A model generated the notes under the pieces. It saw only the letters and a list, made by a program, of their open reading frames with translations. It was not told where the DNA came from and did no database searches. From Deltaproteobacteria bacterium (GTDB lineage: Bacteria > Myxococcota_A > Polyangia > Polyangiales > Houyiibacteriaceae), in assembly GCA_017644045.1 (NCBI GenBank), contig JAEPMI010000004.1, positions 142,014 through 206,013 of the forward strand: a stretch of 64,000 bases of DNA, given 5' to 3'. Numbering within the stretch: position 1 is the stretch's first letter; each line of letters begins with the position of its first letter. Positions 1 through 64,000 of this stretch are shown here, piece by piece. A program made the position numbers and the translations under genes.

Positions 1-761
1 ACCCGCTCGATCCGCGCGACGAGCTCGTCCGGCGCGAAGGGCTTCGAGATGTAGTCGTCGACGCCCAGCCGGTAGCCGCGAAGCCGCTCGCGGTCGTTCG
101 AGAGCGAGGTCAGGAAGATGATGGGCGTGTCGGCCAGGCTCGGTCGCGCACGCAGCAGGCGGAGGAGCTGCCATCCGTCGAGCGCCGGCATCTCCACGTC
201 GCTGAGGATCAGATCCGGCTCGTGCTTGAGCGCTTGGCCCAGCGCGGTCACGCCGCTGTCTGCGGTGAGCACCTCGTGGCCGGCGGCCTCGAGCGCTTGG
301 ACGGCGGCGTTCCGCTGGGACGCGACGTCGTCGACCACCAGGATCTTCGACCCTGCGACCTCCGGCACGGCGCTCTCCCGCTCCATCTCGCCGTTCGTCT
401 CCTTCTCGATGAAGGCAGCGATCTGCTTGGCGAACGGCTCCTCCTCGCTGTCGAGGAAGCGCATCCCCATTCCGGGCTTGCGCCCGAGCTCGCGCGCTCG
501 CTCCTCGCCGAGCACGTAAGCCACCCGAACGATGACCTGCAGGTCGGTGTCGCCGCTGGGCAGCGTGACCTTCACCTGAGCGACCGCGCCCACCGGGAGG
601 AAGTTGTCGGTGACGAGATACATCCCGCCCCGGCTCACGTCCTCGCTGTACGCGACCACGAGCTCGTCGAGCGACGAGTAGTGAACGCGGAACGTGGCGG
701 CGATGCGTGGACCCGAGCGTCGGAGTCGCGAAGGGCGGTCCCCTTCGTCGTGGTCACTCAT
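1..761 (-). CDS. PilZ domain + response-regulator receiver (REC) protein; 3' end lies outside the window
   Basis: Hand-translated on the minus strand from ATG 761-759: MSDHDEGDRPSRLRRSGPRIAATFRVHYSSLDELVVAYSEDVSRGGMYL... PilZ motifs RxxxR (RLRRSGPR) and DxSxxG (DVSRGG) are followed by REC motifs KILVVDD, LILSDVEMP and YISKPF. The frame stays open to position 1, so it is absent from the ORF track. Confidence 0.8.
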   Translation of the reverse strand, partial: MSDHDEGDRPSRLRRSGPRIAATFRVHYSSLDELVVAYSEDVSRGGMYLVTDNFLPVGAVAQVKVTLPSGDTDLQVIVRVAYVLGEERARELGRKPGMGMRFLDSEEEPFAKQIAAFIEKETNGEMERESAVPEVAGSKILVVDDVASQRNAAVQALEAAGHEVLTADSGVTALGQALKHEPDLILSDVEMPALDGWQLLRLLRARPSLADTPIIFLTSLSNDRERLRGYRLGVDDYISKPFAPDELVARIER

Positions 762-810
762 GGGCGGAGACTAGCATCCGGTGGGACCGGGGGATGGCGA
801 TCACGCGAGC

Positions 811-2667
811 CTACGCACGCGCGGGCGTGGACTTCGTGCCGCCGGCGTAGAAAGCGTCGATCTCGGCCGCGTACTTCTCCACGATCTGTGGACGGCGGAG
901 CTTCATGCTCGCGGTCAGCTCGCCTCCGTCCACCGAGAACTCCGCGGGGAGGACGTGGATCTTCTTGATGGTCTGGTAGCGCGCGACCTTCGCGTTGCAG
1001 CGGCTCTCGATCTCACGCTCGAAGAAGCTCTTCACCTTCGGGTCCGCAGCCATCTCGGCCATCGGCGCCTGCTGGGTGCCCGCGGCCTCGGCGAGCGCAC
1101 CGAGGTTCTCCGGGTCCAGGGTGATGAGCGCGCTGAGGAAGGGCTGGCGGTCGCCGACCACGACGACCTGACCGACGCCGGGCACCGGCGCGACGTAGTG
1201 CTCGAGCTCGACCGGCGCCACGTTCTTCCCGCCAGCGGTGATGATGAGCTCCTTGATGCGGCCGGTGATCTTCAGGTTGCCCTCGTCGTCGAAGGCCCCC
1301 TGGTCGCCGGTCTTGAGCCAGCCGTCGTCGGTGTAGAGCTCGGCGGTCTTGTCGGGCATCTTGAAGTAGCCCTTCACCATGTTCCGGCCCTTGAGTTGGA
1401 TCTCCTGGTCGTCCCCGATGCGGATCTCGACGCCCGCGAGCGGCTTGCCGACCGTACCGAAGCGCGGCTTCAGCGGGTCGCTGATCGTGGCGACGCCGCT
1501 GGTCTCGGTCAGGCCGTAGGCATCGTTCACCGAGATGCCGAGGCTGGCGAAGAACTCCTGGGTCCGCGGCGCCATCGGAGCCGAGCCCGTGAGGGCGAAG
1601 GTCAACCGGTCCAGCCCGAGCGCGGTCTTGACCTTGTCCACCACGAGCTTGCGCGCGACGCGGCGCTTGATGGGCATGTGCCGTTCCGCGCGCACGCCGC
1701 GTTCGACCTGCTCCTGGAAGCAGGCGAACTCGGTGTCGCGGGCCCACTGGGCGAGCCTGGCCTTGATGCCGGTGGCCTCGGAGAGGCGCGCTCGGAGCGC
1801 AGCCTCGAACTTCTCCCAGACGCGCGGCACGCCGAGGAAGACCGTCGGCCGGACCTCGGTGAGGAAGTCCTTCACCAGCCCGATCTCCGGGCAGAAGTAG
1901 ACCTGCCCGCCGACCGCGAGCGGCGCGATGTTCGTGAGGATCTGCTCGGCCTGGTGGCTCAACGGCAGGTAGCTCACGTGGTGGTACTCGGCCCGTCCGT
2001 CGCCGAACTCCGGCGCGAGCCGGAGCACCGAACGACCGATGAGGATCTGACCACCGTGGTCGATCTCCACGCCCTTCGGCACGCCCGTGGTGCCCGACGT
2101 GTAGATCATCAGGCAGGTCTCGTCGTCGGTGAGCGCGTCGAAGCGCTGGTCGACCTGCGTGTCCTTCTGCTGGTTCCCGAGGTGGATGAAGTCCGCGAGG
2201 CTCATCACCCGCTCGTCCGCGTGCTCGACCGGCACGAAGGTGATGATCTTGGTGGCCTTCCGGCAGAGCTCGCGCGCCTCACACTCGAGGAGCTTGAGCA
2301 ACTGCTCCTCACCGTCGCAGAACCAGAAGCGCGACTCCGAGTTGTCGATGATGTACGCGGTCTGTTCGTGGGTGCAGGTGCCGTAGATCGGCGCGGGCAC
2401 ACCGCGGGCGATCTGGGCGCCCGACTGGATCTGGACCCACTCCGGCTGGTTGGCGCCCATGAGCACGACCTTCTCGCCGACCTCGTGCCCGAGGTGGATG
2501 AGCGCCTTGGCCACCGCGCGGGCGCGATGCAGGTACTCCGACCAGCTCAGCCGCACCCAGCGTCCGTCCGGGCGTTTGCCGTGAAGCGCGGGCTGCGCGG
2601 GGCGCTCTTCCGCCCAACGGGCGAGCTGGTGGACCAGGGTGTGGGGCTCGGTGCGCTTCGGGGCCAT
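811..2667 (-). CDS. AMP-dependent long-chain acyl-CoA synthetase (FadD-like)
   Basis: C-terminal 618 aa of ORF 811..3852. AMP-binding motif YTSGTTGVPKG, then AYGLTETSG and WLKTGDQG. Start taken at the internal Met MAPKRTEPH (cat at 2665-2667, in frame). The upstream extension is antisense to gene 2740..3915. Confidence 0.9.
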   Translation of the reverse strand: MAPKRTEPHTLVHQLARWAEERPAQPALHGKRPDGRWVRLSWSEYLHRARAVAKALIHLGHEVGEKVVLMGANQPEWVQIQSGAQIARGVPAPIYGTCTHEQTAYIIDNSESRFWFCDGEEQLLKLLECEARELCRKATKIITFVPVEHADERVMSLADFIHLGNQQKDTQVDQRFDALTDDETCLMIYTSGTTGVPKGVEIDHGGQILIGRSVLRLAPEFGDGRAEYHHVSYLPLSHQAEQILTNIAPLAVGGQVYFCPEIGLVKDFLTEVRPTVFLGVPRVWEKFEAALRARLSEATGIKARLAQWARDTEFACFQEQVERGVRAERHMPIKRRVARKLVVDKVKTALGLDRLTFALTGSAPMAPRTQEFFASLGISVNDAYGLTETSGVATISDPLKPRFGTVGKPLAGVEIRIGDDQEIQLKGRNMVKGYFKMPDKTAELYTDDGWLKTGDQGAFDDEGNLKITGRIKELIITAGGKNVAPVELEHYVAPVPGVGQVVVVGDRQPFLSALITLDPENLGALAEAAGTQQAPMAEMAADPKVKSFFEREIESRCNAKVARYQTIKKIHVLPAEFSVDGGELTASMKLRRPQIVEKYAAEIDAFYAGGTKSTPARA

Positions 2668-2739
2668 CGCCGGCCTTATAGCTCGCCGAACCGAAAAGTG
2701 CTGCCGGCCGGCCGCTGTGTCCTCTAACCTCCCCCCGAA

Positions 2740-3915
2740 GTGCGCTATCTCTACGCGGACTCGACGCCATTCCCCTTCGCCTTCGACTTCTTGGCGGGGC
2801 TGGAGCGGCTGCTCCTGCACGGAGGCCGCATCGCGGCGCTGCAGGCGGAGATCGAGCAGCTCGAGACCGAGCGCGAGATGGACGCGGAGATCACCGCCCG
2901 TGCCCTCGAGGGCGTGGACCGCTGGGTCGAGGAGGCCAAGACGGCGCTCCAGACCGCGGACGTGGCCGCGGACGACGCCGGGCCGCTCTCGGAGAGCCTC
3001 TCCGAGCGCCTGCAGAAGCTGGTGGACCAGTTGGCCGGAGAGACGGAGGCCGCCGAGCAGGCGCGCCTCCGGCGAGAGAACGGCGCAGCGCACGATCAGT
3101 CCGTCGCTCACCGCCGCGTCATGCGCGACGAGCTCCAGACGCTCTTCCTCCAGACCGAGCTCGGCGCGCAGCCGAGCCAGACGGTGATTCGCCTTCGCGA
3201 GTCCGACTACGGCTTCACGGTCACGCGCGCCTTCCCAGGCGACGTGAAGGTGGACTACCTCATCGCGGAGGACGGCGTCCCCGATTGGGACGCGAAACGC
3301 ACCGTCGCTTCCGTCGCCGGAGCGATGGAGGTGCAGGTGGGGATGAAGAAGAAGTTCCTCCGGCGCGACATGACGCGCGAGCTCGTGCGCATCGGCGACC
3401 TGATCGTGACCGAAGCGCGGCTGCTCCCCAGCTCCGCCGAGGTCCGGCTGGAGAAGAAGCCAGGGAGCAAGAAAGCGCCGCTGCTCCTCGAGCTCTCGCG
3501 CGACGGTGAAGCGGTCGACGTGACCATCGAGCGCGAGAGCGACGACGGGATGACCATGTTCCCCGCGGTCCCCTCGGACGCCGAGAAGCTCGAGGGACTC
3601 TGGGAGTCGCTGGAGGAGACGGCGCAGCGTGCGTTCGCTGCTCGCGCGAGCGTGGCAGCGGTGCGGGTCGACGGGCACGACGTGCTCGCGGAGGGGCATG
3701 CGCTGCTGGCGATCGATCGCATCGGGCGCGCGTTCGCGCCGGTGGTTCGCGAGCTCGCGACGCGAACGCCGAACGATCACGAGTTGACGCTCAAGGTCGA
3801 GGGCCAGGACGGCAAGCGCGAAGAGCGCTACATCCGGCGCCGCGACCTGCACGCGCTGCTCGAAGAAGCGGGCACGGCCGCAGTCGAGCGGCTCGGCTAC
3901 CTGACCGCGCTCTGA
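2740..3915 (+). CDS. hypothetical protein (coiled-coil N-terminus)
   Basis: ORF 2740..3915 has strong GC3 bias and a protein-like composition. The opposite-strand ORF here is only the spurious extension of the ligase ORF. No family recognised. Confidence 0.7.
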   Translation: MRYLYADSTPFPFAFDFLAGLERLLLHGGRIAALQAEIEQLETEREMDAEITARALEGVDRWVEEAKTALQTADVAADDAGPLSESLSERLQKLVDQLAGETEAAEQARLRRENGAAHDQSVAHRRVMRDELQTLFLQTELGAQPSQTVIRLRESDYGFTVTRAFPGDVKVDYLIAEDGVPDWDAKRTVASVAGAMEVQVGMKKKFLRRDMTRELVRIGDLIVTEARLLPSSAEVRLEKKPGSKKAPLLLELSRDGEAVDVTIERESDDGMTMFPAVPSDAEKLEGLWESLEETAQRAFAARASVAAVRVDGHDVLAEGHALLAIDRIGRAFAPVVRELATRTPNDHELTLKVEGQDGKREERYIRRRDLHALLEEAGTAAVERLGYLTAL

Positions 3916-4042
3916 GGTCTCAGAGCCTCGGGCAGCGAGCCTCTGCGCCCCGCCCCGAACGCGACCCGGCTTCGGTGACGACCACTGACCTACATCTCAC
4001 CTGGCAGCCGTCACCGGCCAACGATCGCCACCGCCTAGCGCG

Positions 4043-5116
4043 TCACTCGCATGCGAGCCGCTCTTCGCCTTCTCCGGGTGTCAGCCGCTGGCCGCTCGCC
4101 TCGAGCACGTCCGCAAGCGGGCAGCCGGGCAAGCCCATGATGTCCGCGTACCTCCACAGCACGGAGGGCTGGGACGACGTGTCCATGCCGTAGACCATGC
4201 AGATGAATCGTCTGGTACTGGGGTGGAGACCAACGCTCGACCATAGGCGCGAGACCGCTGCGTTCCCGCCTCGGTGAAGGGCGTCGACGCCGCCATTGCA
4301 GACCACCGCGGCGCTCTCGGTGACCGAGAGAACTCTTTCAAAAACAGCAAAAAACCCTTGGATGAGCGCCGCGATCGCCTGGTCGTCGCTGGCCACCAGC
4401 GTGCCTCGCCACTCGTCTGCCGTGAGTTGGAGGTCGAAGTCGACCTGCTGGCCCATCGTCTCGGCATAGACTCTCCGCAAATCGCTCTCGACCTCTTGGC
4501 GGCGCGCATCGACTTCGGCTGGGGCCACCTCGGGAGCGATGACGCTCAGCGCAACCGACAGCCGCAGCGCGTCCCCGTCTTCGGTGAGCTTCACCGTCAG
4601 CAGCTGCGGCTCGAATCCACGGGGGTCGGAGTCCAGATTGTGTTCGAACCACTCGATCGCGGTCGACTCCAGGCGAGCCCACATGACCACCCCGTCGAAC
4701 TCGCTGGCGCAGTGACCGGGCGTCGGCTCATCCGGGCTCGTCTCGCGGTTGGAGAAGTACCCGGGCCCCACCTCGTGGCCAGCGAGCACGGTGCCACCGC
4801 TGGGCTCGACGATGGTCGTGTGGTCGTCCGGGTCGCTCGTGCTCATCGTCACTGCCAGCCGTTCGACCGACTGCTGGAGCCACCCGGCAGCGAAGAGCTC
4901 GTCGGTGAGGCGCACAAAATGCGCATGGCGGCGCGATGCCCTCATGCCCTCCAAATCATAGAAAAAGGTGAGCGGTGCGTCGGCTAGCCAGGCGGTGATG
5001 TGTGGCTCGCAGTCCGTTGCCATGGCGCCGACACCGCTCTTCACGGCGGTCGGGACCTCGGGGCTCGCGCAGGCGGCGAGCGAGAGGAGGAGCGCCAGGG
5101 AACGAGGGGCGAGCAT
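4043..5116 (-). CDS. hypothetical lipoprotein
   Basis: ORF 4043..5191. Internal Met at 5116 gives MLAPRSLALLLSLAAC with a lipobox (LAAC). The 3' third (about 4190-4400) is visibly lower in GC. Confidence 0.7.
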   Translation of the reverse strand: MLAPRSLALLLSLAACASPEVPTAVKSGVGAMATDCEPHITAWLADAPLTFFYDLEGMRASRRHAHFVRLTDELFAAGWLQQSVERLAVTMSTSDPDDHTTIVEPSGGTVLAGHEVGPGYFSNRETSPDEPTPGHCASEFDGVVMWARLESTAIEWFEHNLDSDPRGFEPQLLTVKLTEDGDALRLSVALSVIAPEVAPAEVDARRQEVESDLRRVYAETMGQQVDFDLQLTADEWRGTLVASDDQAIAALIQGFFAVFERVLSVTESAAVVCNGGVDALHRGGNAAVSRLWSSVGLHPSTRRFICMVYGMDTSSQPSVLWRYADIMGLPGCPLADVLEASGQRLTPGEGEERLACE

Positions 5117-5298
5117 CCGCGATAGGTGGAGGATGTGCCCAAACAACGCAACCCCATGAGGCCGGTCGCGCCGTCCATCGCAGACAGGCAAGAGCGTGGA
5201 GCCGTCGACCCAGTCTGTTGGGCGTGAAGCGACGCCTCGGCTGCCTGACCGCGCTCCGAGCTCGGCGGAACAAACGGTTCCGTCGCTTGACGCGCACT

Positions 5299-5325
5299 CA
5301 ATAGCGAACTAGCAATTCACTATTG
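5299..5325. promoter_or_regulatory. candidate TetR operator (imperfect palindrome)
   Basis: CAATAGCGAA-ctagcaa-TTCACTATTG. The arms match 9/10 as an inverted repeat. AT-richer than its surroundings. Ends 10 nt before the tetR ATG. Confidence 0.45.
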
Positions 5326-5335
5326 AGAGACTCGG

Positions 5336-5956
5336 ATGGCCCAACAGCTCAAAGAAGAGGTGCGCGAGCGGATGACCTCCGCCGCCGAGGTGGTGTTCGC
5401 CGAGGCCGGCTACGGCGGCGCGACGATGGCCGCCATCGCTCGTGAAGCCGGAATCTCGACCGGCAACCTCTACCGTTACTTCGGTAGCAAGGACGACCTC
5501 TTCTACGCCGTCTTCACCGACGCCTTCGCGGACGAGCTGCTCGACCTGTTGCAGCGCCGGGTCGCTTCGTTGGTGCAGGCGAGCGACCTGACCGAGCTGG
5601 ACGCGGACGCCGCGGCCGACGGGGAGGCGCTTCTCTCGTTCTGGGTCGCGCACCGCGAGAAGGTCATCGTGCTGCTCGATGGGGCGGCCGGCTCCCGCTT
5701 CGAGGGCTTCGCGCGGTCGTTCGTCGACGCCCTGATGAAGCCGACGGCCGCGCACCTCCGGGAGCGCGTCGGGAACGAGCGGCTGCCGGCCATGGTGCGC
5801 TTCACGCTGGAGAACGTCTTCGCGAACACGGTGCGGACCATCGTCGCGATCCTCCGCCGCTACCGAACCGAACGCCACATCCGGGAGGCCTTCCAGGCCT
5901 TCTGGAGTTACCAGCTCGCAGGCCTGGCGGGCCTGCAGGAATGGGTGACCGAATGA
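5336..5956 (+). CDS. TetR/AcrR family transcriptional regulator
   Basis: N-terminal HTH AAEVVFAEAGYGGATMAAIAREAGISTGNLYRYFGSKDDLF is typical of TetR_N. Confidence 0.9.
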   Translation: MAQQLKEEVRERMTSAAEVVFAEAGYGGATMAAIAREAGISTGNLYRYFGSKDDLFYAVFTDAFADELLDLLQRRVASLVQASDLTELDADAAADGEALLSFWVAHREKVIVLLDGAAGSRFEGFARSFVDALMKPTAAHLRERVGNERLPAMVRFTLENVFANTVRTIVAILRRYRTERHIREAFQAFWSYQLAGLAGLQEWVTE

Positions 5957-7344
5957 CCGATCTCTGGAGACTGGATGCCACCGCGCAGGCCGCGTTGGTT
6001 CGCGATGGAGAGCTGAGTGCGCTCGAGCTCGTCGACGCGGCGATCGCACGCATCGAGGCGCTCGAGCCCGAGCTGCACGCGCTCTCGAGCCACGATTTCG
6101 ACGCCGCCCGCGAGCGAGCACGCGGTGAGCTCGGCGGCCCGCTCGCCGGCGTGCCCTTCCTGGCGAAGGACCTGCTCGGTGTTCCCGGGCTGCCGCACCG
6201 CTTCGGCTCGCGACTCTTCGCGCAGCAGGTCGCCAACGAGCACAGCCCCTACAGCGCGGCGCTCGACGCCGCGGGTTTGAACGTCCTCGGCAAGACCACC
6301 ACGTCCGAGCTCGGCCTGATGGGCAGCACGGAGACGCTCCTCGAGGGTGCGACCCACAACCCGTGGGACCTCTCGCTCTCGGCGGCCGGGTCCTCCGGCG
6401 GCTCCGCAGCGGCGGTCGCGGCGCGGTTGGTGCCCATGGCGCACGCCAGCGACGGCGGCGGCTCCATTCGGATCCCGGCAGGGGTGAACGGCGTCTTCGG
6501 TCTCAAGCCGAGCGGCGAGCGTATGCGCACGAGTGGCCCCGGCGACATGAACGGCCTGGTCATCGATCACTGCGTGAGCGTGTCGGTGCGGGACAGCGCC
6601 TTGCTCCTCTCGCTCACCGAGCGGGACGATGGTCCGCTCACCCCAGTGGGCTTCGTCGATGGACCGGTGCCCCGGCGCATCCGGATCGGGGCGTACCACC
6701 AGACCCTCATGGGCGCCGAGCCGAGCGCGGCCAACCGGGAGGCCTTCGAGAAGACGGTCGCGCTCTGCGAGTCACTCGGTCACGAGGTGGTCGTCACCGC
6801 TCCGCCGCCCATCGCCGGGCCGGACGTGAGCCGCGCCTTCTTCACGATGGCCGGTTTCCAGCTGACGCAGCTCTCCGCGATGGTCGCTCCCATGCTCGGG
6901 CGACCGCCCGGTCCCGACGAGCTCGAGCCGCTCACCCTGGCGCTCATGGCCTGGTTCGCGGAGCAGCCCGCGGACGCCTTCGAGAAGGCCACGGCGACGC
7001 TGACGACGGCCGCCGCCGCGATGACGGACTATCTCGCCGAGGTCGACGTCACCCTCTGCCCGACCATCCCGGTCGACCCCTACCCGCTCGGGTCCCTGAC
7101 GCCGACGATGAGCCGCGAGGCGTTCCTCGAGCGAACCGAGGCGCTCGCGGGCTACACGCCCATCCACAACTTCGCCAAGGCACCAGCCATGAGCGTGCCC
7201 CTCTTCCAGAGCGCGGCGGGCCTCCCCGTCGGCAGCCACTTCGCCGCGAGCCCGGGCGCCGAAGCGACGCTGCTCTCGCTCGCCTACGAGCTCGAGGCGG
7301 CCGCGCCCTGGGCGGACCGACTCCCACCGCTCATCGCCGACTGA
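5953..7344 (+). CDS. amidase (amidase-signature family)
   Basis: AS-family motifs GKTTTSELG and GGSSGGSAAAVAA...DGGGSIRIPA. ATG at 5953 overlaps the tetR stop (ATGA). An alternative in-frame ATG lies at 5941. Confidence 0.9.
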   Translation: MTDLWRLDATAQAALVRDGELSALELVDAAIARIEALEPELHALSSHDFDAARERARGELGGPLAGVPFLAKDLLGVPGLPHRFGSRLFAQQVANEHSPYSAALDAAGLNVLGKTTTSELGLMGSTETLLEGATHNPWDLSLSAAGSSGGSAAAVAARLVPMAHASDGGGSIRIPAGVNGVFGLKPSGERMRTSGPGDMNGLVIDHCVSVSVRDSALLLSLTERDDGPLTPVGFVDGPVPRRIRIGAYHQTLMGAEPSAANREAFEKTVALCESLGHEVVVTAPPPIAGPDVSRAFFTMAGFQLTQLSAMVAPMLGRPPGPDELEPLTLALMAWFAEQPADAFEKATATLTTAAAAMTDYLAEVDVTLCPTIPVDPYPLGSLTPTMSREAFLERTEALAGYTPIHNFAKAPAMSVPLFQSAAGLPVGSHFAASPGAEATLLSLAYELEAAAPWADRLPPLIAD

Positions 7345-7630
7345 AGCTCCAGTGCTTCTCGACCTCGCTGCGGTCTCGGACCGTGGCGAGGGCGTCGTCG
7401 AGCGCCGACTGCGCGTCCACTTCCGCGGCCGACGACTCGAAGGCGACGTTCACGTAGAGGTCCCAGGCCTTCGCGGCCTCGAGCCCGGCCGGGACGCCCA
7501 CGCGCAGCTCCCATCCCTTCGTCTTCACGTGGGGCAGCAGCTTGGCGTGAATGTCTTCGGCCAGTCGATCGCGGGTCGGCGCGTCCGAGTGCGCGTCGCG
7601 AAGCTTGAAGAGGTGCACGCGATCGATCAT
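7331..7630 (-). CDS. Dabb (stress-responsive alpha/beta barrel) family protein
   Basis: C-terminal 99 aa of ORF 7331..8170: MIDRVHLFKLRDAHSD...WDLYVNVAFES...VEKHWSF. Size and pattern fit a Dabb domain. The upstream part of that ORF is antisense to 7644..8294. Alternative start at 7645. Confidence 0.65.
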   Translation of the reverse strand: MIDRVHLFKLRDAHSDAPTRDRLAEDIHAKLLPHVKTKGWELRVGVPAGLEAAKAWDLYVNVAFESSAAEVDAQSALDDALATVRDRSEVEKHWSFSRR

Positions 7631-7643
7631 TCCTCGGTCTACC

Positions 7644-8294
7644 ATGGGTTGGCTGAGCGCTCTGCTGGGAAGGGATCGCGGGAGCGAGCGAACGCTCCAT
7701 CGCCTCCTTCGCCAGCGCGGGGCCAACCGCGGTCTCCGCCGCTTCGCCGAGCCCTTCGGCGCAGACGCCGAGCGCTTCTGGGACGCCCTCCCCCGAGGCA
7801 CCTGGGCGCTGTGCGCCGCGGCTCGGCTCGGCGTGAACCGTGCCCTCGTCGCGACGGCGATGGCCGCCCTGGCCGAGCAGGCGCGCACCCGCCGAGCCAA
7901 CGAGCCCGACCCGACCGAAGGGGTCGAACCGCTGGGGCTGCTGAGCGAGCCTGCCTTCACCCGGCCAGGCGTGAGCGAGGCGCTCCTCGACCAGACGACG
8001 ACCCTCGGCCGGGTCTTCGCGACCCGTGGCGTTCCCATCGATCGCTTCGCCACCGAGAGCACCTCGCTCCTGCTGGCCGTCATCGACGCCGACCCGAGCG
8101 TTCGAGCGGTGCAGGCGAGAGTCGAGGAGGCCCAGCGCTGGGGCCGCCTCGAAGAGGTCCTCCACGGCAAGCACGCCCACGACGCGGTCTACGCCGAGCG
8201 ACACCTCGCCATGGCCCAGCTCGTCCGCCGGCACATCGGCGCCCACGACCTCACGGCCGCGATCCGTGGCGCCGCAGCCCATCCGTACCGCTAG
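7644..8294 (+). CDS. hypothetical protein
   Basis: Internal Met (MGWLSALLG) of ORF 7551..8294 with high GC3 codon pattern. The start is uncertain because it lies only 13 bp from the divergent Dabb gene. Confidence 0.55.
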   Translation: MGWLSALLGRDRGSERTLHRLLRQRGANRGLRRFAEPFGADAERFWDALPRGTWALCAAARLGVNRALVATAMAALAEQARTRRANEPDPTEGVEPLGLLSEPAFTRPGVSEALLDQTTTLGRVFATRGVPIDRFATESTSLLLAVIDADPSVRAVQARVEEAQRWGRLEEVLHGKHAHDAVYAERHLAMAQLVRRHIGAHDLTAAIRGAAAHPYR

Positions 8295-8359
8295 CGCCCG
8301 GAGTCACGGTTCGAGGGCCGGCGAGCTTTGTGACGAATTCCCGAGACGGGACACGCTGG

Positions 8360-8845
8360 CTACTTGCGCGGCGGGTGCGTGAGGCTGGTGGTCGCCGCGG
8401 CGGCGATCCGCTGGCGGAGCTCGTCGTCGGCCACGCCGGCCAGGGCGCGACCCAGGTCGGCCGGGAGCTCGGTGATGGCGACCTCGGGGGGCTCGCGCTT
8501 CTTCCGTCGGCGGAGGGTGGTGATCTCCGGGAGCGGACCCACCCGAAAACGGAGGGTGGTCACGCCGGCCTCCGGCGCGAAGGCGCGGATCCGGGCGAGG
8601 AAGTCGGTGCTCTGAAAGGAGAGCTCCTGAGCCCAGGTGCTGGTCTCGCAGTGGACCACCAGCGTGCCATGGCGCAGCGCGACCGGCCGCGCGCGGCGCA
8701 CGATCCGCTCGGGGAGCGCCCGAACCCACCAGCCGAAGACCCGCGCCATCTGCATCTGGTCCGGCGCCGGGTGCACCTTCTGCAAGATGTTGCCGAGGGG
8801 TTGCAGCTTACCCTTCCGGCGTCTGGGCCCTTTGCGGGGTACCAT
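8360..8845 (-). CDS. DUF721 (DciA-like) domain protein
   Basis: Pattern LGNILQKV...ARVFGWWVRALPERIVRRARPVALRHGTLVVHCETSTWAQELSF matches the DUF721/DciA family layout. Confidence 0.7.
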   Translation of the reverse strand: MVPRKGPRRRKGKLQPLGNILQKVHPAPDQMQMARVFGWWVRALPERIVRRARPVALRHGTLVVHCETSTWAQELSFQSTDFLARIRAFAPEAGVTTLRFRVGPLPEITTLRRRKKREPPEVAITELPADLGRALAGVADDELRQRIAAAATTSLTHPPRK

Positions 8846-8862
8846 CGTCTCTTCGGTCTATC

Positions 8863-11169
8863 ATGCCTGCACGATTCCGCCCGTTCCTCCTGCTCGCGCT
8901 CTCCGTCTCGCTCGCCTGCGGGGACGATGACGACATCGACCCGATGGATGCGGCGGTCGACATGCCGGCGCCGCCGGTGGACATGGGGCCGCCCCCCGAT
9001 CCGCGCCCAGCGGTCGCGCCCTACGTGGACTACGTGGACCCGTTGATCGGGAGCGGCGGCCTCGGCTTCGGGGTCGGGTCGTCCTCGGTCGCGCCGCAGA
9101 CGCCGTTCGGCATGGCGCGCCCGGGTCCGGACACCGCCGGCGAGAGCGGCGCGCTCAGCTTCGCCCACTGCAGCGGGTACTACTACACGACCGACACCTA
9201 CATCTGGGGGTTCAGCCAGATCCGTCCGCACGGCATGGGCGTGCCCGACTACGGCAACGTGGCGCTGATGCCCACGGACGGGATGACCGCCGAGAAGACC
9301 GATCAGGTCGGCTACCGGATGGGCTTCTCGCACGACAACGAGACCGTCCAGGTCGGCTACTACTCGATCACGCTCGACGACGGAATCCGCGCCGAGCTGA
9401 CCGCGAGCGACCGTGTCGCCCACCACCGCTACACCTTCCCCGCCTCGGTGAGCGACCCGACGGTCATCGTCGATGTCGGGCACGTCTTGGCGACCCCGAA
9501 CGTCGAGGTCGCCGAGGGCGACGTGAGCATCGACCCGGACGCACGGGAGGTCCGGGGCATGGGCCGCATCGACGGCGCGTACTCGAACCGCTTCGGCGGC
9601 GTGGGCATCTACTTCGTCGCGCGTTTCGACCAGCCCTTCGAGAGCCACGGGACCTTCGTGGACGGCGCGCTCACTGCCGACGGCACCAGCGTCGAGGGCA
9701 CGACCGCGGGCGCCTACCTCGGCTTCGACGCCGAGACGGTGAACGTGAAGGTCGGCATCAGCTTCGTGGACGAAGCGCACGCGGCGATGAACCTCGACGC
9801 CGAAGACGACACCTTCGAGGCCACCCGCGAAGCCACCGTCGCGCAGTGGGAGGAGCTCCTCTCACGCATCGAGGTCACCGGTCGCTACGAGGACGACTTC
9901 ACCCTCTTCTACACGGCGCTCTACCACGTGCTCCTGATGCCCACGCTGGCCAGCGACGTCGACGACGCGTACCGCGGCATCGACGGCGAGGTCCACGCCA
10001 CCGACGACGAGGGCGAGGCCTTCCGTTACAGCACCGACTTCTCGCTCTGGGACACGTTCCGCACCCAGACCCCGGCGCTGGCGCTCTTCTATCCGGAGCT
10101 GCTCGACGATCAGCTGAAGTCGCTCGTGCGGATGGCCCGCGACGGCGGCTACGCCCCGCGCTGGCCGCTGGGTCACGGCTACACCGGGGGCATGGTCGGC
10201 GACAGCGCCGACCTGGTGATCGCGGACGCGCTGGTGAAGGGCGGACTGCCGATGCCGGCCGAGGAGGCCTACGCCGCGCTCCGGCCGACCGCGTTCGGGC
10301 CGACCGCCGAAGGCTCGAGCTATGGCGGTCGCCGCGGTATCTCCGACTACATGGAGCTCGGCTACGTCCCGATGGACCGGCATGGCTCGTCGGCGTCGGA
10401 GACGCTCGAGTTCGCGTACGACGACTGGGGCTTGGCCCTCGTGGCCGACGCCGCGGGCGAGAGCGCCGACGCCGAGGCGCTCCGTGAGCGCGCGGGCAAC
10501 TGGCGCAACCTGTGGGACCCCGCGACCGAGTTCCTCATCGGGCGCAACGCCGACGGCTCGTTCCCCGCAGAGCTCGACGAGCTCACCTGGGAAGGCTTCT
10601 ACGCCGAAGGCAACGCGCGCCAATACCTCTGGTACGTGCCGCACCAGCTCGACGAGCTGGTCGACCAGATGGGTGGCTGGACCGTGGCCAAGGGGCGCCT
10701 CGATGCGTTCATGACCGGCGCGACGCGACGCACGAGCACGCTCTACCCGCCGAACGACTACTGGCACGGCAACGAGCCCGACATTCACGCGCCGTGGATC
10801 TACTCGTACATGGACGAGCCCTCGGAGACCGCGCGCTGGACCCGCTGGGTCGCGCGCACCCTCTACGGCACCGGCCCCGACGGACTCCCCGGCAACGACG
10901 ACTCCGGCACCCTGAGCGCGTGGCTCGTCTTCTCGATGCTGGGCATCTACCCGATCACCGGCTGGGACCACTACCTGCTCTCGGCGCCCTTCTTCACGGA
11001 GGCGACCGTTCATCTCCCGGACGGTGACCTCCACATCGAGGCACCGGAGAGCTCGGACGGGGCGCTCACGGTCGACGAGCTCCGCTGGAACGGCGAGCCA
11101 CTCGAGCAGGCGCGGATCCCCCACGCCGACCTCGCCGCCGGCGGCACCTTCTCCGCCGACCTCCACTGA
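8863..11169 (+). CDS. glycoside hydrolase family 92 (alpha-mannosidase-like) lipoprotein
   Basis: 768 aa. Lipobox LSVSLAC. GH92-type blocks HWHGNEPDIHAPWIYSY and GLPGNDDSGTLSAWLVFSMLGIYP. Confidence 0.9.
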   Translation: MPARFRPFLLLALSVSLACGDDDDIDPMDAAVDMPAPPVDMGPPPDPRPAVAPYVDYVDPLIGSGGLGFGVGSSSVAPQTPFGMARPGPDTAGESGALSFAHCSGYYYTTDTYIWGFSQIRPHGMGVPDYGNVALMPTDGMTAEKTDQVGYRMGFSHDNETVQVGYYSITLDDGIRAELTASDRVAHHRYTFPASVSDPTVIVDVGHVLATPNVEVAEGDVSIDPDAREVRGMGRIDGAYSNRFGGVGIYFVARFDQPFESHGTFVDGALTADGTSVEGTTAGAYLGFDAETVNVKVGISFVDEAHAAMNLDAEDDTFEATREATVAQWEELLSRIEVTGRYEDDFTLFYTALYHVLLMPTLASDVDDAYRGIDGEVHATDDEGEAFRYSTDFSLWDTFRTQTPALALFYPELLDDQLKSLVRMARDGGYAPRWPLGHGYTGGMVGDSADLVIADALVKGGLPMPAEEAYAALRPTAFGPTAEGSSYGGRRGISDYMELGYVPMDRHGSSASETLEFAYDDWGLALVADAAGESADAEALRERAGNWRNLWDPATEFLIGRNADGSFPAELDELTWEGFYAEGNARQYLWYVPHQLDELVDQMGGWTVAKGRLDAFMTGATRRTSTLYPPNDYWHGNEPDIHAPWIYSYMDEPSETARWTRWVARTLYGTGPDGLPGNDDSGTLSAWLVFSMLGIYPITGWDHYLLSAPFFTEATVHLPDGDLHIEAPESSDGALTVDELRWNGEPLEQARIPHADLAAGGTFSADLH

Positions 11170-11178
11170 ACGCCGTCT

Positions 11179-12123
11179 TCAGAGCGGGAGGACGTGCTGG
11201 GCGTCCAGCCGGTACAGGCTGGTGACGAAGTCGTCTTCGTAGGCCTCGCTCGCTTCGAAGTGGCCGTAGACCTGGACGCCGTGGTTCTCGAGGTTGCGGA
11301 CGCGCTCGGCCATGCGCTCGGGGACACGGACGACGATGGCCTCGTTGATCTCCGGCGGGGCGCCGAAGCAGCAGCTCCAGAGCGACTGGACCAAGAGGTA
11401 CTGGTTCTCTTCGAGCGCGATGAGGTAGCCCCACGCCTTGGCGTTCTTGCCGTCGAGCGCGTTGATCGGACCCGGGAGGTTCATGCCCTCTTCGTAGGGG
11501 AAGCCCTTGAGCAGCGGCCACGCGGCGTCAGCCCACTCACCTTCGGGCTCCTCCATGGTCGCGCCCTCGACCTGGCCGCCGAGGGTCGTGATCAGCGTGC
11601 GCGCCATCATGCGCGCCTGACCGGCGATGGCCTGCTCCTGGAGTGAGCTGAGGCCGCGGTTGCCGTCGGCCTCGGCCGCGCGCGCGACGATGGTGCCGAT
11701 GGCGCCCATGGCCTCCTCGCGACGGCTCTCGGGATCACCGATGCCGGCCTCTTCCAAGACCGCGGCCATCTCGCCAGAGATCTGCTCCTCCTCGACCATC
11801 TCGTCCGAGGCAGCCGTGCGGATCACGCCTTCGAGAATGGTCGCGAGCTTGCCCTGAGTGGAGTCGTCCTCGTCTCCGCGCTCGGCGCTGAAGGTGGTCG
11901 GCTGCCGGAAGGCGCCGGTCATCTCGTCGGTGCACCAGAGCGGCGCGGTCATCAGCGCACCGAGGCCCACGAAGAGCGCGCCGCGCATGACCTTGTCGAA
12001 GGCGCTCCGCTTCACCTTCGGCGCCTCTGCCGCCGGCTCGCTGGCCTTCACGGCCTCGGGCGCTTCCGGCTCGGGCGCGTCCGCCTTCTTCTTCTTCGAC
12101 TTCTTCTTCTTGTCGTCGGCCAT
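11179..12123 (-). CDS. DUF3299-like protein, partner of the ABC transporter
   Basis: Internal Met MADDKKKKSKKKK of ORF 11179..12798 (cat 12121-12123, in frame). One TM segment. C-terminal block GKNAKAWGYLIALEENQYLLVQSLWSCCFGAPPEINEAIVVRVP resembles DUF3299 as I recall it. Lies 2 nt after the permease stop. Confidence 0.7.
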   Translation of the reverse strand: MADDKKKKSKKKKADAPEPEAPEAVKASEPAAEAPKVKRSAFDKVMRGALFVGLGALMTAPLWCTDEMTGAFRQPTTFSAERGDEDDSTQGKLATILEGVIRTAASDEMVEEEQISGEMAAVLEEAGIGDPESRREEAMGAIGTIVARAAEADGNRGLSSLQEQAIAGQARMMARTLITTLGGQVEGATMEEPEGEWADAAWPLLKGFPYEEGMNLPGPINALDGKNAKAWGYLIALEENQYLLVQSLWSCCFGAPPEINEAIVVRVPERMAERVRNLENHGVQVYGHFEASEAYEDDFVTSLYRLDAQHVLPL

Positions 12124-12125
12124 GG

Positions 12126-13712
12126 TCAGCTCGTCGGTCGCAGGTTCTCGGCGACGTCGGTCGCGTAAGCCTTCCACGCGGGCCACAAGCCGGCCAGCGC
12201 CCCCGCGAGGACCACCAGGAGCACCACCAGCCCTTCGGTCGGCACCACGTCGAGTGCATTCGGCCGGAAACCGGCGGCGGACTCCACCCGGCCGGCGGCC
12301 AGGGCCACCAGGGCGTGGCCCATCAACACGCCGAGCCCCGCGCCGATGGCCGTGATGAGGGCGGCCTCGATGACCACGGACCCCAGCACCCACCGTCGCG
12401 GGGCGCCGATGGCGCGGAGGATCGCGACCTCGCGCCGACGCTCGTTCATCGAGTTGTAGAGGGCGATGAGCACCGAGAGGAGCCCGACGACGATGACCAG
12501 GATCGACACCAGGAGGAAGAGCACGTCCACGCTCCCGACGATGTCGAAGAGGTGGCCGATCTCCTCGTGCACGTCCGCGACCTGGATCTCCGGCCGCCGG
12601 TTCAACCGCGAGAGCAGCATCACCTTGTGCACGCCCGGTCGTGGGAACACGAGCACCGCGCTCAACCCCGGCTCGGTGGTCCCCGGAAGGAGCGCGCCGC
12701 CGCGGTGGTCCTCGATGGAGAAGAAGCTGTCGAGCGGGATCAGCACGAGTCGGTCCACCGGTGTGTCGGTGGGCTTCAGGATCCCGACCACTTCCCACAG
12801 GTGCTCGTGGTCGTGCGCGCGCCCGCCCTCGACCCCGTGGGTCGGCTCGATGCGATCACCGACGCGCACCCCGAGCGTGCGCGCGACCTCCGCCCCGACC
12901 ACCGCCTCGTAGTGCGTCTCGTGCTCGTGGTGCTCGTCCTCGTCGTCGACGTGCTCGTCCTCGTCGTGGTCGTGCTCGTCCTCGTCCTCGTCGAGCTCGT
13001 CCTCGTCGTCGTGATGCTCGTCCTCGTCGCCGTCGAGCTCGTCCTCGTCGTCGTGGTGCTCGTCCTCGTCGTCGTGGTGCTCGGCCTCGTCGTCGTGGTG
13101 CGCGGCCGACTCCGACCCCGACTCAAACTCCGACTCCGGCCCAAACTCCTCTTCCTCTGCGCCCTCTGTGGCTCCGTGACTCTGTGCGAGGCCCGGCCCC
13201 CCGCCAGATGCAGACGCCGCGGCCGACGCCGACTCCAGCTCCGCCCCGAGCTCGCGCAGCACGTCCTCGAGCCGCTCCCGATCGAAACGAAACGGCCGCC
13301 CCTCCGCGAGCTTCTCGGCCCCCTCGCCTTCCGGATGCGGCGAGCGCCCGGCGAAGAACGCGTCCGTCGTCGCGACCACCCGGAACCCGCGGAACGAATC
13401 ACCGACCGCGTAGGGCACCGCGAGCGCGACCGAGTCGTCCTCCTCGAGCTCCCACCACACGCGCATGGGCATCAGGCCAGGCGCGTCGTCGACGTGATAG
13501 ACGGCGTTGAGCACCAGCTGCAGCGCCGAGCCGGGCGCGCCGACGACGATCTGGTAGCCCCGACCGGGCGCGTCGTAGTGCCGGTCGAGCGCCCCCTGCA
13601 GGATTAGGATGGCGGTGACCAACATCGTCCCGAGCGCCACGCTCAGCGCCGTGAGCGTCGAGCTCAGCCCGCGCAGGCGCAGGTTGCGCAGCACCAAGCC
13701 GAAGAGACTCAC
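12126..13712 (-). CDS. ABC transporter permease, FtsX/MacB type, with a His/Asp/Glu-rich periplasmic insertion
   Basis: Part of ORF 12126..14393. GTG at 13712-13710 overlaps the ATPase stop (GTGA) and gives VSLFGLVLRNLRLRGLSSTLTALSV, a typical MacB/FtsX N-terminus. The C-terminal FtsX helices include RRREVAILRAIGA. Confidence 0.85.
   Translation of the reverse strand: MSLFGLVLRNLRLRGLSSTLTALSVALGTMLVTAILILQGALDRHYDAPGRGYQIVVGAPGSALQLVLNAVYHVDDAPGLMPMRVWWELEEDDSVALAVPYAVGDSFRGFRVVATTDAFFAGRSPHPEGEGAEKLAEGRPFRFDRERLEDVLRELGAELESASAAASASGGGPGLAQSHGATEGAEEEEFGPESEFESGSESAAHHDDEAEHHDDEDEHHDDEDELDGDEDEHHDDEDELDEDEDEHDHDEDEHVDDEDEHHEHETHYEAVVGAEVARTLGVRVGDRIEPTHGVEGGRAHDHEHLWEVVGILKPTDTPVDRLVLIPLDSFFSIEDHRGGALLPGTTEPGLSAVLVFPRPGVHKVMLLSRLNRRPEIQVADVHEEIGHLFDIVGSVDVLFLLVSILVIVVGLLSVLIALYNSMNERRREVAILRAIGAPRRWVLGSVVIEAALITAIGAGLGVLMGHALVALAAGRVESAAGFRPNALDVVPTEGLVVLLVVLAGALAGLWPAWKAYATDVAENLRPTS
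12910..13103 (-). repeat. imperfect tandem GAC/GAG/CAC codon repeats encoding a His/Asp/Glu-rich tract inside the permease gene
   Basis: The plus strand shows reiterated gtgctcgtcctcgtcgtc(gtg) units. They encode HHDDEAEHHDDEDEHHDDEDELDGDEDEHHDDEDELDEDEDEHDHDEDEHVDDEDEHHEHETH. Confidence 0.85.
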
Positions 13713-14377
13713 GAGTCCACCTCCAGCGGCCCGTCGTCCAGGTCGAGCACCCGCTCGAAGCGGTCGCGCACCCTCGGCTCGTGGGTCACCAGCAGGAGCG
13801 TCGCGCCGGCTTCGGCCACCACCTCGTCGAGCAGGTCGAGCACCTCGGCCGAGCGGCGCTCGTCCAGGCTCGCCGTCGGCTCGTCCGCGAGCACCACCGC
13901 CGGCTTCGTCACCAACGCGCGCGCGATGCCCACCCGCTGCTGCTCGCCCACCGAGAGCGTCCCGGGCCGCGCGTCGAGCCGGTGCCCGAGCTCGACCCGC
14001 TTCAGGATCGCCTCGGCCTTCGACCGCGCGTCGGCGCGCCCCAGCCCCGCGAGGCTCGCGGCCAGCGCCACGTTCTCCATCGCACTCAGCCCCTGGAGGA
14101 GCTGCGCGGTCTGGAAGACGTAGCCGATCTTCTCGGCCCGGAAACGATCGCGAGCCGCCTCCTTCAGAGCGAAGAGGTCGGTCTCGCCGTGCCGGACCCG
14201 GCCCTGGGTCGGGCTCACGATCCCGGCGAGGACATGCAGCAGAGTGGTCTTCCCGCTCCCCGATCCACCGACCACGCATGCGCGCTCGCCCGCCGCCAGA
14301 TGGAGACTGCCCAGCGCGAGTGTCTCCGACCCGGCCTGGCGGCCGAAGGCGACCTCGAGATCGTCCGCGCGGATCAC
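13709..14377 (-). CDS. ABC transporter ATP-binding protein (LolD/MacB-like)
   Basis: Walker A GGSGSGKT, signature LSVGEQQR, Walker B VVLADEPT. GTG start. Confidence 0.92.
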   Translation of the reverse strand: MIRADDLEVAFGRQAGSETLALGSLHLAAGERACVVGGSGSGKTTLLHVLAGIVSPTQGRVRHGETDLFALKEAARDRFRAEKIGYVFQTAQLLQGLSAMENVALAASLAGLGRADARSKAEAILKRVELGHRLDARPGTLSVGEQQRVGIARALVTKPAVVLADEPTASLDERRSAEVLDLLDEVVAEAGATLLLVTHEPRVRDRFERVLDLDDGPLEVDS

Positions 14378-14460
14378 GCCCTCGGCGTGGCACGGTCGGC
14401 GGCTCCGATCAACGGGCGACCGCGATTGACGTTGGCCAGCCGGGACGGCAGAACGTCGCC

Positions 14461-15261
14461 ATGACCATGGACGCCATCGCCCTCCTGAAGCTCTCGCTGG
14501 ACCAGCTCGGGAGCGCTCTCCGCCTCGAGGACGAGACCGACGACACCACGATCTTCCGGGCGATGGGCCGTTCCCTCGAGGCCCGCGCCCTCGACGACTG
14601 CACCACGTTGAACCTGGCGTTCCGCTTCGACACCCCGGAATCCACCCTCGGCTCGGTGCTGCGCCGCGACCTGGGCGAGCTCATCGAGGCCCACGACGAC
14701 GAGCGCGGCGTCTTCGTCTATCCGAGCGTCGCGCACCTCCAGGCGACCGACTACGAGGGCGCCCTCGAGGAGCTCGGCGAAGGCGGCATGTGGGTCGCGA
14801 TTCCGGAGGCCGAGGACGCCCGCGTCGGAGCGGGCGACGCGCTCGGTGTCTTCCAGGGACTGGCGGGGGGTCTCGGCCCCGATCTGATGGGTCAGGTCCA
14901 GCAGATGGTCGGCAACATGCCCAAGGGCGACGACGGCCAGCCCCAGCTCCCCGCCGGCCTCGCGGAGTTCGCCAAGGGATTTCTCGAGAACCCGGAGATG
15001 CGCGGGATGATCGAGGGAATGGCGCAACAGGTCCTCGGCGGTGGCGGGGTCCCCGACGACCTGCTCGGGAAGGCCCAGGAGGTCGCCGAGAAGGCCACCG
15101 CGGCCAACCCGGAGCTCGCCGCTCAGGCGCAGGCGATGGCCGGTGGCTCCGACGCGATCACCGAGCTCGCTCAGAAGCTGGGTCTCGGCGCGGTCGCCCC
15201 TCCTCCCGAGTCGGACGAAGAAGAAGAGGAAGCGGAAGAGGAAGAGGAAGCGGACGACTGA
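14461..15261 (+). CDS. hypothetical acidic protein
   Basis: Internal ATG (MTMDAIALLKLSLDQLG) of ORF 13609..15261, in frame, with high GC3. The upstream part of that ORF is antisense to the ABC ATPase. The C-terminus is poly-Glu (ESDEEEEEAEEEEEADD). Confidence 0.7.
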   Translation: MTMDAIALLKLSLDQLGSALRLEDETDDTTIFRAMGRSLEARALDDCTTLNLAFRFDTPESTLGSVLRRDLGELIEAHDDERGVFVYPSVAHLQATDYEGALEELGEGGMWVAIPEAEDARVGAGDALGVFQGLAGGLGPDLMGQVQQMVGNMPKGDDGQPQLPAGLAEFAKGFLENPEMRGMIEGMAQQVLGGGGVPDDLLGKAQEVAEKATAANPELAAQAQAMAGGSDAITELAQKLGLGAVAPPPESDEEEEEAEEEEEADD

Positions 15262-15265
15262 CGCG

Positions 15266-15886
15266 TCAGTCCTTCGGGGCCTGACGAACCGCGGTGAGCG
15301 TGAGCGTCGGGAGCCGGAGCCCGGCCGACGACGCGATGAAGCCCATCACCGCCGAGGGGTGCACCAGGACCACTTCTCGCAGCTTCGGGCAATGACCGAG
15401 CTCTCGGACCACGACGTCGGTCAGTCCGGGTGGCGGCGTCTCGCCGGGGTTGAGGAGCAGTACGGCGCGATTGCCGTCGCTCACCCGGAGCTTCAGGGAC
15501 GCCGCGCCGAACGCCTGCACCAGCGAGCGCTCGCGCAGGTCGAGGATCGTCGCGCTGCCGTGCGGCGGCGTGAGCGTGTCGTTTCGCCGCTCGTCGACCT
15601 TGGAGAGGTCGCGTTCGCCGCGGACCTTGCAGCGCGGAATGCGGAGCCCGAGCGATGACGCGAGGAAGCCGATGGTCGCGCCCGGATGGACCAGCACGAG
15701 CTCTCGCATCGCTTCGACCTGTTCCGCGCCAGCCGCGATCACTTCCGCGAGCGACGCGCTCACCCGCACGTCCGCGGGAAAGACGAGCGCCACGCTCTCC
15801 GGTCTGGAGGCGGCGACCCGCTTCAGCCCATCCATGATGGACTGCTCCACCTTGGATGCGTCGACCTCGACCACCACCGAGCTCAC
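15266..15886 (-). CDS. hypothetical protein with a tandem internal duplication (weakly STAS-like)
   Basis: C-terminal 206 aa of ORF 15266..16606. GTG 15886-15884 overlaps the upstream stop (GTGA). Two ~95-aa halves share LVLVHPGATIGFLASSLGLRIP / VVLVHPSAVMGFIASSAGLRLP. Confidence 0.65.
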   Translation of the reverse strand: MSSVVVEVDASKVEQSIMDGLKRVAASRPESVALVFPADVRVSASLAEVIAAGAEQVEAMRELVLVHPGATIGFLASSLGLRIPRCKVRGERDLSKVDERRNDTLTPPHGSATILDLRERSLVQAFGAASLKLRVSDGNRAVLLLNPGETPPPGLTDVVVRELGHCPKLREVVLVHPSAVMGFIASSAGLRLPTLTLTAVRQAPKD

Positions 15887-16980
15887 GACGCTGCCCTCGC
15901 ATGACGAGCGAGATCGCCCAAGGCGCGCGCCAGCTCGGCCAGGTCTCCGGCCGTCGTCGTCGAACCGGAAGAGACCCGCACCGTGCCGGTGCGCTCCGTC
16001 CCCAGCACCCGATGAGCACTCGGCGCACAATGGAGCCCCGCTCGGACGGTCACGTCGAAGACCCGGTCCAGCATCTCCTCCACGGCGCGCGGCTCCTGGC
16101 CGGCGACCGTGAAGCTGACGACCGGGAGCGCCGGCGCGTCGGCCGAGCGACCGAGCACACGCAGACCCGCGGCGTGCACGACCTCCTCGAGCGCGCCACT
16201 GGCCGCCTCGACATCCCACGACACGCCCACGCGTGCCGCCGCACCGAGCGCGAGGATTCCCGGCAGGTTGGGGGTCCCGGCCTCGAGTCGCTCGGGGAGC
16301 ACCTCCGGCATCTCGTCGGCGGCCGCGTCGAAGCCCACGCCGCCACGCACCAGCGGCTCGAGCTCGACGCCAGGTCCGACCCCCAGCACGCCGGTGCCAG
16401 GGAGCGCGCGCAGATGCTTGTGCGCGGAGAACGCGACCAGGTCGGCGCCCAGGTCGAGCGACCACACGCCAGCGGTGGGGGCGGCGTCGAGCACCACCCG
16501 CGCCCCCAGCGCTTTCGCCAACGCGCAGAGCGCTTCGACCGGCTGGCCGACCCCGGTCACGTTCGACGAGTGACCCACGACCACCAGCCCGGTGTCGTCG
16601 ACCCACTCCGCGCGGGCCCGGTCGAGATCGATCACTCCGTCGGCATCATGCGGGAGGGTCCACGTGGGCACGCCCAGCGCGCGCGCCGGTCGGCGAGCGG
16701 CGTTGTGGAGCATCGGTCCCAACGCCACCACGCGAGGGCGGGGGCGGAGGCCGGCGATGGCCTGATTGAGCGCGGCGGTCGCTCCCGCGTGGAAGGTCAC
16801 CGTCATGGCCGGAAGGAGCGCGCCGACCGCACGACGGGCACGGTCGACCTCGTCGGCGGCCGCTCGCTGGAGGCGATGGAGACCCCGACCGGGGTTGCCC
16901 AACTCGGCGCCACGAAGCGCACCCTCCAACGCGACGGGCGCACGCGGCAGCGAGGTGGCCGCGTGATCGAAGTAGCTCAC
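15883..16980 (-). CDS. aminotransferase class V-fold PLP enzyme (cysteine desulfurase / selenocysteine lyase-like)
   Basis: 365 aa. GHSSNVTG and the PLP-lysine context FSAHKHL. GTG start overlaps the upstream stop (GTGA at 16977-16980). Confidence 0.85.
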   Translation of the reverse strand: MSYFDHAATSLPRAPVALEGALRGAELGNPGRGLHRLQRAAADEVDRARRAVGALLPAMTVTFHAGATAALNQAIAGLRPRPRVVALGPMLHNAARRPARALGVPTWTLPHDADGVIDLDRARAEWVDDTGLVVVGHSSNVTGVGQPVEALCALAKALGARVVLDAAPTAGVWSLDLGADLVAFSAHKHLRALPGTGVLGVGPGVELEPLVRGGVGFDAAADEMPEVLPERLEAGTPNLPGILALGAAARVGVSWDVEAASGALEEVVHAAGLRVLGRSADAPALPVVSFTVAGQEPRAVEEMLDRVFDVTVRAGLHCAPSAHRVLGTERTGTVRVSSGSTTTAGDLAELARALGDLARHARAAS

Positions 16981-17270
16981 GCGGCCAACTCCCGCGCCAC
17001 GGCGAGCGCCGTCTCCTCGGCGCGATCCCGGTGAGCCAATCGCATGGTGAAACGGACCCGTCGCTCGCCGACGATCCCGGTGAGCAGGAAGAACCCCGGC
17101 CGGTCGTAGCGTGCGAAGGGCTTCGGCAGCGAGTCGAGGACCATCAACGTGCCCGAGCCATCGAGTCGCTCGAGCGCGTCCCGCCGAAGGCCATCGGCGA
17201 GCTCGATTTCGACGACCCGCTCGCCACCGAGACAGTCGCGCATCAGTACGACTTCGGGGTCGGGGCTCAT
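16977..17270 (-). CDS. small hypothetical protein (97 aa)
   Basis: Internal Met MSPDPEVVLMRD of ORF 16977..17657. Its ATG overlaps the upstream stop (ATGA at 17267-17270). GC3-rich. Confidence 0.6.
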   Translation of the reverse strand: MSPDPEVVLMRDCLGGERVVEIELADGLRRDALERLDGSGTLMVLDSLPKPFARYDRPGFFLLTGIVGERRVRFTMRLAHRDRAEETALAVARELAA

Positions 17271-17914
17271 TGTCGCCTGGCGACGAACTCGCAGCGGTCG
17301 GCGCCCGCAGCGCGGCAAACGATCTCTTCGGCGGCGAAACCGGCGTCGTTGCCGAAGAGCTCGGCGTAGTACGTCGGGTTCAGCGCCGGGCGGTTCGTGA
17401 TGTCGCCGTGGTAGAGCAGATTCATGAGCCCGGCGACGCCGCCGGTGGCGAGGAAGCACACGCCGCCGAGCTCGGACTCGCCGTGCTCGGCCAGGTAGCC
17501 CGTCGACTCGTAGCTGTCGGCGACCGCGATGCGCATCTCGTCCTGGGAGAGGTCCTCGACGCTCCATCGCCCCCAGCCGAGCGCGTTGACCACCGCGACG
17601 ATCCCGTACATCCAGTCGGCGCGTTCCTCGATCATCGGCGCGACGACCGCCTCCCACTCCTGCGAGAGCATGATGCCGCCGAAGGTGTTGAACGCGCAGA
17701 TGTGGCCGGCTTCGACCAGCGCCGCTCGCGCCTTCGCGAGCGACGCATCGCCTTCATCTCGCGCGTGGTGCAGGTACGCGTAGGAGACGGCGTTGTAGTA
17801 GGGCGCGTAGTGCCGCGTGAGGTAGAGGCCGAAGGCGGGGATGAGCCCCTCTTCGTTGCCGGCGAGCGGAAGCCCCGCGACCGCCTCGGTGACCGCCCTG
17901 CCGTCGACGCTCAT
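17267..17914 (-). CDS. V4R (4-vinyl reductase-type) domain protein
   Basis: C-terminal 215 aa of ORF 17267..18571, starting MSVDGRAV. The ATG overlaps the upstream stop (ATGA at 17911-17914). C-terminal V4R-like block GGVCFLATGGVAGLMN...CRAAGADRCEFV. Confidence 0.7.
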   Translation of the reverse strand: MSVDGRAVTEAVAGLPLAGNEEGLIPAFGLYLTRHYAPYYNAVSYAYLHHARDEGDASLAKARAALVEAGHICAFNTFGGIMLSQEWEAVVAPMIEERADWMYGIVAVVNALGWGRWSVEDLSQDEMRIAVADSYESTGYLAEHGESELGGVCFLATGGVAGLMNLLYHGDITNRPALNPTYYAELFGNDAGFAAEEIVCRAAGADRCEFVARRQ

Positions 17915-18423
17915 CGGTTCACCGCCACGGTGAAGGCGCAGTCGTCGGCGCCCATGGCGAAACACCGGCTCTCGGTGACCACGACCGCTGCGGGGTCGAC
18001 CGAGTGTGCGACGGCGAAGGCCCCCGCGATGAAGCCGGCCGGGAAGAAGCACGCCGGCGTCTCTCTCGGTCCACGAGTCGCGAGCCACCCCATGGCGTAG
18101 TGCGAGTGCGGTGAGACGGCCTCTCCCCCGTCCGGCCCCAAGGCCCCGAGCGAGAGCGCTCCGAACCCGAGCTCGGCGAAGAGCTGCTCGGCCCGCTGGA
18201 GCAAATCGGCCCCCGTGGCTCCGTCGGCGATGGCTCGAAGCTGCGGGGAGACGGTGTCGACCGCGGCCTTCGTCAGCACCCCCGGGGCCGCCGAGCCCAT
18301 GCCGTCCTCGATCGCCTCCTGCAGCTGGCAGTTGTAGAAATGACAGTGAAAAACCAGGGACTGACCCCCCAGATGGGTGGTCCCCTTTTCCAATTCTGTC
18401 AGATAATTGAATCCCCCACTCAT
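17911..18423 (-). CDS. V4R (4-vinyl reductase-type) domain protein
   Basis: ORF 17911..18423. FHCHFYNCQLQEAIED...PACFFPAGFIAGAFAVAH...ESRCFAMGADDCAFTV matches V4R domain hallmarks (paired Cys near the C-terminus). Confidence 0.7.
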   Translation of the reverse strand: MSGGFNYLTELEKGTTHLGGQSLVFHCHFYNCQLQEAIEDGMGSAAPGVLTKAAVDTVSPQLRAIADGATGADLLQRAEQLFAELGFGALSLGALGPDGGEAVSPHSHYAMGWLATRGPRETPACFFPAGFIAGAFAVAHSVDPAAVVVTESRCFAMGADDCAFTVAVNR

Positions 18424-18439
18424 ACGTCCCAGGATGGAC

Positions 18440-18455
18440 TAACCCATATGGGTTA
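18440..18455. promoter_or_regulatory. perfect 16-bp palindrome TAACCCATATGGGTTA (candidate operator)
   Basis: Seen directly. Lies 17 nt upstream of the first V4R gene ATG (18423), in the 90-bp divergent region shared with yidD. Confidence 0.5.
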
Positions 18456-18513
18456 AGCAACCCCACATGGACGGTGGCTTGCCGACGACCCCCTCGAACG
18501 CCAGTCTGGCGGG

Positions 18514-18765
18514 GTGCTGCGATGGCTCGCGCTGGCGTTGATTCGCCTCTACTGGTGGACCCTCTCGCCATTGATCGGGCGGGTCTGCATCTACGAGCCG
18601 TCGTGCAGCCGGTACACGGCGGCCTGCATCGAGCGCTTCGGCTTCTTCAAGGGCGGCTGGCTCGGCACCAAGCGCATCTGCCGGTGCCATCCCTTCGCCG
18701 AGGGCGGCTTCGACCCGCCGCCTCCCCTGCCGAGCGACATCGACGCACCGGCCGAGTCCGCCTGA
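18514..18765 (+). CDS. yidD: membrane protein insertion efficiency factor YidD
   Basis: LIRLYWWTLSPLIGRVCIYEPSCSRYTAACIERFGFFKGGWLGTKRICRCHPF is the canonical YidD sequence pattern. GTG start. Confidence 0.92.
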   Translation: MLRWLALALIRLYWWTLSPLIGRVCIYEPSCSRYTAACIERFGFFKGGWLGTKRICRCHPFAEGGFDPPPPLPSDIDAPAESA

Positions 18766-18766
18766 C

Positions 18767-19555
18767 TCAGATCGAGTCGAGGGTCTCGAGGTGCCAGCGC
18801 GGTCCGATGTGGCCACACCCGTCGCGACCGATGTCGACCCGGCCAGGGCAGTCGTCCTCGTCGCCCGCGTCGTTGGCGGGCCCGTTGCCGCACTGGATGT
18901 CGTTGTAGACCGGTCGACCCTCGGAGCCGGGCCCTGGTCCGAGGGCATCGCAGACCTGTCGCACCGTCCGTGAGCCGAAGGGCGTCTCTACCTCGATGTC
19001 GCCGATCGCATGATCGAAGGTCGACTCGCAGTAGCACTCGGCGCCGACCGAATAGCTGTCGCTCCAACCGCTCGCAGGATCGCGACCGACCACGTCATCC
19101 ACACGAACGACGTCCGGGTGAGTGCCCTCGGGTGACACGCAGGCCTCGTCCACGCAGCGCATGCTGATGCAGTCCGTGTCGTCCGCGCACGACCTGCCGT
19201 TCTGACAGCTGTCGCAGCCACCCCCGCAATCGACATCGCTCTCGTCGCCGTTGCGAAGCCCGTCGTCGCATGCGGGCCCGGGCCCGAAGTCCAGACCGCC
19301 ATCGTCCCCTCGTCCGAGGTCGGGACTGACGGCACACGCCATCGTCTGATCGATCTCGACGACGCGACCGTCGCGACAACCGTGGGCGATGTAGCCACAG
19401 CGTCCGTCGACGTCGTCGATCGCTTCCACCCGGCAGACATCGGTGAACGAGCAGGCGTCGCCCACCGACGAGCGCATGCAGGCCTCGGGCCCTTCCTCGG
19501 CGTCTTCGTTGCAGCCGAGCAGAAGCACCACCGACGCGAAGATCACGGCACGCAT
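18767..19555 (-). CDS. Cys-rich secreted lipoprotein
   Basis: Lipobox VVLLLGC. Contains a myxobacterial-style Cys module DGLRNGDESDVDCGGGCDSCQNGRSCADDTDCISMRCVDEAC. The C-terminal domain is unassigned. Confidence 0.75.
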   Translation of the reverse strand: MRAVIFASVVLLLGCNEDAEEGPEACMRSSVGDACSFTDVCRVEAIDDVDGRCGYIAHGCRDGRVVEIDQTMACAVSPDLGRGDDGGLDFGPGPACDDGLRNGDESDVDCGGGCDSCQNGRSCADDTDCISMRCVDEACVSPEGTHPDVVRVDDVVGRDPASGWSDSYSVGAECYCESTFDHAIGDIEVETPFGSRTVRQVCDALGPGPGSEGRPVYNDIQCGNGPANDAGDEDDCPGRVDIGRDGCGHIGPRWHLETLDSI

Positions 19556-19595
19556 GTCGCCATGCTAGCCCATGCATCCGTGCATCGCAGTCGGG

Positions 19596-21887
19596 TCAGC
19601 GGCGCCAGACCTGGCGGGCACGACGGTCGACGGATCGGAGCACGTCCTGGAAGCGCGGTTCGTCGTGGAGCCGTTCGAGGATCGGACATCGACGCAGCCA
19701 GACGACGTCCACCAGCGCGCTCTCGGCCGCGTGCTCGAGCATGGTGAGCGCGCGCTCGGTGTCGTTCGCCGCCGCGAAGACCTCGGTGGCGATCTGGAGG
19801 ATCAACGTCCGGAAGCGGAGGTTCGAGGTCGGAATGCCGTGCACCATCGCCTCCGCGACCGAGGCGTCGCCCTCACCGAGGCCGATGTCGAAGAGCCTGG
19901 CGGTTCGCTCGCCGATGGGCGTCGGCAGCTCGGCGGTCACCTGCCGCCAGTGGCGCGCGGCGTCGGTGTCCCCGCGCCAGAGCCCGGCCCGGAACTGGAG
20001 CCCGGCGAGCGGCAACGTCGGGCCGCCAGCGGCCTCGGTCATGGCGTCGACCCACGATTGGAAGCTCGCCCAGCGCCCCTGCAGCGCATCGAGCCGCGCC
20101 AGCGAGAAGCGCGCGGCGCTCAGCGAGGGGTCGAGCTCGAGCGCGAGCTCCAGCCGCTCCCGACCTTCGCGCTCGCGCCCGGCCTCGATCTGGAGCGCGC
20201 CGAGGTACTGGTGGGCGAACGCCAGCGTCGGCACCAGCTCGAGCGCCTCGGTCGTCGACCGAGCGACCTGGCGAAAGTCCCCGGTCTGTCCCGCGAGCAT
20301 GGCCCGCGCGAGGTGCGTCTCGCCCAGCTTCGGCGCGTCCTCGACCGCGCGCCAGACGTGCTGGGTCGCGCGCTCGGCTCGCTCGCCGTCGGGGTCGGGC
20401 CGCCCCCACCACGCCCGCACGCTGGCCATCGCGAGCGCGGCGATGGCCGGTGCCATCCGGGGCGCGAGCTCGAGGCTCCGCTGCAGGTCCGCTTCGGCGC
20501 GATCGGGCTCGTGCATCACGTCCGCCATCAACCCGCGCCGACCGCGCAGGTAGAGCGACACCGCCTCCTCGGAGGTGCTCCCTCGGTAGTGCGCCGCCTC
20601 CACCTCGAGGCGGAGCGCCTCGGCGACCCGGCGACCCAGCGACTCCTGCAGCGCGAGCACGTCGGAGAAGCGCCCTTCGAAGGGCTCGCTCCAGAGCTGC
20701 ACGCCGGCGGCGTCGCTCAGCCGAGCGCTGAGCCGAACGCGGTCGCCACCGAGCGTGACGGTACCGTCCACCACCGCCGTCGCGCGGAGCTCGCGGGCGA
20801 TGCGTCGCGGGTCCCGCTCGTCCTCGAAGCGCCGCGTCGCGCCGAGCGCCAGGACCTTCAGCCCGCGCGTTCGCGAGAGCACGTCGATGAGCTCCTCGGC
20901 CAGCCCCTCCCCGAGGTAGTCGTGCTCGACCGGCCCTCGATAGCGGAGGGGCAACACGGCCACGGACGGTTGCCCATCGGAGGGCAGCGGCGCGAAGAGA
21001 CTCATCCGTCCCGACGTCGTCTTCAGCGCGCCACCGGAGCCGAGCGCCTCTTCGACCACGGCCGCGGATCGCGGGCGTTCGTTGGGCTCGCGTCGAAGGC
21101 AGCGCATGACGATCTCGGCGAGCGGGTCGGGGATGCTGGCGAGCGAGCGCGGATCCTCCGGCACCTCGTGGAGGAGCCGCTGCGACACCACCGCCATCGG
21201 AGTGGTCCCCTCAAAGGGCGGACGGCCCGTGAGCAGCTCGTAGAGGATGCAACCGAGCGCGTAGAGATCGGTTCGCGCGTCCACCGGCTGACCGGAGACC
21301 TGCTCGGGCGCCATGTAGTGGGGGGTGCCGAGGAGCGCCCCGGTCTCGTGAGTGCGGTCCTGCGTCTCCGCTGCCCGCGCGATGCCGAAGTCGGTGATCC
21401 GGACGCGGCCGTCATCGGCGACGAGCACGTTCGCCGGTTTGAGATCGCGGTGAATCACCCCCGCCTCGTGGGCGGCGTGCAGCCCCGAAGCGATCGCGAC
21501 CCCGATGGGTACGGCCTCCTCCGGTGAGAGCGCGGTGCGGTCTCGGATCACCTCGTCGAGCGGTCGCCCTTCGACGAGCTCCATCGTGAGGAAGTGGAGG
21601 CCGCGATCTTCGCCGAGGTCGTGGGTCCGGACGATGTTCGGGTGGGTGACCTTTCGGCCGAGCTTCACCTCGCGCGAGAAGCGTTCGATGGCAGCGGGGC
21701 TCGTCCGGGCGAGCACCTTGAGCGCGACGTGCTCTCCCAGCGCGCGATCCCAGACGCGGTAGACCGCGCCCATTCCACCCACGCCGAGCAGCCCTTCCAC
21801 TTCGTAGCGCTCGGCGAGGACCTCGCCCTCGCTCAACGTGCGCGTCGTGCTTCCGTTCGCCCCCCCGTCCCGTTCATCGGACGTCAT
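19596..21887 (-). CDS. Ser/Thr protein kinase with C-terminal TPR-like region
   Basis: GVGGMGAVY, VALKVL, HRDLKPANVLV, DFGIA, GTPHYMAPE. Followed by SVAVLPLRY...LGEGLAEELI and helical repeats. Confidence 0.92.
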   Translation of the reverse strand: MTSDERDGGANGSTTRTLSEGEVLAERYEVEGLLGVGGMGAVYRVWDRALGEHVALKVLARTSPAAIERFSREVKLGRKVTHPNIVRTHDLGEDRGLHFLTMELVEGRPLDEVIRDRTALSPEEAVPIGVAIASGLHAAHEAGVIHRDLKPANVLVADDGRVRITDFGIARAAETQDRTHETGALLGTPHYMAPEQVSGQPVDARTDLYALGCILYELLTGRPPFEGTTPMAVVSQRLLHEVPEDPRSLASIPDPLAEIVMRCLRREPNERPRSAAVVEEALGSGGALKTTSGRMSLFAPLPSDGQPSVAVLPLRYRGPVEHDYLGEGLAEELIDVLSRTRGLKVLALGATRRFEDERDPRRIARELRATAVVDGTVTLGGDRVRLSARLSDAAGVQLWSEPFEGRFSDVLALQESLGRRVAEALRLEVEAAHYRGSTSEEAVSLYLRGRRGLMADVMHEPDRAEADLQRSLELAPRMAPAIAALAMASVRAWWGRPDPDGERAERATQHVWRAVEDAPKLGETHLARAMLAGQTGDFRQVARSTTEALELVPTLAFAHQYLGALQIEAGREREGRERLELALELDPSLSAARFSLARLDALQGRWASFQSWVDAMTEAAGGPTLPLAGLQFRAGLWRGDTDAARHWRQVTAELPTPIGERTARLFDIGLGEGDASVAEAMVHGIPTSNLRFRTLILQIATEVFAAANDTERALTMLEHAAESALVDVVWLRRCPILERLHDEPRFQDVLRSVDRRARQVWRR

Positions 21888-21903
21888 GGCGAGGTCCGTG
21901 AGC

Positions 21904-23058
21904 TCAGAACGACGCGCGATAGAGCGTCAGCAAATCCTCCGCGGTGCACTCGCGGGGGTTCAGCTTGTGGCAGACGTCGTCGTAGGCGAGGTTCGCGAGC
22001 CGGGCGAGCCCGTCCTCGGGGATCTCGACCGCTTCGAGGCCATCCGGGAGGCCGACCTTCTTGCGGAGCGCACGGACGGCGCCCGAGCACTCGAAGGCGA
22101 GCGTCTCGGTGTCGTCGCCGCGCGCGCCGAGGATCTTCGCGATCCGGCCGATGCGCTCCGGGACGACGCTGCGGTTGAAGTCGAGCACGGCCGGAAGGCA
22201 GAGCGCGTTCGCGAGGCCGTGGTGGAGGTCGTGCTCCGCGCTCAGCGGATGCGCGAGCGAGTGGCACGCGCCGAGGCCCTTCTGGAACGCGACGGCCCCC
22301 ATGAGCGAGGCCTTGAGCATCTCGCCGCGCGCCTCGAGGTCCTTGCCGTCGTGCACGGCGCGCTCGAGGTACTCGGCGCAGAGCCGGATCCCCTCGAGGG
22401 CGATGGCGTCCGCCATCGGATGATCGCCCTGCGCGCAGTAGGCCTCGATGAGGTGAGTCAGCGCGTCGATGCCGGTCGCCGCGGTCAGCCGCGGGGGCAG
22501 GCTCTCGGTCATCTTCGGATCGAGGATCGCCACGTTGGGCATCAGCTTCGGCGCGAAGATCACCGTCTTCTTGTTGGTCGCCTGAAGCGTGACGACACCG
22601 CTGCGGCCGACCTCGCTGCCGGTTCCGGCGGTCGTGGGGATGGCGACCATCGGCGGCACGTCGTTCACGACCTTGGCATCGCCACCGATCGCATCGTCGT
22701 ACTGTGCCAGGGGCAGCGGATGGGTCGCCGCGAGACGAACGATCTTCGCGACGTCGAGCGGGCTACCGCCACCGACCGCCACCAACAGATCGGACTCGCT
22801 CTTGCGGTAGGCATCGGTCGCGGCGAGCACCTCGGACTCCAGCGGGTTCGAGGAGATCTGGTCGAAGACGTCGCTCTCGATCCCGGCCTCGGAGAGCGCT
22901 TCGGCGAGCGGCTCGATGAGACCCGCGCCCTTGACGCCTTCGTCCGTGACGAAGAGCACCTTCGACCCGCCGAGGCTCTTCACCTCGGCGGCCAGGGCCT
23001 CCGTGGCGAGCCCTTCTCCGAAGAGGATCCGAGTGGGAAAGCTCCACACCGTGGTCAT
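21904..23058 (-). CDS. iron-containing alcohol dehydrogenase
   Basis: Internal Met MTTVWSFPTRILFGEG of ORF 21904..23112. GGGSPLDVAK and the metal-site His cluster CHSLAHPLSAEHDLHHG. Confidence 0.9.
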   Translation of the reverse strand: MTTVWSFPTRILFGEGLATEALAAEVKSLGGSKVLFVTDEGVKGAGLIEPLAEALSEAGIESDVFDQISSNPLESEVLAATDAYRKSESDLLVAVGGGSPLDVAKIVRLAATHPLPLAQYDDAIGGDAKVVNDVPPMVAIPTTAGTGSEVGRSGVVTLQATNKKTVIFAPKLMPNVAILDPKMTESLPPRLTAATGIDALTHLIEAYCAQGDHPMADAIALEGIRLCAEYLERAVHDGKDLEARGEMLKASLMGAVAFQKGLGACHSLAHPLSAEHDLHHGLANALCLPAVLDFNRSVVPERIGRIAKILGARGDDTETLAFECSGAVRALRKKVGLPDGLEAVEIPEDGLARLANLAYDDVCHKLNPRECTAEDLLTLYRASF

Positions 23059-23068
23059 CGACTGCTCC

Positions 23069-24043
23069 TTACTCCGTCCCGACCTCACGCGCCATGAGAG
23101 CCGCCATCGCATCCCTCGGATCGCGGCGGCCTTCGACGACGTCGGCGATCATACCCGCAATCGGGGTCGCCTCGCCGATCTTCCTCGCATGGGCGTTCAC
23201 CCGGCGCGCGATCGTCACGCCCTCGATGTGTGCGCCGGCCGCCTTTCCAGCCTCTTCCAACGAGGCGCCGGTCGCGAGCGCCCGGCCCAGGCGGACCTCC
23301 GGGCGGTCGTCGCCACCGGTCACGGCCAGCAGGTCGCCCTGGCCGGCGAGGCCGTAGAGGGTGGCCGGATCGGCCTGGAGGGTGGGCGCCCAACGCGCCG
23401 CCTCGGCGAGGCCCCGAGTCAGCGCGACGGCGACCGTCGCCGGTGACACACCGAGCTCCTGGCCCATGCCGACGGCGAGGGCGAGGTAGCCGACCACGGC
23501 GGCGGCGATCTCGACGCCCACCACGTCCCGGCTCTCGTAGATGCGCAGCGTGTCGCCACCGATGGCCTCTCGGACGGCGGTGGTGACCTCCGGAAAACGC
23601 GAGCCCACGATCGCGCCGGTCGGCTCCCCCTCGGCGAGCGCCTCCGCGTCGAGCGGGCCCGCGAGCACGCCGACCCGGTGCGCCGCCGTTCGCTGACGCA
23701 GCACGCGCGAGAGGGTCAGCAGGTCGTCACCGATCAGACCGCGGCTGACGTGGACCAGCAGGTGCTCGCCATCGAGGTGCTTGCCGAGCTCCTCGGCGGT
23801 CTCGGGAACGTAGGGCGAGGGCACCGCCAGGAAGAGCAGCTCCGAGCGCCTCAGATCGGCGAGCTCCTGGGTGGTCTCGACCCCCTCGAGCTCGAGGGGG
23901 CGACGACTCCAGAGCTGCGCCTTCCGACCGCAGCGGAGCATCGCCTTCGCGAGCGCCTGGCCGAAACCACCGCCGCCGACGACGCCGACGGGCGGGAGCT
24001 CGCCGGGCGCGGCGGCGGGACCGGTGAGGACGGGCGCGATCAT
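23069..24043 (-). CDS. gpsA: NAD(P)H-dependent glycerol-3-phosphate dehydrogenase
   Basis: Internal Met MIAPVL of ORF 23069..24670. Its ATG overlaps the upstream stop (ATGA 24040-24043). Rossmann motif VVGGGGFGQALA and GpsA block LYGLAGQGDLLAVTGG. Confidence 0.85.
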   Translation of the reverse strand: MIAPVLTGPAAAPGELPPVGVVGGGGFGQALAKAMLRCGRKAQLWSRRPLELEGVETTQELADLRRSELLFLAVPSPYVPETAEELGKHLDGEHLLVHVSRGLIGDDLLTLSRVLRQRTAAHRVGVLAGPLDAEALAEGEPTGAIVGSRFPEVTTAVREAIGGDTLRIYESRDVVGVEIAAAVVGYLALAVGMGQELGVSPATVAVALTRGLAEAARWAPTLQADPATLYGLAGQGDLLAVTGGDDRPEVRLGRALATGASLEEAGKAAGAHIEGVTIARRVNAHARKIGEATPIAGMIADVVEGRRDPRDAMAALMAREVGTE

Positions 24044-25752
24044 CGGGTCACCCCCAGCTGCGCGATCTCGCGCGCGGCGATGGCGTGCTCGCTGCCACAA
24101 ACGTCGACGGCGAAGGGCACGAGGCGGTTCTGGTAGTAGAGGAGCAGGGTCGGATCCTCGGCGACGATCTCCTTGCCCACGTCCTTGGCGGCCATGCGCG
24201 TGTGGTAGCCGTTCCAGACCCGCAGCGCGCGCGCCACGATCGCCTCGGGGTCGGCTTCGGTGAGCCAAGAGTTCAGCCGAACCTCGCCCGCGTCCTGGAG
24301 CTCGGCGAGCCGATCGCGGAGCTCGGCGACCTCCCGCGTGAGGTCCGCCTTGGTCATGGAGACCTCGCCACGCATCCGGAGGCGCGAGAAGAGATCGGCG
24401 CGAGGCGAGTGCGCGACGATCCGGCGCCAGAGCACGTGAGCGACCAGCGCGGTCGACATCAGCACCGTCTCGCGGCGGAAGCGTTCGACGAGCACCTCGC
24501 CGAGATCGCGCGTGTAGGCCGCGTCGCGCGCGTCGTCGAGAGTCGGTCGCCCTCGGCGCCGCACGTAGGACGCGGGGTCGATCGCCTGGCCCCCCGGCGC
24601 GATGGAGCAGCCATCGTCGTCGACCGGGTTGCCGAAGGGGTCGACGGGCTCGCCGAAACGGATCACGCACGCGGCCTGCATGCCGAGCACCTTTCGGAGG
24701 AAGGCCACCCAGCGGTCCAAGCGCGAGAACTCGTCGTCCTCGATGATGTAGCGGGCCCTACCCTCGGCCTTCAGCCAGTCCTCGACCAACGTCTCCGCCT
24801 CGAGCGTGAGCGCGTAGTTGATGGTCGTCGGAACGAAGAAGACCTTCCGGTCGACGCCGCGGGACTGGTTGTGCGCGAAGGCCGAGAGCGCGCTGCCCAT
24901 CAGGCCGAGCTTCAGCTTGTTCTCGATCAGGTTGGACCGGCTCCGCGTGCCGCCCGGAAAGAAGAGCGAGTGGTAGCCGCGCTCGATCATCACCTGCGAA
25001 TAGGTCTTCAGCACGTCCTTGTAGAGGCTGGCGCCGATGCGCCGGTCGACGCGGTAGGCGCCGAGGTTGTGCATGAAGAAGCTGATGATCGGGTTCGTGA
25101 AGAGGTTCTTGCCGGCGCCGTAGACCACCGGCGAGAGCCCGGCCTGCTCGAGCGCGCGGCCGAGCACGATCGAGTCGAGGTTCGACGAGTGGGTCGGCAC
25201 GTAGACCACCGAGCCGACCTGCTGCAGCTCCTTGATCTTCTCCGTCTCGCCCTCGACGGAGAGCAAGCGGTCGAGCACCGTCTGGCCGGCGGTGAGCGCC
25301 TTGGGCATCTGCGAGGGCTGCATCAGCGTCGCGAGGAGCTTCGGCACCGCGCGGATCGCCATCCGATAGACCCGCGGGTCGAAGTTGCCGGCGACGTCCT
25401 CGGCGAAGCGATGGGTCACCTGACGGATCGCCTTTCGCTGCTCGCCTTCGCTCATGCGACCGAGCTGACGGGAGAGCGCGCGCCACTTGCCGAGGTCTCG
25501 GCGCGCCTCGTCGTCGCGCTGCGAGTCGAGGCGTCGCATCTCGGTCATCGCGCAGTCGTTGAGCGCGAGCTCGAGTGAACCGACCGAGCGACCGTGGTCC
25601 TCGGCGACCCGCTCGGCGACCTCGCGGACGATGTCGTCGCGCTCGCCGTTGAACCAGAAGATGGCCGGATCGCTCGCCTGCGGGACGTACGCCTCGATCC
25701 GCGGGAGCCGCGGTCGCTCGACGAACTGGCGGATGGCTTTGGGGACCCTCAC
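24040..25752 (-). CDS. glycerol-3-phosphate acyltransferase-like (PlsB-type, HX4D) enzyme
   Basis: Part of ORF 24040..25839. Acyltransferase blocks PTHSSNLD (HX4D), GAYRVDRR and FFPGGTRSRS. Start placed at GTG 25752-25750, 1 nt after the GS-like stop. Start is uncertain. Confidence 0.8.
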   Translation of the reverse strand: MRVPKAIRQFVERPRLPRIEAYVPQASDPAIFWFNGERDDIVREVAERVAEDHGRSVGSLELALNDCAMTEMRRLDSQRDDEARRDLGKWRALSRQLGRMSEGEQRKAIRQVTHRFAEDVAGNFDPRVYRMAIRAVPKLLATLMQPSQMPKALTAGQTVLDRLLSVEGETEKIKELQQVGSVVYVPTHSSNLDSIVLGRALEQAGLSPVVYGAGKNLFTNPIISFFMHNLGAYRVDRRIGASLYKDVLKTYSQVMIERGYHSLFFPGGTRSRSNLIENKLKLGLMGSALSAFAHNQSRGVDRKVFFVPTTINYALTLEAETLVEDWLKAEGRARYIIEDDEFSRLDRWVAFLRKVLGMQAACVIRFGEPVDPFGNPVDDDGCSIAPGGQAIDPASYVRRRGRPTLDDARDAAYTRDLGEVLVERFRRETVLMSTALVAHVLWRRIVAHSPRADLFSRLRMRGEVSMTKADLTREVAELRDRLAELQDAGEVRLNSWLTEADPEAIVARALRVWNGYHTRMAAKDVGKEIVAEDPTLLLYYQNRLVPFAVDVCGSEHAIAAREIAQLGVTR

Positions 25753-25753
25753 G

Positions 25754-27133
25754 TCACACCGACTCGAAGTAGCGGGCGAGCTCCCAATCCGTGACCGCCT
25801 TGCGGGCCTCGCGGACCTCCCAGTCGCAGCGACGCACATAGTGGTCGACGAAGGCCTCGCCGAGGATCGTTCGCGCGACCTCGCTCTCCGCGAGCTTCTG
25901 GGTGGCCTGGTCCAACGTCCGCGGGAGCGGCGCCCCCTGAGCGCCGCTCGCCGTGGCGTCGCCCTTGGTCTCCGGGGGGAGCTCGAGGGCTTCGGTGATG
26001 CCGTGCAGACCGGCGCCGAGCGCCGCCGCCATCGCCACGTAGGCGTTCACGTCCGCGGCCGTCTGGCGCAGCTCCACGCGCGTCGCGCTCTGGCTCCCGG
26101 TGATCACGCGGAGCCCACAGGTCCGGTTCTCGATGCCCCAGCTCGCCGTGAGCGGCGCCCAGAGCCCGGGCACGTAGCGCCGGTAGGTGTTGATGAAGGG
26201 CGAGTAGAGCGCCGTGAGGTCGGGCGCCGTGTGGTAGAGGCCGGCGATGTAGTGCCGTGCCTTGGCGCTCAGACCGTTCGGATCCTTGCCGTCGTAGAAG
26301 AGGTTGGTCTCCTTCTCGGAGTCCCAGAGGCTCTGGTGGATGTGGCCGCTCGACCCGGGCAGCTTCTCGTTCCACTTCGCCATGAAGGTCACCGCCAGCC
26401 CGTGGCGGTGGCAGATCTGCTTCATGGCGGTCTTGAAGAGCACCGCCTTGTCGGCCGCGCGAACGACGTCGTCGTAGAGGATCGCGGCTTCCCAGACGCC
26501 GGGGCCGGTCTCGGTGTGGAAGCCTTCGATCTCGACGTCGTAGGCCTTCATCGTGTCGAGCACGTCGTGGACGAGCTCGGCGTACTGACCCTCGCGCAAC
26601 CAGGAGTAGCCGAACATCCCCGGGCTCAGCGGCGTGAGCCCGCCGAAGCGCTTGGAACGCAGCGACTCGGGCGACTCCTTGAAGATCCACATCTCGAGCT
26701 CGCACGAGAACACGGCGTGGTAGCCGCTGCTCTCCGCGCGCGCCGTGACCTGCTTGAGCAGGTTGCGCGGGCAGGCCGGGTGCGGCTTGCCGTCTGGCGT
26801 GAAGAAGTCGACCAGGAAGTGCGCCGTGTCCGGCTCGTGCGGGTCGACGCGGTAGGTGCTCGGATCGATCTTGGCCAGCGCGTCCGGGTAGCCGCTGTCC
26901 CAGCCGGTCACGGTCGCGTTGTCGTAGAGCTGGTCGGCGATGTCCCAGCCGAAGATCACGTCGCAGAAGCCGAAGCCCTTCTCCAGGGCGGAGAACGCCT
27001 TCGACGGCGCGATGAGCTTGCCGCGAAGGACGCCATCGACGTCCGTGCCTCCGACTTTGACGTGTCGAATGCCGCGCTTCTCGAAGTCCTCGCGAAGGCT
27101 CGCGGCGTCCCAATCCCGGCGCTCGGTGGTCAT
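25754..27133 (-). CDS. glutamine synthetase family protein (gamma-glutamyl ligase-like)
   Basis: 459 aa. GS catalytic-domain blocks FHTETGPGVWE, KWNEKLPGSSGHIHQSLW, NTYRR and ENRTCGLRV. Confidence 0.88.
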   Translation of the reverse strand: MTTERRDWDAASLREDFEKRGIRHVKVGGTDVDGVLRGKLIAPSKAFSALEKGFGFCDVIFGWDIADQLYDNATVTGWDSGYPDALAKIDPSTYRVDPHEPDTAHFLVDFFTPDGKPHPACPRNLLKQVTARAESSGYHAVFSCELEMWIFKESPESLRSKRFGGLTPLSPGMFGYSWLREGQYAELVHDVLDTMKAYDVEIEGFHTETGPGVWEAAILYDDVVRAADKAVLFKTAMKQICHRHGLAVTFMAKWNEKLPGSSGHIHQSLWDSEKETNLFYDGKDPNGLSAKARHYIAGLYHTAPDLTALYSPFINTYRRYVPGLWAPLTASWGIENRTCGLRVITGSQSATRVELRQTAADVNAYVAMAAALGAGLHGITEALELPPETKGDATASGAQGAPLPRTLDQATQKLAESEVARTILGEAFVDHYVRRCDWEVREARKAVTDWELARYFESV

Positions 27134-27187
27134 CGCCCGCGAGCATACACGCCCGAGCGGGGGTCGTGTTCCGTCCGATACCGGGTG

Positions 27188-27655
27188 TCAGCCGGGGGTC
27201 CAGCTCGGCGGATCGCTCGCCGGGAAGGACTCGAGCCCCGCCTCGTGGACCACGTCGATGGCGCGGCCGGCGCACATGTCCGGGACGTCCACGTTCTCGA
27301 AGAGTGGCGCCAGGTCGACGAAGACCTGAACGCTCGCTCCCAGCGCGCCGCGGAGGCGCCACGCCGTGAACGTGGGTACGTGGAGCACGGCGCCGTCACC
27401 CAGCCGCGTGACCCGAAGGTTCGCTTGGAAGCCGAGGAAATCCCCGTCCTCCCATACCCGCACCGGGTAGTGCTGGAGGTTCCCCATCTTCTGGAGCAGC
27501 TCACCGTACCCGTCGCGAGCCGCGTGCTTGCCGTGCAACGGGTGCGCGTTGCCGAAGCGGACGCGGACGTCGTCGGTGAGCCTCTCCAAGAACCCCTCCA
27601 GGTCCTTCGCGTCGAGGCAGGCGTAGGTGTCCTTCAACCAATCGATCGCATTCAT
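27188..27655 (-). CDS. NTF2/SnoaL-like fold protein
   Basis: 155 aa. MNAIDWLKDTYACLDAKDLEGFLERLTDDVRVRFGN is typical of SnoaL-like proteins. The C-terminal tail is ESFPASDPPSWTP. Confidence 0.65.
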   Translation of the reverse strand: MNAIDWLKDTYACLDAKDLEGFLERLTDDVRVRFGNAHPLHGKHAARDGYGELLQKMGNLQHYPVRVWEDGDFLGFQANLRVTRLGDGAVLHVPTFTAWRLRGALGASVQVFVDLAPLFENVDVPDMCAGRAIDVVHEAGLESFPASDPPSWTPG

Positions 27656-27680
27656 GTGACCTCCATAGGGCGTCGAGCGC

Positions 27681-28949
27681 TCAGCGGTAGAGGGTCCAGA
27701 GAAACGCGCCCACCGAGAAGGCCAGGAGCGCCCCGCCGAGGGCGAAGGGAACGGCGGCCATCGCGAGGCCGCTCGCGAGGCCGACGATGCCCCCGATGCC
27801 GAGCGCCACGCCGACGAAGCTGAGCAGCACCCATCGCATCAACCCGCCCGCGCCGAGCCGCGCGTCCACACCCGCGGGCACGGGCTCGCCCGGTCGCAGA
27901 AACGTCAGCTCCCCGCTGGTCTGCTCCGGCGGTGGCGGATCGCCCGCGGGCGGCAGCGGCTCCACCTGCGCACCGAGGGTCTTCAAGCGAACGTCCTTGG
28001 CCACGTCCGGGAGGCCCGCGATGTCGAGGTGCAGCTTCAGGTCGTAGGTCAGCCCGGACCCGGCCGAAGGCGGCCCGTTCGGTGGCAGGCGAAAGCCGGT
28101 GCGCCACTCGAACACGGGTCCATTCTTCGCTCGCCGGCGACCACCACCTCGGTAGGCACCGCCGCCGAGGTTCTGCTCCTCCGCGCCGATCGCGATGATG
28201 CGGTCCACGAGGATCGTCTGGCTCTCGGTGTGGAACACCTTGCGGTGACTTCGGCGGCTGTCGCCCGAGCCCGTGGTCCAGCGCTCGCTTCCGGAGAAGG
28301 TCAGGTCGAGCTTCTCGAGCTGGAAGGGCCGGCGCCCGTGGAAGCGAACGACGACCGGGACCCACTCGCCGTGCGCCACGCGGCGTTCGGGGACCACGAC
28401 CTGCACGTCCCGCACGCGGGTGCGCGTGACCGCCGAGCGCGCCCACAAGATCAGAGCGATGGGCAGGAGTGGGAACATGGCCAACGCGACCGCCCCGATG
28501 AGGAGCCAGAGGATCGCGCTCGCGATCGGCCCGGTCTCCACCTTCGTCACCGCGGCCTCCGCCGCCGCGGAGAGCTGGCCGAGCATGCGCTCGTCTGGCG
28601 GCACCTTTCGCGGGCGCACCACGAAGTCGGTCTCCACCTTCGGGTCGATGCGCCACGCGATGTCGGCCGACGCCTTCACCTTCCAGGTGACGGAGACGTT
28701 CGGCATGTCCCAGCTGTAGGGGCCCTCGGTGAGCGTGAGCTCGAACGGGATCACCTGACCCCGATGCACGGCCCCATACACGAGTCGCTCTTTGACCAAC
28801 ACGTGCGGGGAGTGCCGGACCGTGTAGACCAACTCGACATCGAGCCCCTCGGCGGCCGAGAGGTCTTGCTCGACGCGAACCTCGCCGCGTACGACGTCAC
28901 CGACCCGCAGCTCCTTCGACTCGAGGCTGAGGGTGAGCGGCGCGGCCAT
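27681..28949 (-). CDS. hypothetical multi-pass membrane protein with two arrestin/Spo0M-like beta-sandwich segments
   Basis: ORF 27681..28949. Two soluble segments have the pattern G..V.G.V.V....L.V.L. They are separated by two TM helices (ILWLLIGAVALAMFPLLPIALILW), and several Gly/Ala-rich TM helices follow at the C-terminus. Confidence 0.7.
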   Translation of the reverse strand: MAAPLTLSLESKELRVGDVVRGEVRVEQDLSAAEGLDVELVYTVRHSPHVLVKERLVYGAVHRGQVIPFELTLTEGPYSWDMPNVSVTWKVKASADIAWRIDPKVETDFVVRPRKVPPDERMLGQLSAAAEAAVTKVETGPIASAILWLLIGAVALAMFPLLPIALILWARSAVTRTRVRDVQVVVPERRVAHGEWVPVVVRFHGRRPFQLEKLDLTFSGSERWTTGSGDSRRSHRKVFHTESQTILVDRIIAIGAEEQNLGGGAYRGGGRRRAKNGPVFEWRTGFRLPPNGPPSAGSGLTYDLKLHLDIAGLPDVAKDVRLKTLGAQVEPLPPAGDPPPPEQTSGELTFLRPGEPVPAGVDARLGAGGLMRWVLLSFVGVALGIGGIVGLASGLAMAAVPFALGGALLAFSVGAFLWTLYR

Positions 28950-28964
28950 GACGAGGAGAGTAGC

Positions 28965-30224
28965 TCAGGGCGTCATGCGGTCCTGAAGCTCTTCTTCCAT
29001 TCGCGCGAGGATCGCCTCGAACGCCTCGCGCCCCGCCGTCATCCCGAGGCGGGCGCGCACGTAGGCGTCGCCGTTGGTGACCACGATGAGCGCCGCGTTG
29101 CTGCCGGGGAGCATCAGGAAGTTCGCGCTCCCGCCGATGCCGGCGCCACTGTGGCCGACGTAGGTGTTCCCGTTGACCACGTCGTAGCGGAGCACCAGCC
29201 CCTGCCGCGCGCTCAGGTCCGGGACCTGCTGGCGGAGCATCGTCTGCACCGTCTCCTCCGCGAGGAAGCGTTGACCGTCGAGCTCGCCGAGGTTGAGCCA
29301 GGCCTGCGCATAGCGAAGCAGGTCACGGATGCTGCTGCGCAGCCCACCCGCGGGGTAGTGCGCGTAGTTCACCTGCTCGAGCGGGACGAACGAGTCGCGG
29401 GGGGTGTTGTAGGTATAGAGCACCGCGAGCTTCGACTCGTCGATGTCCTGGAAGTGCCAGCCGGTGTCCTGCAGGGCGAGCGGCTCGAAGATCATCCGTT
29501 CGCTGAGCGCACGGAAGTCCTCGCCCCAGCCGAGCTCCGCCAGGTGCGCGGCGACCGCGAACGCCGCATTGCAGTACTCCCAGTCGGTGCCCGGCTCCGG
29601 TCCGAAGTTCGACCCTTGGTAGTACTCGCCTCCCGGTTGCGCGTACCCGCGCGCGAAGTCGCCGAGGTCGATCGGCGGGTCGCCGGAGTAGGTGGTCTCA
29701 CCGAGGGTGATCCAGGCATCCACCATGCCGCTCGTGTGCGTGAGCAGCCGGCGCGTCGTGATGTCGTCGTCGGGGAAGCCCGGATGCGCGATCGGGAAGT
29801 CGAAGGCCTCACCGGTGGGGACGTCGAGGTCGAGCATGCCCTCCTCGACCAGACGCATCACCGGGACGGCGGTGAAGAGCTTGGAGACGGACGCGACGAC
29901 GAAGAGCGTGTCGTCCGCCACCGGCCGCTCGTTCTCCACGTCCGCGTAGCCCCAGGTCCCGACGAAGGCGATCTCGCCATCGACCACGAGCCCCGCCGCG
30001 ACCCCCGGCAGCCCGCCCGCGTCCATCTGCCACTCGACGAACCCGTCCAGATCCTCCGGTGGCCGCGCGTCGATGGCCGGCGCCGCGTCGACGGGACCCG
30101 CGTCGCGATCGAAGGACCCGTCGGCCCCATCGACCGCGAGCTCGTCACAGCCGGCGACGGCCCCACACAGGAAGGCCGCCCCGAAGGCGACCCGACACCA
30201 CCCGAGGACCCGACACACACCCAC
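28965..30224 (-). CDS. serine hydrolase (beta-lactamase / PBP4-like family) lipoprotein
   Basis: SxxK (SVSK), YxN (YCN) and HxG (HSG) motifs. Lipobox AVAGC. GTG start. Confidence 0.88.
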   Translation of the reverse strand: MGVCRVLGWCRVAFGAAFLCGAVAGCDELAVDGADGSFDRDAGPVDAAPAIDARPPEDLDGFVEWQMDAGGLPGVAAGLVVDGEIAFVGTWGYADVENERPVADDTLFVVASVSKLFTAVPVMRLVEEGMLDLDVPTGEAFDFPIAHPGFPDDDITTRRLLTHTSGMVDAWITLGETTYSGDPPIDLGDFARGYAQPGGEYYQGSNFGPEPGTDWEYCNAAFAVAAHLAELGWGEDFRALSERMIFEPLALQDTGWHFQDIDESKLAVLYTYNTPRDSFVPLEQVNYAHYPAGGLRSSIRDLLRYAQAWLNLGELDGQRFLAEETVQTMLRQQVPDLSARQGLVLRYDVVNGNTYVGHSGAGIGGSANFLMLPGSNAALIVVTNGDAYVRARLGMTAGREAFEAILARMEEELQDRMTP

Positions 30225-30301
30225 GGAGTGCCAGAGCCGCCCGATGACGGCAAGGCTCGCCGTGAGTTGCGACCCTCTCCGCCGTCGTCGAGACTTCCGC
30301 C

Positions 30302-31129
30302 ATGGCGCGACCCATCGGCTGGCTCCTGGTGCTCGCCGCCCTCTCCGGCTGCACCGGTGGGCCGCGGCACGAAGCGCCGTGTGGCTTCACCAACCCCGCC
30401 CTGGAAGAGGACGCCGACGGTGATGGTCTGATCCGCGCCTACGAGGGCATCGACTCGGACCAGGACGGCGACGGGCTGGTGAACGACCTGGACACCGACG
30501 CCGACGGTGACGGTTACCCGGACGCCGACGAGATCGGCATGCGCATCGATCGCTGCTATCCGCCGGTGGACACCGACCGCGATGGCCTCCCCGACTTCCT
30601 CGACACGGACTCGGACGGCGACGGGCTGCTGGACGGGGAAGAAGGTGCGATGGGCCTGGACCCGGTCGACCCGGACAGCGACGCCGATGGCTGCCCCGAC
30701 GGCGCAGAGGACCTGCTCGACGGTTGCGCGGACCTCCGGGATCTCGCGCTGCGAATGGTCTGTGGCGACCGCTTCGGGACGGTCATCTTCCCCTGGGAGG
30801 GACCAGCGCTCTCGACCGCGACGCTGCGAGCGGTGATGGACGAGGACGACGACCCGAGCACCTTCTTCTCGTTCGCGACCTTCGCCGACGCCGCGTTCCC
30901 GGCCGGCTCGGCCACGCTGGTGAGCGAGCTCGACGATGGCTCGGATGCGACGTTCGTCGACATCGCGTCGGGGGCCTCGCTGGTCTTCGCCGTCGAGGTG
31001 CTGACGGTGCAGACGGAGGGGCCGCGCACGCTCGGTCGGCTGGAGCTCCTCGGTCCCGGCGGCGAGGTCCTCGACACCGGTCGGCTCCTGATCCTCGGCG
31101 AGCGCAGCTGCGCCGTGCGTCGCCCATGA
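30302..31129 (+). CDS. thrombospondin type-3 repeat (Ca-binding) lipoprotein, paralog A
   Basis: Lipobox ALSGC. Repeated DxDxDGxxDxxD units (DSDQDGDGLVNDLDTDADGDGYPDADE, DTDRDGLPDFLDTDSDGDGLLDGEE). Confidence 0.85.
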   Translation: MARPIGWLLVLAALSGCTGGPRHEAPCGFTNPALEEDADGDGLIRAYEGIDSDQDGDGLVNDLDTDADGDGYPDADEIGMRIDRCYPPVDTDRDGLPDFLDTDSDGDGLLDGEEGAMGLDPVDPDSDADGCPDGAEDLLDGCADLRDLALRMVCGDRFGTVIFPWEGPALSTATLRAVMDEDDDPSTFFSFATFADAAFPAGSATLVSELDDGSDATFVDIASGASLVFAVEVLTVQTEGPRTLGRLELLGPGGEVLDTGRLLILGERSCAVRRP

Positions 31130-31545
31130 ACGAACCCGATGGGGTGCCGAGCCGCCCGCCCCTCGCCATCCTGCTCGCGCTCTGCGGCGCGCTCGCGCTC
31201 GGTCCACTGATGCTCCCCGACGGCGTCGGCGGCTTTCGAATGTTCACCTCGCCGGTCGAGTACCGGCTCGACCTGGCCGTCGAAGGTGAGCGCGGCTTCC
31301 CCCGCCGAATCCCGCTTCGCACGCTCGAGCCGCATCTCGGGCGCGACGCCCGGCGGGTGATCGGCGCCGCGGGCGATTGGAACCTCGGCGAGACGAACGC
31401 CGCCCTCCTCCGCAGCGCGCTCGACGACGTCGGCACCTTGCTGTGCGACGTGACCGACGCTCGCACCGTACGCCTGGTCCTCTCTCGCCGACGGGTCGGA
31501 GGGACGCCCCTGGACCGCACCGACCACGCGGTGACCTGCCGATGA
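31126..31545 (+). CDS. small membrane-anchored hypothetical protein
   Basis: Internal Met MNEPDGVPSRPPLAILLALCGALALGPLML of ORF 30724..31545. Its ATG overlaps the upstream stop (ATGA 31126-31129). Confidence 0.6.
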   Translation: MNEPDGVPSRPPLAILLALCGALALGPLMLPDGVGGFRMFTSPVEYRLDLAVEGERGFPRRIPLRTLEPHLGRDARRVIGAAGDWNLGETNAALLRSALDDVGTLLCDVTDARTVRLVLSRRRVGGTPLDRTDHAVTCR

Positions 31546-32465
31546 CGACCGCCCGCACGTGGCTCGAGTCCCTCTTCGGCGGCTGGGTCCAGCCCTGGCC
31601 CTTCGCGCTCCTGAGGGTCGGCCTCGCGGCGCTGGTGCTGCTCCGGACCACGGTCGTCGACTGGCTGCCGATGGACCACCACGCTTGGGTCGGCGGGCTC
31701 GAGTACCACCCAGCGACCGACGCCGCCGAAGCGCCCACGCTCCACTCGCCGCTCTGGCCCTTCCTGCCACCGCTCGGTCCGGGGCTCACGGCAGGGCTGG
31801 TGTGGGCCCGGACCGGTCTGGCCGCCCTGCTCCTCGTGGGCATCCGGCCGCGCGTCGTGGCCGCGCTGCTCGCCCTGGTCGGCTACGGCCTGATGGCCGC
31901 GGACCGCACGCGCTACCTCCACCACCTGCACCTGCTCTGGCTGAGCGTGGGCCTCCTCGCGTTGACCCCGTGTGGGGAACGCCTCGCGCCCTTTCGACGG
32001 GTGCCCTTCCTCGGAAGCGGCGAGCCGCTCGCGGAGTGGGTCCCCCGATGGTCGCTCCAGGTCCTCCGGTTCCATCTGCTGGTGGTCTACACCGCCGCTG
32101 GGGTCGCCAAGCTCGACCCACGCTGGCTCTCGGGCGAGACCCTCCTCGAGCTCCACCGAGCAGAGCTGCTGACCGGCCCACTCGTCGCTAGCGTCATCGA
32201 ATCACTCGGGGCGGCGACGCTCGCCATCGCCATCGCCGCGACCGAGCTCGCCCTACCGCTCTTGCTGGTGTTTCGCCGTTCTCGCTGGATCGGCATCGCC
32301 ATCGGTGTGCTCTTCCATCTGTCGGTCGAAACCTCGATCATGGTCTCGACCTTCGGCGCCACGATGATCCTCCTCCTGCTCGTCTTCTCACCTGGATGGG
32401 TGAAAGTACCGCCAATGAGCGACGACACCGACATCGACTCCGAGCCCGCGGCTCGCGCGGACTGA
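31542..32465 (+). CDS. HTTM domain membrane protein (vitamin K-dependent gamma-carboxylase-related family)
   Basis: Internal Met MTTARTWLESLFGGW of ORF 31377..32465. Its ATG overlaps the upstream stop (ATGA 31542-31545). Polytopic, with the HTTM-like block RWSLQVLRFHLLVVYTAAGVAKLDPRWLSGETL. Confidence 0.7.
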   Translation: MTTARTWLESLFGGWVQPWPFALLRVGLAALVLLRTTVVDWLPMDHHAWVGGLEYHPATDAAEAPTLHSPLWPFLPPLGPGLTAGLVWARTGLAALLLVGIRPRVVAALLALVGYGLMAADRTRYLHHLHLLWLSVGLLALTPCGERLAPFRRVPFLGSGEPLAEWVPRWSLQVLRFHLLVVYTAAGVAKLDPRWLSGETLLELHRAELLTGPLVASVIESLGAATLAIAIAATELALPLLLVFRRSRWIGIAIGVLFHLSVETSIMVSTFGATMILLLLVFSPGWVKVPPMSDDTDIDSEPAARAD

Positions 32466-32599
32466 AGCGTCGTGGCTCAACCTGGCACTCGCCAACACGA
32501 CAATCTCACTTTCTCGATGGGTGTTTGGAAAGTCCCACCCGAAAGAGCGACAGCCACTCGACCGTGCTAAGTCGATGCACGAAGCGCAGGGGTGAGACG

Positions 32600-34435
32600 A
32601 TGAAGACGTTCGCGATCGTGATGGGTGTGATGCTGGCTCTGACCGGCTGCAATGAATCGGGTCCCGGCTCGGACGACACCCTCTTCCCGCCCGACGGTGG
32701 CCCCGACCCCCGCACGACCCGGGACCTCGGCCCGAACCCCACGCCGGCCTACCCCTCCACGCCCGAGTACGTGCAGCACCCGACCTCGGTCGGCGCGGCC
32801 TCGGTGCTTCGGACCGCCGCGGGTGACGCGGCCGTGGTCACGGACCCCTACCGCGACCGCATCTACGTCACCACCCCCGGCCTCGGTGACGAGGTCGCCG
32901 TCATCGACCTCGCGGCCGGCGACGAGCCGGGTGCGCTGGTGGAGGACGCCGCCGGCCGAGTGCACGTCGCGCTCCGACGCGGTGGCGCCCTCGTCACGCT
33001 GGCGGCCGACCTCCGTTCGGTCGCCGAGCGGCGCCCGGTGTGCCCTGCACCCCGCGGCGTCGCGCACGACCCCGCGTCCGACCAGATCCTCGTCGCGTGC
33101 AGCGGCGGTGACCTCGTCCGCTTCCCGGCCGAGGGCGGCGCCGAGGTCGACCGGGTCTTCGTCGACGGCGACCTCCGCGACGTCATCGTCACCGAGAGCG
33201 CGACCTACGTGACCCGCTTCCGGAGCGCGGAGCTGATCACCCTCGACGACGCGGGCGCGATCGTCGAGCGCCGTGCGCCGCTCAGCGCCACCGTCAACGC
33301 ACGACCCGCGCCCACCAGCATCCTCCCGAACGTGGCTTGGAAGACCCTCGCGCTGCCCGGCGGTGACCTGGTGATGCTCCACCAGCGATCGGTGTCGAGC
33401 CCCATCGACGTCGACCCGAGGACGGGCGGCGGCTACTCGGGTGAGAGCATCGCGCCGGGCTGCGCCACCAGCGTGGTCCAGACCTCGCTCACCCGCTTCC
33501 CGCCCACGGGCATCGCAGAGCTGAGACCCGGGCCCGTCCTCCAGGGCGTGGCTCTCGCGGTGGACATGGCGCTCCTCGAGGACGACCGTCTCGTGATCGC
33601 GACCGGTGGCTCCGGTGCCGAGACCACCCACGTGTTCCCGCTGAGCGCGGCGACCAGCTCGAGCCCGACCGACTGCCTCGACCCGCTCGCTCGAGTTCCG
33701 GGCGGCGAAGCGGTCGCGGCGGACGGCGCCGAGGTCCTCATCTACCAGCGCGAGCCCGGCATGCTCAGCCGGTGGGACGCGAGCCCCTTCCAGAACATGC
33801 CCCGCATGTGGCTCGACCAGGAGCGGAGCATCGTGGACCTCGGTCACCTGAAGTTCCACGAGGTCACGGGCGTGGGGATCGCGTGCGCGTCCTGCCACCC
33901 AGAGGGCAGCGAGGACGGTCACACCTGGGAGTTCCAGGGCACCGATCCTCGGCGCACTCAGAGCCTCCTCGGCGGCATCCTCTCCACGGTGCCCTTCCAC
34001 TGGAGCGGTGACCAAGCCGACCTCCGCGCGATCATGACCGCGACCTTCGAGGAGCGGATGCGTGGTGGCCCGGTCTCCGACGGCGAGCTGCGCCTGCTCG
34101 GCGACTGGATGGACGCCCAGCCGTCCATCCCCGCACCGGAGACCGATCCCTCGCGGATCGAGGCCGGTCACGAGGCGTTCGTCGCCGCCGGCTGCGCGGA
34201 CTGCCACTCCGGCGACCAGGGCACCAACAACGAGTCGGTCGAGCTCGAGGGCTTCGGCGCCATTCAGGTCCCGATGCTCGTCGGCGTCTCCCACCGGAGC
34301 CCCTGGCTCCACGATGGCTGCGCCCAGAGTCTCGAGGAGACCTTCGACGGCGCGTGCATCCCCGAGCACGCCCCCGCGTCCCCGCTCGAAGAGGGCGAGT
34401 CGCAAGCCATCGTCGACTACCTGCGGTCGCTCTGA
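32600..34435 (+). CDS. lipoprotein with a beta-propeller-like N-terminal region and a di-haem cytochrome c peroxidase/MauG-like C-terminal domain
   Basis: Internal Met MKTFAIVMGVMLALTGC (lipobox) of ORF 32396..34435. Two CxxCH haem motifs (CASCH, CADCH), with FHWSGD and SPWLHDG blocks typical of the CCP/MauG family. Confidence 0.8.
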   Translation: MKTFAIVMGVMLALTGCNESGPGSDDTLFPPDGGPDPRTTRDLGPNPTPAYPSTPEYVQHPTSVGAASVLRTAAGDAAVVTDPYRDRIYVTTPGLGDEVAVIDLAAGDEPGALVEDAAGRVHVALRRGGALVTLAADLRSVAERRPVCPAPRGVAHDPASDQILVACSGGDLVRFPAEGGAEVDRVFVDGDLRDVIVTESATYVTRFRSAELITLDDAGAIVERRAPLSATVNARPAPTSILPNVAWKTLALPGGDLVMLHQRSVSSPIDVDPRTGGGYSGESIAPGCATSVVQTSLTRFPPTGIAELRPGPVLQGVALAVDMALLEDDRLVIATGGSGAETTHVFPLSAATSSSPTDCLDPLARVPGGEAVAADGAEVLIYQREPGMLSRWDASPFQNMPRMWLDQERSIVDLGHLKFHEVTGVGIACASCHPEGSEDGHTWEFQGTDPRRTQSLLGGILSTVPFHWSGDQADLRAIMTATFEERMRGGPVSDGELRLLGDWMDAQPSIPAPETDPSRIEAGHEAFVAAGCADCHSGDQGTNNESVELEGFGAIQVPMLVGVSHRSPWLHDGCAQSLEETFDGACIPEHAPASPLEEGESQAIVDYLRSL

Positions 34436-34437
34436 TC

Positions 34438-35253
34438 GTGCGGCTCGTGGTCGTCGCCTGTCTCGCCGCCACATGGGCGAGCTGTGGTGGTGACTCCGAT
34501 GGGCTCGGCGACGCCGCCGCGGACGCAGCGCCCGATGCCCCACTCGAGCGGGACATGGGCGACCCGTGCACCGACCGGGACGGAGACGGGATCCCCGATC
34601 GCTTCGAGGGGACCAGCGACGACGATGAGGACGGAATCCCGAACGACGAGGATCGCGACTCGGACGGCGACGGCATCCTCGACGAAGTCGAGGCGGGTGA
34701 GCTCGCCGACTGCGACTTCCCTCCGCAGGACACCGACTTCGACGGGTGGCCCGACTACCTGGACGACGACTCCGATGGCGACGGGCTGCCCGACGCCGAC
34801 GAACGCGAGCGCGGTTTCGACCCCACGCACGGCGACACGGACCGCGACGGATGCCCGGACCCCGCCGAGCTCTTCGACGGCGCGTGTGACGATCCGCGCA
34901 ACGCGTTCGTGCTGGTCGAGTGCGGCGTGCCCACCGGCGGCACGGCCACGTTCGTCTGGGAGGGCGACGAGCCCCTGCCGAGGGCGAGACTCACGGTGAC
35001 GCTGGATTCCCCGGAGGCCGGGGCCGGTATGGGGGCGCCTCAGGCGGTGACCCCCGCCGGAGCGGCCAGCATCGCGGACTTCGAGTTCAACGACGTTCAG
35101 CCTGGAGCCCAGCTGACCTTTGGCATCGCGCTCCGCATCTCGGAGCCGATGGCGACCGGTACGCTCGAGCTCGAGGATGGCGCGGGCCTCACGATCGACA
35201 CCGGCCGGCTCTACGTCTTCAGCCACGACAACTGCATGCCCCTGGTGATCTGA
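34438..35253 (+). CDS. thrombospondin type-3 repeat (Ca-binding) lipoprotein, paralog B
   Basis: Part of ORF 34354..35253. GTG 34438 lies 2 nt after the upstream stop and gives VRLVVVACLAATWASC (lipobox). DxDxDG repeats. The C-terminal end resembles gene 30302..31129. Confidence 0.8.
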   Translation: MRLVVVACLAATWASCGGDSDGLGDAAADAAPDAPLERDMGDPCTDRDGDGIPDRFEGTSDDDEDGIPNDEDRDSDGDGILDEVEAGELADCDFPPQDTDFDGWPDYLDDDSDGDGLPDADERERGFDPTHGDTDRDGCPDPAELFDGACDDPRNAFVLVECGVPTGGTATFVWEGDEPLPRARLTVTLDSPEAGAGMGAPQAVTPAGAASIADFEFNDVQPGAQLTFGIALRISEPMATGTLELEDGAGLTIDTGRLYVFSHDNCMPLVI

Positions 35254-35268
35254 ACCAGAACTCTGGTT

Positions 35269-35431
35269 TAGACCGCTCACGGCTTGAAATGGTCCGATGA
35301 TCGGGGTGCTGTGCGGCCGCGGGTCGGTTTCGGCACGACGAGTCGATGCCGAGCATCGGCGAGGAGGGACGGGGCCGACCTGTGGTCGCACAGCCCGCGA
35401 GGGCGGATCAGAGCAAGTCGTGAGCGGTCTA
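35269..35431 (+). other. long nested inverted repeat: candidate structured RNA / 3'UTR element or bidirectional terminator
   Basis: Outer arms 35269-35286 / 35414-35431. Inner arms 35308-35332 / 35370-35394. Apical hairpin 35342-35360. Every non-Watson-Crick position is G opposite T on the plus strand. Confidence 0.55.
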
Positions 35432-36412
35432 GATCTTGCCGCGCATCGACGCCATCGCCTCGGCGAAGGGCACCCGGGGCACCCAGCCGAGCACCTCGCG
35501 TGATTCGTCGAGCGAGTAGCTGGAGCGCCGACTCACGTAGCGAACCGCGCCCGGCGTGAGCGGCGGCGGTCCGATGACTCGCTCGGCCGCCACCGCGACA
35601 CGCGCGGCCGCGAGCGCGAGGGTCTTCGGCATGGACCGGGGCTTCGGGGCGCCGCCGACCTCGGCGAGCGACTCGAAGTAGGTGCGATAGGCGACGCCGT
35701 CGCCACCGTCGTGAAAGGTGAAGATCCCGCCGCCGGCGTCCGGGTGGGCGAGCGCCGCCGCCAGACCGTCGACGAGGTTGTCGATGAAGGCGGGCGCCAT
35801 CCGGCCCGACCCGTCACCGAGGATCACCGGCAGCCCCTGGCGCATCATCTCGAGCGGTCGGACGACCCAGGGATCGCTGCGGGGACCGTAGACGTCACCG
35901 GGACGCACGATGGCCCACTCGATTCGCCGCTCCGCGCGGACCAGCGCTTCGGAGTGGGCCTTGGTGCGGAAGTACGCCGCGCCATGGTGGCCGGCGTCGC
36001 GGTCCGGTCGCGCCGGGTCGAAGCAGAGGGGACTCGCGGCGGTGCACCCGGGCGGCGGATCGATACCGAGCGCCGCGATCGACGAGACCTGGACGAAGCG
36101 CTCGACCTCGTGGGCGGCGGCCACCTCGAGCACGTTGCGGGTGCCCTCGACGTTCACCTTCTGGTGTGCGGCGAGCGGGAGCCGGTCGTCGACGATCGCC
36201 GCCGAGTGGACGACCCGCCGCGGCGCGTAGCGCTCCATCACGGCCGCCACCTCGAGCGGGTCGGTGATGTCCATCCGCACGGTCGGGAAGCGACCGGCCA
36301 GCAGGTCGGTGCCGATCACCGTCGCGCCGTCGGCGAGCAGTCGCTCGATCAGCGCCTCGCCCACGAAGCCCGCGGCACCGGTGACCAGGACGTCGACCGG
36401 TCCTTCAGTCAA
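35429..36412 (-). CDS. NAD-dependent epimerase/dehydratase family protein
   Basis: VLVTGAAGFVGEALIERLL Rossmann motif. The ORF-track start is TTG at 36412 and overlaps the GMC gene stop by 8 nt. Confidence 0.88.
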   Translation of the reverse strand: MTEGPVDVLVTGAAGFVGEALIERLLADGATVIGTDLLAGRFPTVRMDITDPLEVAAVMERYAPRRVVHSAAIVDDRLPLAAHQKVNVEGTRNVLEVAAAHEVERFVQVSSIAALGIDPPPGCTAASPLCFDPARPDRDAGHHGAAYFRTKAHSEALVRAERRIEWAIVRPGDVYGPRSDPWVVRPLEMMRQGLPVILGDGSGRMAPAFIDNLVDGLAAALAHPDAGGGIFTFHDGGDGVAYRTYFESLAEVGGAPKPRSMPKTLALAAARVAVAAERVIGPPPLTPGAVRYVSRRSSYSLDESREVLGWVPRVPFAEAMASMRGKI

Positions 36413-37949
36413 AGCGGCCCTCTGCGAGCCACGCGCCGTAGCGCTCGCCGACCATGAGCGTCGGGAAGTTGGTGTTCGCGCTCGGCACCGTCGGGAAGAG
36501 GCTGGCGTCGGCGACGATCAGCCCCTCGGTTCCGCGCACGCGCCCGAGCTCGTCGGTCGCGGCGTCGGGGTCGCTCGGCTCGCCCATCGGCACCGTGCCG
36601 CAGGGGTGGTAGCCGCTGCCGCACTGCCGCGGGATCCACTCGCGCATCTTGGCGCGCGAGGTCATGTCGCGCTCGCGGGGCCAGAAGAAGTCGGCCAGGT
36701 CCTTCATCGGATACGAGGTCGCGCAGAGCCACGCGAGCTCCATCGCCTCGCACGCCATCTCGAGATCGTCCGGATCGACGAGGAGCTCCGAGTCGATGCG
36801 TGGCTTGGCCCGGGGGTCCGCCGACCGGAACTCGAGGCGCCCGACACCGCGCGGCTTGCCGACCGAGGTCATGAGGCTGACCAGCTCGACCGGTCCAAAG
36901 GGGAGCGGCACGAACGAGCCGGGCTGCAGCTGCATGTCTCCGCGCAGCCCGGTGCGCTTGGCGCCGTAGCGGAGCGTCGTCTGGATGAGCGGATCCCGGG
37001 TGTCGACCACGCCGGGTCGGGCCGCGAGAATCATCGCCGCTCCCGGGTGATCGAGGAGCCGCGCGCCGACCGCAGGCACGTCCGCCACCAGGTCGACGCC
37101 GAGCCCCTCGATCGTCGCGCGCGGTCCGATCCCCGACCGTATCAGCACGCCCGGCGTGTGGATGGCGCCAGCACAGAGCACCACCCGATCCGCGGCGACG
37201 CGGTGCACGGTTCCAGCGATCTCGACCTCGACGCCGTTGGCCCGCGTGCCGTCGAAGAGCACGCGGTGGACCAGCGCGTCGGTCGCGATCGAGAGCGCCG
37301 GCCGATCGCGCACCTCACGGGTGAGGTAACAGAGGGCCGCGTTCATCCGCTGCCCGTCGATCTTGTTCATCGCGTGCGGGCCGTGGCCGTCGGTGTTCGG
37401 CTCGTTGTGGTCGTCGCAACGCGCGAACCCGAGCTCGTCGCACGCGGCCAGGAAGGCCGCTTGCCAGGTCACCCACTCCTCGGGCGGGTGGCGGCGCACC
37501 GGGATCGGCCCCTCGCTCCCGTGGTGAGGCGCGTCCCCGTAGTCGAGGTCGGTCTCGATGCGGATGAAGGCGGGGAGGCACTTCTCCCAGCGCCACTCGT
37601 CGAGCCCCCACTCGTCGTAGTCGTAGGGGTGGCCGCGGAGGACGATGCAGGTGTTGACCGCGCTCGAGCCGCCCATGACCCGGCCACGCGGAAACGGGAA
37701 GACCGCGGCGTCACGGGTCGGCACGTGATGCATGCCCCAGTCGTGGTGGACCAGGCTGTTTCGGGTGCCGTCGTGCAGGTCCGGTGGGAGCGCGACCTCG
37801 GGCGGCGTGTCTGGCCCAGCCTCGAGCAAGAGCACCTCGCGCCCGGCCGCCGTCGCTCGGGCAGCGATGACCGCGCCGGCCGAGCCGGCGCCGACCACGA
37901 TCGTCTCGACCCGCTCGGGGAGCCCGGCGGGTCGGTTCGAGGGAGCCAA
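36405..37949 (-). CDS. GMC family FAD-dependent oxidoreductase
   Basis: IVVGAGSAGAVIAARA FAD-binding motif; the length and C-terminal HPCGTVPMG block fit GMC oxidoreductases. TTG start in the track, so the start is uncertain. Confidence 0.88.
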   Translation of the reverse strand: MAPSNRPAGLPERVETIVVGAGSAGAVIAARATAAGREVLLLEAGPDTPPEVALPPDLHDGTRNSLVHHDWGMHHVPTRDAAVFPFPRGRVMGGSSAVNTCIVLRGHPYDYDEWGLDEWRWEKCLPAFIRIETDLDYGDAPHHGSEGPIPVRRHPPEEWVTWQAAFLAACDELGFARCDDHNEPNTDGHGPHAMNKIDGQRMNAALCYLTREVRDRPALSIATDALVHRVLFDGTRANGVEVEIAGTVHRVAADRVVLCAGAIHTPGVLIRSGIGPRATIEGLGVDLVADVPAVGARLLDHPGAAMILAARPGVVDTRDPLIQTTLRYGAKRTGLRGDMQLQPGSFVPLPFGPVELVSLMTSVGKPRGVGRLEFRSADPRAKPRIDSELLVDPDDLEMACEAMELAWLCATSYPMKDLADFFWPRERDMTSRAKMREWIPRQCGSGYHPCGTVPMGEPSDPDAATDELGRVRGTEGLIVADASLFPTVPSANTNFPTLMVGERYGAWLAEGRFD

Positions 37950-37958
37950 GGGAGCGAC

Positions 37959-38231
37959 CTACTCGGAGTCCGAGTCGTCGCCCTCTTCGGACTCGCCGCC
38001 TTCGGGGAGCATCAGGTCCTCGTCCGAGAGGCCGTCGTCCCACTCCTCCTCTTCCTCCTCGGCGTCCACGTCGAGCGGATCCTCGGCGCCGACGTACTCG
38101 GCGAGCTCCGGGCGCTCCGCGACGGGCGGCTGCGGCGGGAAGGGATAGTCCGGAACCGGCGTGTCCTCACCACAGGCGAGGGCGAGGAGCAGCGGGAGGG
38201 GGATGAGGGAAAGGGCTCGCATCGGCGCCAT
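37959..38231 (-). CDS. small acidic lipoprotein
   Basis: ORF 37959..38258. Met at 38231 gives MAPMRALSLIPLPLLLALAC (lipobox). The remainder is Pro- and Glu/Asp-rich. Confidence 0.6.
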   Translation of the reverse strand: MAPMRALSLIPLPLLLALACGEDTPVPDYPFPPQPPVAERPELAEYVGAEDPLDVDAEEEEEEWDDGLSDEDLMLPEGGESEEGDDSDSE

Positions 38232-38376
38232 GAAGCCACGACGCCGCCCACCCCGCAAGGGTGGACGGCGTCATGGTGCAAACGTGCGGTCGAATCACTG
38301 TCGCGAGAGCGACAGACGGGAGCGGAGCGAGCGGAGTCGGGAGGGGCCCCGTCTCGGGCTCCGCCCGAGTGGGGAA

Positions 38377-39810
38377 CTAATGAGCGGGGATGAGGGAGAA
38401 GGGATAGGTGACCATCACCGACCCGCCGCCCTCGGGCTGGGGGAAGGACCAGCGGCGGACCGCGGTGGTCACGCAGCTCTCGACGCCCTGGTTCCCGAGG
38501 CTGGAGCTCTGGACGCCAGCCACCTGCACCGCGCCGGAGGGAGCGATCATGAAGCGCATGGTCACGCGGCCGGCGAGGTCGGGGCGGCTCTGCAGCGCCT
38601 GCTCGTAGCAGAACTTCACCTCGTTCCGGTGGCGGTTGATGACCCGGCGGATGGCCTCCTTCGAGAGAGTGCCGATGGCCTCGACCTGGCCGATGCTCAT
38701 GCTCGGGGGCGTGCGGCCCTGGCGGCTCATCTCACCGCCGACGCCGCTGCCGTAGCGGGTGCCCTCGCCGCAGCGACCGCCGCGGCAGCCGTGACCGAGG
38801 GTGCCGTACTGACCGGCGCCGACCGTGCCGTCACCGTTGCCGCCCGCGCCGCGGCCGGTGCCGTGGAGGCCGAGACCGCCCGCACCACCGGCGTTGCCGA
38901 TGTTGGCGCCCATCAGGTTGCCGAGGAAGGAGTCGGTGTCGGTGCCGAGCGCGTTCTCGCGACCGAAGGGCGAGGTCGGCTGGTTGAACGAGCCATTGAA
39001 GCTCGCGATGGTGCCGAGAATGCCGGCGGTGCGCGCCTCCTCCATCTGCCGCTCGCGGGCCAGGTGCGGGTCTTCGTTGTCGGCCGGGCCCTCGACCGCG
39101 TAGGCGGCATCGGCGCGGGGCGCCTCGGTGTCGCCCATCTCGCCTTCGTCACCGCTGTGGGCCTGGCCCTCGGTGCCGCCGGGGTCTTCGACGGCCGAGG
39201 AGTCGGGGAGCTCGACGGTCTCGGTGACCTGCGGCTCCATCAGGAACTCCACCAGACGCGAGTCGGTGTCGATCCCACTCGAGGCGAGCGCGGCGCCGGC
39301 GGGCGGCATCAGCGCGAAGAGGGCCAGCAGGAAGCCGGCGACGGCCATCGCGCCACCGACGAAGAAGAGCGGCTGGCGCTCGACCGCGATGGCGCGGCGC
39401 TTGGTCTTCTTGCCGGCGCGCACGCGGCGGACGACGAAGTGCAGCTCGCCGATCTCGACGGTGCAGGTCTCGCCGGGCACCAGGCTCGGGGCTTCGTCCG
39501 TGAGCTCACCGTCGCGGGCGACCAGGATCGTCGCGGCGGCCGGCGCCATGAGGCGGCCACCGTCGACGAGCGAGAGGCGACCGAAGCCGAGGGTCTCGGC
39601 GCCGGCCAGGAAGTCCACCTGGCCTTCGCCGTCCTCGCCGATGACGAAGGACCCGTCGAGGGGCACGTGGGTGACCTGGAGCACCTGGTGGTCGCCCCAC
39701 TTCACCATGACCTCGAGGCAGTCCTCGTCGGACTCCAGGCTCATGGCGTCCGCCGGGGTCAGGGGCGGGCTCACCGGTCGAATGCCGTACTTGGTGGTTT
39801 CTTCGTTCAT
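38377..39810 (-). CDS. AgmX/PglI-type protein with TonB-like C-terminal domain
   Basis: Internal Met MNEETTKYG of ORF 38377..40113. One TM, a Gly-rich linker, then the C-terminal block IRRVINRHRNEVKFCYEQALQSRPDLAGRVTMRFMIAPSGAV...VRRWSFPQPEGGGSVMVTYPF. Confidence 0.8.
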   Translation of the reverse strand: MNEETTKYGIRPVSPPLTPADAMSLESDEDCLEVMVKWGDHQVLQVTHVPLDGSFVIGEDGEGQVDFLAGAETLGFGRLSLVDGGRLMAPAAATILVARDGELTDEAPSLVPGETCTVEIGELHFVVRRVRAGKKTKRRAIAVERQPLFFVGGAMAVAGFLLALFALMPPAGAALASSGIDTDSRLVEFLMEPQVTETVELPDSSAVEDPGGTEGQAHSGDEGEMGDTEAPRADAAYAVEGPADNEDPHLARERQMEEARTAGILGTIASFNGSFNQPTSPFGRENALGTDTDSFLGNLMGANIGNAGGAGGLGLHGTGRGAGGNGDGTVGAGQYGTLGHGCRGGRCGEGTRYGSGVGGEMSRQGRTPPSMSIGQVEAIGTLSKEAIRRVINRHRNEVKFCYEQALQSRPDLAGRVTMRFMIAPSGAVQVAGVQSSSLGNQGVESCVTTAVRRWSFPQPEGGGSVMVTYPFSLIPAH

Positions 39811-39993
39811 CGTTCGTCTCCTCCCGGGCAAAGCCCGCACGTCTCCATCGCCGGGAATCCATCCCGGTCCGCGAGTAGCGTCGGCCGCGCTCTTTCGGGC
39901 CGTTCGCCTCGTCGCTTGCATGAACCGACACCGGCCCCCGCCATGAGTTCCGGCGGAGCGCAAAAAAAATCTCCGAGGGTGGAATGAACGGCC

Positions 39994-40020
39994 GTAACGC
40001 CCACGCTCGCGGGGGCGTAA
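39994..40020 (+). promoter_or_regulatory. possible ECF-type promoter (GTAAC-N17-CGTAA)
   Basis: GTAAC (39994-39998) and CGTAA (40016-40020) are separated by 17 nt, just upstream of the ECF sigma ORF. This rests on pattern resemblance only. Confidence 0.2.
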
Positions 40021-40027
40021 GGCCCCC

Positions 40028-40645
40028 GTGTCCGCCCTCGCCGTCCCGATCGCGTTGCTTTCCTCGCCCGCCGCGGCTCGGGTAGGCTCCCGCGCAGTGG
40101 GGGCGGATCGCACCGACGAGGAGCTGATGCTCGCGTATGTGGATGGGGACGAGGGAGCCTTCCGCGAGCTCTTCGAGCGTTGGGCACCGGTGGTCCATGG
40201 GCTGACCCGCCGTCACGTCCGCGACGAGGACCTCGCCCGGGAGATCACTCAGCAGACCTTCTTCAAGCTGCACGGTGCGCGGAACGACTTCCGCCGGGAC
40301 GGCAAGCTCCGCCCGTGGCTCCTCACCATCGCGATGAACCTGGTCCGGGAGCACTGGCGTCGAGGGAAGCGGCGCAAACACGTGGAGCTCGACGAGAAGC
40401 GCGAGGTCGCCCCGACCCCGGAGCGGAGTCGGCTGGAGCTCGAGCAGCGAGCGCAGCTCCTCCACGAAGCGCTGGCCGAGCTCCCGGAGACCCAACGCGA
40501 GGTGGTCGAGCTCCACTACTTCCAGGAGCGCCCCTACAAGGAGGTCGCCGCCATCGTGGGCAGCTCCGAGGGCGCCGTCCGAGTGCGGGCCCACCGCGCC
40601 TATCGTAAGCTCCAGGCCATCCTCGAAGCGCGGGGACTGCGATGA
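40028..40645 (+). CDS. ECF-type RNA polymerase sigma-70 factor
   Basis: Region 2 (LAREITQQTFFKLHGARNDF...WLLTIAMNLVREHWR) and region 4 (LPETQREVVELHYFQERPYKEVAAIVGSSEGAVRVRAHRAYRKL). The start could be GTG 40028 or GTG 40097. Confidence 0.88.
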   Translation: MSALAVPIALLSSPAAARVGSRAVGADRTDEELMLAYVDGDEGAFRELFERWAPVVHGLTRRHVRDEDLAREITQQTFFKLHGARNDFRRDGKLRPWLLTIAMNLVREHWRRGKRRKHVELDEKREVAPTPERSRLELEQRAQLLHEALAELPETQREVVELHYFQERPYKEVAAIVGSSEGAVRVRAHRAYRKLQAILEARGLR

Positions 40646-41379
40646 GCGAGCCGGTGGAACGACACGAGCCAGAACCGGAGCTGGCCTTCCTCGACGGCCT
40701 CGAGGACCAACCTAGCCTCGACTCGGGGGAGCTCGACGATCTCTTCGCGGGCATTCAGGGCCAGGTCGAGAAGAGCGGCGCGCGGCCCCTGAACCGCCTC
40801 GCCGAGCAGCCGACGAACCGACGGAGACTCTTCGGGCTGCTCTGCTTCGGGCTGATCCTCGGAGGGCTCGGCACCCTTCCGGCAGGCTACTCGCCGCTCA
40901 CGGCGGCGGTCGTGATGGGCTCCTTCGGCACGCTCCTCGTCGCCGCGGTCTTGGTGGCGTTCCGGCCGATCTACGTCCCGGCCCTCTCGCCGGTGTGGAA
41001 GGTGGGCCTCTGCGTCGTGGCCATCGTCGCCGCCGTCGCGGTCGCGCTCGTCCCGGACCTTCATCACCACGCCACCGGAGAGGTGCCCGAAGGCGCGTTC
41101 CTGTGGCATGCGGTCCCCTGCCTGAGCTTCGGCCTCATGGCCGGGCTCCCCGGCTACGTCTTCCTTCGACTGCTCGATCGAGGCGCCCCCTTCGGACGGG
41201 TGCTCGCCGGCGCGGCGGCTGGCCTGATGGGGAACATGGTCCTCGAGCTCCGATGCGCGGTCGGCAACACGGAACACCTCGTTCTCGGCCACGCGATGGT
41301 CGTCGCGGCGTTCATCGTCGGAGTCGTACTGGTGGAGCGGGTGATCGTTCGAGCGCTCGCGGCTCGGCGCACAAAATGA
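40642..41379 (+). CDS. six-TM membrane protein, candidate anti-sigma factor (NrsF/DUF1109-like topology)
   Basis: ATG overlaps the sigma-factor stop (ATGA 40642-40645). An acidic cytoplasmic N-terminus is followed by six hydrophobic segments. The function is inferred from position and topology only. Confidence 0.6.
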   Translation: MSEPVERHEPEPELAFLDGLEDQPSLDSGELDDLFAGIQGQVEKSGARPLNRLAEQPTNRRRLFGLLCFGLILGGLGTLPAGYSPLTAAVVMGSFGTLLVAAVLVAFRPIYVPALSPVWKVGLCVVAIVAAVAVALVPDLHHHATGEVPEGAFLWHAVPCLSFGLMAGLPGYVFLRLLDRGAPFGRVLAGAAAGLMGNMVLELRCAVGNTEHLVLGHAMVVAAFIVGVVLVERVIVRALAARRTK

Positions 41380-41384
41380 TGTAT

Positions 41385-41412
41385 CCTCGCCTGGCGAGGT
41401 TGGTTTGGGATT
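41385..41412 (+). terminator. weak hairpin + U-rich tail after the anti-sigma candidate
   Basis: CCTCG-cctgg-CGAGG followed by TTGGTTTGGGATT, 6 nt after the stop at 41379. The stem is short and the next gene starts at 41425. Confidence 0.25.
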
Positions 41413-41424
41413 CGGAGGGGACAC

Positions 41425-42105
41425 ATGAGAGCGGCGCTCGCGTTCGCGGCGCTGCTGGCAATTGGGTGTGAGGCGACGGCGACCGAGATCGTCGTCGTGG
41501 TCGACAGCGATCTGGTAGCCGGCACGGAGCTCACCGACGTGGTCGTCGCCACCGACGGAGCGAGTCACCAGTTCCCGATCGACGACGCAGCCGACCTGCC
41601 GTTGACCTTCAGCGTGGTACCGGGCCTCGGACAGTCGGACCGGGCAACGGTCCGAATCTCCATCACCGGCCTGAACGCCGGTGGCGTGCCGCTCGTCGAG
41701 GCGCTCGCGGTCACCACCTTTCGCCCCGACCAACGGCGAGTGCTGCCCATTCCCCTGGCCCGGAGCTGCATCGTGCTGGAGGACTGCCCGGACCACGGAG
41801 GCGACTCCACGTGCCGGGACGGCGAGTGCGTCTCCGCGATGGTGGACAGCTCGACACTCGGCCGAGGCGACGGTTCGGGCGTCCGCCTCTTCGACGGACC
41901 GAGCGAAGGAGACGCGGGCATCGCGGTGGACGACGGTGGGCCCGCGTGCGAGCCGGGCGGGAGCTGCGAGGTCAGCGCCGGCTGCGCGGTGGGCACCCAG
42001 GTCTGCGACCCCGCGCCGGACTGTGTGGACCTGACGTCCATGCCGGCCGGTACCGAATGTGGCGATGGCCGGTTCTGCGATGGGATGGGCATGTGCGGAC
42101 GCTGA
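41425..42105 (+). CDS. hypothetical lipoprotein (Cys-rich C-terminus)
   Basis: Lipobox LLAIGC. GGAGGGG lies upstream of the ATG. The C-terminal Cys-rich stretch is CEPGGSCEVSAGCAVGTQVCDPAPDCVD...CGDGRFCDGMGMC. Confidence 0.75.
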   Translation: MRAALAFAALLAIGCEATATEIVVVVDSDLVAGTELTDVVVATDGASHQFPIDDAADLPLTFSVVPGLGQSDRATVRISITGLNAGGVPLVEALAVTTFRPDQRRVLPIPLARSCIVLEDCPDHGGDSTCRDGECVSAMVDSSTLGRGDGSGVRLFDGPSEGDAGIAVDDGGPACEPGGSCEVSAGCAVGTQVCDPAPDCVDLTSMPAGTECGDGRFCDGMGMCGR

Positions 42106-43046
42106 GTCTGGCGGCATGGCTGGTCTTCGTCGGCACCGCCGCAGCGCAGCCGACGACCGAGCCGACCGAAGAGGCCCCGGATCCGGCGGAGGAAGAGGCG
42201 CGCATCCTCTTCGACCACGGGCGAGAGCTCGCGGAAGAGCGCCGCTTCGCCGAAGCCGTGGAGGCCTTCGAGCGAAGCCTCGAGCGTCACGCCCGCCCGT
42301 CCACGCGCTTCAACCTCGCGCTCTGCCTCTTCGCCCTCGGGCGGCACGTCGAGACTCTCGACGTGCTCGAGCGCTACGTCGCCGAAGCGCCACCGGAAGA
42401 AGCGGAGGGTGTGATCGAAGCACGGCGCATGATGGCGCTGGCGCGCGGCCGCCTGGCGACGTTGGCCGTCGAGACGGTCCCCGCGGACGCGAGCGTGACC
42501 ATCGACGGAGACACGGTCTCCGACGCGCGCGAGCTGCGCCTCGACCCGGGCGTGCACGTGGTGCGCGTCGCCGCGCTCGACCACGCGACCCAGGTGATGC
42601 GTCTCGAGCTCGGCGCCGGTGAGCGACGTCGCGAGCTGGTGCGCCTGGAGTCGACGCGCAGCCCCGCGCTCCTCAGCCTGAGCGTCGATCGTCCGGCGAC
42701 GATCACCTTGGATGGCGTCGTCATCGATGCGGTCCGAGACGAGCGACTCGAGCCCGGCCCGCACCGACTCGTGGTCGAAGCGCCTGGCGCGAGTTGGACG
42801 CGAGACCTGACCCTCGAGTCCGGCCAGCACCACGAGATCGATCTCGCCCTTCCCCCGGAACCGCCGCCGCCGGCCGAGTGGTGGCAGAAGCCGTGGCCCT
42901 GGCTCGCGGCTGGCGTCGTGGTGGTCGGCGGCATCTTGGCGGCCGTGTTGCTCACCGGCCGCACGGGCGAGCCGACCGGCGGCAATACCGGCGTGGTGCT
43001 GGAAGGCGGGAGCGCGGGACCGACCGGGGCGCGGATCGTTCCGTGA
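42093..43046 (+). CDS. TPR-like + PEGA-domain membrane protein
   Basis: Part of ORF 41811..43046. GTG 42093 (or ATG 42057) gives the signal peptide LSLAAWLVFVGTAAAQ. PEGA-like strands (LAVETVPADASVTIDGDTV; LSLSVDRPATITLDGVV) and a C-terminal TM. Confidence 0.75.
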   Translation: MRTLSLAAWLVFVGTAAAQPTTEPTEEAPDPAEEEARILFDHGRELAEERRFAEAVEAFERSLERHARPSTRFNLALCLFALGRHVETLDVLERYVAEAPPEEAEGVIEARRMMALARGRLATLAVETVPADASVTIDGDTVSDARELRLDPGVHVVRVAALDHATQVMRLELGAGERRRELVRLESTRSPALLSLSVDRPATITLDGVVIDAVRDERLEPGPHRLVVEAPGASWTRDLTLESGQHHEIDLALPPEPPPPAEWWQKPWPWLAAGVVVVGGILAAVLLTGRTGEPTGGNTGVVLEGGSAGPTGARIVP

Positions 43047-43054
43047 GCGGAGCG

Positions 43055-44380
43055 ATGGTGGCCGGCCGTTTCGAGCGCGGTCGCCTGCTCGGCAAGGGCG
43101 GGATGGGCACGGTCTACGAAGCCGAGGACACGGTGCTCGGTCGGTCCGTGGCGCTGAAGTTCCTTCGGCCGGAGCTCGCGGACGATCCGGAGATGGTCGC
43201 CCGCTTCCAACGAGAGGTCCGCGCGATCGGCCGACTGCAGAGCCCGAACGTGGTGGCCGTGCACGACGTGGGCTCGGACCCGGACGCAGGCCTCTTCATG
43301 GTGCTCGAGAGGCTCGATGGCGAGAGCCTGCACGACGTGATCGTGAGCCGCGGGCCGCTCTCGATTCGAGAGGCGTGTGCCATCGCCGGCCAGACTCTGG
43401 CTGCGCTGCGTGCCGCGCACGAGGCCAAGGTGATCCATCGCGATCTCAAGCCGGACAACGTCTTCGTTCTCCGCGACGGATCGGTGAAGGTGCTCGACTT
43501 CGGCATCGCGCACCTGCTGGAGGGACACCGCACCCACCCCGGGAGAGACACCACGCCCGACCTCGGAACGACCCCGAGCTCACCCACGCTCACCCGAGCG
43601 GACCGCGTGTTGGGCACGCCGCTCTACATCGCACCCGAGCAGCTCACGAAGCAGCCACCCGGTCCGGCGACCGACCTCTACTCGCTCGGAGTCGTGCTCT
43701 TCGAAATGATCGCGGGACGGCCACCCTTCGAGTCCCTCGATGCCAAGGAGCTCTGCGACATGCACCTGGCCATGCCGCCGCCGCCGTTGACCTCACCGAA
43801 CGGTGCGGTACCCGCGGACCTGGTCGCGCTCGTGGCCAAGATGCTGGCGAAGTCCCCGGGCGGCCGACCCACCGCGAGCAAGGTCGCGGAGATCCTCGCG
43901 CGCCACGCGAGTGACGCCCCGCCGATCCAAACGCCAGGGTTGCCGGTCGCGCGTTGGCTGGTGATGACCCTCGGGGCGCTGGCCGTGCTCGGCGTCGTTG
44001 CGTATGCGGGGATGCGGCCCGAGTCCCCCCACGCGCACCTCCGGCCAGCGATGCCGGTGCAGGAGCCGCCGCCCCTCCCGGAGCCGGCGCCGGAACCAGA
44101 GCCGGACGAAGGGACGGTGGAGCGGCTGCCCACCGAGGTCACCCTCGAGGTCGCGGGACTCCCGAGCGACGCCGAGCTCCGCTGGGACGGGGACGTGGTC
44201 TCGAACCCGTGGACCACGGCGGAGGACGACGAGGCCCACCGACTCGAGGTGGTGCGCGGTGGACGACTCGAGACCTTCGAGGTCGTGCCCGACGAGGATC
44301 GCGTCATCGAGCTGCCCACCACCCGACGACGAACGAGGCGACGCCGAGAGGCATTGCCTGCCCAGCTGCGGGAGTGGTGA
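43055..44380 (+). CDS. Ser/Thr protein kinase
   Basis: Part of ORF 42794..44380. GKGGMGTVY, VALKFL, HRDLKPDNVFV, DFGIA, APE. The start is ATG 43055, or GTG 43043 overlapping the upstream stop (GTGA). Confidence 0.9.
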   Translation: MVAGRFERGRLLGKGGMGTVYEAEDTVLGRSVALKFLRPELADDPEMVARFQREVRAIGRLQSPNVVAVHDVGSDPDAGLFMVLERLDGESLHDVIVSRGPLSIREACAIAGQTLAALRAAHEAKVIHRDLKPDNVFVLRDGSVKVLDFGIAHLLEGHRTHPGRDTTPDLGTTPSSPTLTRADRVLGTPLYIAPEQLTKQPPGPATDLYSLGVVLFEMIAGRPPFESLDAKELCDMHLAMPPPPLTSPNGAVPADLVALVAKMLAKSPGGRPTASKVAEILARHASDAPPIQTPGLPVARWLVMTLGALAVLGVVAYAGMRPESPHAHLRPAMPVQEPPPLPEPAPEPEPDEGTVERLPTEVTLEVAGLPSDAELRWDGDVVSNPWTTAEDDEAHRLEVVRGGRLETFEVVPDEDRVIELPTTRRRTRRRREALPAQLREW

Positions 44381-44386
44381 CTCGTT

Positions 44387-44953
44387 TCAGTCGTCTTCGG
44401 GACGACGAGCGACGAGTCGCGCGAGGTGGCGGTCGCCGACCCATCCCTCGCGGTAGTAGACGACCTCGAGGCCCTTGCAGTCCTCGAGCAGCTCGTTCGG
44501 TCGCGCCAGCCAGCGGCGAGACGGCTTCTCGCGCTTCTCGAGGGTCTTGATCGTCGCGAGCTCGGCGACCACCACGCCGCCGGGCGCGATCTGAGCGGCG
44601 ATGACCGGGAAGAGCGCGCGCTGCCGGTAGTGGAAACAGGCGACGAGATGGAAAGGGCCCTCGGGGAAGGGCTCGCGCTCCAAATCCGTCACGACCGTGG
44701 CGATTTGCACCCCTTCGTCCGCGGCTGCCTCACGCGCGAGGGTCAGCCCGACCGGCGAGATGTCGATGGCCGTGACCTCGAAGCCGCGCCGCGCGAGCCA
44801 GATCGAGACCCGTCCGGCGCCCGACGCGATGTCCAGCGCGCGGCCGCCCTCGGGCAGCTCGTCCTGCAATTCCAGGAGCCAGGAGGGGTCTCCGGCGCTC
44901 GGCGCGCCGGCGCGATAACGCGCATCCCACTTCTCGCGATCGGCTTCGCCCAT
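44387..44953 (-). CDS. class I SAM-dependent methyltransferase
   Basis: Internal Met MGEADREKWDARY of ORF 44387..45184. Motif I is ALDIASGAGRVSIWLARRG. Confidence 0.85.
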   Translation of the reverse strand: MGEADREKWDARYRAGAPSAGDPSWLLELQDELPEGGRALDIASGAGRVSIWLARRGFEVTAIDISPVGLTLAREAAADEGVQIATVVTDLEREPFPEGPFHLVACFHYRQRALFPVIAAQIAPGGVVVAELATIKTLEKREKPSRRWLARPNELLEDCKGLEVVYYREGWVGDRHLARLVARRPEDD

Positions 44954-45032
44954 GGAGCCGGACTTTGGGGAATGGGCCCGACGGATGCAACGCTGTTCGT
45001 TGGAACGAGATGTGAATGAAAGGAGGGACGAG

Positions 45033-45110
45033 ATGAATTCGTCCCAACACTCGGGTGCGCTCGCAGGCGCCAGTCTCGTCCTCGCGCACCCCGAAGGGAG
45101 CCGCCGATGA
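45033..45110 (+). CDS. candidate 25-codon upstream ORF / leader peptide (MNSSQHSGALAGASLVLAHPEGSRR)
   Basis: A perfect AAGGAGG (45020-45026) lies 6 nt before ATG 45033. Its TGA stop (45108-45110) overlaps the ATG of gene 45107 (ATGA). Too short for the ORF track. Confidence 0.35.
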   Translation: MNSSQHSGALAGASLVLAHPEGSRR

Positions 45111-45454
45111 CGGTCTCCCATCACCCCGAGCCGGAGGGCAACGTCTTCCGCGCCGAGCCCGACGACATGGCCGTCGAGGTCCACTCCGTCGCGGAGCCGG
45201 TGGCGGTGGTGAAGCGCCGCGACCCCGTGGGGATCGCCCGCTTCGCGCGCTTCCTCCGCGACCGCTTCGGCCGCTTCATGCCCTCGCGGAAGCGGCGACC
45301 GGGCCGCGAACGCATGGTCCAGGCGCTCGTCGAACGCTGCGACCTACCCCGGCGACGGGCTCGATCGCTGGTCAACCGACTGGAGGACAAGGGCCTGCTC
45401 CGCTTCGTCCGGCGAAAGCGCCGACGCAACGGTTTCTTCATCGAGACCGCTTGA
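45107..45454 (+). CDS. small basic hypothetical protein (possible winged-helix)
   Basis: ORF 45107..45454 is GC3-rich. The C-terminal half is Arg-rich (RMVQALVERCDLPRRRARSLVNRLEDKGLLRFVRRKRRRNG). Confidence 0.6.
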   Translation: MTVSHHPEPEGNVFRAEPDDMAVEVHSVAEPVAVVKRRDPVGIARFARFLRDRFGRFMPSRKRRPGRERMVQALVERCDLPRRRARSLVNRLEDKGLLRFVRRKRRRNGFFIETA

Positions 45455-45491
45455 GCGGCCCCCCACGCCCCGGCTGTGCTAAGGCGGGGCC

Positions 45492-47096
45492 GTGGGCAGC
45501 GTGGGCTCCATACTGACCGGGATTTTCTACGCGCTCATCGCGGGCGCGGCGGCGTTCTTCGTCCACAAGGTCCTCTGGTTCGTCCGCTATCGGAAGATCC
45601 AGGAGAAGCTGGTCGCCAAGGCCCTCGAGCGCTTGCGCGAGGAAGCCAACACCACCGTCGTCCGCTGGGACCAGGGCGCGGACGCCAGCTGGTCCGAGGC
45701 GTCGATGCACGGCCAGGGCGCGACGCCCACGGACTACGTGCGCAAGGTCGAAGCGAAGCTCGCCGCCATCGAGGAGGAGCTCGAAGGGAGCCACTCGCCG
45801 ATCCGTCGCCGCTTCGTCCACGCGGTCGCCGGCGAGGCGCTCGACGAGCCCATCGAGGTGTTGTCCGTGCCCCGCCTCAAGGGCGAGCCGGCGAAGGTCA
45901 CGCTGGCCCTCGACTTCAAGCCGATCCCCGATCCCGAGGTGCCGGACGAGTCGATCTTCCAGCTCGAGGTCCGCTCCCGCTACGGCTTCGGTCGACGCCT
46001 CCTCGCGTTCGTCTTCGGTGCCGCCGACGTCGTCTACAGCAGCCAGCACCTGGTGCGCATGTCGCAGGACCCGAAGGTTCCGGCCGGCGTGCTGCTGCGA
46101 CGCATCTCGCTGGTGCTGCTGATCCTGCTCGCGCTCATGGTCGACATGGGCTTCGGCATCCGTCCGCGGCTGCACGACTGGGTCGAGACCAAGCTGATCG
46201 AGTCCGCCGGCATGGAGCCGGGGTTCATGCGCGACGCGCTCTCGAACACCTTCGCCCTCGGCCTCTGGCTGACCGTGTACGGCGCGCTCTACCTCGGCCT
46301 CTACTTCTACCTGCGCTGGCGCTCCGGTCGGTACCTCTCACAGCTCGAGGAGATGCGGCGGACCTTCTCCAACCGCGTCGCCGATCTCCGCGACCAGCAC
46401 CTCGACGAGCTGCAGCGCTGGGCGCACGAGTACGCAGGCACGCTCGACGACGCCGCCGCGCTCACGCGGAACCAGGCGGCGATGCTCGTCCACCGGTCGG
46501 TGCACCGGCTCCGGCGCCGCATCGCGAGCCCACGGCTGCTCGCGCTCGCGAGCGAGGTGGCCGTGTGCTTCTTCGATCGGCTGCCGGAGTCGTCGAAGCA
46601 GCTGCAGGACGTGGCGACCTCGCATCAGCATTCGTGGAAGCACAGCTTCTGGCCGCAGGCGACCGAGATGCGCTACCAGCTCGAGCTCGCGCAGTGGCGA
46701 CACGCCTGGCGAGCGATCGAGGTCTGCCTGAGCACGCTCCGCGGCAAGGACCCCGACCCGGATCTGGCCGACCAGCTCTGGCGATCACTCGTCCGCTACG
46801 CACGGATGTTTCCAAAGATCGTCCCCGAGGATCTCTTCGCCCGTCTGCAGGAGGCCCACGGCGACACCGTGGCGACGCTCGTGGAAGCGACCGAGCAGGA
46901 CCTCCACGAGCTCGACGCGCGCCTGGGTGAGCTCACCGTTGCCCTACAGCACACGGTCGATGCGGTCGGACCGCTCGTCGAATCACGCATCGAGCTCGCC
47001 ATGCGCGGGATGGAAGCGTCGGTCGCCGACCTCACGAGCGAGGTCCTCGCGGTCCGGGAACGAGCCCGCCTCGAGGCGATGGCGTTCGAGATTTAA
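45492..47096 (+). CDS. hypothetical membrane protein (534 aa)
   Basis: ORF 45492..47096 with a GTG start. N-terminal TM ILTGIFYALIAGAAAFFV, central TM cluster, long helical C-terminal region. No family recognised. Confidence 0.75.
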   Translation: MGSVGSILTGIFYALIAGAAAFFVHKVLWFVRYRKIQEKLVAKALERLREEANTTVVRWDQGADASWSEASMHGQGATPTDYVRKVEAKLAAIEEELEGSHSPIRRRFVHAVAGEALDEPIEVLSVPRLKGEPAKVTLALDFKPIPDPEVPDESIFQLEVRSRYGFGRRLLAFVFGAADVVYSSQHLVRMSQDPKVPAGVLLRRISLVLLILLALMVDMGFGIRPRLHDWVETKLIESAGMEPGFMRDALSNTFALGLWLTVYGALYLGLYFYLRWRSGRYLSQLEEMRRTFSNRVADLRDQHLDELQRWAHEYAGTLDDAAALTRNQAAMLVHRSVHRLRRRIASPRLLALASEVAVCFFDRLPESSKQLQDVATSHQHSWKHSFWPQATEMRYQLELAQWRHAWRAIEVCLSTLRGKDPDPDLADQLWRSLVRYARMFPKIVPEDLFARLQEAHGDTVATLVEATEQDLHELDARLGELTVALQHTVDAVGPLVESRIELAMRGMEASVADLTSEVLAVRERARLEAMAFEI

Positions 47097-47112
47097 CCCG
47101 CCTTAACCCGCC
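47093..47112 (+). repeat. perfect tandem direct repeat TTAACCCGCC x2
   Basis: Seen directly. It straddles the TAA stop of gene 45492..47096 and lies about 80 nt upstream of the first MYXO-CTERM small-protein gene. Confidence 0.7.
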
Positions 47113-47192
47113 ACTCGTTCTTCGCTCTCCCCCATCGGTGGTAGGCTCCCGCCTGGCTCTGGGTGGATTCGAGCCGGAACGGAGAGACCAAG

Positions 47193-47681
47193 ATGACTTT
47201 CAAACTACTCGCGAGCTTGGCGTTGGCCATGCTGATCACCCTGTTGATGCCGGCCTCCGAGGCCCTGGCCCGTTGCTGTGGCGCCAGCTGCTGTTTCATC
47301 GATGGCATGTGTCGTACGACCGGCGAGGTGAACCCCGACAACTCGTGCGAGATGTGCGACCCGTCGAGCGCCGGTACGGCCTGGACCACCATCGATGGCT
47401 GCGGCGACGACGCGGGCGCCGGCGACGAAGACGCCGGCATGTCGATGGACGAGGACGCCGGCATGTCGATGCCAGGCGAAGACATGGGCCCTCCCGCGGG
47501 AACCGACATGGGCACCCCGGGAACCGACATGGGCACCCCGTCGGGAACCGACATGGGCACCAGCGGAGGCGACGATGACGGCTCGGACGACGGCGGCTGC
47601 TCCGCCGGCGGCACCGGCGCCTTCGGAGGCCTCTTCGGCCTCCTGCTCCTCGGCCTCCGCCGTAAGAAGGGAATGCAGTGA
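47193..47681 (+). CDS. small Cys-rich secreted protein with MYXO-CTERM anchor, paralog 1
   Basis: Internal ATG of ORF 47163..47681 with GGAGAG upstream. Signal peptide, CCGASCCFIDGMCRTTGEVNPDNSCEMCDPS module, Met/Asp repeats, and tail GGCSAGGTGAFGGLFGLLLLGLRRKK. Confidence 0.8.
   Translation: MTFKLLASLALAMLITLLMPASEALARCCGASCCFIDGMCRTTGEVNPDNSCEMCDPSSAGTAWTTIDGCGDDAGAGDEDAGMSMDEDAGMSMPGEDMGPPAGTDMGTPGTDMGTPSGTDMGTSGGDDDGSDDGGCSAGGTGAFGGLFGLLLLGLRRKKGMQ
47424..47561 (+). repeat. in-frame tandem repeats encoding DEDAGMSM x2 and GTDMGTP x3
   Basis: gacga(a/g)gacgccggcatgtcgatg occurs twice in tandem and ggaaccgacatgggcacc three times, inside gene 47193..47681. Confidence 0.75.
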
Positions 47682-48040
47682 TGAAGCGATTTGGAATCGG
47701 TTTGGCGTTGGCCCTGGGCCTCATGGCGACCAGCGCCAGCGCTCAGGAAGACGTGGGCTCACAGGTCGACCAGATCTGCTGCGGCAGCAACTGCTGCCTC
47801 ATCGGCGGCACGTGCTTCACGAGCGGCGAGGCCAGCCCCGACGACGCCTGCATGGTGTGTGACCCCTCGGGCTCGAACACCAGCTTCACCAACACCTGCG
47901 GCAGCCCCGACATGGGCGGCGGCGATGGTGGAGACGACGGCGACGACGGCGGCTGCTCGGCAGCCGGTGGTCCCGCCGGCGCCTACGGTTTCGCGCTCAT
48001 CGGCGCGGCGCTCGCCTTCGTGCGACGCCGCCGGCGCTGA
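47681..48040 (+). CDS. small Cys-rich secreted protein with MYXO-CTERM anchor, paralog 2
   Basis: ATG 47681 shares 1 nt with the upstream stop (GTG 47678 is also possible). CCGSNCCLIGGTCFTSGEASPDDACMVCDPS module. Tail GGCSAAGGPAGAYGFALIGAALAFVRRRRR. Confidence 0.8.
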   Translation: MKRFGIGLALALGLMATSASAQEDVGSQVDQICCGSNCCLIGGTCFTSGEASPDDACMVCDPSGSNTSFTNTCGSPDMGGGDGGDDGDDGGCSAAGGPAGAYGFALIGAALAFVRRRRR

Positions 48041-49227
48041 GCCAGCAGCAGGACCAAACCGAACGCGCCCTCCGTCAGGGGGGCGCGTTCACGCGTGGAG
48101 ATGGCACACGCGCACCCGCCACCGCCGGTCGACGTCCCGGGAGGCGGCACGCCATCGACCGGCACCTCCACGTCCTCGGCGAGCGCCTCGCGGAAGGCCG
48201 GGCAGACGAGCGCTGCGTCGCTCTCCGCTGGGCACGCTCGGAGCGAGTCGAAGTCCGCGAGGTGGACGATCGGGGCGACGGCCTCGCGGGTGACGTGCGC
48301 GAGGAGCGCCGGATCGCGAGCCGGATCGAGACACGCCGCCAGTGACCCATCGATCGTCACGAGGCATCGGCCGGCCACGTCGTGGGCCCGCTCGAAGGTC
48401 CGACCGTCGGGGCTGAGGTCGAGCCCCTCGAGCCGACTGATCACCCAGAGCCCGTCGTCCGTCCATGCTCCGACCTCGAGCTGCGCGGCGGCGTGGACCT
48501 GCTCGAAGGTCTCGGTCGTCACGTCGAATCGCAGCACGCGCTCCGGCTCCGCCTCGCCATCGAAGTGCCGAACCACGAGGTGGACCTCTCCATCGCGCGC
48601 CGCGAGGAGCGTCGCGGAGTACTCCGTGCCCTCGAGGGCGACTTCGTAGCGGTCGAAGGCGACGCCGTCGTCGGATCGCTCGAGGAACACCTGCGGTGGT
48701 CCCTCGGCGCTGCGCGGGAGGAAGAGCACGCGCCACAGCGTCGACCCATCCATCAAGAGCTGGGCGACGAGGGCGTCGAGGGGATCGCCGACCGACTCCC
48801 ATGGTCCATCGACGGTTCGGTGAAAGAGCTGGTCCGGGGCGGCGACGCGCGTGGCGGCCGCGTAGACGCCACCCTCTGGATCGGTGACCACGTCGACCAC
48901 CCAGCTCTCGGCGAGCGGTCCGGCGGGCTGGGAGAACGTACACCCATCGGTCGATTCGAAGAGCCCATCGAAGGTGCCGAGGACGATCGTCCCCGCGCCA
49001 TCCAGCGCGACCTGCGCATCCTCCTCGTCGGCGTCGACCGCGAACGCAGCGGCGCAGCCCAGGGACCACTCGCCCGCGTCGCGAAAGGCCAGGCCCCAGG
49101 TCGCCCCGAGCACCAGGCTCCCGTCCGCGCGCTGGTGCGCCGTGGTGAGCGCCGCGGGCCGCGCGTGCGCGCGGGCGGAGCTCGCGGTGGATGCCACGAG
49201 AGCGAGCGCCGCGAGGCACCGAGTCAC
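47983..49227 (-). CDS. secreted protein with MYXO-CTERM-like anchor
   Basis: C-terminal 414 aa of ORF 47983..50274. GTG 49227-49225 overlaps the ACAD stop (GTGA) and gives the signal peptide VTRCLAALALVASTASSARA. Tail GGGGCACA...GAFGLVLLLAQRRRRR. Confidence 0.75.
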   Translation of the reverse strand: MTRCLAALALVASTASSARAHARPAALTTAHQRADGSLVLGATWGLAFRDAGEWSLGCAAAFAVDADEEDAQVALDGAGTIVLGTFDGLFESTDGCTFSQPAGPLAESWVVDVVTDPEGGVYAAATRVAAPDQLFHRTVDGPWESVGDPLDALVAQLLMDGSTLWRVLFLPRSAEGPPQVFLERSDDGVAFDRYEVALEGTEYSATLLAARDGEVHLVVRHFDGEAEPERVLRFDVTTETFEQVHAAAQLEVGAWTDDGLWVISRLEGLDLSPDGRTFERAHDVAGRCLVTIDGSLAACLDPARDPALLAHVTREAVAPIVHLADFDSLRACPAESDAALVCPAFREALAEDVEVPVDGVPPPGTSTGGGGCACAISTRERAPLTEGAFGLVLLLAQRRRRRTKASAAPMSAKP

Positions 49228-50450
49228 TTGCCGATGGAACCCAGCTCGAGGCCGTAGCCGCGGAGGATGCGCCGCGCGACCGAGGCCTTGTGCACCTCGT
49301 CCGGGCCGTCGTAGATGCGCGCGCCGCGCTCGTGGCGGAAGAGGTGGCTGAGCGGCGTGTCGTCGGTGATGCCGAGCGCGCCGTGCACCTGGATCGCTCG
49401 GTCGAGCACCGTCTGCAGCACGTTCGCGACGAAGAACTTGATGCACGAGATCTCGGTGCGCGCGGCGTGCACGCCCTTCTGATCGATCGTGTCGGCGACG
49501 TGCTCGACGTAGAGGCGCGCCGCGTCGATCTCGGCCCGGCTCTCCGCGATGAACGCCTGGACCATCTGGCGCGTGCCGAGCGGCTTGCCGGGCGCGACCT
49601 CGCGGCTGACCGCGCGCTTGCACATCATGTCGAGCGCGCGCTCGGCGATGCCGACCCAGCGCATGCAATGGTGGATGCGACCCGGCCCGAGTCGCTTCTG
49701 TGCGATCAGGAAGCCCTGGCCGCGACCGCCGATGATGTTCTCCTTCGGGACGCGGCAGCCCTCGTACTTGATCTCCGAATGGCTCGCCCAACCGCTGCCC
49801 TCGTCGCCCATGATCGAGATGCGGCGCACGTGGTCGAAGCCGGGCGTGTCGGTCGGCACCAGAATCATCGAGGCCCGCGCGTGCGGCGGCCCCTCGGGCT
49901 CGGTCACCGCCATCACGATCGCGAAGTCCGCGCCGTCGGCCGCGGTGGTGAACCACTTGTGACCGTCGATGACCCACTCGTCGCCGTCGAGGACGGCCTT
50001 GGTGTCCATCCAGGTCGGGTTCGATCCGGCGCGACCGGGCTCGGTCATCGAGAAGCAGCTGCGCATCTCGCCCGCCGCGAGCGGGCGAAGCCAGCGGTCC
50101 TTCTGCTCGTCGGTGCCGAGCTCGAGGAGCACCTCCATGTTGCCGGCGTCCGGCGCCTGGCAGCCGAAGACGTAGTGGCCGAGCGTGCTGCGCCCGAGCA
50201 CCGTGCTCAGCTGCGCGTGCGGCCGGAAGGGCAGCCCCATGCCGCCGTACTCCTCCGGCACCTGCGGCGCCCACATGCCCGCGGCCTTCACCTGGTCGCG
50301 GGCCGCCTTCAGCGCGTCCGCGGACCCGGTGAAGCCCTCGTGCATCACCTTCTCTTCGAGTGGGTAGACGAGGCTCTCCATGAGCTCGCCCGCCTTCTCG
50401 AGGAGGCGCTTCATGTCGTCTTCGTTCATCGGCTTGGCGCTGGCGTTCAT
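49224..50450 (-). CDS. acyl-CoA dehydrogenase
   Basis: Internal Met MNASAKPMNEDD of ORF 49224..50666. ACAD blocks CFSMTEPGRAGSNP, DGHKWFTT and IYDGPDEVH. Confidence 0.9.
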   Translation of the reverse strand: MNASAKPMNEDDMKRLLEKAGELMESLVYPLEEKVMHEGFTGSADALKAARDQVKAAGMWAPQVPEEYGGMGLPFRPHAQLSTVLGRSTLGHYVFGCQAPDAGNMEVLLELGTDEQKDRWLRPLAAGEMRSCFSMTEPGRAGSNPTWMDTKAVLDGDEWVIDGHKWFTTAADGADFAIVMAVTEPEGPPHARASMILVPTDTPGFDHVRRISIMGDEGSGWASHSEIKYEGCRVPKENIIGGRGQGFLIAQKRLGPGRIHHCMRWVGIAERALDMMCKRAVSREVAPGKPLGTRQMVQAFIAESRAEIDAARLYVEHVADTIDQKGVHAARTEISCIKFFVANVLQTVLDRAIQVHGALGITDDTPLSHLFRHERGARIYDGPDEVHKASVARRILRGYGLELGSIGK

Positions 50451-50517
50451 CGGCCGCAGCCTACCCCACCCGGCGCCTGGGGTCCGCCACGCGATCGATT
50501 GCGGTATCGTCCGGCCG

Positions 50518-51591
50518 ATGATGAGCTTCCCCGAGCCGCCCGAGAGCACCCGCGAGGTCCGCGAACGCCACCAGTTCGACGAGGCCCAGCTCCTCCAATG
50601 GTGGAAGGAGGCGGTCCAGCCGACCGAGGCCCTGCTGGTGCGCCAGTTCAAGGGTGGCCAGTCCAACCCGACCTTCTGGATTCACGATGGGACCCGCGCG
50701 TGGGTCCTGCGGAAGAAGCCGCCCGGCAAGCTCCTGCCCTCGGCGCACGCCGTCGAGCGCGAGCACCGCATCATGAGCGCGCTCGCCGAGACCGACGTCC
50801 CGGTGCCGGACGTGTCGGCGCTCTGCGAGGACGAGGCGATCATCGGCACGCCCTTCTTCGTGATGGCCTACGTCGAAGGTCGGATCTTCTGGAACGTGCA
50901 GCTCCCGAAGGTCGAGACTCCCGAAGAGCGAACGGCGATCTACGACGAGCTCGCCCGCGTGCTCGCGGCGCTCCACCAGGTCGACCCCGCGAAGGTCGGG
51001 CTCGCGGACTACGGCAAGCAGGGCCGGTACGTCGAGCGCCAGGTCGCGCGCTGGACCAAGCAGTACCGCGCGAGCGAGACCAGCGACATCGCGGCGATGA
51101 ACGCGCTGATCGACTACCTCCCCGCCCACCTCCCGGCGAGCGACGACGTCACGACGCTGGTCCACGGCGACTACCGGATGGACAACATGGTCTTCCACCC
51201 CACCGAGCCGCTCTGTCTCGCGCTCCTCGACTGGGAGCTGTCGACCCTCGGTCACCCGCTCGCGGACGCGGCCTACACCTGCATGCTCTACGACGTGGCG
51301 CTCCCGAACGTCGGTGGGCTCCTCGGTGTGGACTTCGCGAAGACCGGCATCCCGACCGAGGAACGCTTCCTCGAGCGCTACCTCGCGCACGGCGGCCACG
51401 CGCCCGAGGGCGGCGCGAGCGAGTGGGCCTACTTCAAGGCGTTCAGCCTCTTCCGCCTCGCGGCCATCGCGCAGGGCGTCTACAAGCGCAGCCTCCAGGG
51501 CAACGCCTCGAGCGATCAGGCCTCCATGTTCGGGGCCGCGGTCGGCCACCTCGGAGGCATCGCCTGCAAGCTCGTGGGGCTGAAACCGTAG
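50518..51591 (+). CDS. phosphotransferase (APH/choline-kinase-like) family protein
   Basis: Internal Met MMSFPEPP of ORF 50380..51591. FKGGQSNPTF, catalytic HGDYRMDNMVF and the DWE motif. Divergent from the ACAD gene. Confidence 0.88.
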   Translation: MMSFPEPPESTREVRERHQFDEAQLLQWWKEAVQPTEALLVRQFKGGQSNPTFWIHDGTRAWVLRKKPPGKLLPSAHAVEREHRIMSALAETDVPVPDVSALCEDEAIIGTPFFVMAYVEGRIFWNVQLPKVETPEERTAIYDELARVLAALHQVDPAKVGLADYGKQGRYVERQVARWTKQYRASETSDIAAMNALIDYLPAHLPASDDVTTLVHGDYRMDNMVFHPTEPLCLALLDWELSTLGHPLADAAYTCMLYDVALPNVGGLLGVDFAKTGIPTEERFLERYLAHGGHAPEGGASEWAYFKAFSLFRLAAIAQGVYKRSLQGNASSDQASMFGAAVGHLGGIACKLVGLKP

Positions 51592-51897
51592 CTACTGGCA
51601 GCTGACCTGAACGGGCATCGACTCGGCGAGGTTGCACCCGCCGTCGCAGTCGAGCGCGCTGCACGCGTCGTCGGTGCTCTCATAGCAGCACTGGCCGACC
51701 ATCGCGGCGCAGACCTGGTCCGGACCACCGACCCCGGCGATGAAGCCGCCCTCGCAGTGCTCCGGCCCCTCGGTGTCGTCGCCCGCCACGTCCGAGCCCG
51801 CCGAGTCCTCGTTCGAGACCGGCTCGTCCCCGCCCCCGCCGGCACACCCGAACGCGAGCGCACCGACGATCACCACCAACCAAGTCAACTTCGTCAT
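51592..51897 (-). CDS. small Cys-rich lipoprotein
   Basis: Internal Met MTKLTWLVVIVGALAFGC (lipobox) of ORF 51592..51933. Confidence 0.65.
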   Translation of the reverse strand: MTKLTWLVVIVGALAFGCAGGGGDEPVSNEDSAGSDVAGDDTEGPEHCEGGFIAGVGGPDQVCAAMVGQCCYESTDDACSALDCDGGCNLAESMPVQVSCQ

Positions 51898-51998
51898 CCT
51901 CCGTGAATACGGAGCGCGGGGCCTCCACGTCAAGCCCCCGGCTCGTCCTTGACGGTGTCGGGCGGGACGGGAAGGCTCCGTACTCCTTCGGGTTCTCC

Positions 51999-54395
51999 AT
52001 GCGGCCGCTCGCGTTCGTCCTGTGTCCTGCGCTCTTCTGTCTCGGCCCCTCGGTCGTGCGCGCCCAGGCCGAAGATGCGCCGAACGAGACCGCGCCGACC
52101 GTCACGCCACCCTCGGTCGTCTCGATGCCGGACGTCGTGCTCGGCGAAGACGCCCGCGCCGCCGCGCGAGAGCTCGACGACCCGGCCGTCACGCTCGTCG
52201 TGCTGGTGCTGGCGGACGGGAGCGCCGAGCTCCAGGAGTGCCCGGCGCCAGACTCGGTGTGCGCGGACCTGCGAGCCGCGATCGAGGGCGCGGAGTTCAC
52301 GCCGGCACGGCGCGGCGAGGAGGCGCTGCCGGCGCGCATCTCCCTTCGCTTCTCCGTCGCTGTGCCGGACGAAGCCGAACCCGAGCCCGAGGAGCCCGAG
52401 CCCACGGAGCCGACGGCGGACTCCGACACGCCGCCCTCCCCCGCGGAGACGGCCGCCGCCGCGGAGCCCGAGCTGGCGTTCGGCGCTCGCGCCGTGGTGG
52501 TCAACCCACCGGAGGGCGCGCTGCGTCTCACCCTCGACGAGGCGCGCTCGCTACCCGGGACCCTCGGCGATCCCTTCCGGGCGGTGGAGGCGCTGCCGGG
52601 CGTCACGCCCATCTTCAGCGGGCTGCCCTACTTCTACGTCCGCGGCTCCCCGCCCTCGGGGACGCTCTACACGTACGACATGATCAACATGCCGATCCTC
52701 TTCCACCTGGGGCTCGGTCCGTCGGTCGTGCACCCACGCATGGTGGGGCCGATCCGGCTCTACTCGGGCGTGGGTCCGGCTCGCTACGGGCGGTACATCG
52801 GCGGCGTGATCGAAGCCGAAGGGCCGGAGCCGACACAGAGCGAGCTCATGGGCGAGGCCGAGCTGCGGCTGCTCGACGTGAACGGCTTCGTGCAGACCCC
52901 GGTGGGCGACGGCGAGCTGATGGTCGCCGCGCGCTACGGCTACCCGGGCCTGGTCATCTCGCTGGTGAGCCCCGGCACGAAGCTCTCCTACTGGGACTAC
53001 CAGCTCCGCTTCCGCCACCCGATCGGTCGCGACACCGACTTCGAGCTCGTGGCGCTCGGCTCCTTCGACCGGCTCGTGACCGAGGACGTCGACACGGACC
53101 CGATCACCGGCGCGCGCATGCGGACCGAGAACAAACTGAGCATCCACTTCCACCGCTTCGAGGCGCGGCTGGTCCACGAGTTCGGCCGCAACGAGTACGG
53201 CATGGCGCTCCGCTTCGGCTGGGGTGAGTCCTCGCTCGACGAACGCAACGACGCCGGTTCGCCGTCGGAGGTGGGCGTCCGCTCCACCAGCGTGGGCCCG
53301 CGCTTCTGGCTGCGCACCCGACGGCCGAAGCTCCAGACCTTCGTCGGCGGTGAGCTCTTCGGCACTGCGGGGAACATCGACATCGGCGATGCCGCGGACG
53401 GAGCCGACATGAGCTCGATGGACCCGGCGACCAACCAGTTCCTCGCGAGTGTCTCGGGACGGAGCGTGGCCGCGCTCTACGCCGAGCTGAACTGGAAGCC
53501 GAGCTCGGCGATGACCTACGACTTCGGCTTCCGCTCGGACCTCTGGCTGGCCGGCGGCACCGCCGAGCTCGCGCTCGACCCGCGGCTCCGCGGGACCTTC
53601 CACGTGCACGAGATGGTGGACCTGCACCTCGCCGTCGGCGTCACCCGCCAGCCAGCGGTCTTCTTCATTCCGCTCCCGGGCCTCGACGAGGTCGCCGTCG
53701 CCCGCGGCCCTCAGGTCGCCATCCAATCGGAGGCCGGCATCGCGCTCGAGCCCATCGACGACCTCCGCATCGAGGCGCAGGCGTTCGTGCACCGCTACAC
53801 CGGCTTGCTCTTCCTGGACCTCTTCCTCGACGGAGAGACCTGCGTGGAGGACGACATCGGCTGCCAGCGGGTCGACGTGCCCGACCGCGTGAGCGGCACC
53901 TCCTACGGCGCCGAATTCTTCATCCGTGCCGATCCGAAGCTGCGGCTCAGCGGCTTCGCGAGCTACACGCTCTCCTGGGCGCAGATCGACGCGCTCCCGG
54001 GCCTCGACTACACGCCGAGCTTCGACGTGCGCCACGTCTTCAACCTGGCCGGCCGCGCGCAGATCGTGCCCGATCGCTTCAGCATCGGCGCGCGGCTGCA
54101 CGTTCGGACCGGCAAGCCGCTCGGCGTGATCTACGTGGACCCCGCGGGACCGACCATCGGCCGCTACCAGCAACGGCTCCCGACCTTCTATCGGATCGAC
54201 GCCGAGATCGCCTACCAGTGGAAGACGCGCTGGGGTCGCTTCCGGCTCTCGCTCGAATGGCTCAACCTCACCTGGTCGCGCGAGCCGACCGACCTCGACT
54301 GCGGCTCGCTCATCGGCGCGCCCGATCCGCCTTGTGACGTGGGCTTCGCGCCCGCCATCGTACTCCCCAACATCGGCCTGCGAGGGACCTTCTGA
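51999..54395 (+). CDS. TonB-dependent receptor-like outer-membrane protein with N-terminal TonB-C-like domain
   Basis: Internal Met MRPLAFVLCPALFCLGPSVVRAQA of ORF 51903..54395. TonB-C-like AIEGAEFTPARRGEEALPARISLRFSV, plug motif LPGTLGDPFRAVEALPGV, a long beta-barrel region, and a terminal aromatic residue (RGTF). Confidence 0.8.
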   Translation: MRPLAFVLCPALFCLGPSVVRAQAEDAPNETAPTVTPPSVVSMPDVVLGEDARAAARELDDPAVTLVVLVLADGSAELQECPAPDSVCADLRAAIEGAEFTPARRGEEALPARISLRFSVAVPDEAEPEPEEPEPTEPTADSDTPPSPAETAAAAEPELAFGARAVVVNPPEGALRLTLDEARSLPGTLGDPFRAVEALPGVTPIFSGLPYFYVRGSPPSGTLYTYDMINMPILFHLGLGPSVVHPRMVGPIRLYSGVGPARYGRYIGGVIEAEGPEPTQSELMGEAELRLLDVNGFVQTPVGDGELMVAARYGYPGLVISLVSPGTKLSYWDYQLRFRHPIGRDTDFELVALGSFDRLVTEDVDTDPITGARMRTENKLSIHFHRFEARLVHEFGRNEYGMALRFGWGESSLDERNDAGSPSEVGVRSTSVGPRFWLRTRRPKLQTFVGGELFGTAGNIDIGDAADGADMSSMDPATNQFLASVSGRSVAALYAELNWKPSSAMTYDFGFRSDLWLAGGTAELALDPRLRGTFHVHEMVDLHLAVGVTRQPAVFFIPLPGLDEVAVARGPQVAIQSEAGIALEPIDDLRIEAQAFVHRYTGLLFLDLFLDGETCVEDDIGCQRVDVPDRVSGTSYGAEFFIRADPKLRLSGFASYTLSWAQIDALPGLDYTPSFDVRHVFNLAGRAQIVPDRFSIGARLHVRTGKPLGVIYVDPAGPTIGRYQQRLPTFYRIDAEIAYQWKTRWGRFRLSLEWLNLTWSREPTDLDCGSLIGAPDPPCDVGFAPAIVLPNIGLRGTF

Positions 54396-55723
54396 TGCGT
54401 CGCCGTCGTCTGCTCCTCCTGATCACGCTGGCCGCCTGTGGCAGCCGCGAGTGCCGCCTCGATCCTTCGCCGAGCTGCAGCTACCGGCCGGAGCGCGGCG
54501 TCTCCGACGCTGGGACGGAGACCTTCGCCGACGAGGTCGTCACCGTGCGCGCCGGCGACGTCCACGCGTGCGTGCTCCTCTCGACCGGAGACGACGTCTT
54601 CGGCGGCGAGGAGACGCGGGCGCGCTGCTGGGGCGGCAACCCGAACGACCAGCTCGCGCGGGTCGCGTCGCCGGGCGTCGGCGAGCTCTGGTGGTACGCG
54701 AACTGGGACGACCGCGGTCCCTTCGACGTCGGCGCGGCGCACGCGTGCGTGATGGACCCCGAGAGTCGCGGCGACGGACCGGAGCTCACCTGCTGGGGCA
54801 ACAACGAGGGCGGCCAACTGGGCGTCGACCCCGACGACACGATCGAGGGCGTCGTGCGCTCGAGCATCGGGTTCTCAGATGCGCTCGCGAGCATGGGCCT
54901 CGGTGGACTGCACGGCTGCATCGCAGGTTCCGACGCCGTGATCTGCTTCGGCGACGCGCGCTGGGGTCAGCTCGGCGAGCCCGACGCCGAGTGTTGTGGG
55001 CCGCGGAGCGTGAACGGCGGCGGCTGGGACGGCGCTGACGTCGTGGGCTTCCGACTCGCCGCCGGGACTCGCCACAACTGCGCCATCGCGCTCGAGGAAG
55101 ACGGCGTCGGACCGCTCCGCTGCTGGGGCCACGCCGGCTTCGGCCAGGTCGGCCCCACGCCCGAGCCGACGGAGGTCAGCCCCGCGCCCTACCCGGTGCT
55201 CCCGGCCGTGCGCGCCGTCGCCGCGGGTCCGCACCACACCTGCGTGATCGACGAGTCCCGCGCGGTTCTCTGCTTCGGTCGCAACGCGCGGGGGGAGCTC
55301 GGCGTCGGCGACGAGAGCGATCGCGTCGAACCGACGACCGTGGCGCTCGGCGCGGAGGCCGCCGCCATCTTCGCCGGCGGCGAATCCGGTCTCGACTTCG
55401 GCGGCGACCTCGACGTGGTCACTCCGGGCGCCGCGCACACCTGCGCGCTCGACGCCGAGGGACGCGCCTACGGCTGGGGCGACAACTCGGCGGGCCAGCT
55501 GGGACTGCCGGCAGGGCCGCCCGAGCTCGTCCCCGTCGCCGTCCACCCCGACCTCCGCTTCGCGAGCCTGGCGCTCGGCGGTCGCTTCACGTGCGGCGCC
55601 ACCCTCGACCACCGAGTGCTCTGCTGGGGCGCGAACGATCTCGGTCAGCTCGGCCGCACCGGCGAGGGCAGCCACGAGCCAACCGAGGTGCCGATCTTCA
55701 CCGAGAGCTTCGCGTCGCCCTGA
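54395..55723 (+). CDS. RCC1-repeat lipoprotein
   Basis: Lipobox LITLAAC. Repeated CWGxNxxGQLG-type units (CWGNNEGGQLG, CFGDARWGQLG, CWGHAGFGQVG, CFGRNARGELG, GWGDNSAGQLG, CWGANDLGQLG). Confidence 0.88.
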   Translation: MRRRRLLLLITLAACGSRECRLDPSPSCSYRPERGVSDAGTETFADEVVTVRAGDVHACVLLSTGDDVFGGEETRARCWGGNPNDQLARVASPGVGELWWYANWDDRGPFDVGAAHACVMDPESRGDGPELTCWGNNEGGQLGVDPDDTIEGVVRSSIGFSDALASMGLGGLHGCIAGSDAVICFGDARWGQLGEPDAECCGPRSVNGGGWDGADVVGFRLAAGTRHNCAIALEEDGVGPLRCWGHAGFGQVGPTPEPTEVSPAPYPVLPAVRAVAAGPHHTCVIDESRAVLCFGRNARGELGVGDESDRVEPTTVALGAEAAAIFAGGESGLDFGGDLDVVTPGAAHTCALDAEGRAYGWGDNSAGQLGLPAGPPELVPVAVHPDLRFASLALGGRFTCGATLDHRVLCWGANDLGQLGRTGEGSHEPTEVPIFTESFASP

Positions 55724-55853
55724 GGAGCCTCAGGACACCCCCAGCGGTCGGCGATTGGTGCGAATCGGCCCTCCCCTGACGCCATTCGTGGCCACGGAAA
55801 GATCCACCCCCTTTGTAGCGGCAACCGTACGTTCCTCTGCTATAGTTCGCGCC

Positions 55854-56825
55854 GTGCGGTGGCTGTTTCACTTCTGCGCCCTCGGCGTGGTGTCGGCGTT
55901 CGGCATCTTCGCGTCGAGCACCCACGCGCAGAACGACACGGCGGCCGCAGCCCGGGCGTTCGAAGAAGGGCAACGGGCACAGCTCCGTGGCGACCACGCT
56001 CAAGCCGCTCAGCTCTTCGAGCTGGCCCACCGGGCCGCACCTGCGCCGGCTGCGCTGCGAAGCGCCATCCGAAGCCATCGCTCCGCCGGGAACCACGCCC
56101 GCGCCGCGACGCTCTCGCTCCGAGCGCAGCGCGAGTACCCGGACGACGCCGACACTGCCGCGCTCGCCACGAGCACCATCGGCGAGGTCGAAAGCGAGCT
56201 GACTCGGTTGAACGTCACCTGCTCCGAGCCCTGTACGCTCACGACCGACGGGCGCCTGGTGAGCCTCGAGGAGGCCGAGAGCCACGCGCTCTACCTGCTC
56301 CCCGGCAGTCACGAGCTCGTCGCACGCTTCGACGGCCGATCCGTCTCACGCTCGCTGACGGCGGAGGCCGGCACGACGCTCGACGAGAGCTTCGACGCGC
56401 CGGAGGCCGTCGCCGAGGAACCCGAGCCGGAACCGGAGCCCGAGCCGGAGCCCATCGTCGACGACCCCGAGCCCGTGATCGACGAGCCCGAGAGCTCCGG
56501 CCTGCCGCCGGCGCTGACCTTCGTCGGTCTCGGTGTGACCGCGGCCCTCGGCGCGGTGATGGTCTGGTCCCTCGTCGATACGTTCGCCGGGAGTGACCGC
56601 TACGAGGCCAACCCCACCCGCGAGCGCTGGGAGGACGGCCAGGACCGGATCCGGCGCACCTGGATCCTCGGCATGTCGACGGCCGCCGTCGGACTGGCGA
56701 CCATCGTCATCGCCGCGGTCGCGACCGATTGGGGCGGCGACGACGAGCCGGACGACACCCGAGTGCGTCTGGTGCCGAGCGTGGGTCCCCGCGCCGGCGG
56801 TCTCCTCCTCGAGGGAGCGTTCTGA
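55854..56825 (+). CDS. TPR-like/PEGA-like membrane protein (paralog of 42093..43046 in architecture)
   Basis: Part of ORF 55755..56825. GVG 55854 region: GTG 55854 gives the signal peptide VRWLFHFCALGVVSAFGIFASSTHAQ. Helical region, beta domain, PEPEPEPEPEP linker, two TM segments. Confidence 0.7.
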   Translation: MRWLFHFCALGVVSAFGIFASSTHAQNDTAAAARAFEEGQRAQLRGDHAQAAQLFELAHRAAPAPAALRSAIRSHRSAGNHARAATLSLRAQREYPDDADTAALATSTIGEVESELTRLNVTCSEPCTLTTDGRLVSLEEAESHALYLLPGSHELVARFDGRSVSRSLTAEAGTTLDESFDAPEAVAEEPEPEPEPEPEPIVDDPEPVIDEPESSGLPPALTFVGLGVTAALGAVMVWSLVDTFAGSDRYEANPTRERWEDGQDRIRRTWILGMSTAAVGLATIVIAAVATDWGGDDEPDDTRVRLVPSVGPRAGGLLLEGAF

Positions 56826-58423
56826 TGGAGAGCCTGCCCGAACGTCGACTCCTCGGTCGCCACGAGCTGGTGGCGGAGATCGCACAGGGCGGGATGGGGA
56901 TGGTCTACCTCGCCCGCCTCGAGGGCATGGGTGGGTTCCAGCGTCTCTTCGCGGTGAAGGTCCTGCACCCGCACCTGGTCCGCGAGAAGGCGTTCGTCTC
57001 GATGCTCCTCGACGAGGCGCGCCTCGCCGCGCGGCTGCATCACCCGAACGCGGTGAGCATCGTCGACGTCGGCGAGGGTCCGCTCGGCCCCTACGTCGTG
57101 ATGGAGTACGTGGACGGCTTCACCCTCGAGGAGCTCCTCGAGAAGGCCCCCAACCCCGCGGAGCGCGCGCGGCTGGGCATTCGGCTGCTCCTCGACGCGT
57201 CGAAGGGACTGCACGCCGCGCACAACCTCGTCGACGACCACGGCAGCCCGCTCGACATCGTCCACCGCGACGTCTCGCCGCAGAACGTATTGGTGGGTGC
57301 CGACGGCATCGGTCGCATCACCGACTTCGGGGTCGCGCGCGCCGCGGCCCGGATCACCTCGTCGCGCCCCGGCACCGTCAAGGGCAAGCCCTGTTACATG
57401 GCGCCCGAGCAGGCCCGCGCGGAAGACATCGACGCCCGCGCCGACATCTTTGCGATGGGCATCATGCTCTGGGAGATCCTGGTCGGCCACAGCCTCTTCC
57501 AGTGTGATGCCGACGTCGCCACGCTGATGGCCGTCATCCACAAGCCCATCCCCTTACCGAGTCACGTCGTCGAGTGCCCGGAGGAGCTGGACGCGGTCAC
57601 CATGCACGCCCTCGCGCGCGACCCGGAAGAGCGTTTCTCGTCCGCGCGCGCCTTCGCCAAGGCGCTCGAGCGGGCCGCCCGCGACGCCAACTGGGTCGCG
57701 ACGAACGACGAGGTCGCCGACTTCATCGAGGAGGCTTTCGGTGAGGAGCTCGCCGCGCGGCGCGAGGCCGTACGTGGTCACCTCGAGAGCCTGCGCGGCT
57801 CGGTCGCCGTGCCCATCGTCGCGAGCGACGTCTTCGCGGTGCCCAAGCTCGATGGTCGCCTGAGCCTCCTGGACGCGGAGAGCCGCGGCGCCTGGCACGA
57901 GACACCCGCGGAGACCGCGCGGGTCGATCCGACCGGCAAGACGGTCGCTACCCTGACCTCCGCGCCCGACCACCGAGCCCCGGCGCCGGCACCTGCGCGC
58001 CGCACGGGCCTGCTCGCCTTCGCGCTCGGCCTCGGTGGCCTCGCGATGCTCGGCGTCGCCCTCTTCGTGCTCCTGCGAGAGCCGGCCGACCCGCCGACGC
58101 CAGAAGAAGAAACCACCGCCGAAGCGCCGACCGCCGAAGCGCCGACCGCCGAAGCCGAAGCGCCGGCCGCCGAAGCCGAAGCGCCGACCGCCGAAGCCGA
58201 GGCGCCGACCGCCGAAGCCGAGGCGCCGACCGCCGAAACGCCGACCGCCGAAACGCCGACCGCCGAAGCCGGGACCGCCGAAGCCGACGAGCCCGAGGTC
58301 CAGCGCTCTCGCCGCGGCCGGCGCGCCCGCATGGCACCCGCCATGGCGGAGCCCACCGTGGAGACGGCGCCGGTGAGCCCGATGACCGGCAGCACGCTCG
58401 AGACGAACCCCTACCTCCGCTGA
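56825..58423 (+). CDS. Ser/Thr protein kinase with a TAEAP-repeat C-terminal region
   Basis: Part of ORF 56729..58423. ATG 56825 shares 1 nt with the upstream stop. AQGGMGMVY, FAVKVL, HRDVSPQNVLV, DFGVA, MAPE. TM, then (TAEA[EA]P)n repeats. Confidence 0.9.
   Translation: MESLPERRLLGRHELVAEIAQGGMGMVYLARLEGMGGFQRLFAVKVLHPHLVREKAFVSMLLDEARLAARLHHPNAVSIVDVGEGPLGPYVVMEYVDGFTLEELLEKAPNPAERARLGIRLLLDASKGLHAAHNLVDDHGSPLDIVHRDVSPQNVLVGADGIGRITDFGVARAAARITSSRPGTVKGKPCYMAPEQARAEDIDARADIFAMGIMLWEILVGHSLFQCDADVATLMAVIHKPIPLPSHVVECPEELDAVTMHALARDPEERFSSARAFAKALERAARDANWVATNDEVADFIEEAFGEELAARREAVRGHLESLRGSVAVPIVASDVFAVPKLDGRLSLLDAESRGAWHETPAETARVDPTGKTVATLTSAPDHRAPAPAPARRTGLLAFALGLGGLAMLGVALFVLLREPADPPTPEEETTAEAPTAEAPTAEAEAPAAEAEAPTAEAEAPTAEAEAPTAETPTAETPTAEAGTAEADEPEVQRSRRGRRARMAPAMAEPTVETAPVSPMTGSTLETNPYLR
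58115..58288 (+). repeat. 15/21-nt tandem repeats encoding (TAEAP / TAEAEAP / TAETP)n in the kinase C-terminus
   Basis: Units accgccgaagcgccg, accgccgaagccga(a/g)gcgccg and accgccgaaacgccg are reiterated about 9 times. Confidence 0.85.
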
Positions 58424-59403
58424 TGATGCGCACCCTTCGCTTCTCGCTCCTCCTCCTTCCCCTGCTCGGCTGCGACCTCTACCCGGAGGAACTCTACATG
58501 AACGCCGACATGAGCGCCGAGGGGATGGAGCTCGCCGACACCTGCAGCGGTGACGTGCCGATGGTGGTCTCGAGCTCCACGAGCATCCCGATCGATCTGA
58601 CGAGCCTCAACGACGACTTCCGCGACCTCGCCGCGTGCACCGGTGAGTCGACCCCGGGTGCGGACGGCTTCTTCGCGGTCGAGATGGAAGCCGGCGAGAA
58701 GTGGCACTTCCACCTCAGCGTGCCGCCCGGCGAGCTGGTGAACCCGGCCATCTACGTGCTCGATTCGTGCGACGACCGGCGCTGCCAGCCCGGCGACGGC
58801 ATCGACGTCTGTGGCGGCGAGCAGGACGAGCACTTCTCCTTCGTCGCGCCGCGGGCCGGCACCTACTTCGTGGGCATCGACGCCAGCACCACCGGCGGGG
58901 CCGCCTACGAGCTGCTCGCCGTGCGCCCCGAATGCGGCAACGGCGGCTCGCCGGAACACAGCGAGACGTGCGACGACGGCAACACCACCTCGGGCGATGG
59001 CTGCGACGAGCGCTGCCGCGCGGAGCTGGGTGCCGGCGCGCTCAACGAGGTCGAGCCGAACGACGACCTGACCGGCGCCAACGTCTTCACGCCCCCGCTC
59101 GCCATCGACGCGATCACCGGCGGCCGCTGCGACGTGGACCACTTCACCTTCACGCACGCTGGTGGACCGCTCACGGCGAGCATGCTCGCTGGTGGCGCCG
59201 TCGCCTGTACCGACCCGCCCGTGGGGCTCTCGCTGCAGCTCCTCGCGAGCGACGGACTCACGCTCCGTGGCACGGGCGCACCGACCGTGGACAACGACTG
59301 CCCGGTGATCGAGCTCGCCGACCTCGCGGCGGGTGAGTACTTCCTGAAGGTCTCGGCGCCCTTCGACGCGCGCACCTTCGGCTACGTGCTCGACGTCGAG
59401 TAG
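58423..59403 (+). CDS. lipoprotein with PPC-like domains and a myxobacterial Cys-rich repeat
   Basis: Lipobox LPLLGC. ECGNGGSPEHSETCDDGNTTSGDGCDERC matches the Myxococcus Cys-rich repeat pattern. Flanking beta-rich domains end in FGYVLDVE. Confidence 0.8.
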   Translation: MMRTLRFSLLLLPLLGCDLYPEELYMNADMSAEGMELADTCSGDVPMVVSSSTSIPIDLTSLNDDFRDLAACTGESTPGADGFFAVEMEAGEKWHFHLSVPPGELVNPAIYVLDSCDDRRCQPGDGIDVCGGEQDEHFSFVAPRAGTYFVGIDASTTGGAAYELLAVRPECGNGGSPEHSETCDDGNTTSGDGCDERCRAELGAGALNEVEPNDDLTGANVFTPPLAIDAITGGRCDVDHFTFTHAGGPLTASMLAGGAVACTDPPVGLSLQLLASDGLTLRGTGAPTVDNDCPVIELADLAAGEYFLKVSAPFDARTFGYVLDVE

Positions 59404-59409
59404 CCGCCC

Positions 59410-59739
59410 TCAGCGGCGCGGCGTCTCGTCGATCACGCGAACGATCTTGGCGAGCAGCTCGGCCGAGTCGCCCGACTCGAGGCGCTCACGAATGTCGGTC
59501 GGGACCGGGATGGTCACCGGCACCAGGCGGCGCGAGACCAAGAGATCGAAGGGCACGTCGAGCGCCGCGGCGAGGCCGCGCACCTGCTCGACGCCGGGAT
59601 CGCCGACCTCGGCGCTCTCGAGCCGCGCGATGGTCCGGCGCGACACTCCGACGCGCTGGCCGAGCTCGAGCTGACCGAGCTTCCCGCGCAGCTCGCGGAG
59701 CACTCGGAGGTTGGCGGCTAGGATCTTCGTTACATCCAT
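59410..59739 (-). CDS. XRE-family helix-turn-helix transcriptional regulator
   Basis: LRELRGKLGQLELGQRVGVSRRTIARLESAEVGDPGVEQVRGLAAALDV is a typical HTH_3 pattern. Confidence 0.85.
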   Translation of the reverse strand: MDVTKILAANLRVLRELRGKLGQLELGQRVGVSRRTIARLESAEVGDPGVEQVRGLAAALDVPFDLLVSRRLVPVTIPVPTDIRERLESGDSAELLAKIVRVIDETPRR

Positions 59740-59831
59740 CGTTGGCTCGAAGGCATGGCATCACCGGACGGATTCGTCAAAGGCCGAGCTGCACCGGTGT
59801 CGCTTTCGCCACCCGCCCACGCGATTCGGCC

Positions 59832-61241
59832 CTACTCGTCGAGGTCGTAGACGAACTCCACCCGCTCGAAGGGAACGACCACCGACGGGGTGGGGATCTG
59901 GTCCGACATTCGCGCCTCGGGTGCAAGGGGCTCGACGTACTCGACCTCCACGTAGGCGAAGGGCGGATGGAACGCGAAGTCTTCGTACGACAGCCCTGCA
60001 GGCAGTGGGAGCGACGCGGGCTCGAGCTCGATCAGATCCACCGGAGCGACGTAGACGACGATCCAGTCGCGGGACCCATCGGAAATCGTCACCCGGACCC
60101 GAGGCCAGTCCGAAGGCGCGATCTCGACCCGGGCCTCGCTGAAGAAGTCGCCCGATGGACGAGGTCGCGCCGTCAGGTCGCGCACGGTGACGTCGGTCGT
60201 CGTCTCGTCCAACGCCACCGTTGCAAGCACGGCTCCTGCATCGTCGAAGGCGGTGATCGACCGATACTCGAAACTTCCCCAAGGGCCGTCCGGGAACACG
60301 GGGATCTCTCCCTCCAGGGTGGCGTCGTCGGTCCGAAGGAGAGCCGCGGTACCCGAAGCAGGCGAATCTAGAGCGTCGCCATGCGGCGGATGGAATCGCA
60401 CCTCGCCTTCGGCATAGCGAGGACCATCGGTACCGGGCCACTCACCGATCCGAAGTCGGAAGGGTCGGTTGCCGACCGAGATCTCCTCTCCAGAAGCATC
60501 GAGAGACGAGCCATGGGATGGAATCGTCGAACCCCGCCAGAGACCGTTGATTCGAACCGGCACAGATCCGACGAAGAGGCGCTCGCTACCGTCGTCTGCT
60601 CGATAGAGGGCATCGTCGATGTCGAAGACCAACGCATACGTATCGAAGGGACCGTCGGCCTCGGAGTAGCTCAAGGTGATGTCGTCGGAGATATCGGTGG
60701 CACGAGGGACGAAGCGGAGCTGGGGTCCGCTGATGAAAGCACGTTCGCTGGGCGCCAGACCATCCACCCGAATGCCTCGCGTGGTGAGCGCCTCGTCGGG
60801 CCTCTCGACCGAAGCGGGCTCGTCCCTCCCGAAGGTCACCGACGCGCACAGGTTCTCTCGAACCTCGTAGAAGGAGCGGAGGCCTGCTCCCTCCAGGCCG
60901 AGGGTCACGCGATACGGGGCGCAGCTCCGATCGAGATCGCGCCAGGCCACCTCGCCCCGCCGAGCGGTGACACCCTCGATGGGAGGGCGACCGCAGCTCC
61001 CCTCGACGCGGGTGAGCACGGGCCCGTCGGTCGTGGTCGAGGGGAGTCGCTCCGCCACGTCGACCGAGATTCGAATCTGGAGGTCGGGCGTCCCCGTCTC
61101 GCCGCACTCCGCCACGTCTGGGGGAACCACCGCGTCGGGGGTGGCGGCATCGCTCGGCGGCGAGTCGCCGATCTGGTGGGACAGATAACAACCCGCCACC
61201 AAACTCAATGCGACCAGTGTGGGCGCTTTGGCGCAGAACAT
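59832..61241 (-). CDS. hypothetical lipoprotein (lower-GC gene)
   Basis: Internal Met MFCAKAPTLVALSLVAGC (lipobox) of ORF 59832..61301. No family recognised. Visibly less GC-rich than its neighbours, especially 60350-60720. Confidence 0.7.
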   Translation of the reverse strand: MFCAKAPTLVALSLVAGCYLSHQIGDSPPSDAATPDAVVPPDVAECGETGTPDLQIRISVDVAERLPSTTTDGPVLTRVEGSCGRPPIEGVTARRGEVAWRDLDRSCAPYRVTLGLEGAGLRSFYEVRENLCASVTFGRDEPASVERPDEALTTRGIRVDGLAPSERAFISGPQLRFVPRATDISDDITLSYSEADGPFDTYALVFDIDDALYRADDGSERLFVGSVPVRINGLWRGSTIPSHGSSLDASGEEISVGNRPFRLRIGEWPGTDGPRYAEGEVRFHPPHGDALDSPASGTAALLRTDDATLEGEIPVFPDGPWGSFEYRSITAFDDAGAVLATVALDETTTDVTVRDLTARPRPSGDFFSEARVEIAPSDWPRVRVTISDGSRDWIVVYVAPVDLIELEPASLPLPAGLSYEDFAFHPPFAYVEVEYVEPLAPEARMSDQIPTPSVVVPFERVEFVYDLDE

Positions 61242-61323
61242 ACCCAATGGTAGCGGCACTCGGCGCACGGGTCTCACGGTTCGACGAATCCGAATACCCA
61301 TGGCGACGATGCCCCGCCCGGCT

Positions 61324-61593
61324 TCAGCGTTCCTGGGGCAGGTGACCGTGCGTCTTCAGCCAGCGGAGCACCTTTCGCTCGGGACGTGGACCGGCGGCGA
61401 ACTCCTCGAGCGACTCGCTGCGGACATGGCTCCCGTAACCGGGGGGAGCTTCGTCGCCGAAGGTGTGGTGCCAGATGCGCCCGCCGCTGAAGTAGATGGC
61501 GTAGCCGCCCCCGGAGCACGGCCCGAAGATCGACCAGTGGGCATCCCAGCGTTCGGGCAGCTCCTCGGACTCCGGGACGCCCGGGTCGGTCAC
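61324..61593 (-). CDS. small hypothetical protein translationally coupled to trpA
   Basis: ORF 61324..61593. GTG 61593-61591 overlaps the trpA stop (GTGA). GC3-rich codons. Confidence 0.6.
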   Translation of the reverse strand: MTDPGVPESEELPERWDAHWSIFGPCSGGGYAIYFSGGRIWHHTFGDEAPPGYGSHVRSESLEEFAAGPRPERKVLRWLKTHGHLPQER

Positions 61594-62384
61594 CGCTTGC
61601 AGCCGACGGCGAGCGCCGCGACCTGCTCGCGCACGGCAGCCGGCGCGTTCGCGCCCTCGCGCTCGATGGTGCGCACGACCGCGCTGCCGACGACGACGCC
61701 GCTCGCCTTGGCCGCGACCACCGCGGCGTCGCTGGCTTCACGGATGCCGAAGCCGACGGCGACCGGCTTGTGGGTCTCGTTCTGCAGCGACGCGGCGGTG
61801 GACGCCGCGGACTGGAGGTCGGTCGCCTTCGAACCGGTCACGCCGGTCATCGACACGTAGTAGACGAACCCGGTCGCGGTGGTGGCGATCTCTTCCGCGC
61901 GCTCGGTGCCGCTGGTGGGCGCGACGAGCGGCACCCAATCGAGCCCCTTCGCCGACGCGGCGGCGCGGAGCGGCCCCGCCTCCTCCATCGGCAGGTCGAC
62001 CACCAAGAGGCCGTCGATGCCGGCCTCGGCGGCGCGCTCGCAGAGCGTCTCCTCCCCCATCGCGAGGATCGGGTTGTAGTAGCCGAAGAGGAGCAGCGGC
62101 ACGTCACAGCCGCTCGCGCGCACCTCGGCGACGGCCTTCAGCAAGCCCGCCATGGTGGCGCCGCCCTTCAGGGCGCGTTCGCTCGCCTTCTGGATGGCGG
62201 GACCGTCGGCGGTCGGGTCGCTGAAGGGCATCCCGATCTCGACGATGTCGGCGCCACCCTCGGCGGCCGCGCGGATGAGCGCTGGGGTCACCTCGAGCGA
62301 AGGGTCGCCGGCACAGAGATAGATGATCAGCGCCGCGCGGTCTTCGCCGCCGGCCTTCACCATGGCATCGGAGATGCGCCCCAT
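61590..62384 (-). CDS. trpA: tryptophan synthase alpha chain
   Basis: Internal Met MGRISDAMV of ORF 61590..62927. IIYLCAGDP, EIGMPFSDPTADGPAIQ and GFGI blocks. Its ATG shares 1 nt with the trpB stop. Confidence 0.92.
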   Translation of the reverse strand: MGRISDAMVKAGGEDRAALIIYLCAGDPSLEVTPALIRAAAEGGADIVEIGMPFSDPTADGPAIQKASERALKGGATMAGLLKAVAEVRASGCDVPLLLFGYYNPILAMGEETLCERAAEAGIDGLLVVDLPMEEAGPLRAAASAKGLDWVPLVAPTSGTERAEEIATTATGFVYYVSMTGVTGSKATDLQSAASTAASLQNETHKPVAVGFGIREASDAAVVAAKASGVVVGSAVVRTIEREGANAPAAVREQVAALAVGCKR

Positions 62385-63598
62385 CAGTGCGCTCCCTTCT
62401 TCACCTCGAGCGCCGCCAGCACGGTGTCGAGATCCTTGTCGCCGCGACCCGAGAGGCAGACGAGCAGCTTCGCGTTCGCGCCGAGCTCCTTCGCCAGCGG
62501 CCAACACGCGGCCACGGCGTGCGAGCTCTCGAGCGCAGGGAGGATCCCTTCGAGGCGCGCGAGCTGCTGGAACGCGGCCAGCGCCTCGGCGTCGGTGGCG
62601 GCGACGTAGCGCGCGCGCTTGGTGTGCAGGAGATACGAGTGCTCGGGACCGACGCCCGGGTAGTCGAGACCCGCGCTGATCGAGTGCGCCTCGTCGATCT
62701 GACCGTCCTCGGTCTGCAGCAAGAAGCTCTTGGCGCCATGGAGCACGCCCACCTTGCCCGCGTTGAGCGGCGCGGCGTGCTTGCCTTCCAGCCCCTCGCC
62801 GGCGGCCTCGACTCCGATGAGCTGGACCTGATCGATGAGGAAGCCCGCGAAGATCCCGATGGCGTTGCTCCCGCCGCCGACGCAGGCGACGACCGCGTCC
62901 GGGAGCTCGCCCATCTGCTTCAGGCACTGCTCGCGCGCCTCACGACCGACGACTGCCTGCAGCTCGCGCACGAGCAAGGGGTACGGGTGCGGCCCGGCGG
63001 CGGAGCCCACGCAGTAGTAGGTGGTCTCGACGTTGGTGACCCAGTCGCGGAGCGCCTCGTTCATCGCGTCCTTGAGCGTCCGCGAGCCGGACTCGACCGC
63101 GTGGACGGTGGCGCCGAGCAGCTCCATCCGCTTCACGTTGGGTGCCTGCCGCCGGACGTCCTCGGCGCCCATGTAGACCTCGCACGGGAAGCCGAGGAGC
63201 GCGCAGGCGGTCGCCGTGGCGACGCCGTGCTGACCGGCACCGGTCTCCGCGATGATGCGCGTCTTGCCCATCCGCTTGGCCAGGAGCACCTGGCCGACCG
63301 TGTTGTTCACCTTGTGAGCGCCGGTGTGCGCGAGGTCCTCGCGCTTGAGCCAGACCTCCGCGCCGACGGCCTCCGAGAGACGCTCCGCATGGTAGAGCGG
63401 CGTCTCCCGACCGACGTAGTCGGCGAGGAGCGCGTCGAGCTCCTTGCGGAACGCGGGGTCGTTCCAGGCCGAGTAGAAGGCTTCGGTCAGCTCGTCGAGA
63501 GCGGGGACGAGGGTCTCGGCCACGAAGCGGCCGCCGAAGTCGCCGAAGCGGCCGGTGACCGGGTCGAAACCGGGGGGGAGATCGATGGTCGCGCGCAT
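62384..63598 (-). CDS. trpB: tryptophan synthase beta chain
   Basis: [26 protein letters not shown] (PLP lysine), ETGAGQHG and GGGSNAIG are canonical TrpB blocks. Confidence 0.97.
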
Positions 63599-63643
63599 GG
63601 GGGAGCGGGATCTTACACGCAGAACCAGAATGCGCCCGGGTCG

Positions 63644-64000
63644 CTATGTCGCCGAGCGATCGTCCGCGTCACGCACGGCCGCGACGAACGCCTCCAGCAG
63701 CGCCGCGCTCTTGATCCCCGGCGCCGACTCGACGCCGCTCGCGACGTCGACGCGGAAGGGTCGGATGCGCGCGATGGCCTCGGCGACGTTGTCGGGGCGG
63801 AGACCACCAGCGAGGGTCAGCGAGCGCTCGGCGGCGATCGCTTCGGCGAGCGCCCAGTCGAAGGCGTGGCCGGTGCCGCCCGGCATCGCGCCCGGCACCC
63901 GCGCGTCGAGCAGGAGGTGGTCGCCGCCGAAGCGCCGCGCGCTGGTGACGTCGGCAGCGTCCGCCACGCCGACGGCCTTGTACGCATGGGGCTGGAGCGA
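63644..64000 (-). CDS. trpF: phosphoribosylanthranilate isomerase (5' end outside the window)
   Basis: The frame of ORF 63644..63967 stays open to the window edge. [21 protein letters not shown]...[16 protein letters not shown]...[14 protein letters not shown] is typical of TrpF. Confidence 0.85.

What the first reader, a model, noticed from the sequence alone, without database searches (positions are those of the whole stretch)
11179..14377. MacB/FtsX-type ABC transporter + DUF3299-like partner whose permease carries a His/Asp/Glu metal-sponge insertion
The operon is ATPase (GTG start), permease (GTGA overlap 13709-13712) and a DUF3299-like protein (2-nt gap). The permease periplasmic loop contains about 65 residues that are almost entirely His, Asp and Glu (HHDDEAEHHDDEDEHHDDEDELDGDEDEHHDDEDELDEDEDEHDHDEDEHVDDEDEHHEHETH). 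That composition is typical of divalent-metal capture. From memory (to be verified), DUF3299 genes usually travel with FtsX-type ABC pairs, and a comparable zinc-starvation-induced operon in Pseudomonas aeruginosa (PA4063-PA4066) has a separate His-rich periplasmic protein. Here the His-rich module appears fused into the permease. I see no AT-rich Zur/Fur-like palindrome in the 83-bp upstream region (14378-14460), so metal regulation is unproven.
Basis: partly seen in the sequence, partly recalled or inferred. Interest (0 to 1): 0.65.

Follow-up and report, generated by a model that had tools for sequence, protein, structure and literature searches.

The report
Zrg-like ABC permease with histidine-rich loop
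A three-gene membrane pump related to bacterial zinc-starvation (Zrg) systems carries a floppy histidine- and acid-rich tail on its outward-facing domain; this probably catches metal ions, and similar tails recur across the pump family, which points to direct metal handling.

Summary
The minus strand carries an ABC ATPase (13709-14377), a four-helix FtsX/MacB-type permease (12126-13712) and a membrane-anchored DUF3299 protein (11179-12123). Permease residues 205-267 are 9 copies of EHHDDED, encoded by a 21-bp tandem repeat. They lie in a disordered loop between TM1 and TM2, so they face the periplasm.

The closest known system is ZrgABCDE / PA4063-PA4066. The permease aligns over both halves with the permease of a Phaeobacter operon (Fur-family regulator, ZrgA, ATPase, permease, DUF3299). 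The third protein's only strong structural match is PA4066.

It is not a fusion of ZrgA. No ZrgA was found in the window or in 89 related loci. The tract is a local repeat expansion in a hypervariable loop (3-325 aa). His-rich inserts recur with different repeat units in 37 of 120 close homologues and 31 of 144 diverse representatives. Asp/His residues (D105, H292, D320, H336) are conserved, including in Zrg-type permeases. Relatives sit beside COG0523, Fur-family and TonB-receptor genes, and share a palindrome, TGCAACNNNGTTGCA. The window has none of these, so its regulation is unproven.

Verdict: a new variant of a known kind. Metal binding, which metal, and transport direction are inferred, not shown.

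The parts
13709..14377 (-). ABC ATPase subunit, 222 aa, GTG start; LolD/FtsE/MacB-NBD-like
   Evidence: PF00005 E 2.2e-32. The best NCBIfam similarities (LolD, DevA, FtsE, MacB NBD) are all below their curated cut-offs.
12126..13712 (-). Type VII (FtsX/MacB-type) ABC permease, 528 aa. TM1 is residues 15-50, the periplasmic domain 51-380, and TM2-TM4 381-516.
   Evidence: FtsX E 4.8e-17 and MacB_PCD E 5.4e-9. AlphaFold model mean pLDDT 85. Foldseek matches to LolC/LolE/MacB at E 4e-13 to 1e-10. BLASTP against the Phaeobacter Zrg-operon permease gives 9e-33 and 7e-12.
12912..13208 (-). Insertion in periplasmic loop 1 (about residues 169-267), predicted to be disordered. The Phaeobacter Zrg-type permease has only about 22 residues at this position.
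   Evidence: Mean pLDDT is about 42-57 over residues 161-260, with runs below 50 from 173 to 257. The pairwise alignment breaks between residues 120 and 268. This loop is 3-325 aa long in 120 homologues.
12912..13103 (-). His/Asp/Glu tract, residues 204-267: nine 7-residue units of EHHDDED type, encoded by a 21-bp tandem repeat
   Evidence: TRF finds period 21, 8.8 copies, 87% matches at 12918-13101. Unit listing and composition. It is unique in the window.
12801..12851 (-). Conserved periplasmic motif IEPTHGVEGGRAHDHEH (residues 288-304), containing invariant H292 and a near-invariant His at 300/302
   Evidence: H292 and H300 are invariant in 61 sequences. H292 is invariant and H302 is 91% conserved in 64 sequences that include two Zrg-type permeases.
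11179..12123 (-). Long-form DUF3299 protein, 314 aa. It has a Lys-rich N-terminal tail, a TM anchor (residues 41-59), a four-helix domain (89-180) and a C-terminal OB-like barrel (about 214-313; DNA 11185-11484).
   Evidence: PF11736 E 2.7e-4, 21.5 bits against a cut-off of 22. 13 of 22 homologues hit PF11736. The model's only PDB match at E<=1e-3 is 4hsp (PA4066, DUF3299), E 2.7e-7. A profile of the family finds the syntenic proteins of L001 and L003 at 1e-32 to 1e-44; the L001 protein passes the PF11736 threshold here, and L003 has a PF11736 hit on record.
14378..14460 (.). 83-bp divergent intergenic region upstream of the ATPase gene; no recognisable promoter or operator
   Evidence: No sigma-70-like site. 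No inverted repeat in the intergenic part. No TGCAACNNNGTTGCA-type site.

Best explanation
This is a ZrgA-less relative of the Zrg / PA4064-PA4066 core module. A dimeric ABC ATPase powers a four-helix type VII (mechanotransmission) permease. The large periplasmic domain of the permease works together with a membrane-anchored DUF3299 partner.

The nine EHHDDED repeats form a disordered, strongly anionic, multi-His tether on the membrane-distal part of the periplasmic domain. I propose that it acts as a low-affinity, high-capacity antenna that concentrates a divalent metal. Zn(II) is most likely by analogy; Co, Ni or Mn are not excluded. The metal would be held next to a conserved Asp/His constellation (D105, H292, H300/302, D320, H336) that is shared with Zrg-type permeases. 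On this view the tract does, in cis, the accessory job that the His-rich loop of ZrgA does in trans.

Shown here: the gene architecture, the topology, homology to Zrg-type permeases and to PA4066, the repeat origin of the tract, and its recurrence and hot-spot distribution in the family.

Inferred: metal binding, which metal, hand-off to the conserved site, and the direction of transport. Direction is disputed even for Zrg/PA4064-65: zinc uptake in Vibrio, pyochelin-cobalt export proposed in P. aeruginosa.
For: 1. Architecture and topology.

2. Specific kinship with Zrg-type permeases. There is 32% identity over residues 268-524, which includes the periplasmic domain, and 31% over residues 6-120, to the permease of the Phaeobacter operon (Fur-family regulator, ZrgA [PF10986, 5e-49], ATPase, permease, DUF3299). 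By sequence, PDB LolC/MacB chains match mainly the C-terminal region around the transmembrane helices.

3. The third protein matches PA4066 (4hsp) and nothing else at E<=1e-3.

4. Phaeobacter ZrgA carries a loop (EEHEDHADEHGHEEHADDEHTHDHGHEDHEKHDDAEHEEHEHEEHDSDHH...) of the same composition as the window tract. No ZrgA was found in the window or in the 89 related loci searched.

5. His-rich inserts recur at the same loop with different repeat units (EEHHAD, HEDE, HDHADDG, EHGDEHD...). 37 of 120 close homologues have 4 or more His there. 31 of 144 representatives, each standing for a cluster at 50% identity, have His-rich inserts, mostly at a second hot spot just after H336.

6. D105, H292 and D320 are invariant, and H302 (91%) and H336 (97%) nearly so, in 64 permeases from four phyla, including two Zrg-type ones.

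7. Metal-linked neighbours in relatives:
- A Bacteroidota plasmid cluster with COG0523, MerC, FolE and a Fur-family regulator, whose permease has 24 His.
- A COG0523 gene directly upstream in a Myxococcales MAG.
- Divergent TonB-dependent receptors in L005, L015 and L134.
- A shared palindrome, TGCAACNNNGTTGCA: 5 of its 6 occurrences in 984 kb lie within 400 bp upstream of the ATPase gene, and the 6th precedes the COG0523 gene.

8. Literature. zrgABCDE and PA4063-66 are Zur-regulated, and the His-rich loop of ZrgA adds low-affinity Zn sites (PMC9820375, PMC9817125, PMC11481552, PMC8561739).
Against: - Nothing in the window ties this operon to metal status. There is no Fur/Zur gene, no COG0523, no ZrgA and no copy of the family palindrome. 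The neighbours are unrelated (GH92, DciA, V4R proteins).
- In the closest relatives (L132, L133) the gene divergent from the operon is a GerE/LuxR-type regulator, not a Fur-family one.
- The loop is hypervariable. 44 of 120 close homologues have no His in it and many are Ala/Pro-rich, so the tract cannot be essential to the machine.
- The repeat copies are 87% alike, which suggests a recent slippage expansion.
- The ZrgA His-rich region is dispensable in vivo (PMC9820375).
- Acidic residues outnumber His by about 3 to 1.
- The known type VII ABC transporters recovered as structural matches here (MacB, LolCDE, FtsEX) are not importers, so 'uptake' would need a new mechanism.
Confidence: 0.55

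Rival explanations
1. The tract is a selectively neutral low-complexity expansion. Replication slippage of a 21-bp repeat occurred in a surface loop that tolerates any insert. The transporter works the same with or without it, and the tract says nothing about the substrate.
For: The loop ranges from 3 to 325 aa. It is Ala/Pro-rich or holds folded inserts in other lineages. Relatives at 69-86% identity in the aligned segments (P0003, P0004, P0005) have loops of only 30-36 aa with 2-5 His. The tandem repeat is 87% matched, i.e. young. The ZrgA His-rich loop is dispensable in vivo.
Against: His is four times more frequent in the loop than in the rest of the protein across 120 homologues (0.107 against 0.025). 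His-rich tracts with unrelated repeat units arose repeatedly at two specific loops, in 22-31% of family members. In 18 loci, mostly Verrucomicrobiota, a His-rich lipoprotein gene is present, usually next to the permease gene. Neutral slippage would not be expected to converge on His plus Asp/Glu so often.
Confidence: 0.2
2. The system is an exporter or protective device rather than an acquisition system. It would expel a metal or metallophore complex from the periplasm or inner membrane, as proposed for PA4064-PA4065 and pyochelin-cobalt. The His/acid tract would buffer or sense excess periplasmic metal.
For: The fold is that of MacB/LolCDE mechanotransmission transporters; MacB expels substrates outward from the periplasm and LolCDE extracts lipoproteins from the inner membrane. 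The mBio 2024 study proposes export for PA4064-65 (PMC11481552). No substrate-binding protein of the classical kind is encoded here.
Against: No MacA-type adaptor or outer-membrane factor appears among the called genes within 10 kb. Relatives associate with uptake-type genes (TonB-dependent receptors, COG0523, Fur-family repressors). Genetics in V. cholerae and V. parahaemolyticus link Zrg to growth under zinc limitation.
Confidence: 0.2
3. The tract has a role unrelated to transition metals. With a net charge of about -42 it might be a polyanionic spacer, a Ca/Mg or mineral-surface binder, or a pH-responsive element, and the transporter might handle a non-metal substrate.
For: 42 of the 64 residues are Asp or Glu. 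The window has no metal-related neighbours.
Against: Paired His residues recur in most units. Family-wide, the inserts are defined by His rather than by acidity alone; examples are HDHDHDHDH, HHHHHHH and AHDHAHDH. The conserved His residues and the Zrg kinship point to transition metals.
Confidence: 0.05

Closest known systems
ZrgABCDE (Vibrio cholerae, V. parahaemolyticus) and PA4063-PA4066 (Pseudomonas aeruginosa): Zur-regulated zinc-starvation operons
   Same: The core is the same and in the same order: ABC ATPase, then a 4-TM FtsX/MacB_PCD permease, then a DUF3299 protein. The permease aligns over both halves with a Zrg-operon permease (E 9e-33 and 7e-12). The third protein's best structural match is PA4066. 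A periplasmic His/Asp/Glu-rich disordered tract is part of the system in both.
   Different: There is no ZrgA/PA4063 (PF10986/DUF2796) and no ZrgD. The His-rich tract sits in the permease loop instead of in ZrgA. The DUF3299 protein is a 314-aa membrane-anchored long form with an extra four-helix domain and a 'LWSCCFG' motif, where PA4066 has 'GACIHVPPPP'. No Zur or Zur box was detected in the window. The host is a Myxococcota MAG rather than a proteobacterial pathogen.
MacB / LolCDE / FtsEX (type VII mechanotransmission ABC transporters)
   Same: [quoted passage not shown] Foldseek E 4e-13 to 1e-10. The ATPase subunit is separate, as in LolCDE and FtsEX.
   Different: By sequence, mainly the C-terminal region around the transmembrane helices matches. 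No MacA adaptor, TolC-type, LolA/B or EnvC partner gene is nearby. None of the NCBIfam equivalog cut-offs is reached. Conserved periplasmic His/Asp residues and His-rich inserts are not, to my knowledge, features of those families.
His-rich loops of periplasmic zinc proteins (ZnuA, ZrgA/PA4063)
   Same: Disordered, His plus Asp/Glu-rich, of variable length, and facing the periplasm. In ZrgA the loop supplies extra low-affinity Zn sites.
   Different: Here the tract is part of the membrane permease itself and consists of a near-perfect 7-residue tandem repeat. Its metal binding is untested.

Membership tests
ZrgABCDE / PA4063-PA4066 zinc-starvation operon | ABC ATPase plus FtsX/MacB_PCD permease, homologous to ZrgB/ZrgC (PA4064/PA4065) | tested here: met
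   Pfam hits. BLASTP 9e-33 and 7e-12 to the permease of a Phaeobacter operon that contains ZrgA. PA4065 and ZrgB themselves were not available for direct comparison.
ZrgABCDE / PA4063-PA4066 zinc-starvation operon | A DUF3299 protein (ZrgE/PA4066) encoded downstream of the permease | tested here: met
   Foldseek to 4hsp (PA4066), E 2.7e-7, the only PDB hit at E<=1e-3. PF11736 at 21.5 bits, just under the cut-off of 22. Transitive homology to the syntenic L001 protein, which passes PF11736.
ZrgABCDE / PA4063-PA4066 zinc-starvation operon | A separate periplasmic ZrgA/PA4063 protein (PF10986, DUF2796) | tested here: not met
   tblastn with Phaeobacter ZrgA finds nothing in the window or in 89 related loci. 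phmmer against the ORFs of the 86 loci then held gave no hit better than E 0.5. The precomputed Pfam list for genes within 10 kb shows no PF10986.
ZrgABCDE / PA4063-PA4066 zinc-starvation operon | Zur (Fur-family) control / induction by zinc starvation | tested here: inconclusive
   No Fur-family gene in the 64 kb. No palindrome or promoter in 14378-14460. The family palindrome TGCAACNNNGTTGCA is absent from the window. Expression cannot be tested with these tools.
MacB sensu stricto (MacAB-TolC tripartite efflux) | [quoted passage not shown] | tested here: met
   Model elements H15-50, then periplasmic 51-380, then H381-424, H439-480 and H491-516. Foldseek match to MacB chains.
MacB sensu stricto (MacAB-TolC tripartite efflux) | N-terminal NBD fused to the permease, and a MacA-type adaptor gene in the operon | tested here: not met
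   The ATPase is a separate 222-aa gene. No HlyD/MFP or outer-membrane-factor family appears among the called genes within 10 kb. The NCBIfam MacB model scores 25 bits against a cut-off of 966.
LolCDE lipoprotein-release system | Scores above the LolC/LolE/LolD equivalog thresholds | tested here: not met
   lolCE 44.7 bits against 362; LolD 194 bits against 308.
DUF3299 (PF11736) | Pfam gathering score reached by the protein itself | tested here: not met
   21.5 bits against 22. 13 of 22 homologues match at E<0.01, best 1.5e-5. Structure and synteny support homology despite the formal miss.

The most novel reading that the evidence does not exclude
The permease itself may be the metal receptor. 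On this reading the conserved periplasmic Asp/His constellation (D105, H292, H300/302, D320, H336) is a transition-metal site. The recurrent His-rich loops at two adjacent hot spots feed that site. ATP-driven mechanotransmission then releases or passes on the ion, perhaps to the DUF3299 partner. This would be a way of handling metal ions with an ABC machine that needs no soluble binding protein. It would also give a mechanistic basis for the disputed function of ZrgBC / PA4064-65.
Probability: 0.25. Interest if true: 0.8.

Novelty: new variant of a known kind. Interest (0 to 1): 0.55.

Why it matters
The function of the Zrg / PA4063-66 systems is disputed. Genetics in Vibrio point to zinc uptake, whereas P. 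aeruginosa work proposes pyochelin-cobalt export by a MacB-type pump. The role of the permease's periplasmic domain and of DUF3299 is unknown.

This window, and the family survey it prompted, supply independent comparative evidence that the permease's periplasmic domain deals with metal directly:
- His-rich tracts have been recruited repeatedly into two of its loops.
- In 18 loci, mostly Verrucomicrobiota, a small His-rich lipoprotein gene is present, usually next to the permease gene.
- A handful of Asp/His residues are conserved from Myxococcota to Zrg-type Alphaproteobacteria.

That yields concrete point mutants to test in V. cholerae or P. aeruginosa. It also shows that the core module is widespread well outside Proteobacteria: 1,406 clusters at E<=1e-30, with the best genome matches in Myxococcota, Planctomycetota and Verrucomicrobiota.

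Tried and rejected
- Foldseek against afdb50, intended to place PA4065 (UniProt Q9HWW3 or Q9HWW4) directly. The library was unavailable. I used an annotated Phaeobacter ZrgA-containing operon as the Zrg reference instead.
- Metagenome scan with the DUF3299 profile, to collect upstream regions of close relatives. The closest relatives were on short contigs with little or no upstream sequence, and the loci with full upstream flanks were only about 30% identical, so it was little use for footprinting.
- Signals in 14378-14460: sigma-70 promoter, terminator, inverted repeat, Zur/Fur-like box. Nothing found.
- The family palindrome in the window. No exact match; the single 3-mismatch hit, at 44985, is at the chance level.
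- ZrgA, Fur-family, TonB-receptor-associated X/Y, and Verrucomicrobiota His-lipoprotein homologues in the window. None, apart from one weak TonB-receptor-like hit at 52194-52364.
- The idea that the insertion is a fused ZrgA domain. Rejected: the tract is a disordered tandem repeat with no PF10986 similarity.
- Strict complementarity, i.e. ZrgA absent if and only if the permease is His-rich. Rejected: many operons have neither.
- GCAAC...GTTGC matches inside ATPase genes (L045, L057, L072). Dismissed as the coding sequence of the conserved QQRVA motif.
- Three-dimensional clustering of the conserved Asp/His residues. Could not be checked, because model coordinates are not exposed.
- Rfam and tRNA scans of the window. 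Empty.


Full report
**1. What is in the sequence**

Three co-directional genes on the minus strand form a tight operon.
- The ATPase is 13709-14377 (222 aa, GTG start).
- The permease is 12126-13712 (528 aa). Its GTG start overlaps the ATPase stop as GTGA.
- The third gene is 11179-12123 (314 aa). Its ATG lies two bases after the permease stop.

The operon is bounded downstream by a convergent GH92 glycosidase gene. Upstream it is bounded by an 83-bp gap and then a divergent 266-aa gene of unknown function. The window is about 70% G+C. The identical permease is on record from a MAG labelled Deltaproteobacteria. The nearest relatives are labelled Sandaracinus, Polyangiaceae, Myxococcales or Myxococcota.

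**2. The tract**

Permease residues 204-267 read AHHDDEA, EHHDDED, EHHDDED, ELDGDED, EHHDDED, ELDEDED, EHDHDED, EHVDDED, EHHEHET, then H. That is 15 His, 23 Asp and 19 Glu in 64 residues. The DNA is a 21-bp tandem repeat of 8.8 copies at 87% identity.

Nothing similar occurs in any frame elsewhere in the window. Against the family's background composition the probability is about 1e-45.

**3. Topology**

An AlphaFold model built on 61 homologues has a mean pLDDT of 85, and above 90 for most of the chain outside the insert. It shows:
- TM1 at residues 15-50;
- a mixed alpha/beta domain at 51-380;
- three further helices at 381-424, 439-480 and 491-516.

Foldseek matches LolC, LolE and MacB at E 4e-13 to 1e-10. 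The short Arg-rich N-terminus and the Arg-rich TM2-TM3 connector (ERRREVAILRAIGAPRRW) fit a cytoplasmic location. The region between TM1 and TM2 is therefore periplasmic, as in all type VII ABC transporters.

The insert, roughly residues 169-267, is predicted to be disordered: mean pLDDT is about 42-57 over residues 161-260. In Pfam MacB_PCD coordinates it lies at about position 115-119 of 207. From my knowledge of MacB structures I infer this is the membrane-distal (Sabre) part. I did not verify that by superposition.

**4. The third gene**

Pfam DUF3299 scores 21.5 bits against a cut-off of 22, and 13 of 22 homologues match at E<0.01.

The model has four parts: a disordered Lys-rich N-terminal tail, a TM helix (41-59), a four-helix domain (89-180) and a C-terminal beta-barrel. 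Its only PDB match at E<=1e-3 is 4hsp, at E 2.7e-7. The PDB entry title names 4hsp as PA4066, a DUF3299 protein, and PMC8561739 says the same.

A profile of this protein's family finds a homologue in most of the 86 related loci then held, usually next to the permease gene. One of these, the L001 protein, passes the PF11736 threshold. The gene is therefore a divergent, long-form, membrane-anchored DUF3299.

**5. Relation to Zrg / PA4063-66**

The literature gives the following.
- Vibrio zrgABCDE encodes ZrgA (DUF2796, a His-rich periplasmic Zn-binding protein), an ATPase, a 4-TM permease with a MacB-like periplasmic domain, ZrgD, and ZrgE (DUF3299).
- PA4063-PA4066 is the P. aeruginosa counterpart. 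Both operons are Zur-regulated (PMC9817125, PMC9820375, PMC8561739, PMC11481552).

A tblastn search of plasmids with the window permease found 80 records. The Phaeobacter gallaeciensis locus reads Fur-family regulator, ZrgA (PF10986, E 5e-49), ATPase, permease, DUF3299. The window permease aligns with that permease at E 9e-33 (residues 268-524 against 142-412, including the periplasmic domain) and at E 7e-12 (residues 6-120 against 5-119). In between, Phaeobacter has about 22 residues where the window has about 147.

This is a closer kinship than with the PDB LolC/MacB chains, which match by sequence mainly in the C-terminal region around the transmembrane helices.

Phaeobacter ZrgA contains a loop, EEHEDHADEHGHEEHADDEHTHDHGHEDHEKHDDAEHEEHEHEEHDSDHHDGH, of the same character as the window tract.

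**6. Not a fusion**

No ZrgA homologue was found in the window or in the 89 related loci searched. The tract has no similarity to the ZrgA fold. It is a tandem-repeat expansion in a loop that is hypervariable across the family.

In 120 close homologues the loop is 3-325 aa long (median 24). It has 10 or more His in 16 proteins, 4-9 in 21, 1-3 in 39 and none in 44. Relatives at 69-86% identity in the aligned segments (P0003-P0005) have loops of 30-36 aa. P0002, at 78% identity over the full length, has 138 aa built on a different unit, EEHHAD/EEHHDD. Other lineages use HEDE, HDHADDG, EHGDEHD or HEGEEHA.

Some homologues instead carry folded inserts with sub-threshold similarity to the ExbD/TolR domain.

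It remains reasonable as a functional analogy.

**7. A family trait**

A profile search of 1.84 billion cluster representatives found 1,406 clusters at E<=1e-30. Of the 144 listed representatives not already seen, 31 carry His-rich inserts. Most of these lie at a second hot spot immediately after the conserved His equivalent to H336.

The permease on a Chondrinema litorale (Bacteroidota) plasmid has 24 His, with such an insert after 'SVWEIH'.

In 18 loci, mostly Verrucomicrobiota and typically with short permeases of about 400 aa, there is a small lipoprotein gene, usually between the permease and DUF3299 genes. The protein has an N-terminal His-rich stretch and a PPHGG motif, and matches no Pfam family.

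Across 64 permeases from Myxococcota, Planctomycetota, Verrucomicrobiota and two Zrg-type Alphaproteobacteria, D105, H292 and D320 are invariant. H302 is 91% conserved and H336 is 97% conserved (compare). Taken together, these results suggest that the periplasmic domain itself handles a metal.

**8. Regulation and neighbours**

In relatives the module sits next to metal-homeostasis genes:
- Chondrinema: COG0523 (cobW, E 2e-57), MerC, FolE and a Fur-family repressor.
- Polymorphobacter: a TonB-dependent receptor, two Fur-family repressors and MerC.
- A Myxococcales MAG (L069): a COG0523 gene directly upstream.
- Sandaracinus and Polyangiaceae MAGs (L005, L015, L134): a divergent TonB-dependent receptor with two conserved genes of unknown function.

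A palindrome, TGCAACNNNGTTGCA (one mismatch allowed), occurs six times in 984 kb of related loci. Five occurrences lie within 400 bp upstream of the ATPase start (L017, L047, L069, L078, L134). The sixth lies upstream of the L069 COG0523 gene. Only 3.6% of the sequence lies in such upstream windows. This looks like the operator of a Fur-family regulator. I cannot assign it to Zur rather than to another Fur-family regulator such as Mur.

The window has none of this. There is no Fur-family gene, no COG0523, no palindrome and no recognisable promoter. Its closest relatives have a GerE/LuxR-type regulator gene upstream, which the window lacks.

**9. Mechanism**

I consider the most likely reading (0.55) to be a Zrg-like, periplasm-facing, metal-handling type VII ABC system. 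In it the EHHDDED repeats act as a tethered, low-affinity, multi-site metal antenna beside a conserved Asp/His site. This is the cis equivalent of the accessory His-rich loop of ZrgA.

The direction of transport is unresolved, as it is for the reference systems.

Rivals:
- a neutral slippage product in a permissive loop (0.2);
- an export or buffering role (0.2);
- a polyanion role unrelated to transition metals (0.05).

**10. Verdict**

The Zrg analogy is right at the level of homology. 'Fusion' is wrong, and metal function is inferred rather than shown.

The finding is a new variant of a known kind. The literature searches I ran, on combinations of FtsX, MacB, periplasmic domain, His-rich/histidine-rich, zinc, Zur and DUF2796, returned only papers on ZrgA, and nothing on His-rich permease loops or the conserved periplasmic Asp/His residues.

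Noticed in passing
L069:3949-3963 and 5289-5303; L134:5160-5174; L047:4942-4956; L017:5181-5195; L078:5118-5132 (no copy in the window): The palindrome TGCAACNNNGTTGCA is concentrated upstream of the ATPase gene of this operon family in Myxococcota and Planctomycetota, and upstream of a COG0523 gene in L069. There are 6 hits in 984 kb, and 5 of them lie within 400 bp upstream of the ATPase start. It is a candidate operator for a Fur-family (possibly Zur) regulator. L015 has a longer variant, GATGCAAACTGATTGTGTTTGCATC.
   Followed up: partly
e.g. L064:3246-3740, L041:7171-7641, L067:3539-4012, L081:7223-7714: A family of small lipoproteins (about 150-185 aa) has a lipobox, an N-terminal His-rich stretch, the motif PPHGGxxVxLGxExxHxE, and a C-terminal FxFPxGN. 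The gene usually sits between the permease and DUF3299 genes, and homologues occur in 18 loci (mostly Verrucomicrobiota, also L056 Burkholderiales). It matches no Pfam family and is not related to ZrgA by sequence.
   Followed up: partly
L136:4411-5751 (Chondrinema litorale plasmid NZ_CP111051.1) and its neighbours at 861-6184: A Bacteroidota cluster encodes COG0523, MerC, an ATPase, FolE, a Fur-family repressor, a permease and DUF3299. Its permease has 24 His in an insert at a different loop, after 'SVWEIH', which is equivalent to the position after H336 of the window protein. The annotated DUF3299 protein gave no Pfam hit at E<=0.001.
   Followed up: partly
P0007, P0014, P0018 (loop 1 of the permease); L005:2526-6874, L134:404-4995, L015: In some Sandaracinus and Polyangiaceae relatives the same loop holds one or two folded inserts with sub-threshold similarity to ExbD/TolR (18-21 bits against a cut-off of 25.4), flanked by His-rich linkers. 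The operons in L005 (which encodes P0014), L015 and L134 (which encodes P0010) are divergent from a TonB-dependent receptor gene plus two conserved genes of unknown function (52% identity between L005 and L134).
   Followed up: partly
window 11179-12123 (residues 243-262 of the DUF3299-like protein): The motif LLVQSLWSCCFGxPPxxxEA is invariant in the Myxococcota long-form DUF3299 proteins. It aligns with 'LLVPYYGACIHVPPPPSNQ' of PA4066: one Cys is kept, and the His is replaced. The extra four-helix domain and TM anchor have no match in the PDB.
   Followed up: partly
window 14461-15261 (+): The gene divergent from the operon encodes a 266-aa protein with no Pfam family and an acidic C-terminal tail (SDEEEEEAEEEEEADD). 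It is 60% identical to a gene in L133. There, and in L132, a GerE/LuxR-type regulator gene lies between it and the ATPase gene. That regulator is missing from the window.
   Followed up: partly
window 15883-18423 (-): A cluster encodes two V4R-domain proteins (weak or faint Pfam hits on record), a 97-aa gene of unknown function and an Aminotran_5 (cysteine desulfurase-like) gene. It lies upstream of the divergent gene. Function not examined.
   Followed up: no
L135:2970-3428 (Deinococcus radiodurans plasmid MP1): A 152-aa annotated 'hypothetical protein' lies upstream of the ATPase-permease pair. It shows a DUF3299-like pattern (FFVLTRQPMSTCPFC...GRLEIG...LYAERV) but has no Pfam hit. It may be an unrecognised DUF3299 relative placed before the ATPase rather than after the permease.
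   Followed up: no
window 1-64000: There are no tRNA genes and no Rfam family at gathering threshold anywhere in the 64 kb.
   Followed up: yes

Follow-up and report, generated by a model that had tools for sequence, protein, structure and literature searches.

Five minus-strand genes at 15266-18423 of the window, the 64,000-nucleotide stretch of DNA analysed here, are chained into an operon that encodes two V4R proteins (V4R1 and V4R2), a 97-aa protein (p97), a class-V PLP enzyme and a fifth protein with a duplicated domain, and the same five genes recur in unchanged order in Myxococcota and cyanobacteria. We propose, with a probability of roughly 45%, that the five products work as a single multiprotein unit with a cytoplasmic sensor at its core, in which a sulfur branch would run from the desulfurase through p97 to the V4R proteins. 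The combination of a tandem-V4R sensor with its own desulfurase and two unknown families found no description in the literature searched, in line with the first-pass annotation of this DNA, which had matched the cluster to no characterised pathway; its guess at a ligand- or persulfide-handling sensory complex lies in the same direction as our proposal.

The five genes are V4R1 (17911-18423, 170 aa), V4R2 (17267-17914, 215 aa), p97 (16977-17270, 97 aa), the PLP enzyme (15883-16980, 365 aa) and the fifth gene (15266-15886, 206 aa). All four 4-nt stop/start overlaps that had been annotated were read in the sequence, namely ATGA at 17914-17911 (V4R1 to V4R2) and at 17270-17267 (V4R2 to p97), and GTGA at 16980-16977 (p97 to PLP enzyme) and at 15886-15883 (PLP enzyme to fifth gene). 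Because yidD lies divergently upstream of V4R1 (18514-18765, plus strand) and a plus-strand gene reaches to 15261, leaving 4 nt before the stop of the fifth gene, the unit comprises exactly five genes, and no recognisable signalling output gene is among them. The four overlaps are all present again in the loci L001, L002 and L004. A start at -4 was available in 13 of 14 loci for the p97-PLP junction, the tightest of the operon, in 8 of 9 for the junction of PLP enzyme and fifth gene, and in 9 of 14 for that of V4R2 and p97, counts that are biased towards overlap since the script takes the candidate start nearest the stop. The 90-nt intergenic region shared with yidD (18424-18513) yielded neither a sigma-70 consensus nor an Rfam match. 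It does contain the perfect palindrome noted earlier, TAACCCATATGGGTTA (18440-18455), which lies 16 nt ahead of the ATG of V4R1, but this palindrome is not conserved: even L003, the closest relative, lacks it, as do the other loci inspected.

The tight coupling first described is accompanied by co-conservation across two phyla. The five genes were found in the same order in 10 species of Myxococcota, 3 of cyanobacteria and on 9 metagenome contigs; the order recurs in 22 independent loci with different flanks. L002 keeps the order with flanks that differ from those of L001, and no further biosynthetic genes are conserved around the operon. When p97 alone served as the query, the five-gene order appeared in 8 of 8 metagenome loci as far as the contigs reach. 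The four core genes occur together in another order in L090 and L093, and the V4R1-V4R2 pair was detected in two distant p97-PLP loci (hmmsearch 5e-41 and 3e-31). Profile searches with the five proteins returned V4R for genes 1 and 2, Aminotran_5 for gene 4 and no credible Pfam match for genes 3 and 5, the two that had been described as belonging to no recognised family.

For the two window V4R proteins themselves, the matches to Pfam V4R (PF02830, gathering score 31 bits) fall under the cut-off, at 27.6 bits for V4R1 (E=3e-6) and 25.6 bits for V4R2 (E=1e-5). V4R1 orthologues surpass it, with up to 38.8 bits, a V4R match was obtained in 23 of 24 V4R2 relatives (best 4.9e-9), and a fused relative (L019) reaches 56 bits over two V4R stretches. 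Judged from these profile matches, the original assignment of both proteins to V4R holds at family level. V4R1 and V4R2 are paralogues (hhalign 98.6%, E=1.4e-15) that adjoin each other in nearly all of 80 loci. In 36 of 74 loci they are joined in a single ORF (about 410 aa), and most of the 38 remaining loci have them split and overlapping by 1 or 4 nt; the fused protein is spread over more than ten phyla. What had looked like an unusual pairing of two stand-alone V4R proteins is a tandem-V4R protein of wide occurrence in its split form, V4R1 corresponding to its N-terminal half and V4R2 to its C-terminal half. Since genes for histidine kinases, PAS-STAS proteins or PP2C phosphatases usually come after tandem-V4R genes, V4R1-V4R2 is most likely a heterodimeric sensor.

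V4R1 His26-Cys27 (codons 18348-18343) sit in an HCH motif followed by Tyr30, and H26, C27 and Y30 showed no variation in 76 of 76 sequences. In V4R2 the invariant positions are Cys73 (codon 17698-17696), T77, S84, W87, P93, D100, G113-W114-G115 and E136. C27 of V4R1, with H26, and C73 of V4R2 are the sole invariant cysteines in 76 and 81 sequences, respectively. The C-terminal Cys pair emphasised in the first-pass annotation is indeed carried by both window proteins (SRCFAMGADDCAF; VCRAAGADRCEF), within a zinc-type Cys...E-x2-C-x7-C motif as in MopR and PoxR (C125...E-x2-C154-x7-C162 in V4R1; C153, E197, C200 and C208 in V4R2), but it does not serve as a family signature: it corresponds to the structural Zn site of MopR and is only 60-94% conserved in the family. 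This Zn site is variable in the literature too (PMC10933270). The conserved G-x3-G pairs of packed helices (Podar 2008) were found in both proteins, with G86/G88 and G130 invariant in V4R1, G113-W-G115 invariant in V4R2, and G158 and G162 of V4R2 conserved at 91-95%.

The V4R fold is that of the phenol sensors MopR and PoxR and of TRAPP Bet3, and more distantly that of H-NOX (PMC10933270 for the H-NOX kinship). The functional form of V4R, Bet3 and PoxR proteins is a homo- or heterodimer (PMC2253512, PMC10933270, PMC9556785), and MopR/PoxR, Bet3 and H-NOX are all dimers with a buried ligand cavity near the N-terminal helix interface. The best PDB match of the V4R2 family profile was the MopR phenol-sensor domain (E ~0.01), with C153, C200 and C208 of V4R2 aligned on C155, C181 and C189 of MopR, which are Zn ligands according to PMC9556785. 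The window proteins share the V4R fold and the zinc motif with the sensory (A) domain of XylR, DmpR, MopR and PoxR, and the pair may also resemble MopR in forming a dimer with a buried ligand pocket (PMC9556785). Unlike these activators, however, they lack AAA+, DNA-binding and XylR_N domains, and two different V4R chains or a tandem fusion take the place of a homodimer. The phenol-contact residue W134 of MopR aligns with a variable residue, and the HCH and Cys73 invariants are absent from the XylR/DmpR/MopR/PoxR literature. A sigma-54 activator of the XylR/DmpR type was rejected, as only V4R was detected in the 170- and 215-aa proteins, with no AAA+, HTH or XylR_N match. The bacteriochlorophyll 4-vinyl reductase BchJ gave no match at E<=1, and MsvR scored 19.8 bits against a cut-off of 220, over the V4R part only.

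Gene 4 had been annotated as a cysteine-desulfurase-like class-V PLP enzyme, and its match to Pfam Aminotran_5 (E=1e-45) agrees with this. The best PDB match was the cysteine desulfurase 5b7s (E=1.6e-26), whose FSGHK and RSGHHCA motifs align with FSAHK and RAGLHCA of the window enzyme. The PLP-binding Lys188 (16419-16417), the stacking His137, Asp165 and the catalytic Cys318 in RAGLHCA (16029-16027) are all in place, so that the catalytic residue set of group II (SufS/CsdA-type) enzymes is complete; the N-terminus is short. By sequence, the enzyme belongs to the SufS-type (group II) cysteine desulfurase family. Its best NCBIfam match, TIGR01977, reached 240 bits, under the cut-off of 377, and the equivalog cut-offs of the named subfamilies were not reached either (SclA 166 vs 525, SufS 126 vs 475, CsdA 69 vs 607). 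Falling under every NCBIfam equivalog cut-off, it represents a distinct subfamily. A Dnd/Ssp anti-phage system, which would need further Dnd or Ssp proteins beside DndA or SspA, was rejected, since DndA and SspA are matched by the generic desulfurase alone (E 1e-26 to 2e-27) and the other four proteins had no PADLOC match.

The small protein p97 carries a near-invariant Cys13 (codon 17234-17232; conservation >90%) in a DC[LF]G motif and a second motif, LPRPFFR.D.PG.FLLTG. Searches of Pfam, NCBIfam and PDB sequences gave no credible match, and just 23 representatives were found among 1.8 billion proteins searched; p97 belongs to a rare orphan family. The AF2 model (pLDDT 92.8) has six strands and a long C-terminal helix, together with a seventh strand at 61-67 that is probably continuous with one of the six, and Cys13 is predicted to lie in the turn after strand 1. 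Foldseek found no significant match for this model, the best TM-scores (0.5-0.58) being to TBP half-domains. Homology to the sulfur acceptors SufE, CsdE, SufU and TusA was rejected for want of any Pfam, NCBIfam, PDB or Foldseek similarity; only the logic is common to them and p97, which has one conserved Cys and whose gene is coupled to that of a desulfurase. Genes of the p97 family always adjoin tandem-V4R genes, class-V PLP genes, or both. In 13 of 13 further loci (L083-L095) the p97 relative lies beside a class-V PLP gene; p97 homologues and the homologous PLP gene adjoin with either of them first, and often overlap by 4 nt. Elsewhere the relative comes directly after a fused V4R gene with no PLP gene present (L019, L029 and L053), and in two of these loci (L019 and L029) a kinase completes the set. 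One relative is fused to a 4Fe-4S dicluster domain, and weak homology was found to the small ORFs of Polyangium-type loci (hhalign E 1e-3 to 1e-4, probability 21-52%). We consider p97 a candidate for a sulfur acceptor, or for a coupler that links the PLP enzyme with the V4R pair; the loci in which a p97-like gene accompanies V4R and kinase genes without a PLP gene fit a coupler as well as they fit a sulfur acceptor.

The fifth protein had been described as duplicated and STAS-like, and only the former description was borne out. Comparison of its two repeats (hhalign 99.8%, E=3e-28) shows that a new domain, about 100 aa long, has truly been duplicated in tandem; its motif is LVHPSxxxGFxASSxxLRxP, which includes His67 and His176. 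Single-domain versions occur in L009, L011 and the cyanobacterial loci L020 and L028. No Pfam match was obtained in 10 members, nor a PDB sequence match. The AF2 model (pLDDT 81, pTM 0.55) predicts 2 x (beta-alpha)3-beta, for which Foldseek TM-scores were <=0.37. Against a STAS identity, hhalign with the STAS domains of neighbouring PAS-STAS proteins gave E 0.25-0.6, and no STAS protein was among the top 50 Foldseek PDB matches.

Most tandem-V4R loci have no PLP gene, which argues that the desulfurase is not needed for the core function of the family. Among 69 ORFs scanned downstream in loci without the p97-PLP pair of the window type, signalling domains were frequent: HATPase_c (18), PAS_4 (17), HisKA (11), STAS (10), receiver (7), Hpt (7) and SpoIIE (4). 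A divergent histidine kinase gene adjoins all three cyanobacterial five-gene loci and L008. In L090 and L093, response regulators, DUF4388 and Roadblock/LC7 are among the neighbours, as is a small GTPase-like protein; in L090, a V4R1-V4R2-PLP-p97-like set lies beside two response regulators, DUF4388 and Roadblock/LC7, along with a P-loop protein whose weak Arf match is under the Pfam cut-off, and Roadblock is also found in L086. A type I, NifS-like PLP gene follows a fused V4R gene and a small protein in L047, L049, L052 and L056, so the association of V4R with a desulfurase is recurrent.

In the reading we prefer, V4R1 and V4R2 would form a 1:1 heterodimer, the counterpart of the single-chain tandem-V4R protein, which elsewhere may signal through histidine kinases, PAS-STAS partner-switching proteins, PP2C phosphatases or Roadblock/GTPase pairs. 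The desulfurase would move sulfur from cysteine onto its own Cys318 and from there to Cys13 of p97, which would be a new acceptor in the role that SufE, CsdE or SufU have elsewhere. From p97 the sulfur would reach the sensor at its invariant Cys and His residues (V4R1 His26/Cys27 and V4R2 Cys73), where it might build a cofactor, either an Fe-S cluster or a persulfide, or be the signal itself. These invariant residues could also be a structural inter-subunit metal site. The fifth protein may be an accessory subunit or adaptor, a pseudo-dimer of the domain that cyanobacteria have in one copy, presumably as a dimer.

One could also suppose that the five genes are mere neighbours and that their overlaps reflect the compact packing common in high-GC genomes. 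Chance alone can quite readily place an NTGA start at a TGA stop, and 4-nt overlaps are the commonest overlap class of co-directional bacterial genes. Nevertheless, the conserved order in two phyla and in 22 independent loci with different flanks, and the reassembly of the four core genes in another order in L090 and L093, already contradict this explanation, to which we give hardly any credence. Another proposal, unlikely though the most plausible of the alternatives, keeps the V4R heterodimer as sensor of a small, probably hydrophobic ligand and makes the desulfurase its output, filling the slot of the kinases, phosphatases or STAS proteins elsewhere, with p97 as a universal coupler and no sulfur passing to the sensor. 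The modular layout, in which the V4R pair and a small protein are followed by a variable third gene (kinase, PP2C, PAS-STAS or PLP), is consistent with it, as are the p97-like genes between fused V4R and kinase genes where the PLP gene is absent and the fact that characterised V4R domains bind phenols or lipids and have an allosteric action (PMC9556785, PMC10933270). However, a PLP gene occurs together with a signalling protein in L054 and with a kinase in the cyanobacterial loci, showing that it is not a simple replacement of the output; the invariant Cys on all three partners is left unexplained, and the junction of p97 with the PLP gene, the tightest of all, also speaks against this proposal.

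Somewhat less likely still is a biosynthetic or carrier complex, in which a hydrophobic substrate would be held by the V4R pair, a role proposed for BchJ, the PLP enzyme would act on it as a sulfur donor or C-S lyase, and p97 and the duplicated protein would be pathway-specific helpers in making a sulfur-containing small molecule. Full translational coupling of five genes and the absence of a signalling gene from the window operon would suit such a complex, and class-V enzymes include C-S lyases such as EgtE, to which the PLP enzyme has a weak match (2.4e-11). Yet the flanks hold no other conserved biosynthetic genes, the wider V4R family is overwhelmingly tied to signalling genes, and neither BchJ nor any other equivalog was matched. 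We find it highly improbable that the operon encodes a GTPase-regulatory scaffold akin to a proto-TRAPP, with a Bet3-like V4R heterodimer and small alpha/beta subunits regulating Roadblock/MglA-type GTPases and the PLP enzyme moonlighting or acting as a regulatory subunit. The homology of V4R to Bet3, which is heterodimeric in TRAPP (PMC2253512), and the Roadblock and P-loop neighbours in L090, with Roadblock also in L093 and L086, are compatible with the idea, but such an arrangement is confined to 2-3 loci, neither the window nor its relatives have a Roadblock or GTPase gene close by, p97 matches neither longin nor roadblock folds in Foldseek, and the GTPase match lies under the Pfam cut-off.

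The proposed sensor unit with a sulfur branch has traits in common with several known systems. As in SufS-SufE, SufS-SufU and CsdA-CsdE, translational coupling links an enzyme that has the SufS-type Lys, His and Asp and the RxGxHCA Cys with a small protein in which one Cys is conserved; unlike in those systems, this protein has no SufE, SufU, CsdE or TusA similarity in sequence or fold, a V4R pair is the partner, and SufBCD or other scaffold genes are absent. HnoX-HnoK operons likewise encode a small cytoplasmic ligand- or cofactor-binding protein of related fold beside a kinase or output regulated in trans, whereas the heme-binding signature of H-NOX is absent here, the sensor is two-chain or tandem with a third small partner, and the window operon has no kinase. 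TRAPP Bet3 is homologous to V4R; both systems would use paralogous chains in obligate dimers, and both have conserved Gly motifs in packed helices (PMC2253512), but the present system is bacterial and has Roadblock/GTPase neighbours only in the distant loci L090 and L093, and any counterpart of the palmitoylated Cys would be hypothetical. Synechocystis Slr0144 and Slr0147 are V4R paralogues, according to a paper on thylakoid emergence. By its description only, the slr0144-slr0152 (PAP) operon resembles ours in holding two V4R proteins in one operon, although its V4R genes are not adjacent. It also encodes ferredoxin-like 2Fe-2S proteins, and we know of no PLP enzyme in it.

More speculatively, and in our view improbable as a whole, tandem-V4R and p97 proteins might constitute an unrecognised, phylum-spanning sensor class with a sulfur-dependent cofactor (Fe-S or persulfide) at a Cys/His site made by three proteins, matured in some lineages by its own desulfurase and feeding two-component, partner-switching and Roadblock/small-GTPase pathways. 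If so, the Roadblock/small-GTPase link would represent a bacterial relative of the logic by which TRAPP combines a Bet3 heterodimer, roadblock proteins and a GTPase.

The five minus-strand genes, as given by both the ORF listing and direct reading, encode V4R1 (17911-18423, 170 aa), V4R2 (17267-17914, 215 aa), the 97-aa protein p97 (16977-17270), a class-V PLP enzyme (15883-16980, 365 aa) and a fifth protein, dup (15266-15886, 206 aa). The two sources agreed that the genes are chained by 4-nt stop/start overlaps, as the first-pass annotation had claimed, with ATGA at 17914-17911 and 17270-17267 and GTGA at 16980-16977 and 15886-15883. The G+C content was about 70% throughout. The upstream border of the operon is a divergent yidD (18514-18765), and its downstream border is a convergent gene whose stop at 15261 lies 4 nt from the last operon stop, leaving no room for a terminator between them. 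This convergent gene (about 14440-15261, plus strand) encodes a poly-Glu C-terminal tail. Searches revealed no sigma-70 consensus promoter for the operon, no Rfam family within or 5' of it, no riboswitch or known RNA upstream, and no convincing terminator interrupting the five-gene unit. A terminator-like hairpin with a T-run was found inside V4R1 codons 18-26 (18347-18372, minus strand), just before the invariant HCH motif; three such hairpins were found as compared with 1.3 expected, which is within chance expectation. The perfect 16-nt palindrome TAACCCATATGGGTTA (18440-18455) falls within the 90 nt that separate the operon from yidD, 16 nt 5' of the V4R1 start codon; being absent from the closest relative, L003, and the other loci inspected, it was rejected as a conserved operator. 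Identity of the operon as a Dnd/Ssp defence system was also rejected.

We found that the five genes form a conserved unit, made up of a tandem-V4R protein in split form, a SufS-type desulfurase that is intact, the rare Cys-bearing p97, which is associated with both of them, and a new duplicated domain, and that the five-gene order recurs in Myxococcota, cyanobacteria and metagenome contigs. A first word-based search with gene 5 gave only three relatives and served as the entry point to the loci L001 and L002; profile searches on the fetched loci later revealed a broader domain. L001, a syntenic Sandaracinus MAG with 80-89% identity, and L002, with different flanks, contain the same five genes with all four 4-nt overlaps. 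Upstream of the operon and on the same strand, the window also encodes a Cys-rich 262-aa protein, lipoprotein-like in appearance (18767-19555), and a TPR-containing Ser/Thr kinase (19596-21887); both are syntenic in L001 and are probably outside the system, since L002 lacks them. A V4R2-profile scan, with one genome per species, yielded 80 loci, and V4R1-V4R2-p97-PLP was present in ten Myxococcota species (L003-L012) and three cyanobacterial species (L018, L020, L028). The duplicated fifth gene was found in eight of the ten Myxococcota loci and a single-domain version in L009 and L011, as in L102 and L103; the cyanobacterial 105-114-aa gene overlapping the PLP gene end is likewise a single dup domain (hhalign 96.7%; hmmsearch 3e-13). 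An independent p97-anchored scan of metagenome contigs gave eight true loci, all having V4R1-V4R2 upstream, PLP downstream and a dup domain, as far as each contig reaches. Thirteen of 14 loci offer a start at -4 at the p97>PLP junction, 8 of 9 at PLP>dup and 9 of 14 at V4R2>p97; the script takes the start nearest the stop, and these counts therefore lean towards overlap. The window V4R2 showed 52-53% identity to the cyanobacterial copies, in comparison with 45-50% to Myxococcota copies of the fused type (V4R1 and V4R2 in one ORF), suggesting that the whole operon moved between phyla.

Few ligand-binding domains common in bacteria are understood as poorly as V4R, whose in-depth study has, to our knowledge, been confined to the phenol-sensing activators and the redox-sensitive MsvR. 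The window proteins matched Pfam V4R at 27.6 bits (V4R1) and 25.6 bits (V4R2), just under the cut-off of 31 bits. Their earlier identification as V4R proteins, below the cut-off singly, is nevertheless supported by orthologues of V4R1 that exceed it (up to 38.8 bits), by V4R matches in 23 of 24 V4R2 relatives, and by one fused relative with 56 bits over two V4R stretches. V4R1 and V4R2 are paralogues (hhalign 98.6%, E=1.4e-15). The best solved relative of the V4R2 profile was the MopR phenol-sensor domain (E about 0.01), in which C155, C181 and C189 coordinate a structural zinc that lies about 10 A away from the site of phenol binding (PMC9556785). Since V4R2 C153, C200 and C208 align on these residues, the C-terminal Cys pair flagged in the first-pass annotation is, judging from the alignment, the generic V4R zinc motif. 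The zinc cysteines are 60-94% conserved and not among the invariant residues, which are His26, Cys27, Tyr30, G86, G88 and G130 in 76 V4R1 sequences, His26 and Cys27 belonging to an HCH or HCN motif on the N-terminal helix, and Cys73, T77, S84, W87, P93, D100, G113-W114-G115 and E136 in 81 V4R2 sequences.

Of 74 loci, 36 encode V4R1 and V4R2 as a single ORF of about 410 aa, the order being unchanged, and 38 encode them separately, in most cases with an overlap of 1 nt (28 loci) or 4 nt. The window pair is thus a split tandem-V4R protein. Hosts of the fused form include Nitrospinota, an anammox planctomycete, Hydrogenedentota, Sericytochromatia, Bradymonadia, Holophagae, Leptospiraceae, Deinococcota, sulfur-oxidising Gammaproteobacteria, Campylobacterota, Bacteroidia and Myxococcota. 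Fusion in one gene is strong genomic evidence that V4R1 and V4R2 would form a 1:1 complex. This pairing resembles PoxR, MopR and Bet3/TRAPPC3, which are homo- and heterodimers with N-terminal helices at the interface and ligand cavities opening nearby (PMC2253512, PMC10933270). The split five-gene and fused types are paralogous systems, not alternatives, since a single MAG, XB_MAG420, has one locus of each (L004 and L048).

Gene 4 matched Aminotran_5 (1e-45), and its nearest solved relatives were SufS-type desulfurases (5b7s, 1.6e-26), in agreement with the initial description of a class-V, cysteine-desulfurase-like PLP enzyme. The FSAHK (K188) and RAGLHCA (C318) motifs align with 5b7s and are intact; the best NCBIfam match, TIGR01977, scored 240 bits, under the cut-off of 377. 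Genes 3 and 5, initially placed in no recognised family, indeed had no credible counterpart in Pfam, NCBIfam or the PDB sequences, either singly or as family alignments. The fifth protein was correctly described as duplicated, its halves being repeats (E=3e-28) with the motif LVHPSxxxGFxASSxxLRxP, and its predicted model (pLDDT 81, pTM 0.55) consists of two (beta-alpha)3-beta units. Foldseek matches were LRR and TIM-barrel proteins at TM <=0.37, with no STAS domain among them, and the proposed STAS-like fold was rejected on the basis of Foldseek, profile comparison and family searches.

HMMER, run exhaustively against 1.8 billion representative proteins, gave only 23 matches to p97 at E<=1e-3, two of which are repeat artefacts. 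The family motifs are DC[LF][GD]G, with the Cys >90% conserved, and LPRPFFR.D.PG.F.L.G. The predicted p97 model, a confident one (pLDDT 92.8), has a beta-sheet and a long C-terminal helix, with Cys13 at the turn after the first strand. Foldseek on this model gave nothing significant, the best TM-scores (0.5-0.58) being to TBP half-domains. SufE, SufU, TusA, frataxin, longin and roadblock folds received no Foldseek or profile-search support, and a YiiM_3-alpha match (18 bits, 1 of 21 members) was taken as spurious. Each of the distant p97 members (L083-L095) is immediately adjacent to a PLP gene whose product shares 33-44% identity with the window enzyme, usually in the order PLP to p97-like, often with a 4-nt overlap. 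The two longer contigs encode, close by, proteins of 171/172 aa and 193/194 aa that are homologous to V4R1 and V4R2 (hmmsearch 5e-41 and 3e-31) and retain the HCH motif; the four-protein core of V4R1, V4R2, PLP and p97-like protein therefore recurs in another gene order. In L093 (761-7321), the PLP-p97 pair and the V4R genes are divergently oriented. After the L090 core (272-5946) come two response regulators, DUF4388, Roadblock/LC7 and a P-loop protein that matches Arf weakly; in both loci the core lies near response regulators, DUF4388/PatA_N, Roadblock/LC7 and a small Ras/Arf GTPase-like protein. A p97 HMM also identified p97-like ORFs with the DC motif immediately 3' of fused V4R genes and ahead of kinase genes in L019 (4e-7), L029 and L053, loci that lack a PLP gene. 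In protein P0153, from a metagenome contig, a p97-like domain is joined to a 4Fe-4S dicluster (ferredoxin-type) domain at the C terminus. Polyangium-type and Myxococcus-type small ORFs at the p97 position have a conserved Cys and weak similarity to the p97 profile (E 1e-3 to 1e-4), and no link to p97 was established for the c37 small ORFs.

In loci without the window-type p97+PLP pair, we scanned 69 immediately downstream ORFs (at most two per locus) and found HATPase_c in 18, PAS_4 in 17, HisKA in 11, STAS in 10, receiver and Hpt in 7 each, and SpoIIE and Aminotran_5 in 4 each; representatives were PAS-kinases, hybrid kinases, a CheA-like protein, PAS-PP2C and PAS-STAS. A divergent (GAF-)HisKA-HATPase kinase lies directly upstream in all three cyanobacterial five-gene loci and L008. 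In nine loci among L069-L080 (Campylobacterota, Thiodiazotropha, Thiomicrospira), the fused V4R gene has directly 5' of it a conserved ORF, about 75 aa long, that matches nothing in Pfam, and directly 3' a GAF-PAS histidine kinase; no p97-like ORF was detected in them. Because kinases and other signalling genes adjoin the tandem-V4R genes, the family appears to behave like a stand-alone signal-transduction input module, comparable to H-NOX.

We prefer the hypothesis, with a probability of roughly 0.45, that the V4R pair is a heterodimeric sensor whose invariant Cys/His residues would make up a functional site, probably where the subunits meet, and that the desulfurase and p97 may supply this site with sulfur in the form of an Fe-S cluster or persulfide. 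The main rival, in which the desulfurase is a regulated output only and p97 a generic coupler, is unlikely. A biosynthetic or carrier role appears somewhat less probable still. A proto-TRAPP GTPase scaffold is improbable, and chance adjacency of the five genes, which recur together across phyla, is the least credible. Among known systems, the MopR/PoxR sensor domain resembles the V4R part, SufS-SufE-type pairs the desulfurase with its small protein, and H-NOX-kinase operons the V4R module with kinase neighbours. Membership failed for every named subfamily and held only at the levels of V4R domain and class-V/SufS-like desulfurase. The literature searched contained no paper linking V4R to cysteine desulfurase, or to a histidine kinase and a heterodimer, and FisR, a persulfide sensor followed as a lead, yielded no information about V4R.

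The system is widespread, coherent and experimentally approachable, and its function is a proposal. The tandem-V4R family is large and uncharacterised, with its own invariant Cys/His site and links to kinases, phosphatases and partner-switching proteins in >10 phyla. Sandaracinaceae and some cyanobacteria, which split the module into subunits with a dedicated cysteine desulfurase, provide a tractable handle on it. Two orphan proteins also belong to the operon, and one of them, p97, is a candidate desulfurase partner of a new kind. If sulfur is indeed relayed to the V4R site, sulfur trafficking would gain both a novel cofactor chemistry for sensors and a novel family of acceptors; if not, the fusion/fission and neighbourhood data still define a sensor family worth naming.

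Two further observations concern neighbouring genes. In the fused tandem-V4R locus L047, an alpha/beta hydrolase with a weak palmitoyl-protein-thioesterase match (10217-11377, plus strand) lies directly 3' of the PLP gene, which is intriguing in that the V4R homologue Bet3 is palmitoylated. In the window, an FtsX/MacB-type permease ORF (12126-14393, minus strand) carries a long His/Asp/Glu-rich low-complexity insert (HHDDEDEHHDDEDELD...) and is adjoined by an ABC ATPase gene (13709-14377).

What the first reader, a model, noticed from the sequence alone, without database searches (positions are those of the whole stretch)
30302..35253. HTTM-domain protein and di-haem peroxidase/beta-propeller lipoprotein bracketed by two paralogous Ca-binding TSP3 lipoproteins
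Five co-directional genes make up the cluster. They are TSP3-repeat lipoprotein A, a small membrane-anchored protein (ATGA overlap 31126-31129), an HTTM membrane protein (ATGA overlap 31542-31545), a lipoprotein with a propeller-like N-terminal region plus two CxxCH haems (CCP/MauG-like), and TSP3-repeat lipoprotein B (2-nt gap). The two TSP3 proteins share architecture and similar C-terminal ends (LELLGPGGEVLDTGRLLILGERSC versus LELEDGAGLTIDTGRLYVFSHDNC). The HTTM family is related to the membrane domain of vitamin K-dependent gamma-glutamyl carboxylase, and its bacterial functions are essentially uncharacterised. MauG-type di-haem enzymes perform oxidative protein modification. One hypothesis follows: this is an envelope machine that oxidatively or post-translationally modifies the acidic Ca-binding lipoproteins encoded at its two ends.
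Basis: partly seen in the sequence, partly recalled or inferred. Interest (0 to 1): 0.7.

Follow-up and report, generated by a model that had tools for sequence, protein, structure and literature searches.

The report
Carboxylase-like membrane enzyme with calcium-binding lipoproteins
A rare myxobacterial gene cluster pairs a membrane enzyme, which keeps the catalytic residues of the human vitamin K-dependent carboxylase, with acidic calcium-binding lipoproteins that look like its targets, giving a testable candidate for protein carboxylation in bacteria.

Summary
The five co-directional genes are real, at the stated coordinates, with both ATGA overlaps and the 2-nt gap. In this report T is the TSP3-like lipoprotein family (A and E), B the small membrane protein, C the HTTM protein and D the propeller plus di-haem lipoprotein.

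A and E are paralogues (41% identity, E 2e-29). C is a solid HTTM protein. Its subfamily aligns with human gamma-glutamyl carboxylase (GGCX, E 6e-14) and keeps GGCX's membrane-domain active-site residues. D is closer to a fusion of the hydrazine synthase beta and gamma subunits than to MauG.

The conserved unit is T-B-C, not the five-gene set. Across 13 independent contexts of this rare HTTM subfamily, B was adjacent in all 12 where the upstream side was visible. T was adjacent in 11, and D in only 5 of 12. T-D pairs also occur without B-C.

Best reading: B and C form a two-part quinol- and O2-dependent, GGCX-type enzyme that modifies the T lipoproteins, most plausibly by carboxylating Glu or Asp in their calcium-binding repeats. 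D is a lineage-specific second partner of T.

No modification has been shown. B matches no known family.

The parts
30302..31129 (+). T lipoprotein A. It has a lipobox (LSGC), four invariant DxDxDGxxDxxE calcium-binding (TSP3-type) units, six conserved Cys, and a beta-rich C-terminal domain ending in an invariant Cys (C270). It is the candidate substrate or partner.
   Evidence: The family HMM finds it next to the HTTM subfamily in 11 of 13 contexts.
31126..31545 (+). B, a small accessory protein. It has one N-terminal transmembrane helix and a roughly 100-aa extracytoplasmic domain. Invariant residues include M39, F40, Y46, P69, H70, D74, R77, G88 and C107. It is translationally coupled to both neighbours by ATGA overlaps.
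   Evidence: It lies immediately upstream of the HTTM gene in 12 of 12 contexts. It has no Pfam, NCBIfam or PDB match and no fold match.
31542..32465 (+). C, the HTTM membrane protein, with a GGCX-like catalytic core. GGCX residue to C residue: K218 to K190, W223 to W195, H160 to H128, N159 to H127, D263 to E235, F286 to F258, H287 to H259, F299 to F271. It ends about 25 residues after the HTTM domain and has no lumenal domain.
   Evidence: The roles of the GGCX residues come from PMC12647623.
32466..32599 (.). The C-D spacer of 134 nt. In the closest relative (L001) a third T paralogue of 263 aa sits exactly here. The difference is a clean insertion or deletion.
32600..34435 (+). D, a lipoprotein (LTGC) with a beta-propeller (about residues 55-405) and a compact di-haem domain (about 410-611). 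It resembles a fusion of hydrazine synthase beta and gamma. The second haem is probably bis-His, through the invariant H590.
   Evidence: 5c2v_C, E 7e-24. (pLDDT 88.7). (5c2v_B is the top fold match, TM 0.70 on the target). PMC12758564.
34438..35253 (+). T lipoprotein E, a paralogue of A with a GTG start 2 nt after the D stop. Its C-terminal tail is C-MPLVI.

Best explanation
The conserved functional unit is T-B-C.

**The enzyme (inferred).** C is a periplasm-facing membrane enzyme of the HTTM/GGCX type. It would bind the respiratory quinol, presumably menaquinol. It would then use its invariant Lys190 (held by Trp195, next to Glu235) and O2 to generate a strong base, as GGCX does. It also keeps the GGCX pocket residues that hold CO2 (Phe271) and the substrate carboxylate (His128/His127). 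B is a single-pass protein made by translational coupling with C. It is proposed to be a private accessory subunit that caps the active site or recruits the substrate, in place of the lumenal domain that C lacks.

**The targets (inferred).** The acidic, calcium-binding TSP3-like lipoproteins A and E are the proposed substrates. The most likely chemistry is carboxylation of the invariant Glu, or of Asp, in their DxDxDGxxDxxE repeats. That would strengthen calcium binding.

**D (inferred).** D is a hydrazine-synthase-beta-gamma-like propeller/di-haem oxidoreductase. It is a second, facultative partner of the same lipoproteins, recruited only in this lineage. Its propeller would dock T, and its open haem would carry out a redox step of unknown nature.

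**Shown versus inferred.** Shown: gene linkage, homology and residue conservation. Inferred: the B-C complex, T as substrate, the chemistry, and the role of D.
For: **Linkage.** There are 13 independent contexts of this HTTM subfamily, with C down to 44% identical.
- T-B-C-D-T: the window.
- T-B-C-T-D-T: L001.
- B-C-D-T-T: L008.
- C-D-T-T: L094.
- T-B-C-D: L090.
- T-B-C: L004, L005, L009, L091, L092, L093.
- A JGI contig with genes of 266 aa and 139 aa followed by HTTM.
- B-C plus other genes: L006.

The gene order is shuffled but the set is kept. T copy number varies from 1 to 3, as is typical of substrates rather than subunits.

**Catalytic core.** The subfamily profile hits human GGCX at E 6e-14. 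N159, H160, K218, W223, D263, F286, H287 and F299 map to H127, H128, K190, W195, E235, F258, H259 and F271. All but position 258 are invariant in 16 sequences. PMC12647623 assigns these residues to quinol deprotonation, CO2 trapping and Glu binding. C has only 2 Lys in 307 residues, and one of them is K190.

**Precedents.**
- A preprint predicts that an HTTM protein plus a single-TM DUF5819 protein form a GGCX-like complex. It notes that MloH carboxylates Asp (10.64898/2026.08.19.745780).
- SdpA and SdpB are required to process SdpC (PMC6818787).

**T as hub.** T also pairs with D alone, in L002 and L010.
Against: - No chemical evidence exists for any modification.
- B has no detectable similarity to DUF5819, SdpA or the VKGC lumenal domain. 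Its model is weak (pLDDT 67.8) and gives no fold match.
- GGCX residues contributed by the lumenal domain (Y395, M401, R406) have no identified counterpart.
- N159 is His, not Asn.
- In L006, B-C lies beside a Cys-rich lipoprotein rather than T.
- From memory, not checked here: the one bacterial GGCX orthologue assayed on peptide substrates (Leptospira) showed epoxidase but not carboxylase activity.
- The invariant Glu and Asp residues of T are explained by calcium binding alone.
Confidence: 0.4

Rival explanations
1. B-C is a quinone-linked thiol/disulfide maturation system for Cys-rich lipoproteins. On this view the HTTM protein acts like its clan relatives DoxX and MauE, or like DsbB and VKOR. 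It would pass oxidising equivalents through B's two conserved Cys to form the three disulfides of T. D, a MauG relative, would parallel the mauE/mauD/mauG arrangement.
For: - T has six conserved Cys beyond the lipobox, and B has conserved Cys (C107 and a C-terminal Cys).
- In L006, B-C sits beside a lipoprotein with 14 Cys in place of T.
- HTTM relatives give weak MauE and DoxX Pfam hits.
- Many bacterial HTTM proteins are fused to a DCC thiol-disulfide oxidoreductase domain.
Against: - The HTTM subfamily has no invariant Cys at all, so there is no DsbB- or VKOR-style Cys relay in the membrane protein.
- The residues that are invariant are those GGCX uses for quinol deprotonation, CO2 trapping and carboxylate binding.
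- B has no CxxC motif, and its two Cys could simply form a structural disulfide.
Confidence: 0.2
2. This is an SdpAB-like processing or export system. B-C would convert the T precursor into a processed, released product, for example by cleaving or handling the C-terminal Cys-plus-hydrophobic tail. No carboxylation would be involved.
For: - The layout is the same: small protein, HTTM protein, secreted protein. SdpA and SdpB are required to process SdpC (PMC6818787).
- T has an invariant Cys 3-6 residues from its C-terminus, usually followed by a hydrophobic tail.
Against: - Neither B nor C reaches any NCBIfam model, including the SdpA and SdpB families, at E <= 0.1.
- T is a lipoprotein of about 275 aa with folded domains, not a toxin precursor. 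There is no immunity gene nearby.
- The mechanism of SdpAB is itself unknown, so this rival is not exclusive of the carboxylase reading.
Confidence: 0.12
3. All five genes would form one envelope machine in which a MauG-type di-haem enzyme (D), together with the HTTM protein, oxidatively modifies the T lipoproteins.
For: - All five gene types are co-conserved in five clusters (window, L001, L008, L090, L094) despite reordering.
- MauG and MbnH are precedents for di-haem enzymes that modify a partner protein encoded next to them.
Against: - D is absent from 7 of 12 informative T-B-C clusters, and T-D pairs occur without B-C.
- D's di-haem domain matches hydrazine synthase gamma at E 7e-24 but MauG at only 5e-5.
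- T has no conserved Trp, Tyr, His or Met.
- 79 other D-family loci have no T neighbour and no conserved neighbour of any kind.
Confidence: 0.12
4. The T proteins are not substrates but calcium-dependent scaffolds or adaptors. They would tether or assemble D and B-C at the envelope, acting as structural subunits.
For: - T is the shared neighbour of both enzyme types.
- In hydrazine synthase the propeller acts as a docking platform (PMC12758564).
Against: - Copy number varies from 1 to 3, and paralogues within one cluster diverge to 41% identity. That is unusual for a stoichiometric subunit.
- The C-terminal domain of T does not resemble the missing VKGC lumenal domain.
Confidence: 0.1

Closest known systems
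[quoted passage not shown]
   Same: - C is homologous to GGCX residues 102-312 (profile E 6e-14).
- The counterparts of K218, W223, H160, D263 (as Glu), F286, H287 and F299 are conserved.
- Both act on the non-cytoplasmic side of the membrane.
- GGCX's natural substrates are calcium-binding proteins. Here the linked proteins are calcium-binding too.
   Different: - C is 307 aa and stops right after the HTTM domain. It has no lumenal clamp or propeptide-binding domain.
- N159 is His.
- A separate single-TM protein (B), unrelated in sequence to the lumenal domain, is always co-encoded.
- The candidate substrates carry TSP3 repeats, not Gla domains with propeptides.
Predicted bacterial two-component HTTM + DUF5819 complex, and the fused carboxylase MloH (bioRxiv 10.64898/2026.08.19.745780; Law et al. 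2018 as cited there)
   Same: - The gene for a single-TM protein with a small extracytoplasmic domain lies adjacent to an HTTM gene.
- The same Lys/Trp/Phe triad is conserved: K189/W195/F273 there, K190/W195/F271 here.
- MloH shows that bacterial enzymes of this type can carboxylate Asp.
   Different: - B gives no DUF5819 hit even at E <= 10.
- C has no DCC domain.
- MloH acts on a PKS-NRPS intermediate. Here the linked genes are lipoproteins, not a biosynthetic cluster.
Bacillus subtilis SdpA/SdpB/SdpC (and YitPOM)
   Same: The operon logic is the same: small protein, polytopic HTTM-type membrane protein, and a secreted protein that depends on them (PMC6818787). That SdpB belongs to the HTTM family is from memory.
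   Different: - There is no NCBIfam match of B or C to the Sdp families.
- T is a calcium-binding lipoprotein, not a toxin precursor.
- There is no immunity gene.
Hydrazine synthase beta and gamma subunits (PDB 5C2V) and their widespread fused beta-gamma homologues
   Same: - D's di-haem domain gives its best PDB sequence match to HZS gamma (E 7e-24), including the His-containing C-terminal motif.
- D's propeller gives its best fold match to HZS beta.
- PMC12758564 reports that such fused homologues are highly prevalent in environmental bacteria and are annotated as CCPs.
   Different: - There is no alpha-subunit homologue in the cluster.
- The organism is a myxobacterium, not an anammox bacterium.
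- D is a lipoprotein.
- It is linked to T lipoproteins only in this lineage.
MauG/preMADH and MbnH/MbnP (di-haem enzymes that modify a neighbouring-gene protein)
   Same: D belongs to the same di-haem superfamily: profile E 7e-10 to MbnH (6e1c) and 5e-5 to MauG. It is encoded beside a periplasmic protein of about 270 aa.
   Different: - The relationship is far weaker than to HZS gamma or to classical CCPs.
- D has an extra propeller.
- The second haem is probably His/His, not His/Tyr.
- The partner has no conserved Trp.

Membership tests
HTTM domain family (Pfam PF05090) | Score above the Pfam gathering threshold | tested here: met
   C scores 76.4 bits against a cutoff of 27.7, E 3.5e-21.
Vitamin K-dependent carboxylase (GGCX/VKGC) | Membrane domain homologous to GGCX, with the catalytic base Lys218 and its Trp223 support | tested here: met
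   The profile hits GGCX at E 6e-14. K218 maps to K190 and W223 to W195, both invariant in 16 sequences.
Vitamin K-dependent carboxylase (GGCX/VKGC) | CO2 pocket and substrate-carboxylate residues in the membrane domain (F299, H160, N159, D263) | tested here: met
   F299 maps to F271, H160 to H128, and D263 to E235 (a conservative change). N159 maps to H127, which is changed but polar. All four are invariant. The residue roles come from PMC12647623.
Vitamin K-dependent carboxylase (GGCX/VKGC) | C-terminal lumenal domain (Pfam VKGC_lumenal_dom; Y395, M401, R406) in the same polypeptide | tested here: not met
   - C ends about 25 aa after the HTTM domain.
- A genuinely fused bacterial homologue, P0140, does have the domain.
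- Neither B nor the C-terminal domain of T matches it by hhalign (probability 0.2% each).
Vitamin K-dependent carboxylase (GGCX/VKGC) | Quinol- and O2-dependent carboxylation of Glu or Asp in a substrate | not testable with these tools
   This needs MS of A and E and an enzyme assay.
HTTM + DUF5819 two-component system | Partner protein belongs to DUF5819 | tested here: not met
   Nine B-family members were scanned against Pfam at E <= 10 and gave no DUF5819 hit. Only the architecture is shared: an N-terminal TM helix plus a small domain, encoded next to the HTTM gene.
SdpA/SdpB antimicrobial-peptide maturation system | Match to the NCBIfam SdpA and SdpB family models | tested here: not met
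   There is no NCBIfam hit for B or C at E <= 0.1.
DsbB/VKOR-type quinone-linked disulfide catalysts | Conserved Cys pairs in the membrane protein | tested here: not met
   There is no invariant Cys in the 16-sequence HTTM subfamily alignment.
Bacterial di-haem cytochrome c peroxidase/MauG family (PF03150) | Two CxxCH motifs and a score above the Pfam threshold | tested here: inconclusive
   - Two CxxCH motifs are present and invariant.
- The Pfam score is 24.1 against a cutoff of 25.6.
- The family profile hits solved CCPs at E 1e-13 and below.
- D is therefore a superfamily member with a shortened di-haem domain of about 200 aa.
MauG/MbnH-type protein-modifying di-haem enzymes | Closest relationship to MauG or MbnH, and a conserved aromatic target residue in the partner protein | tested here: not met
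   - MauG scores E 5e-5 and MbnH 7e-10, against HZS gamma at 7e-24.
- There is no conserved Trp or Tyr in 19 T-family sequences, and several have no Trp at all.
Hydrazine synthase beta-gamma-like fused proteins | Propeller like HZS beta, fused to a di-haem domain like HZS gamma | tested here: met
   - 5c2v_C is the best sequence match (E 7e-24, two stretches).
- 5c2v_B is the best fold match (E 5e-13, TM 0.70 on the target).
- The model has pLDDT 88.7.
Hydrazine synthase (functional complex) | Alpha-subunit homologue encoded alongside | tested here: not met
   The cluster holds only A-E. The flanking genes are a beta-lactamase-type gene, an epimerase and a GMC oxidoreductase.
Bacterial TSP3 repeat proteins (PF18884) | Repeats scoring above the Pfam threshold; the DxDxDGxxDxxD/E calcium-binding motif | tested here: inconclusive
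   - A and E score 16.8 and 15.4 bits, below the cutoff of 25.
- Family members P0226 and P0247 score 31.6 and 51.9 bits.
- L094's two copies carry PF18884.
- Four motif units are invariant.
- A search with A against 1.84 billion proteins is dominated by giant TSP3-repeat proteins.
Bacterial lipoproteins | Signal peptide ending in a lipobox Cys | tested here: met
   LSGC in A, LTGC in D and WASC in E. The Cys is conserved in 18 of 19 T sequences. This was read from sequence, and no predictor was run.

The most novel reading that the evidence does not exclude
This would be the first bacterial system in which a GGCX-type quinol-dependent carboxylase acts on proteins. B-C would convert Glu to gamma-carboxy-Glu, or Asp to beta-carboxy-Asp, in the TSP3 repeats of dedicated lipoproteins. 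That would tune calcium binding at the myxobacterial envelope. It would also show that the link between vitamin K-type carboxylation and calcium-binding proteins predates animals.
Probability: 0.2. Interest if true: 0.9.

Novelty: new variant of a known kind. Interest (0 to 1): 0.62.

Why it matters
What the many bacterial HTTM/GGCX homologues do is a long-standing open question. The only characterised bacterial carboxylase of this type, MloH, acts on a small-molecule intermediate. No bacterial protein substrate is known.

This cluster supplies what has been missing: a specific, genetically linked candidate substrate family, of a kind (calcium-binding) that echoes the animal Gla proteins. It also supplies a minimal 307-aa catalytic core and an obligatory 139-aa partner. 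The question therefore becomes directly testable by mass spectrometry and mutagenesis.

Separately, the cluster gives the first consistent genomic partner for a member of the large, uncharacterised family of hydrazine-synthase-beta-gamma-like haem proteins.

Tried and rejected
**Searches on B that found nothing**
- Pfam and NCBIfam gave no hits.
- A profile search against PDB sequences gave only a chance hit at E 0.94.
- AlphaFold could use only a 4-sequence alignment, because just 4 homologues were retrievable. The model reached pLDDT 67.8.
- Foldseek against PDB gave no hit below E 0.2.
- hhalign of B, and of T's C-terminal domain, against the fused bacterial VKGC P0140 was negative.
- T's C-terminal domain against PDB sequences gave nothing significant.

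**Surveys with limited or negative yield**
- The promoter and terminator scan of the cluster found 0 sites.
- The genome-contig scan with the HTTM profile found only 3 species genomes out of 185,579. The subfamily is therefore rare, and the statistics rest on 13 contexts.
- A census of 80 metagenome D-family loci tested whether D is generally tied to T. It is not: only L010 has a T neighbour. No neighbour family recurs in more than 5 of the 80 loci.
- A search of 1.84 billion representatives with full-length A was swamped by generic TSP3-repeat proteins. It gave only five clear full-length family members.
- Pfam scans of the rest of the window found no quinone-biosynthesis or VKOR-like gene.

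**Ideas rejected**
- A DsbB/VKOR-like Cys relay in C, because C has no conserved Cys.
- D as a MauG orthologue.
- T as the missing lumenal domain.
- Membership of the CglD, MtsC or BamM families. The hits are weak NCBIfam matches of 13-21 bits against cutoffs of 315-400, and the CglD and MtsC matches fall on A's acidic Asp-rich repeat region.

Full report
**Naming.** T is the TSP3-like lipoprotein family, which includes genes A and E. B is the small membrane protein, C the HTTM protein, and D the propeller plus di-haem lipoprotein.

**Observation.** The window is about 70% G+C throughout. Between 30302 and 35253 there are five co-directional ORFs on the + strand.
- A: 30302-31129, 275 aa, signal peptide ending LSGC.
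- B: 31126-31545, 139 aa, one N-terminal hydrophobic helix.
- C: 31542-32465, 307 aa.
- D: 32600-34435, 611 aa from the ATG that gives MKTFAIVMGVMLALTGC.
- E: 34438-35253, 271 aa, GTG start.

The two ATGA overlaps and the 2-nt gap were read directly. The flanking genes lie on the opposite strand and are unrelated: a beta-lactamase-type gene, a SnoaL-like gene, a glutamine-synthetase-type gene, an epimerase and a GMC oxidoreductase. The cluster is therefore a discrete unit. No further copies of any of the five families occur in the window. A and E are true paralogues, 41% identical over 237 aa with E 2e-29. An identical copy of B is deposited under a MAG labelled "Deltaproteobacteria bacterium", which is probably the window's source. 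The closest relative found is a Sandaracinus MAG.

**Domain assignments.**
- C is a firm HTTM protein (76.4 bits against a cutoff of 27.7).
- D has two invariant CxxCH motifs. It falls just under the Pfam CCP_MauG threshold (24.1 against 25.6 bits).
- A 50-sequence profile of D's family hits solved structures in this order: hydrazine synthase gamma at E 7e-24, classical di-haem peroxidases at 1e-13 and weaker, MbnH at 7e-10, and MauG at 5e-5.
- D's AlphaFold model is confident (pLDDT 88.7). Its best PDB fold match is the hydrazine synthase beta propeller (5c2v_B).
- D is therefore a lipoprotein version of the fused beta-gamma homologues. PMC12758564 describes these as highly prevalent in environmental bacteria, annotated as peroxidases and of unknown function.
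- A and E are below the TSP3_bac threshold themselves. Their family is above it. Four DxDxDGxxDxxE units, six Cys beyond the lipobox, and a Cys 3-6 residues from the C-terminus are conserved in 19 sequences.
- B matches nothing in Pfam, NCBIfam or the PDB.

**Co-conservation.** The HTTM subfamily is rare. The 5.8-billion-protein set holds about 17 close clusters, and it occurs in 3 of 185,579 species genomes. Every source that carries a lineage name is myxobacterial, apart from two MAG proteins labelled Actinobacteria. I recovered 13 independent contexts.

| Gene order | Context |
|---|---|
| T-B-C-D-T | window |
| T-B-C-T-D-T | L001 |
| B-C-D-T-T | L008 |
| C-D-T-T | L094 (truncated at the contig start) |
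| T-B-C-D | L090 |
| T-B-C | L004, L005, L009, L091, L092, L093 |
| 266 aa, 139 aa, HTTM | one JGI contig, no DNA available |
| B-C, then a ferritin-like protein and a Cys-rich lipoprotein | L006 |

- B is adjacent in 12 of 12 contexts where the upstream side is visible.
- T is adjacent in 11 of 13, plus one probable.
- D is adjacent in 5 of 12.

In the other direction, D's family is very large (more than 3,300 hits). In 80 metagenome loci it has no conserved neighbour, and only the closest one (L010) has T beside it. T-D pairs without B-C exist in L002 and L010.

The picture is two modules, T-B-C and T-D, that share T and are merged in this lineage. T copy number varies from 1 to 3. The third copy in L001 sits exactly at the window's 134-nt C-D spacer.

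**Mechanistic evidence for C.** The subfamily profile aligns with residues 102-312 of human GGCX at E 6e-14. I mapped the residues that recent cryo-EM work assigns to catalysis (PMC12647623) onto C.

| Human GGCX | Window C |
|---|---|
| K218 | K190 |
| W223 | W195 |
| D263 | E235 |
| F286 | F258 |
| H287 | H259 |
| F299 | F271 |
| H160 | H128 |
| N159 | H127 |

All but position 258 are invariant in the 16-sequence subfamily alignment. C has only two lysines, and one of them is K190. There is no invariant Cys. That argues against a DsbB- or VKOR-style disulfide relay.

C lacks the lumenal domain of GGCX, whereas a genuinely fused bacterial homologue (P0140) has it. A 2026 preprint predicts that other bacterial HTTM proteins pair with a single-TM DUF5819 protein to rebuild a GGCX-like complex around the same Lys/Trp/Phe triad. 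It recalls that MloH carboxylates Asp. B has that architecture and is translationally coupled to C. I could not show homology or structural similarity to DUF5819 or to the lumenal domain. The idea that B completes the enzyme is therefore an inference from linkage and architecture only.

**What T offers as a target.** The only conserved chemically reactive residues in T are the Asp and Glu of the calcium-binding repeats and the six Cys. There is no conserved Trp, Tyr, His or Met. Several members have no Trp at all. This speaks against a MauG- or MbnH-type aromatic modification. It leaves carboxylation (or another reaction at Asp or Glu) and disulfide chemistry as the candidates. T's C-terminal domain matches no solved structure and does not match the VKGC lumenal domain.

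**Verdict.** The unit, however, is T-B-C with D as a facultative add-on. D resembles hydrazine synthase beta-gamma rather than MauG, and nothing yet shows a modification.

My best explanation, at confidence 0.4, is a two-part GGCX-type quinol- and O2-dependent enzyme (B-C) that modifies the calcium-binding lipoproteins, most plausibly by carboxylation. The rivals are:
- a thiol/disulfide maturation system (0.2);
- SdpAB-like processing (0.12);
- the single five-gene oxidative machine (0.12);
- T as a scaffold rather than a substrate (0.1).

It is a new variant of a known kind. Its value is that it names a concrete candidate protein substrate for a bacterial GGCX-like enzyme.

Noticed in passing
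window 32466-32599; L001 7102-7893: The closest relative carries a third T paralogue (263 aa) between the HTTM gene and D, exactly where the window has a 134-nt spacer. The flanks align on both sides and no remnant is left. T copy number per cluster varies from 1 to 3.
   Followed up: yes
window 31109-31129 and 35233-35253 (C-termini of A and E); 19 T-family sequences: Every T protein has an invariant Cys 3-6 residues from its C-terminus. In most it is followed by a short hydrophobic tail (for example CMPLVI, CPILI, CAIFI, CSPVLI), which recalls a CAAX box. The A-type copies end in RRP or RRS instead. The meaning is unknown.
   Followed up: partly
L006 8935-10211: In one relative, B-C is followed not by T but by a 226-aa ferritin-like protein (DEYQH and ADELQH motifs) and a 199-aa lipoprotein with 14 Cys. 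A similar ferritin-like ORF recurs near 5 of 80 otherwise unrelated D-family loci.
   Followed up: partly
L010-L089 (80 metagenome loci of the D family): The large family of hydrazine-synthase-beta-gamma-like propeller/di-haem proteins has no conserved gene neighbour. No neighbour family recurs in more than 5 of the 80 loci. It is usually a stand-alone gene.
   Followed up: yes
L002 5876-7029: A radical-SAM gene and a 94-aa ORF lie immediately upstream of the T-D pair that lacks B-C, in the same Sandaracinus MAG. This may be an unrelated peptide-modification pair.
   Followed up: no
L005 2174-2800; L092 1414-2013; L091 1-351: A GTP cyclohydrolase I (folE) gene sits just upstream of T-B-C in three relatives. 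A MshEN/response-regulator gene sits downstream. This is probably local synteny of one sublineage rather than a functional link.
   Followed up: no
L091 2658-3260; L092 4407-4862: A conserved lipoprotein (lipobox APGCGG) lies directly downstream of the HTTM gene in two relatives, overlapping its stop codon in L091. It is 200 aa as called in L091 and 151 aa in L092, and has no Pfam match.
   Followed up: no
P0139, P0135 (HTTM relatives): Some HTTM relatives also give weak Pfam hits to MauE and DoxX (E about 1e-3). This is consistent with these membrane families being related. It keeps alive a parallel with mauE/mauD/mauG.
   Followed up: partly
window 37959-38258 (- strand): A 99-aa ORF begins with a signal-peptide/lipobox-like LALAC stretch and has a very acidic tail (EEEEEEWDDGLSDEDL...). 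It lies just upstream, on the same strand, of the 514-aa GMC oxidoreductase gene, and a conserved 89-aa gene occupies the same place in L001 and L094. The function is unknown.
   Followed up: no
window 30302-35253: A, B and E contain no lysine at all. C has two, one of which is the predicted catalytic K190. Lys is scarce genome-wide here (0.5-5%), so this is only mildly unusual.
   Followed up: partly
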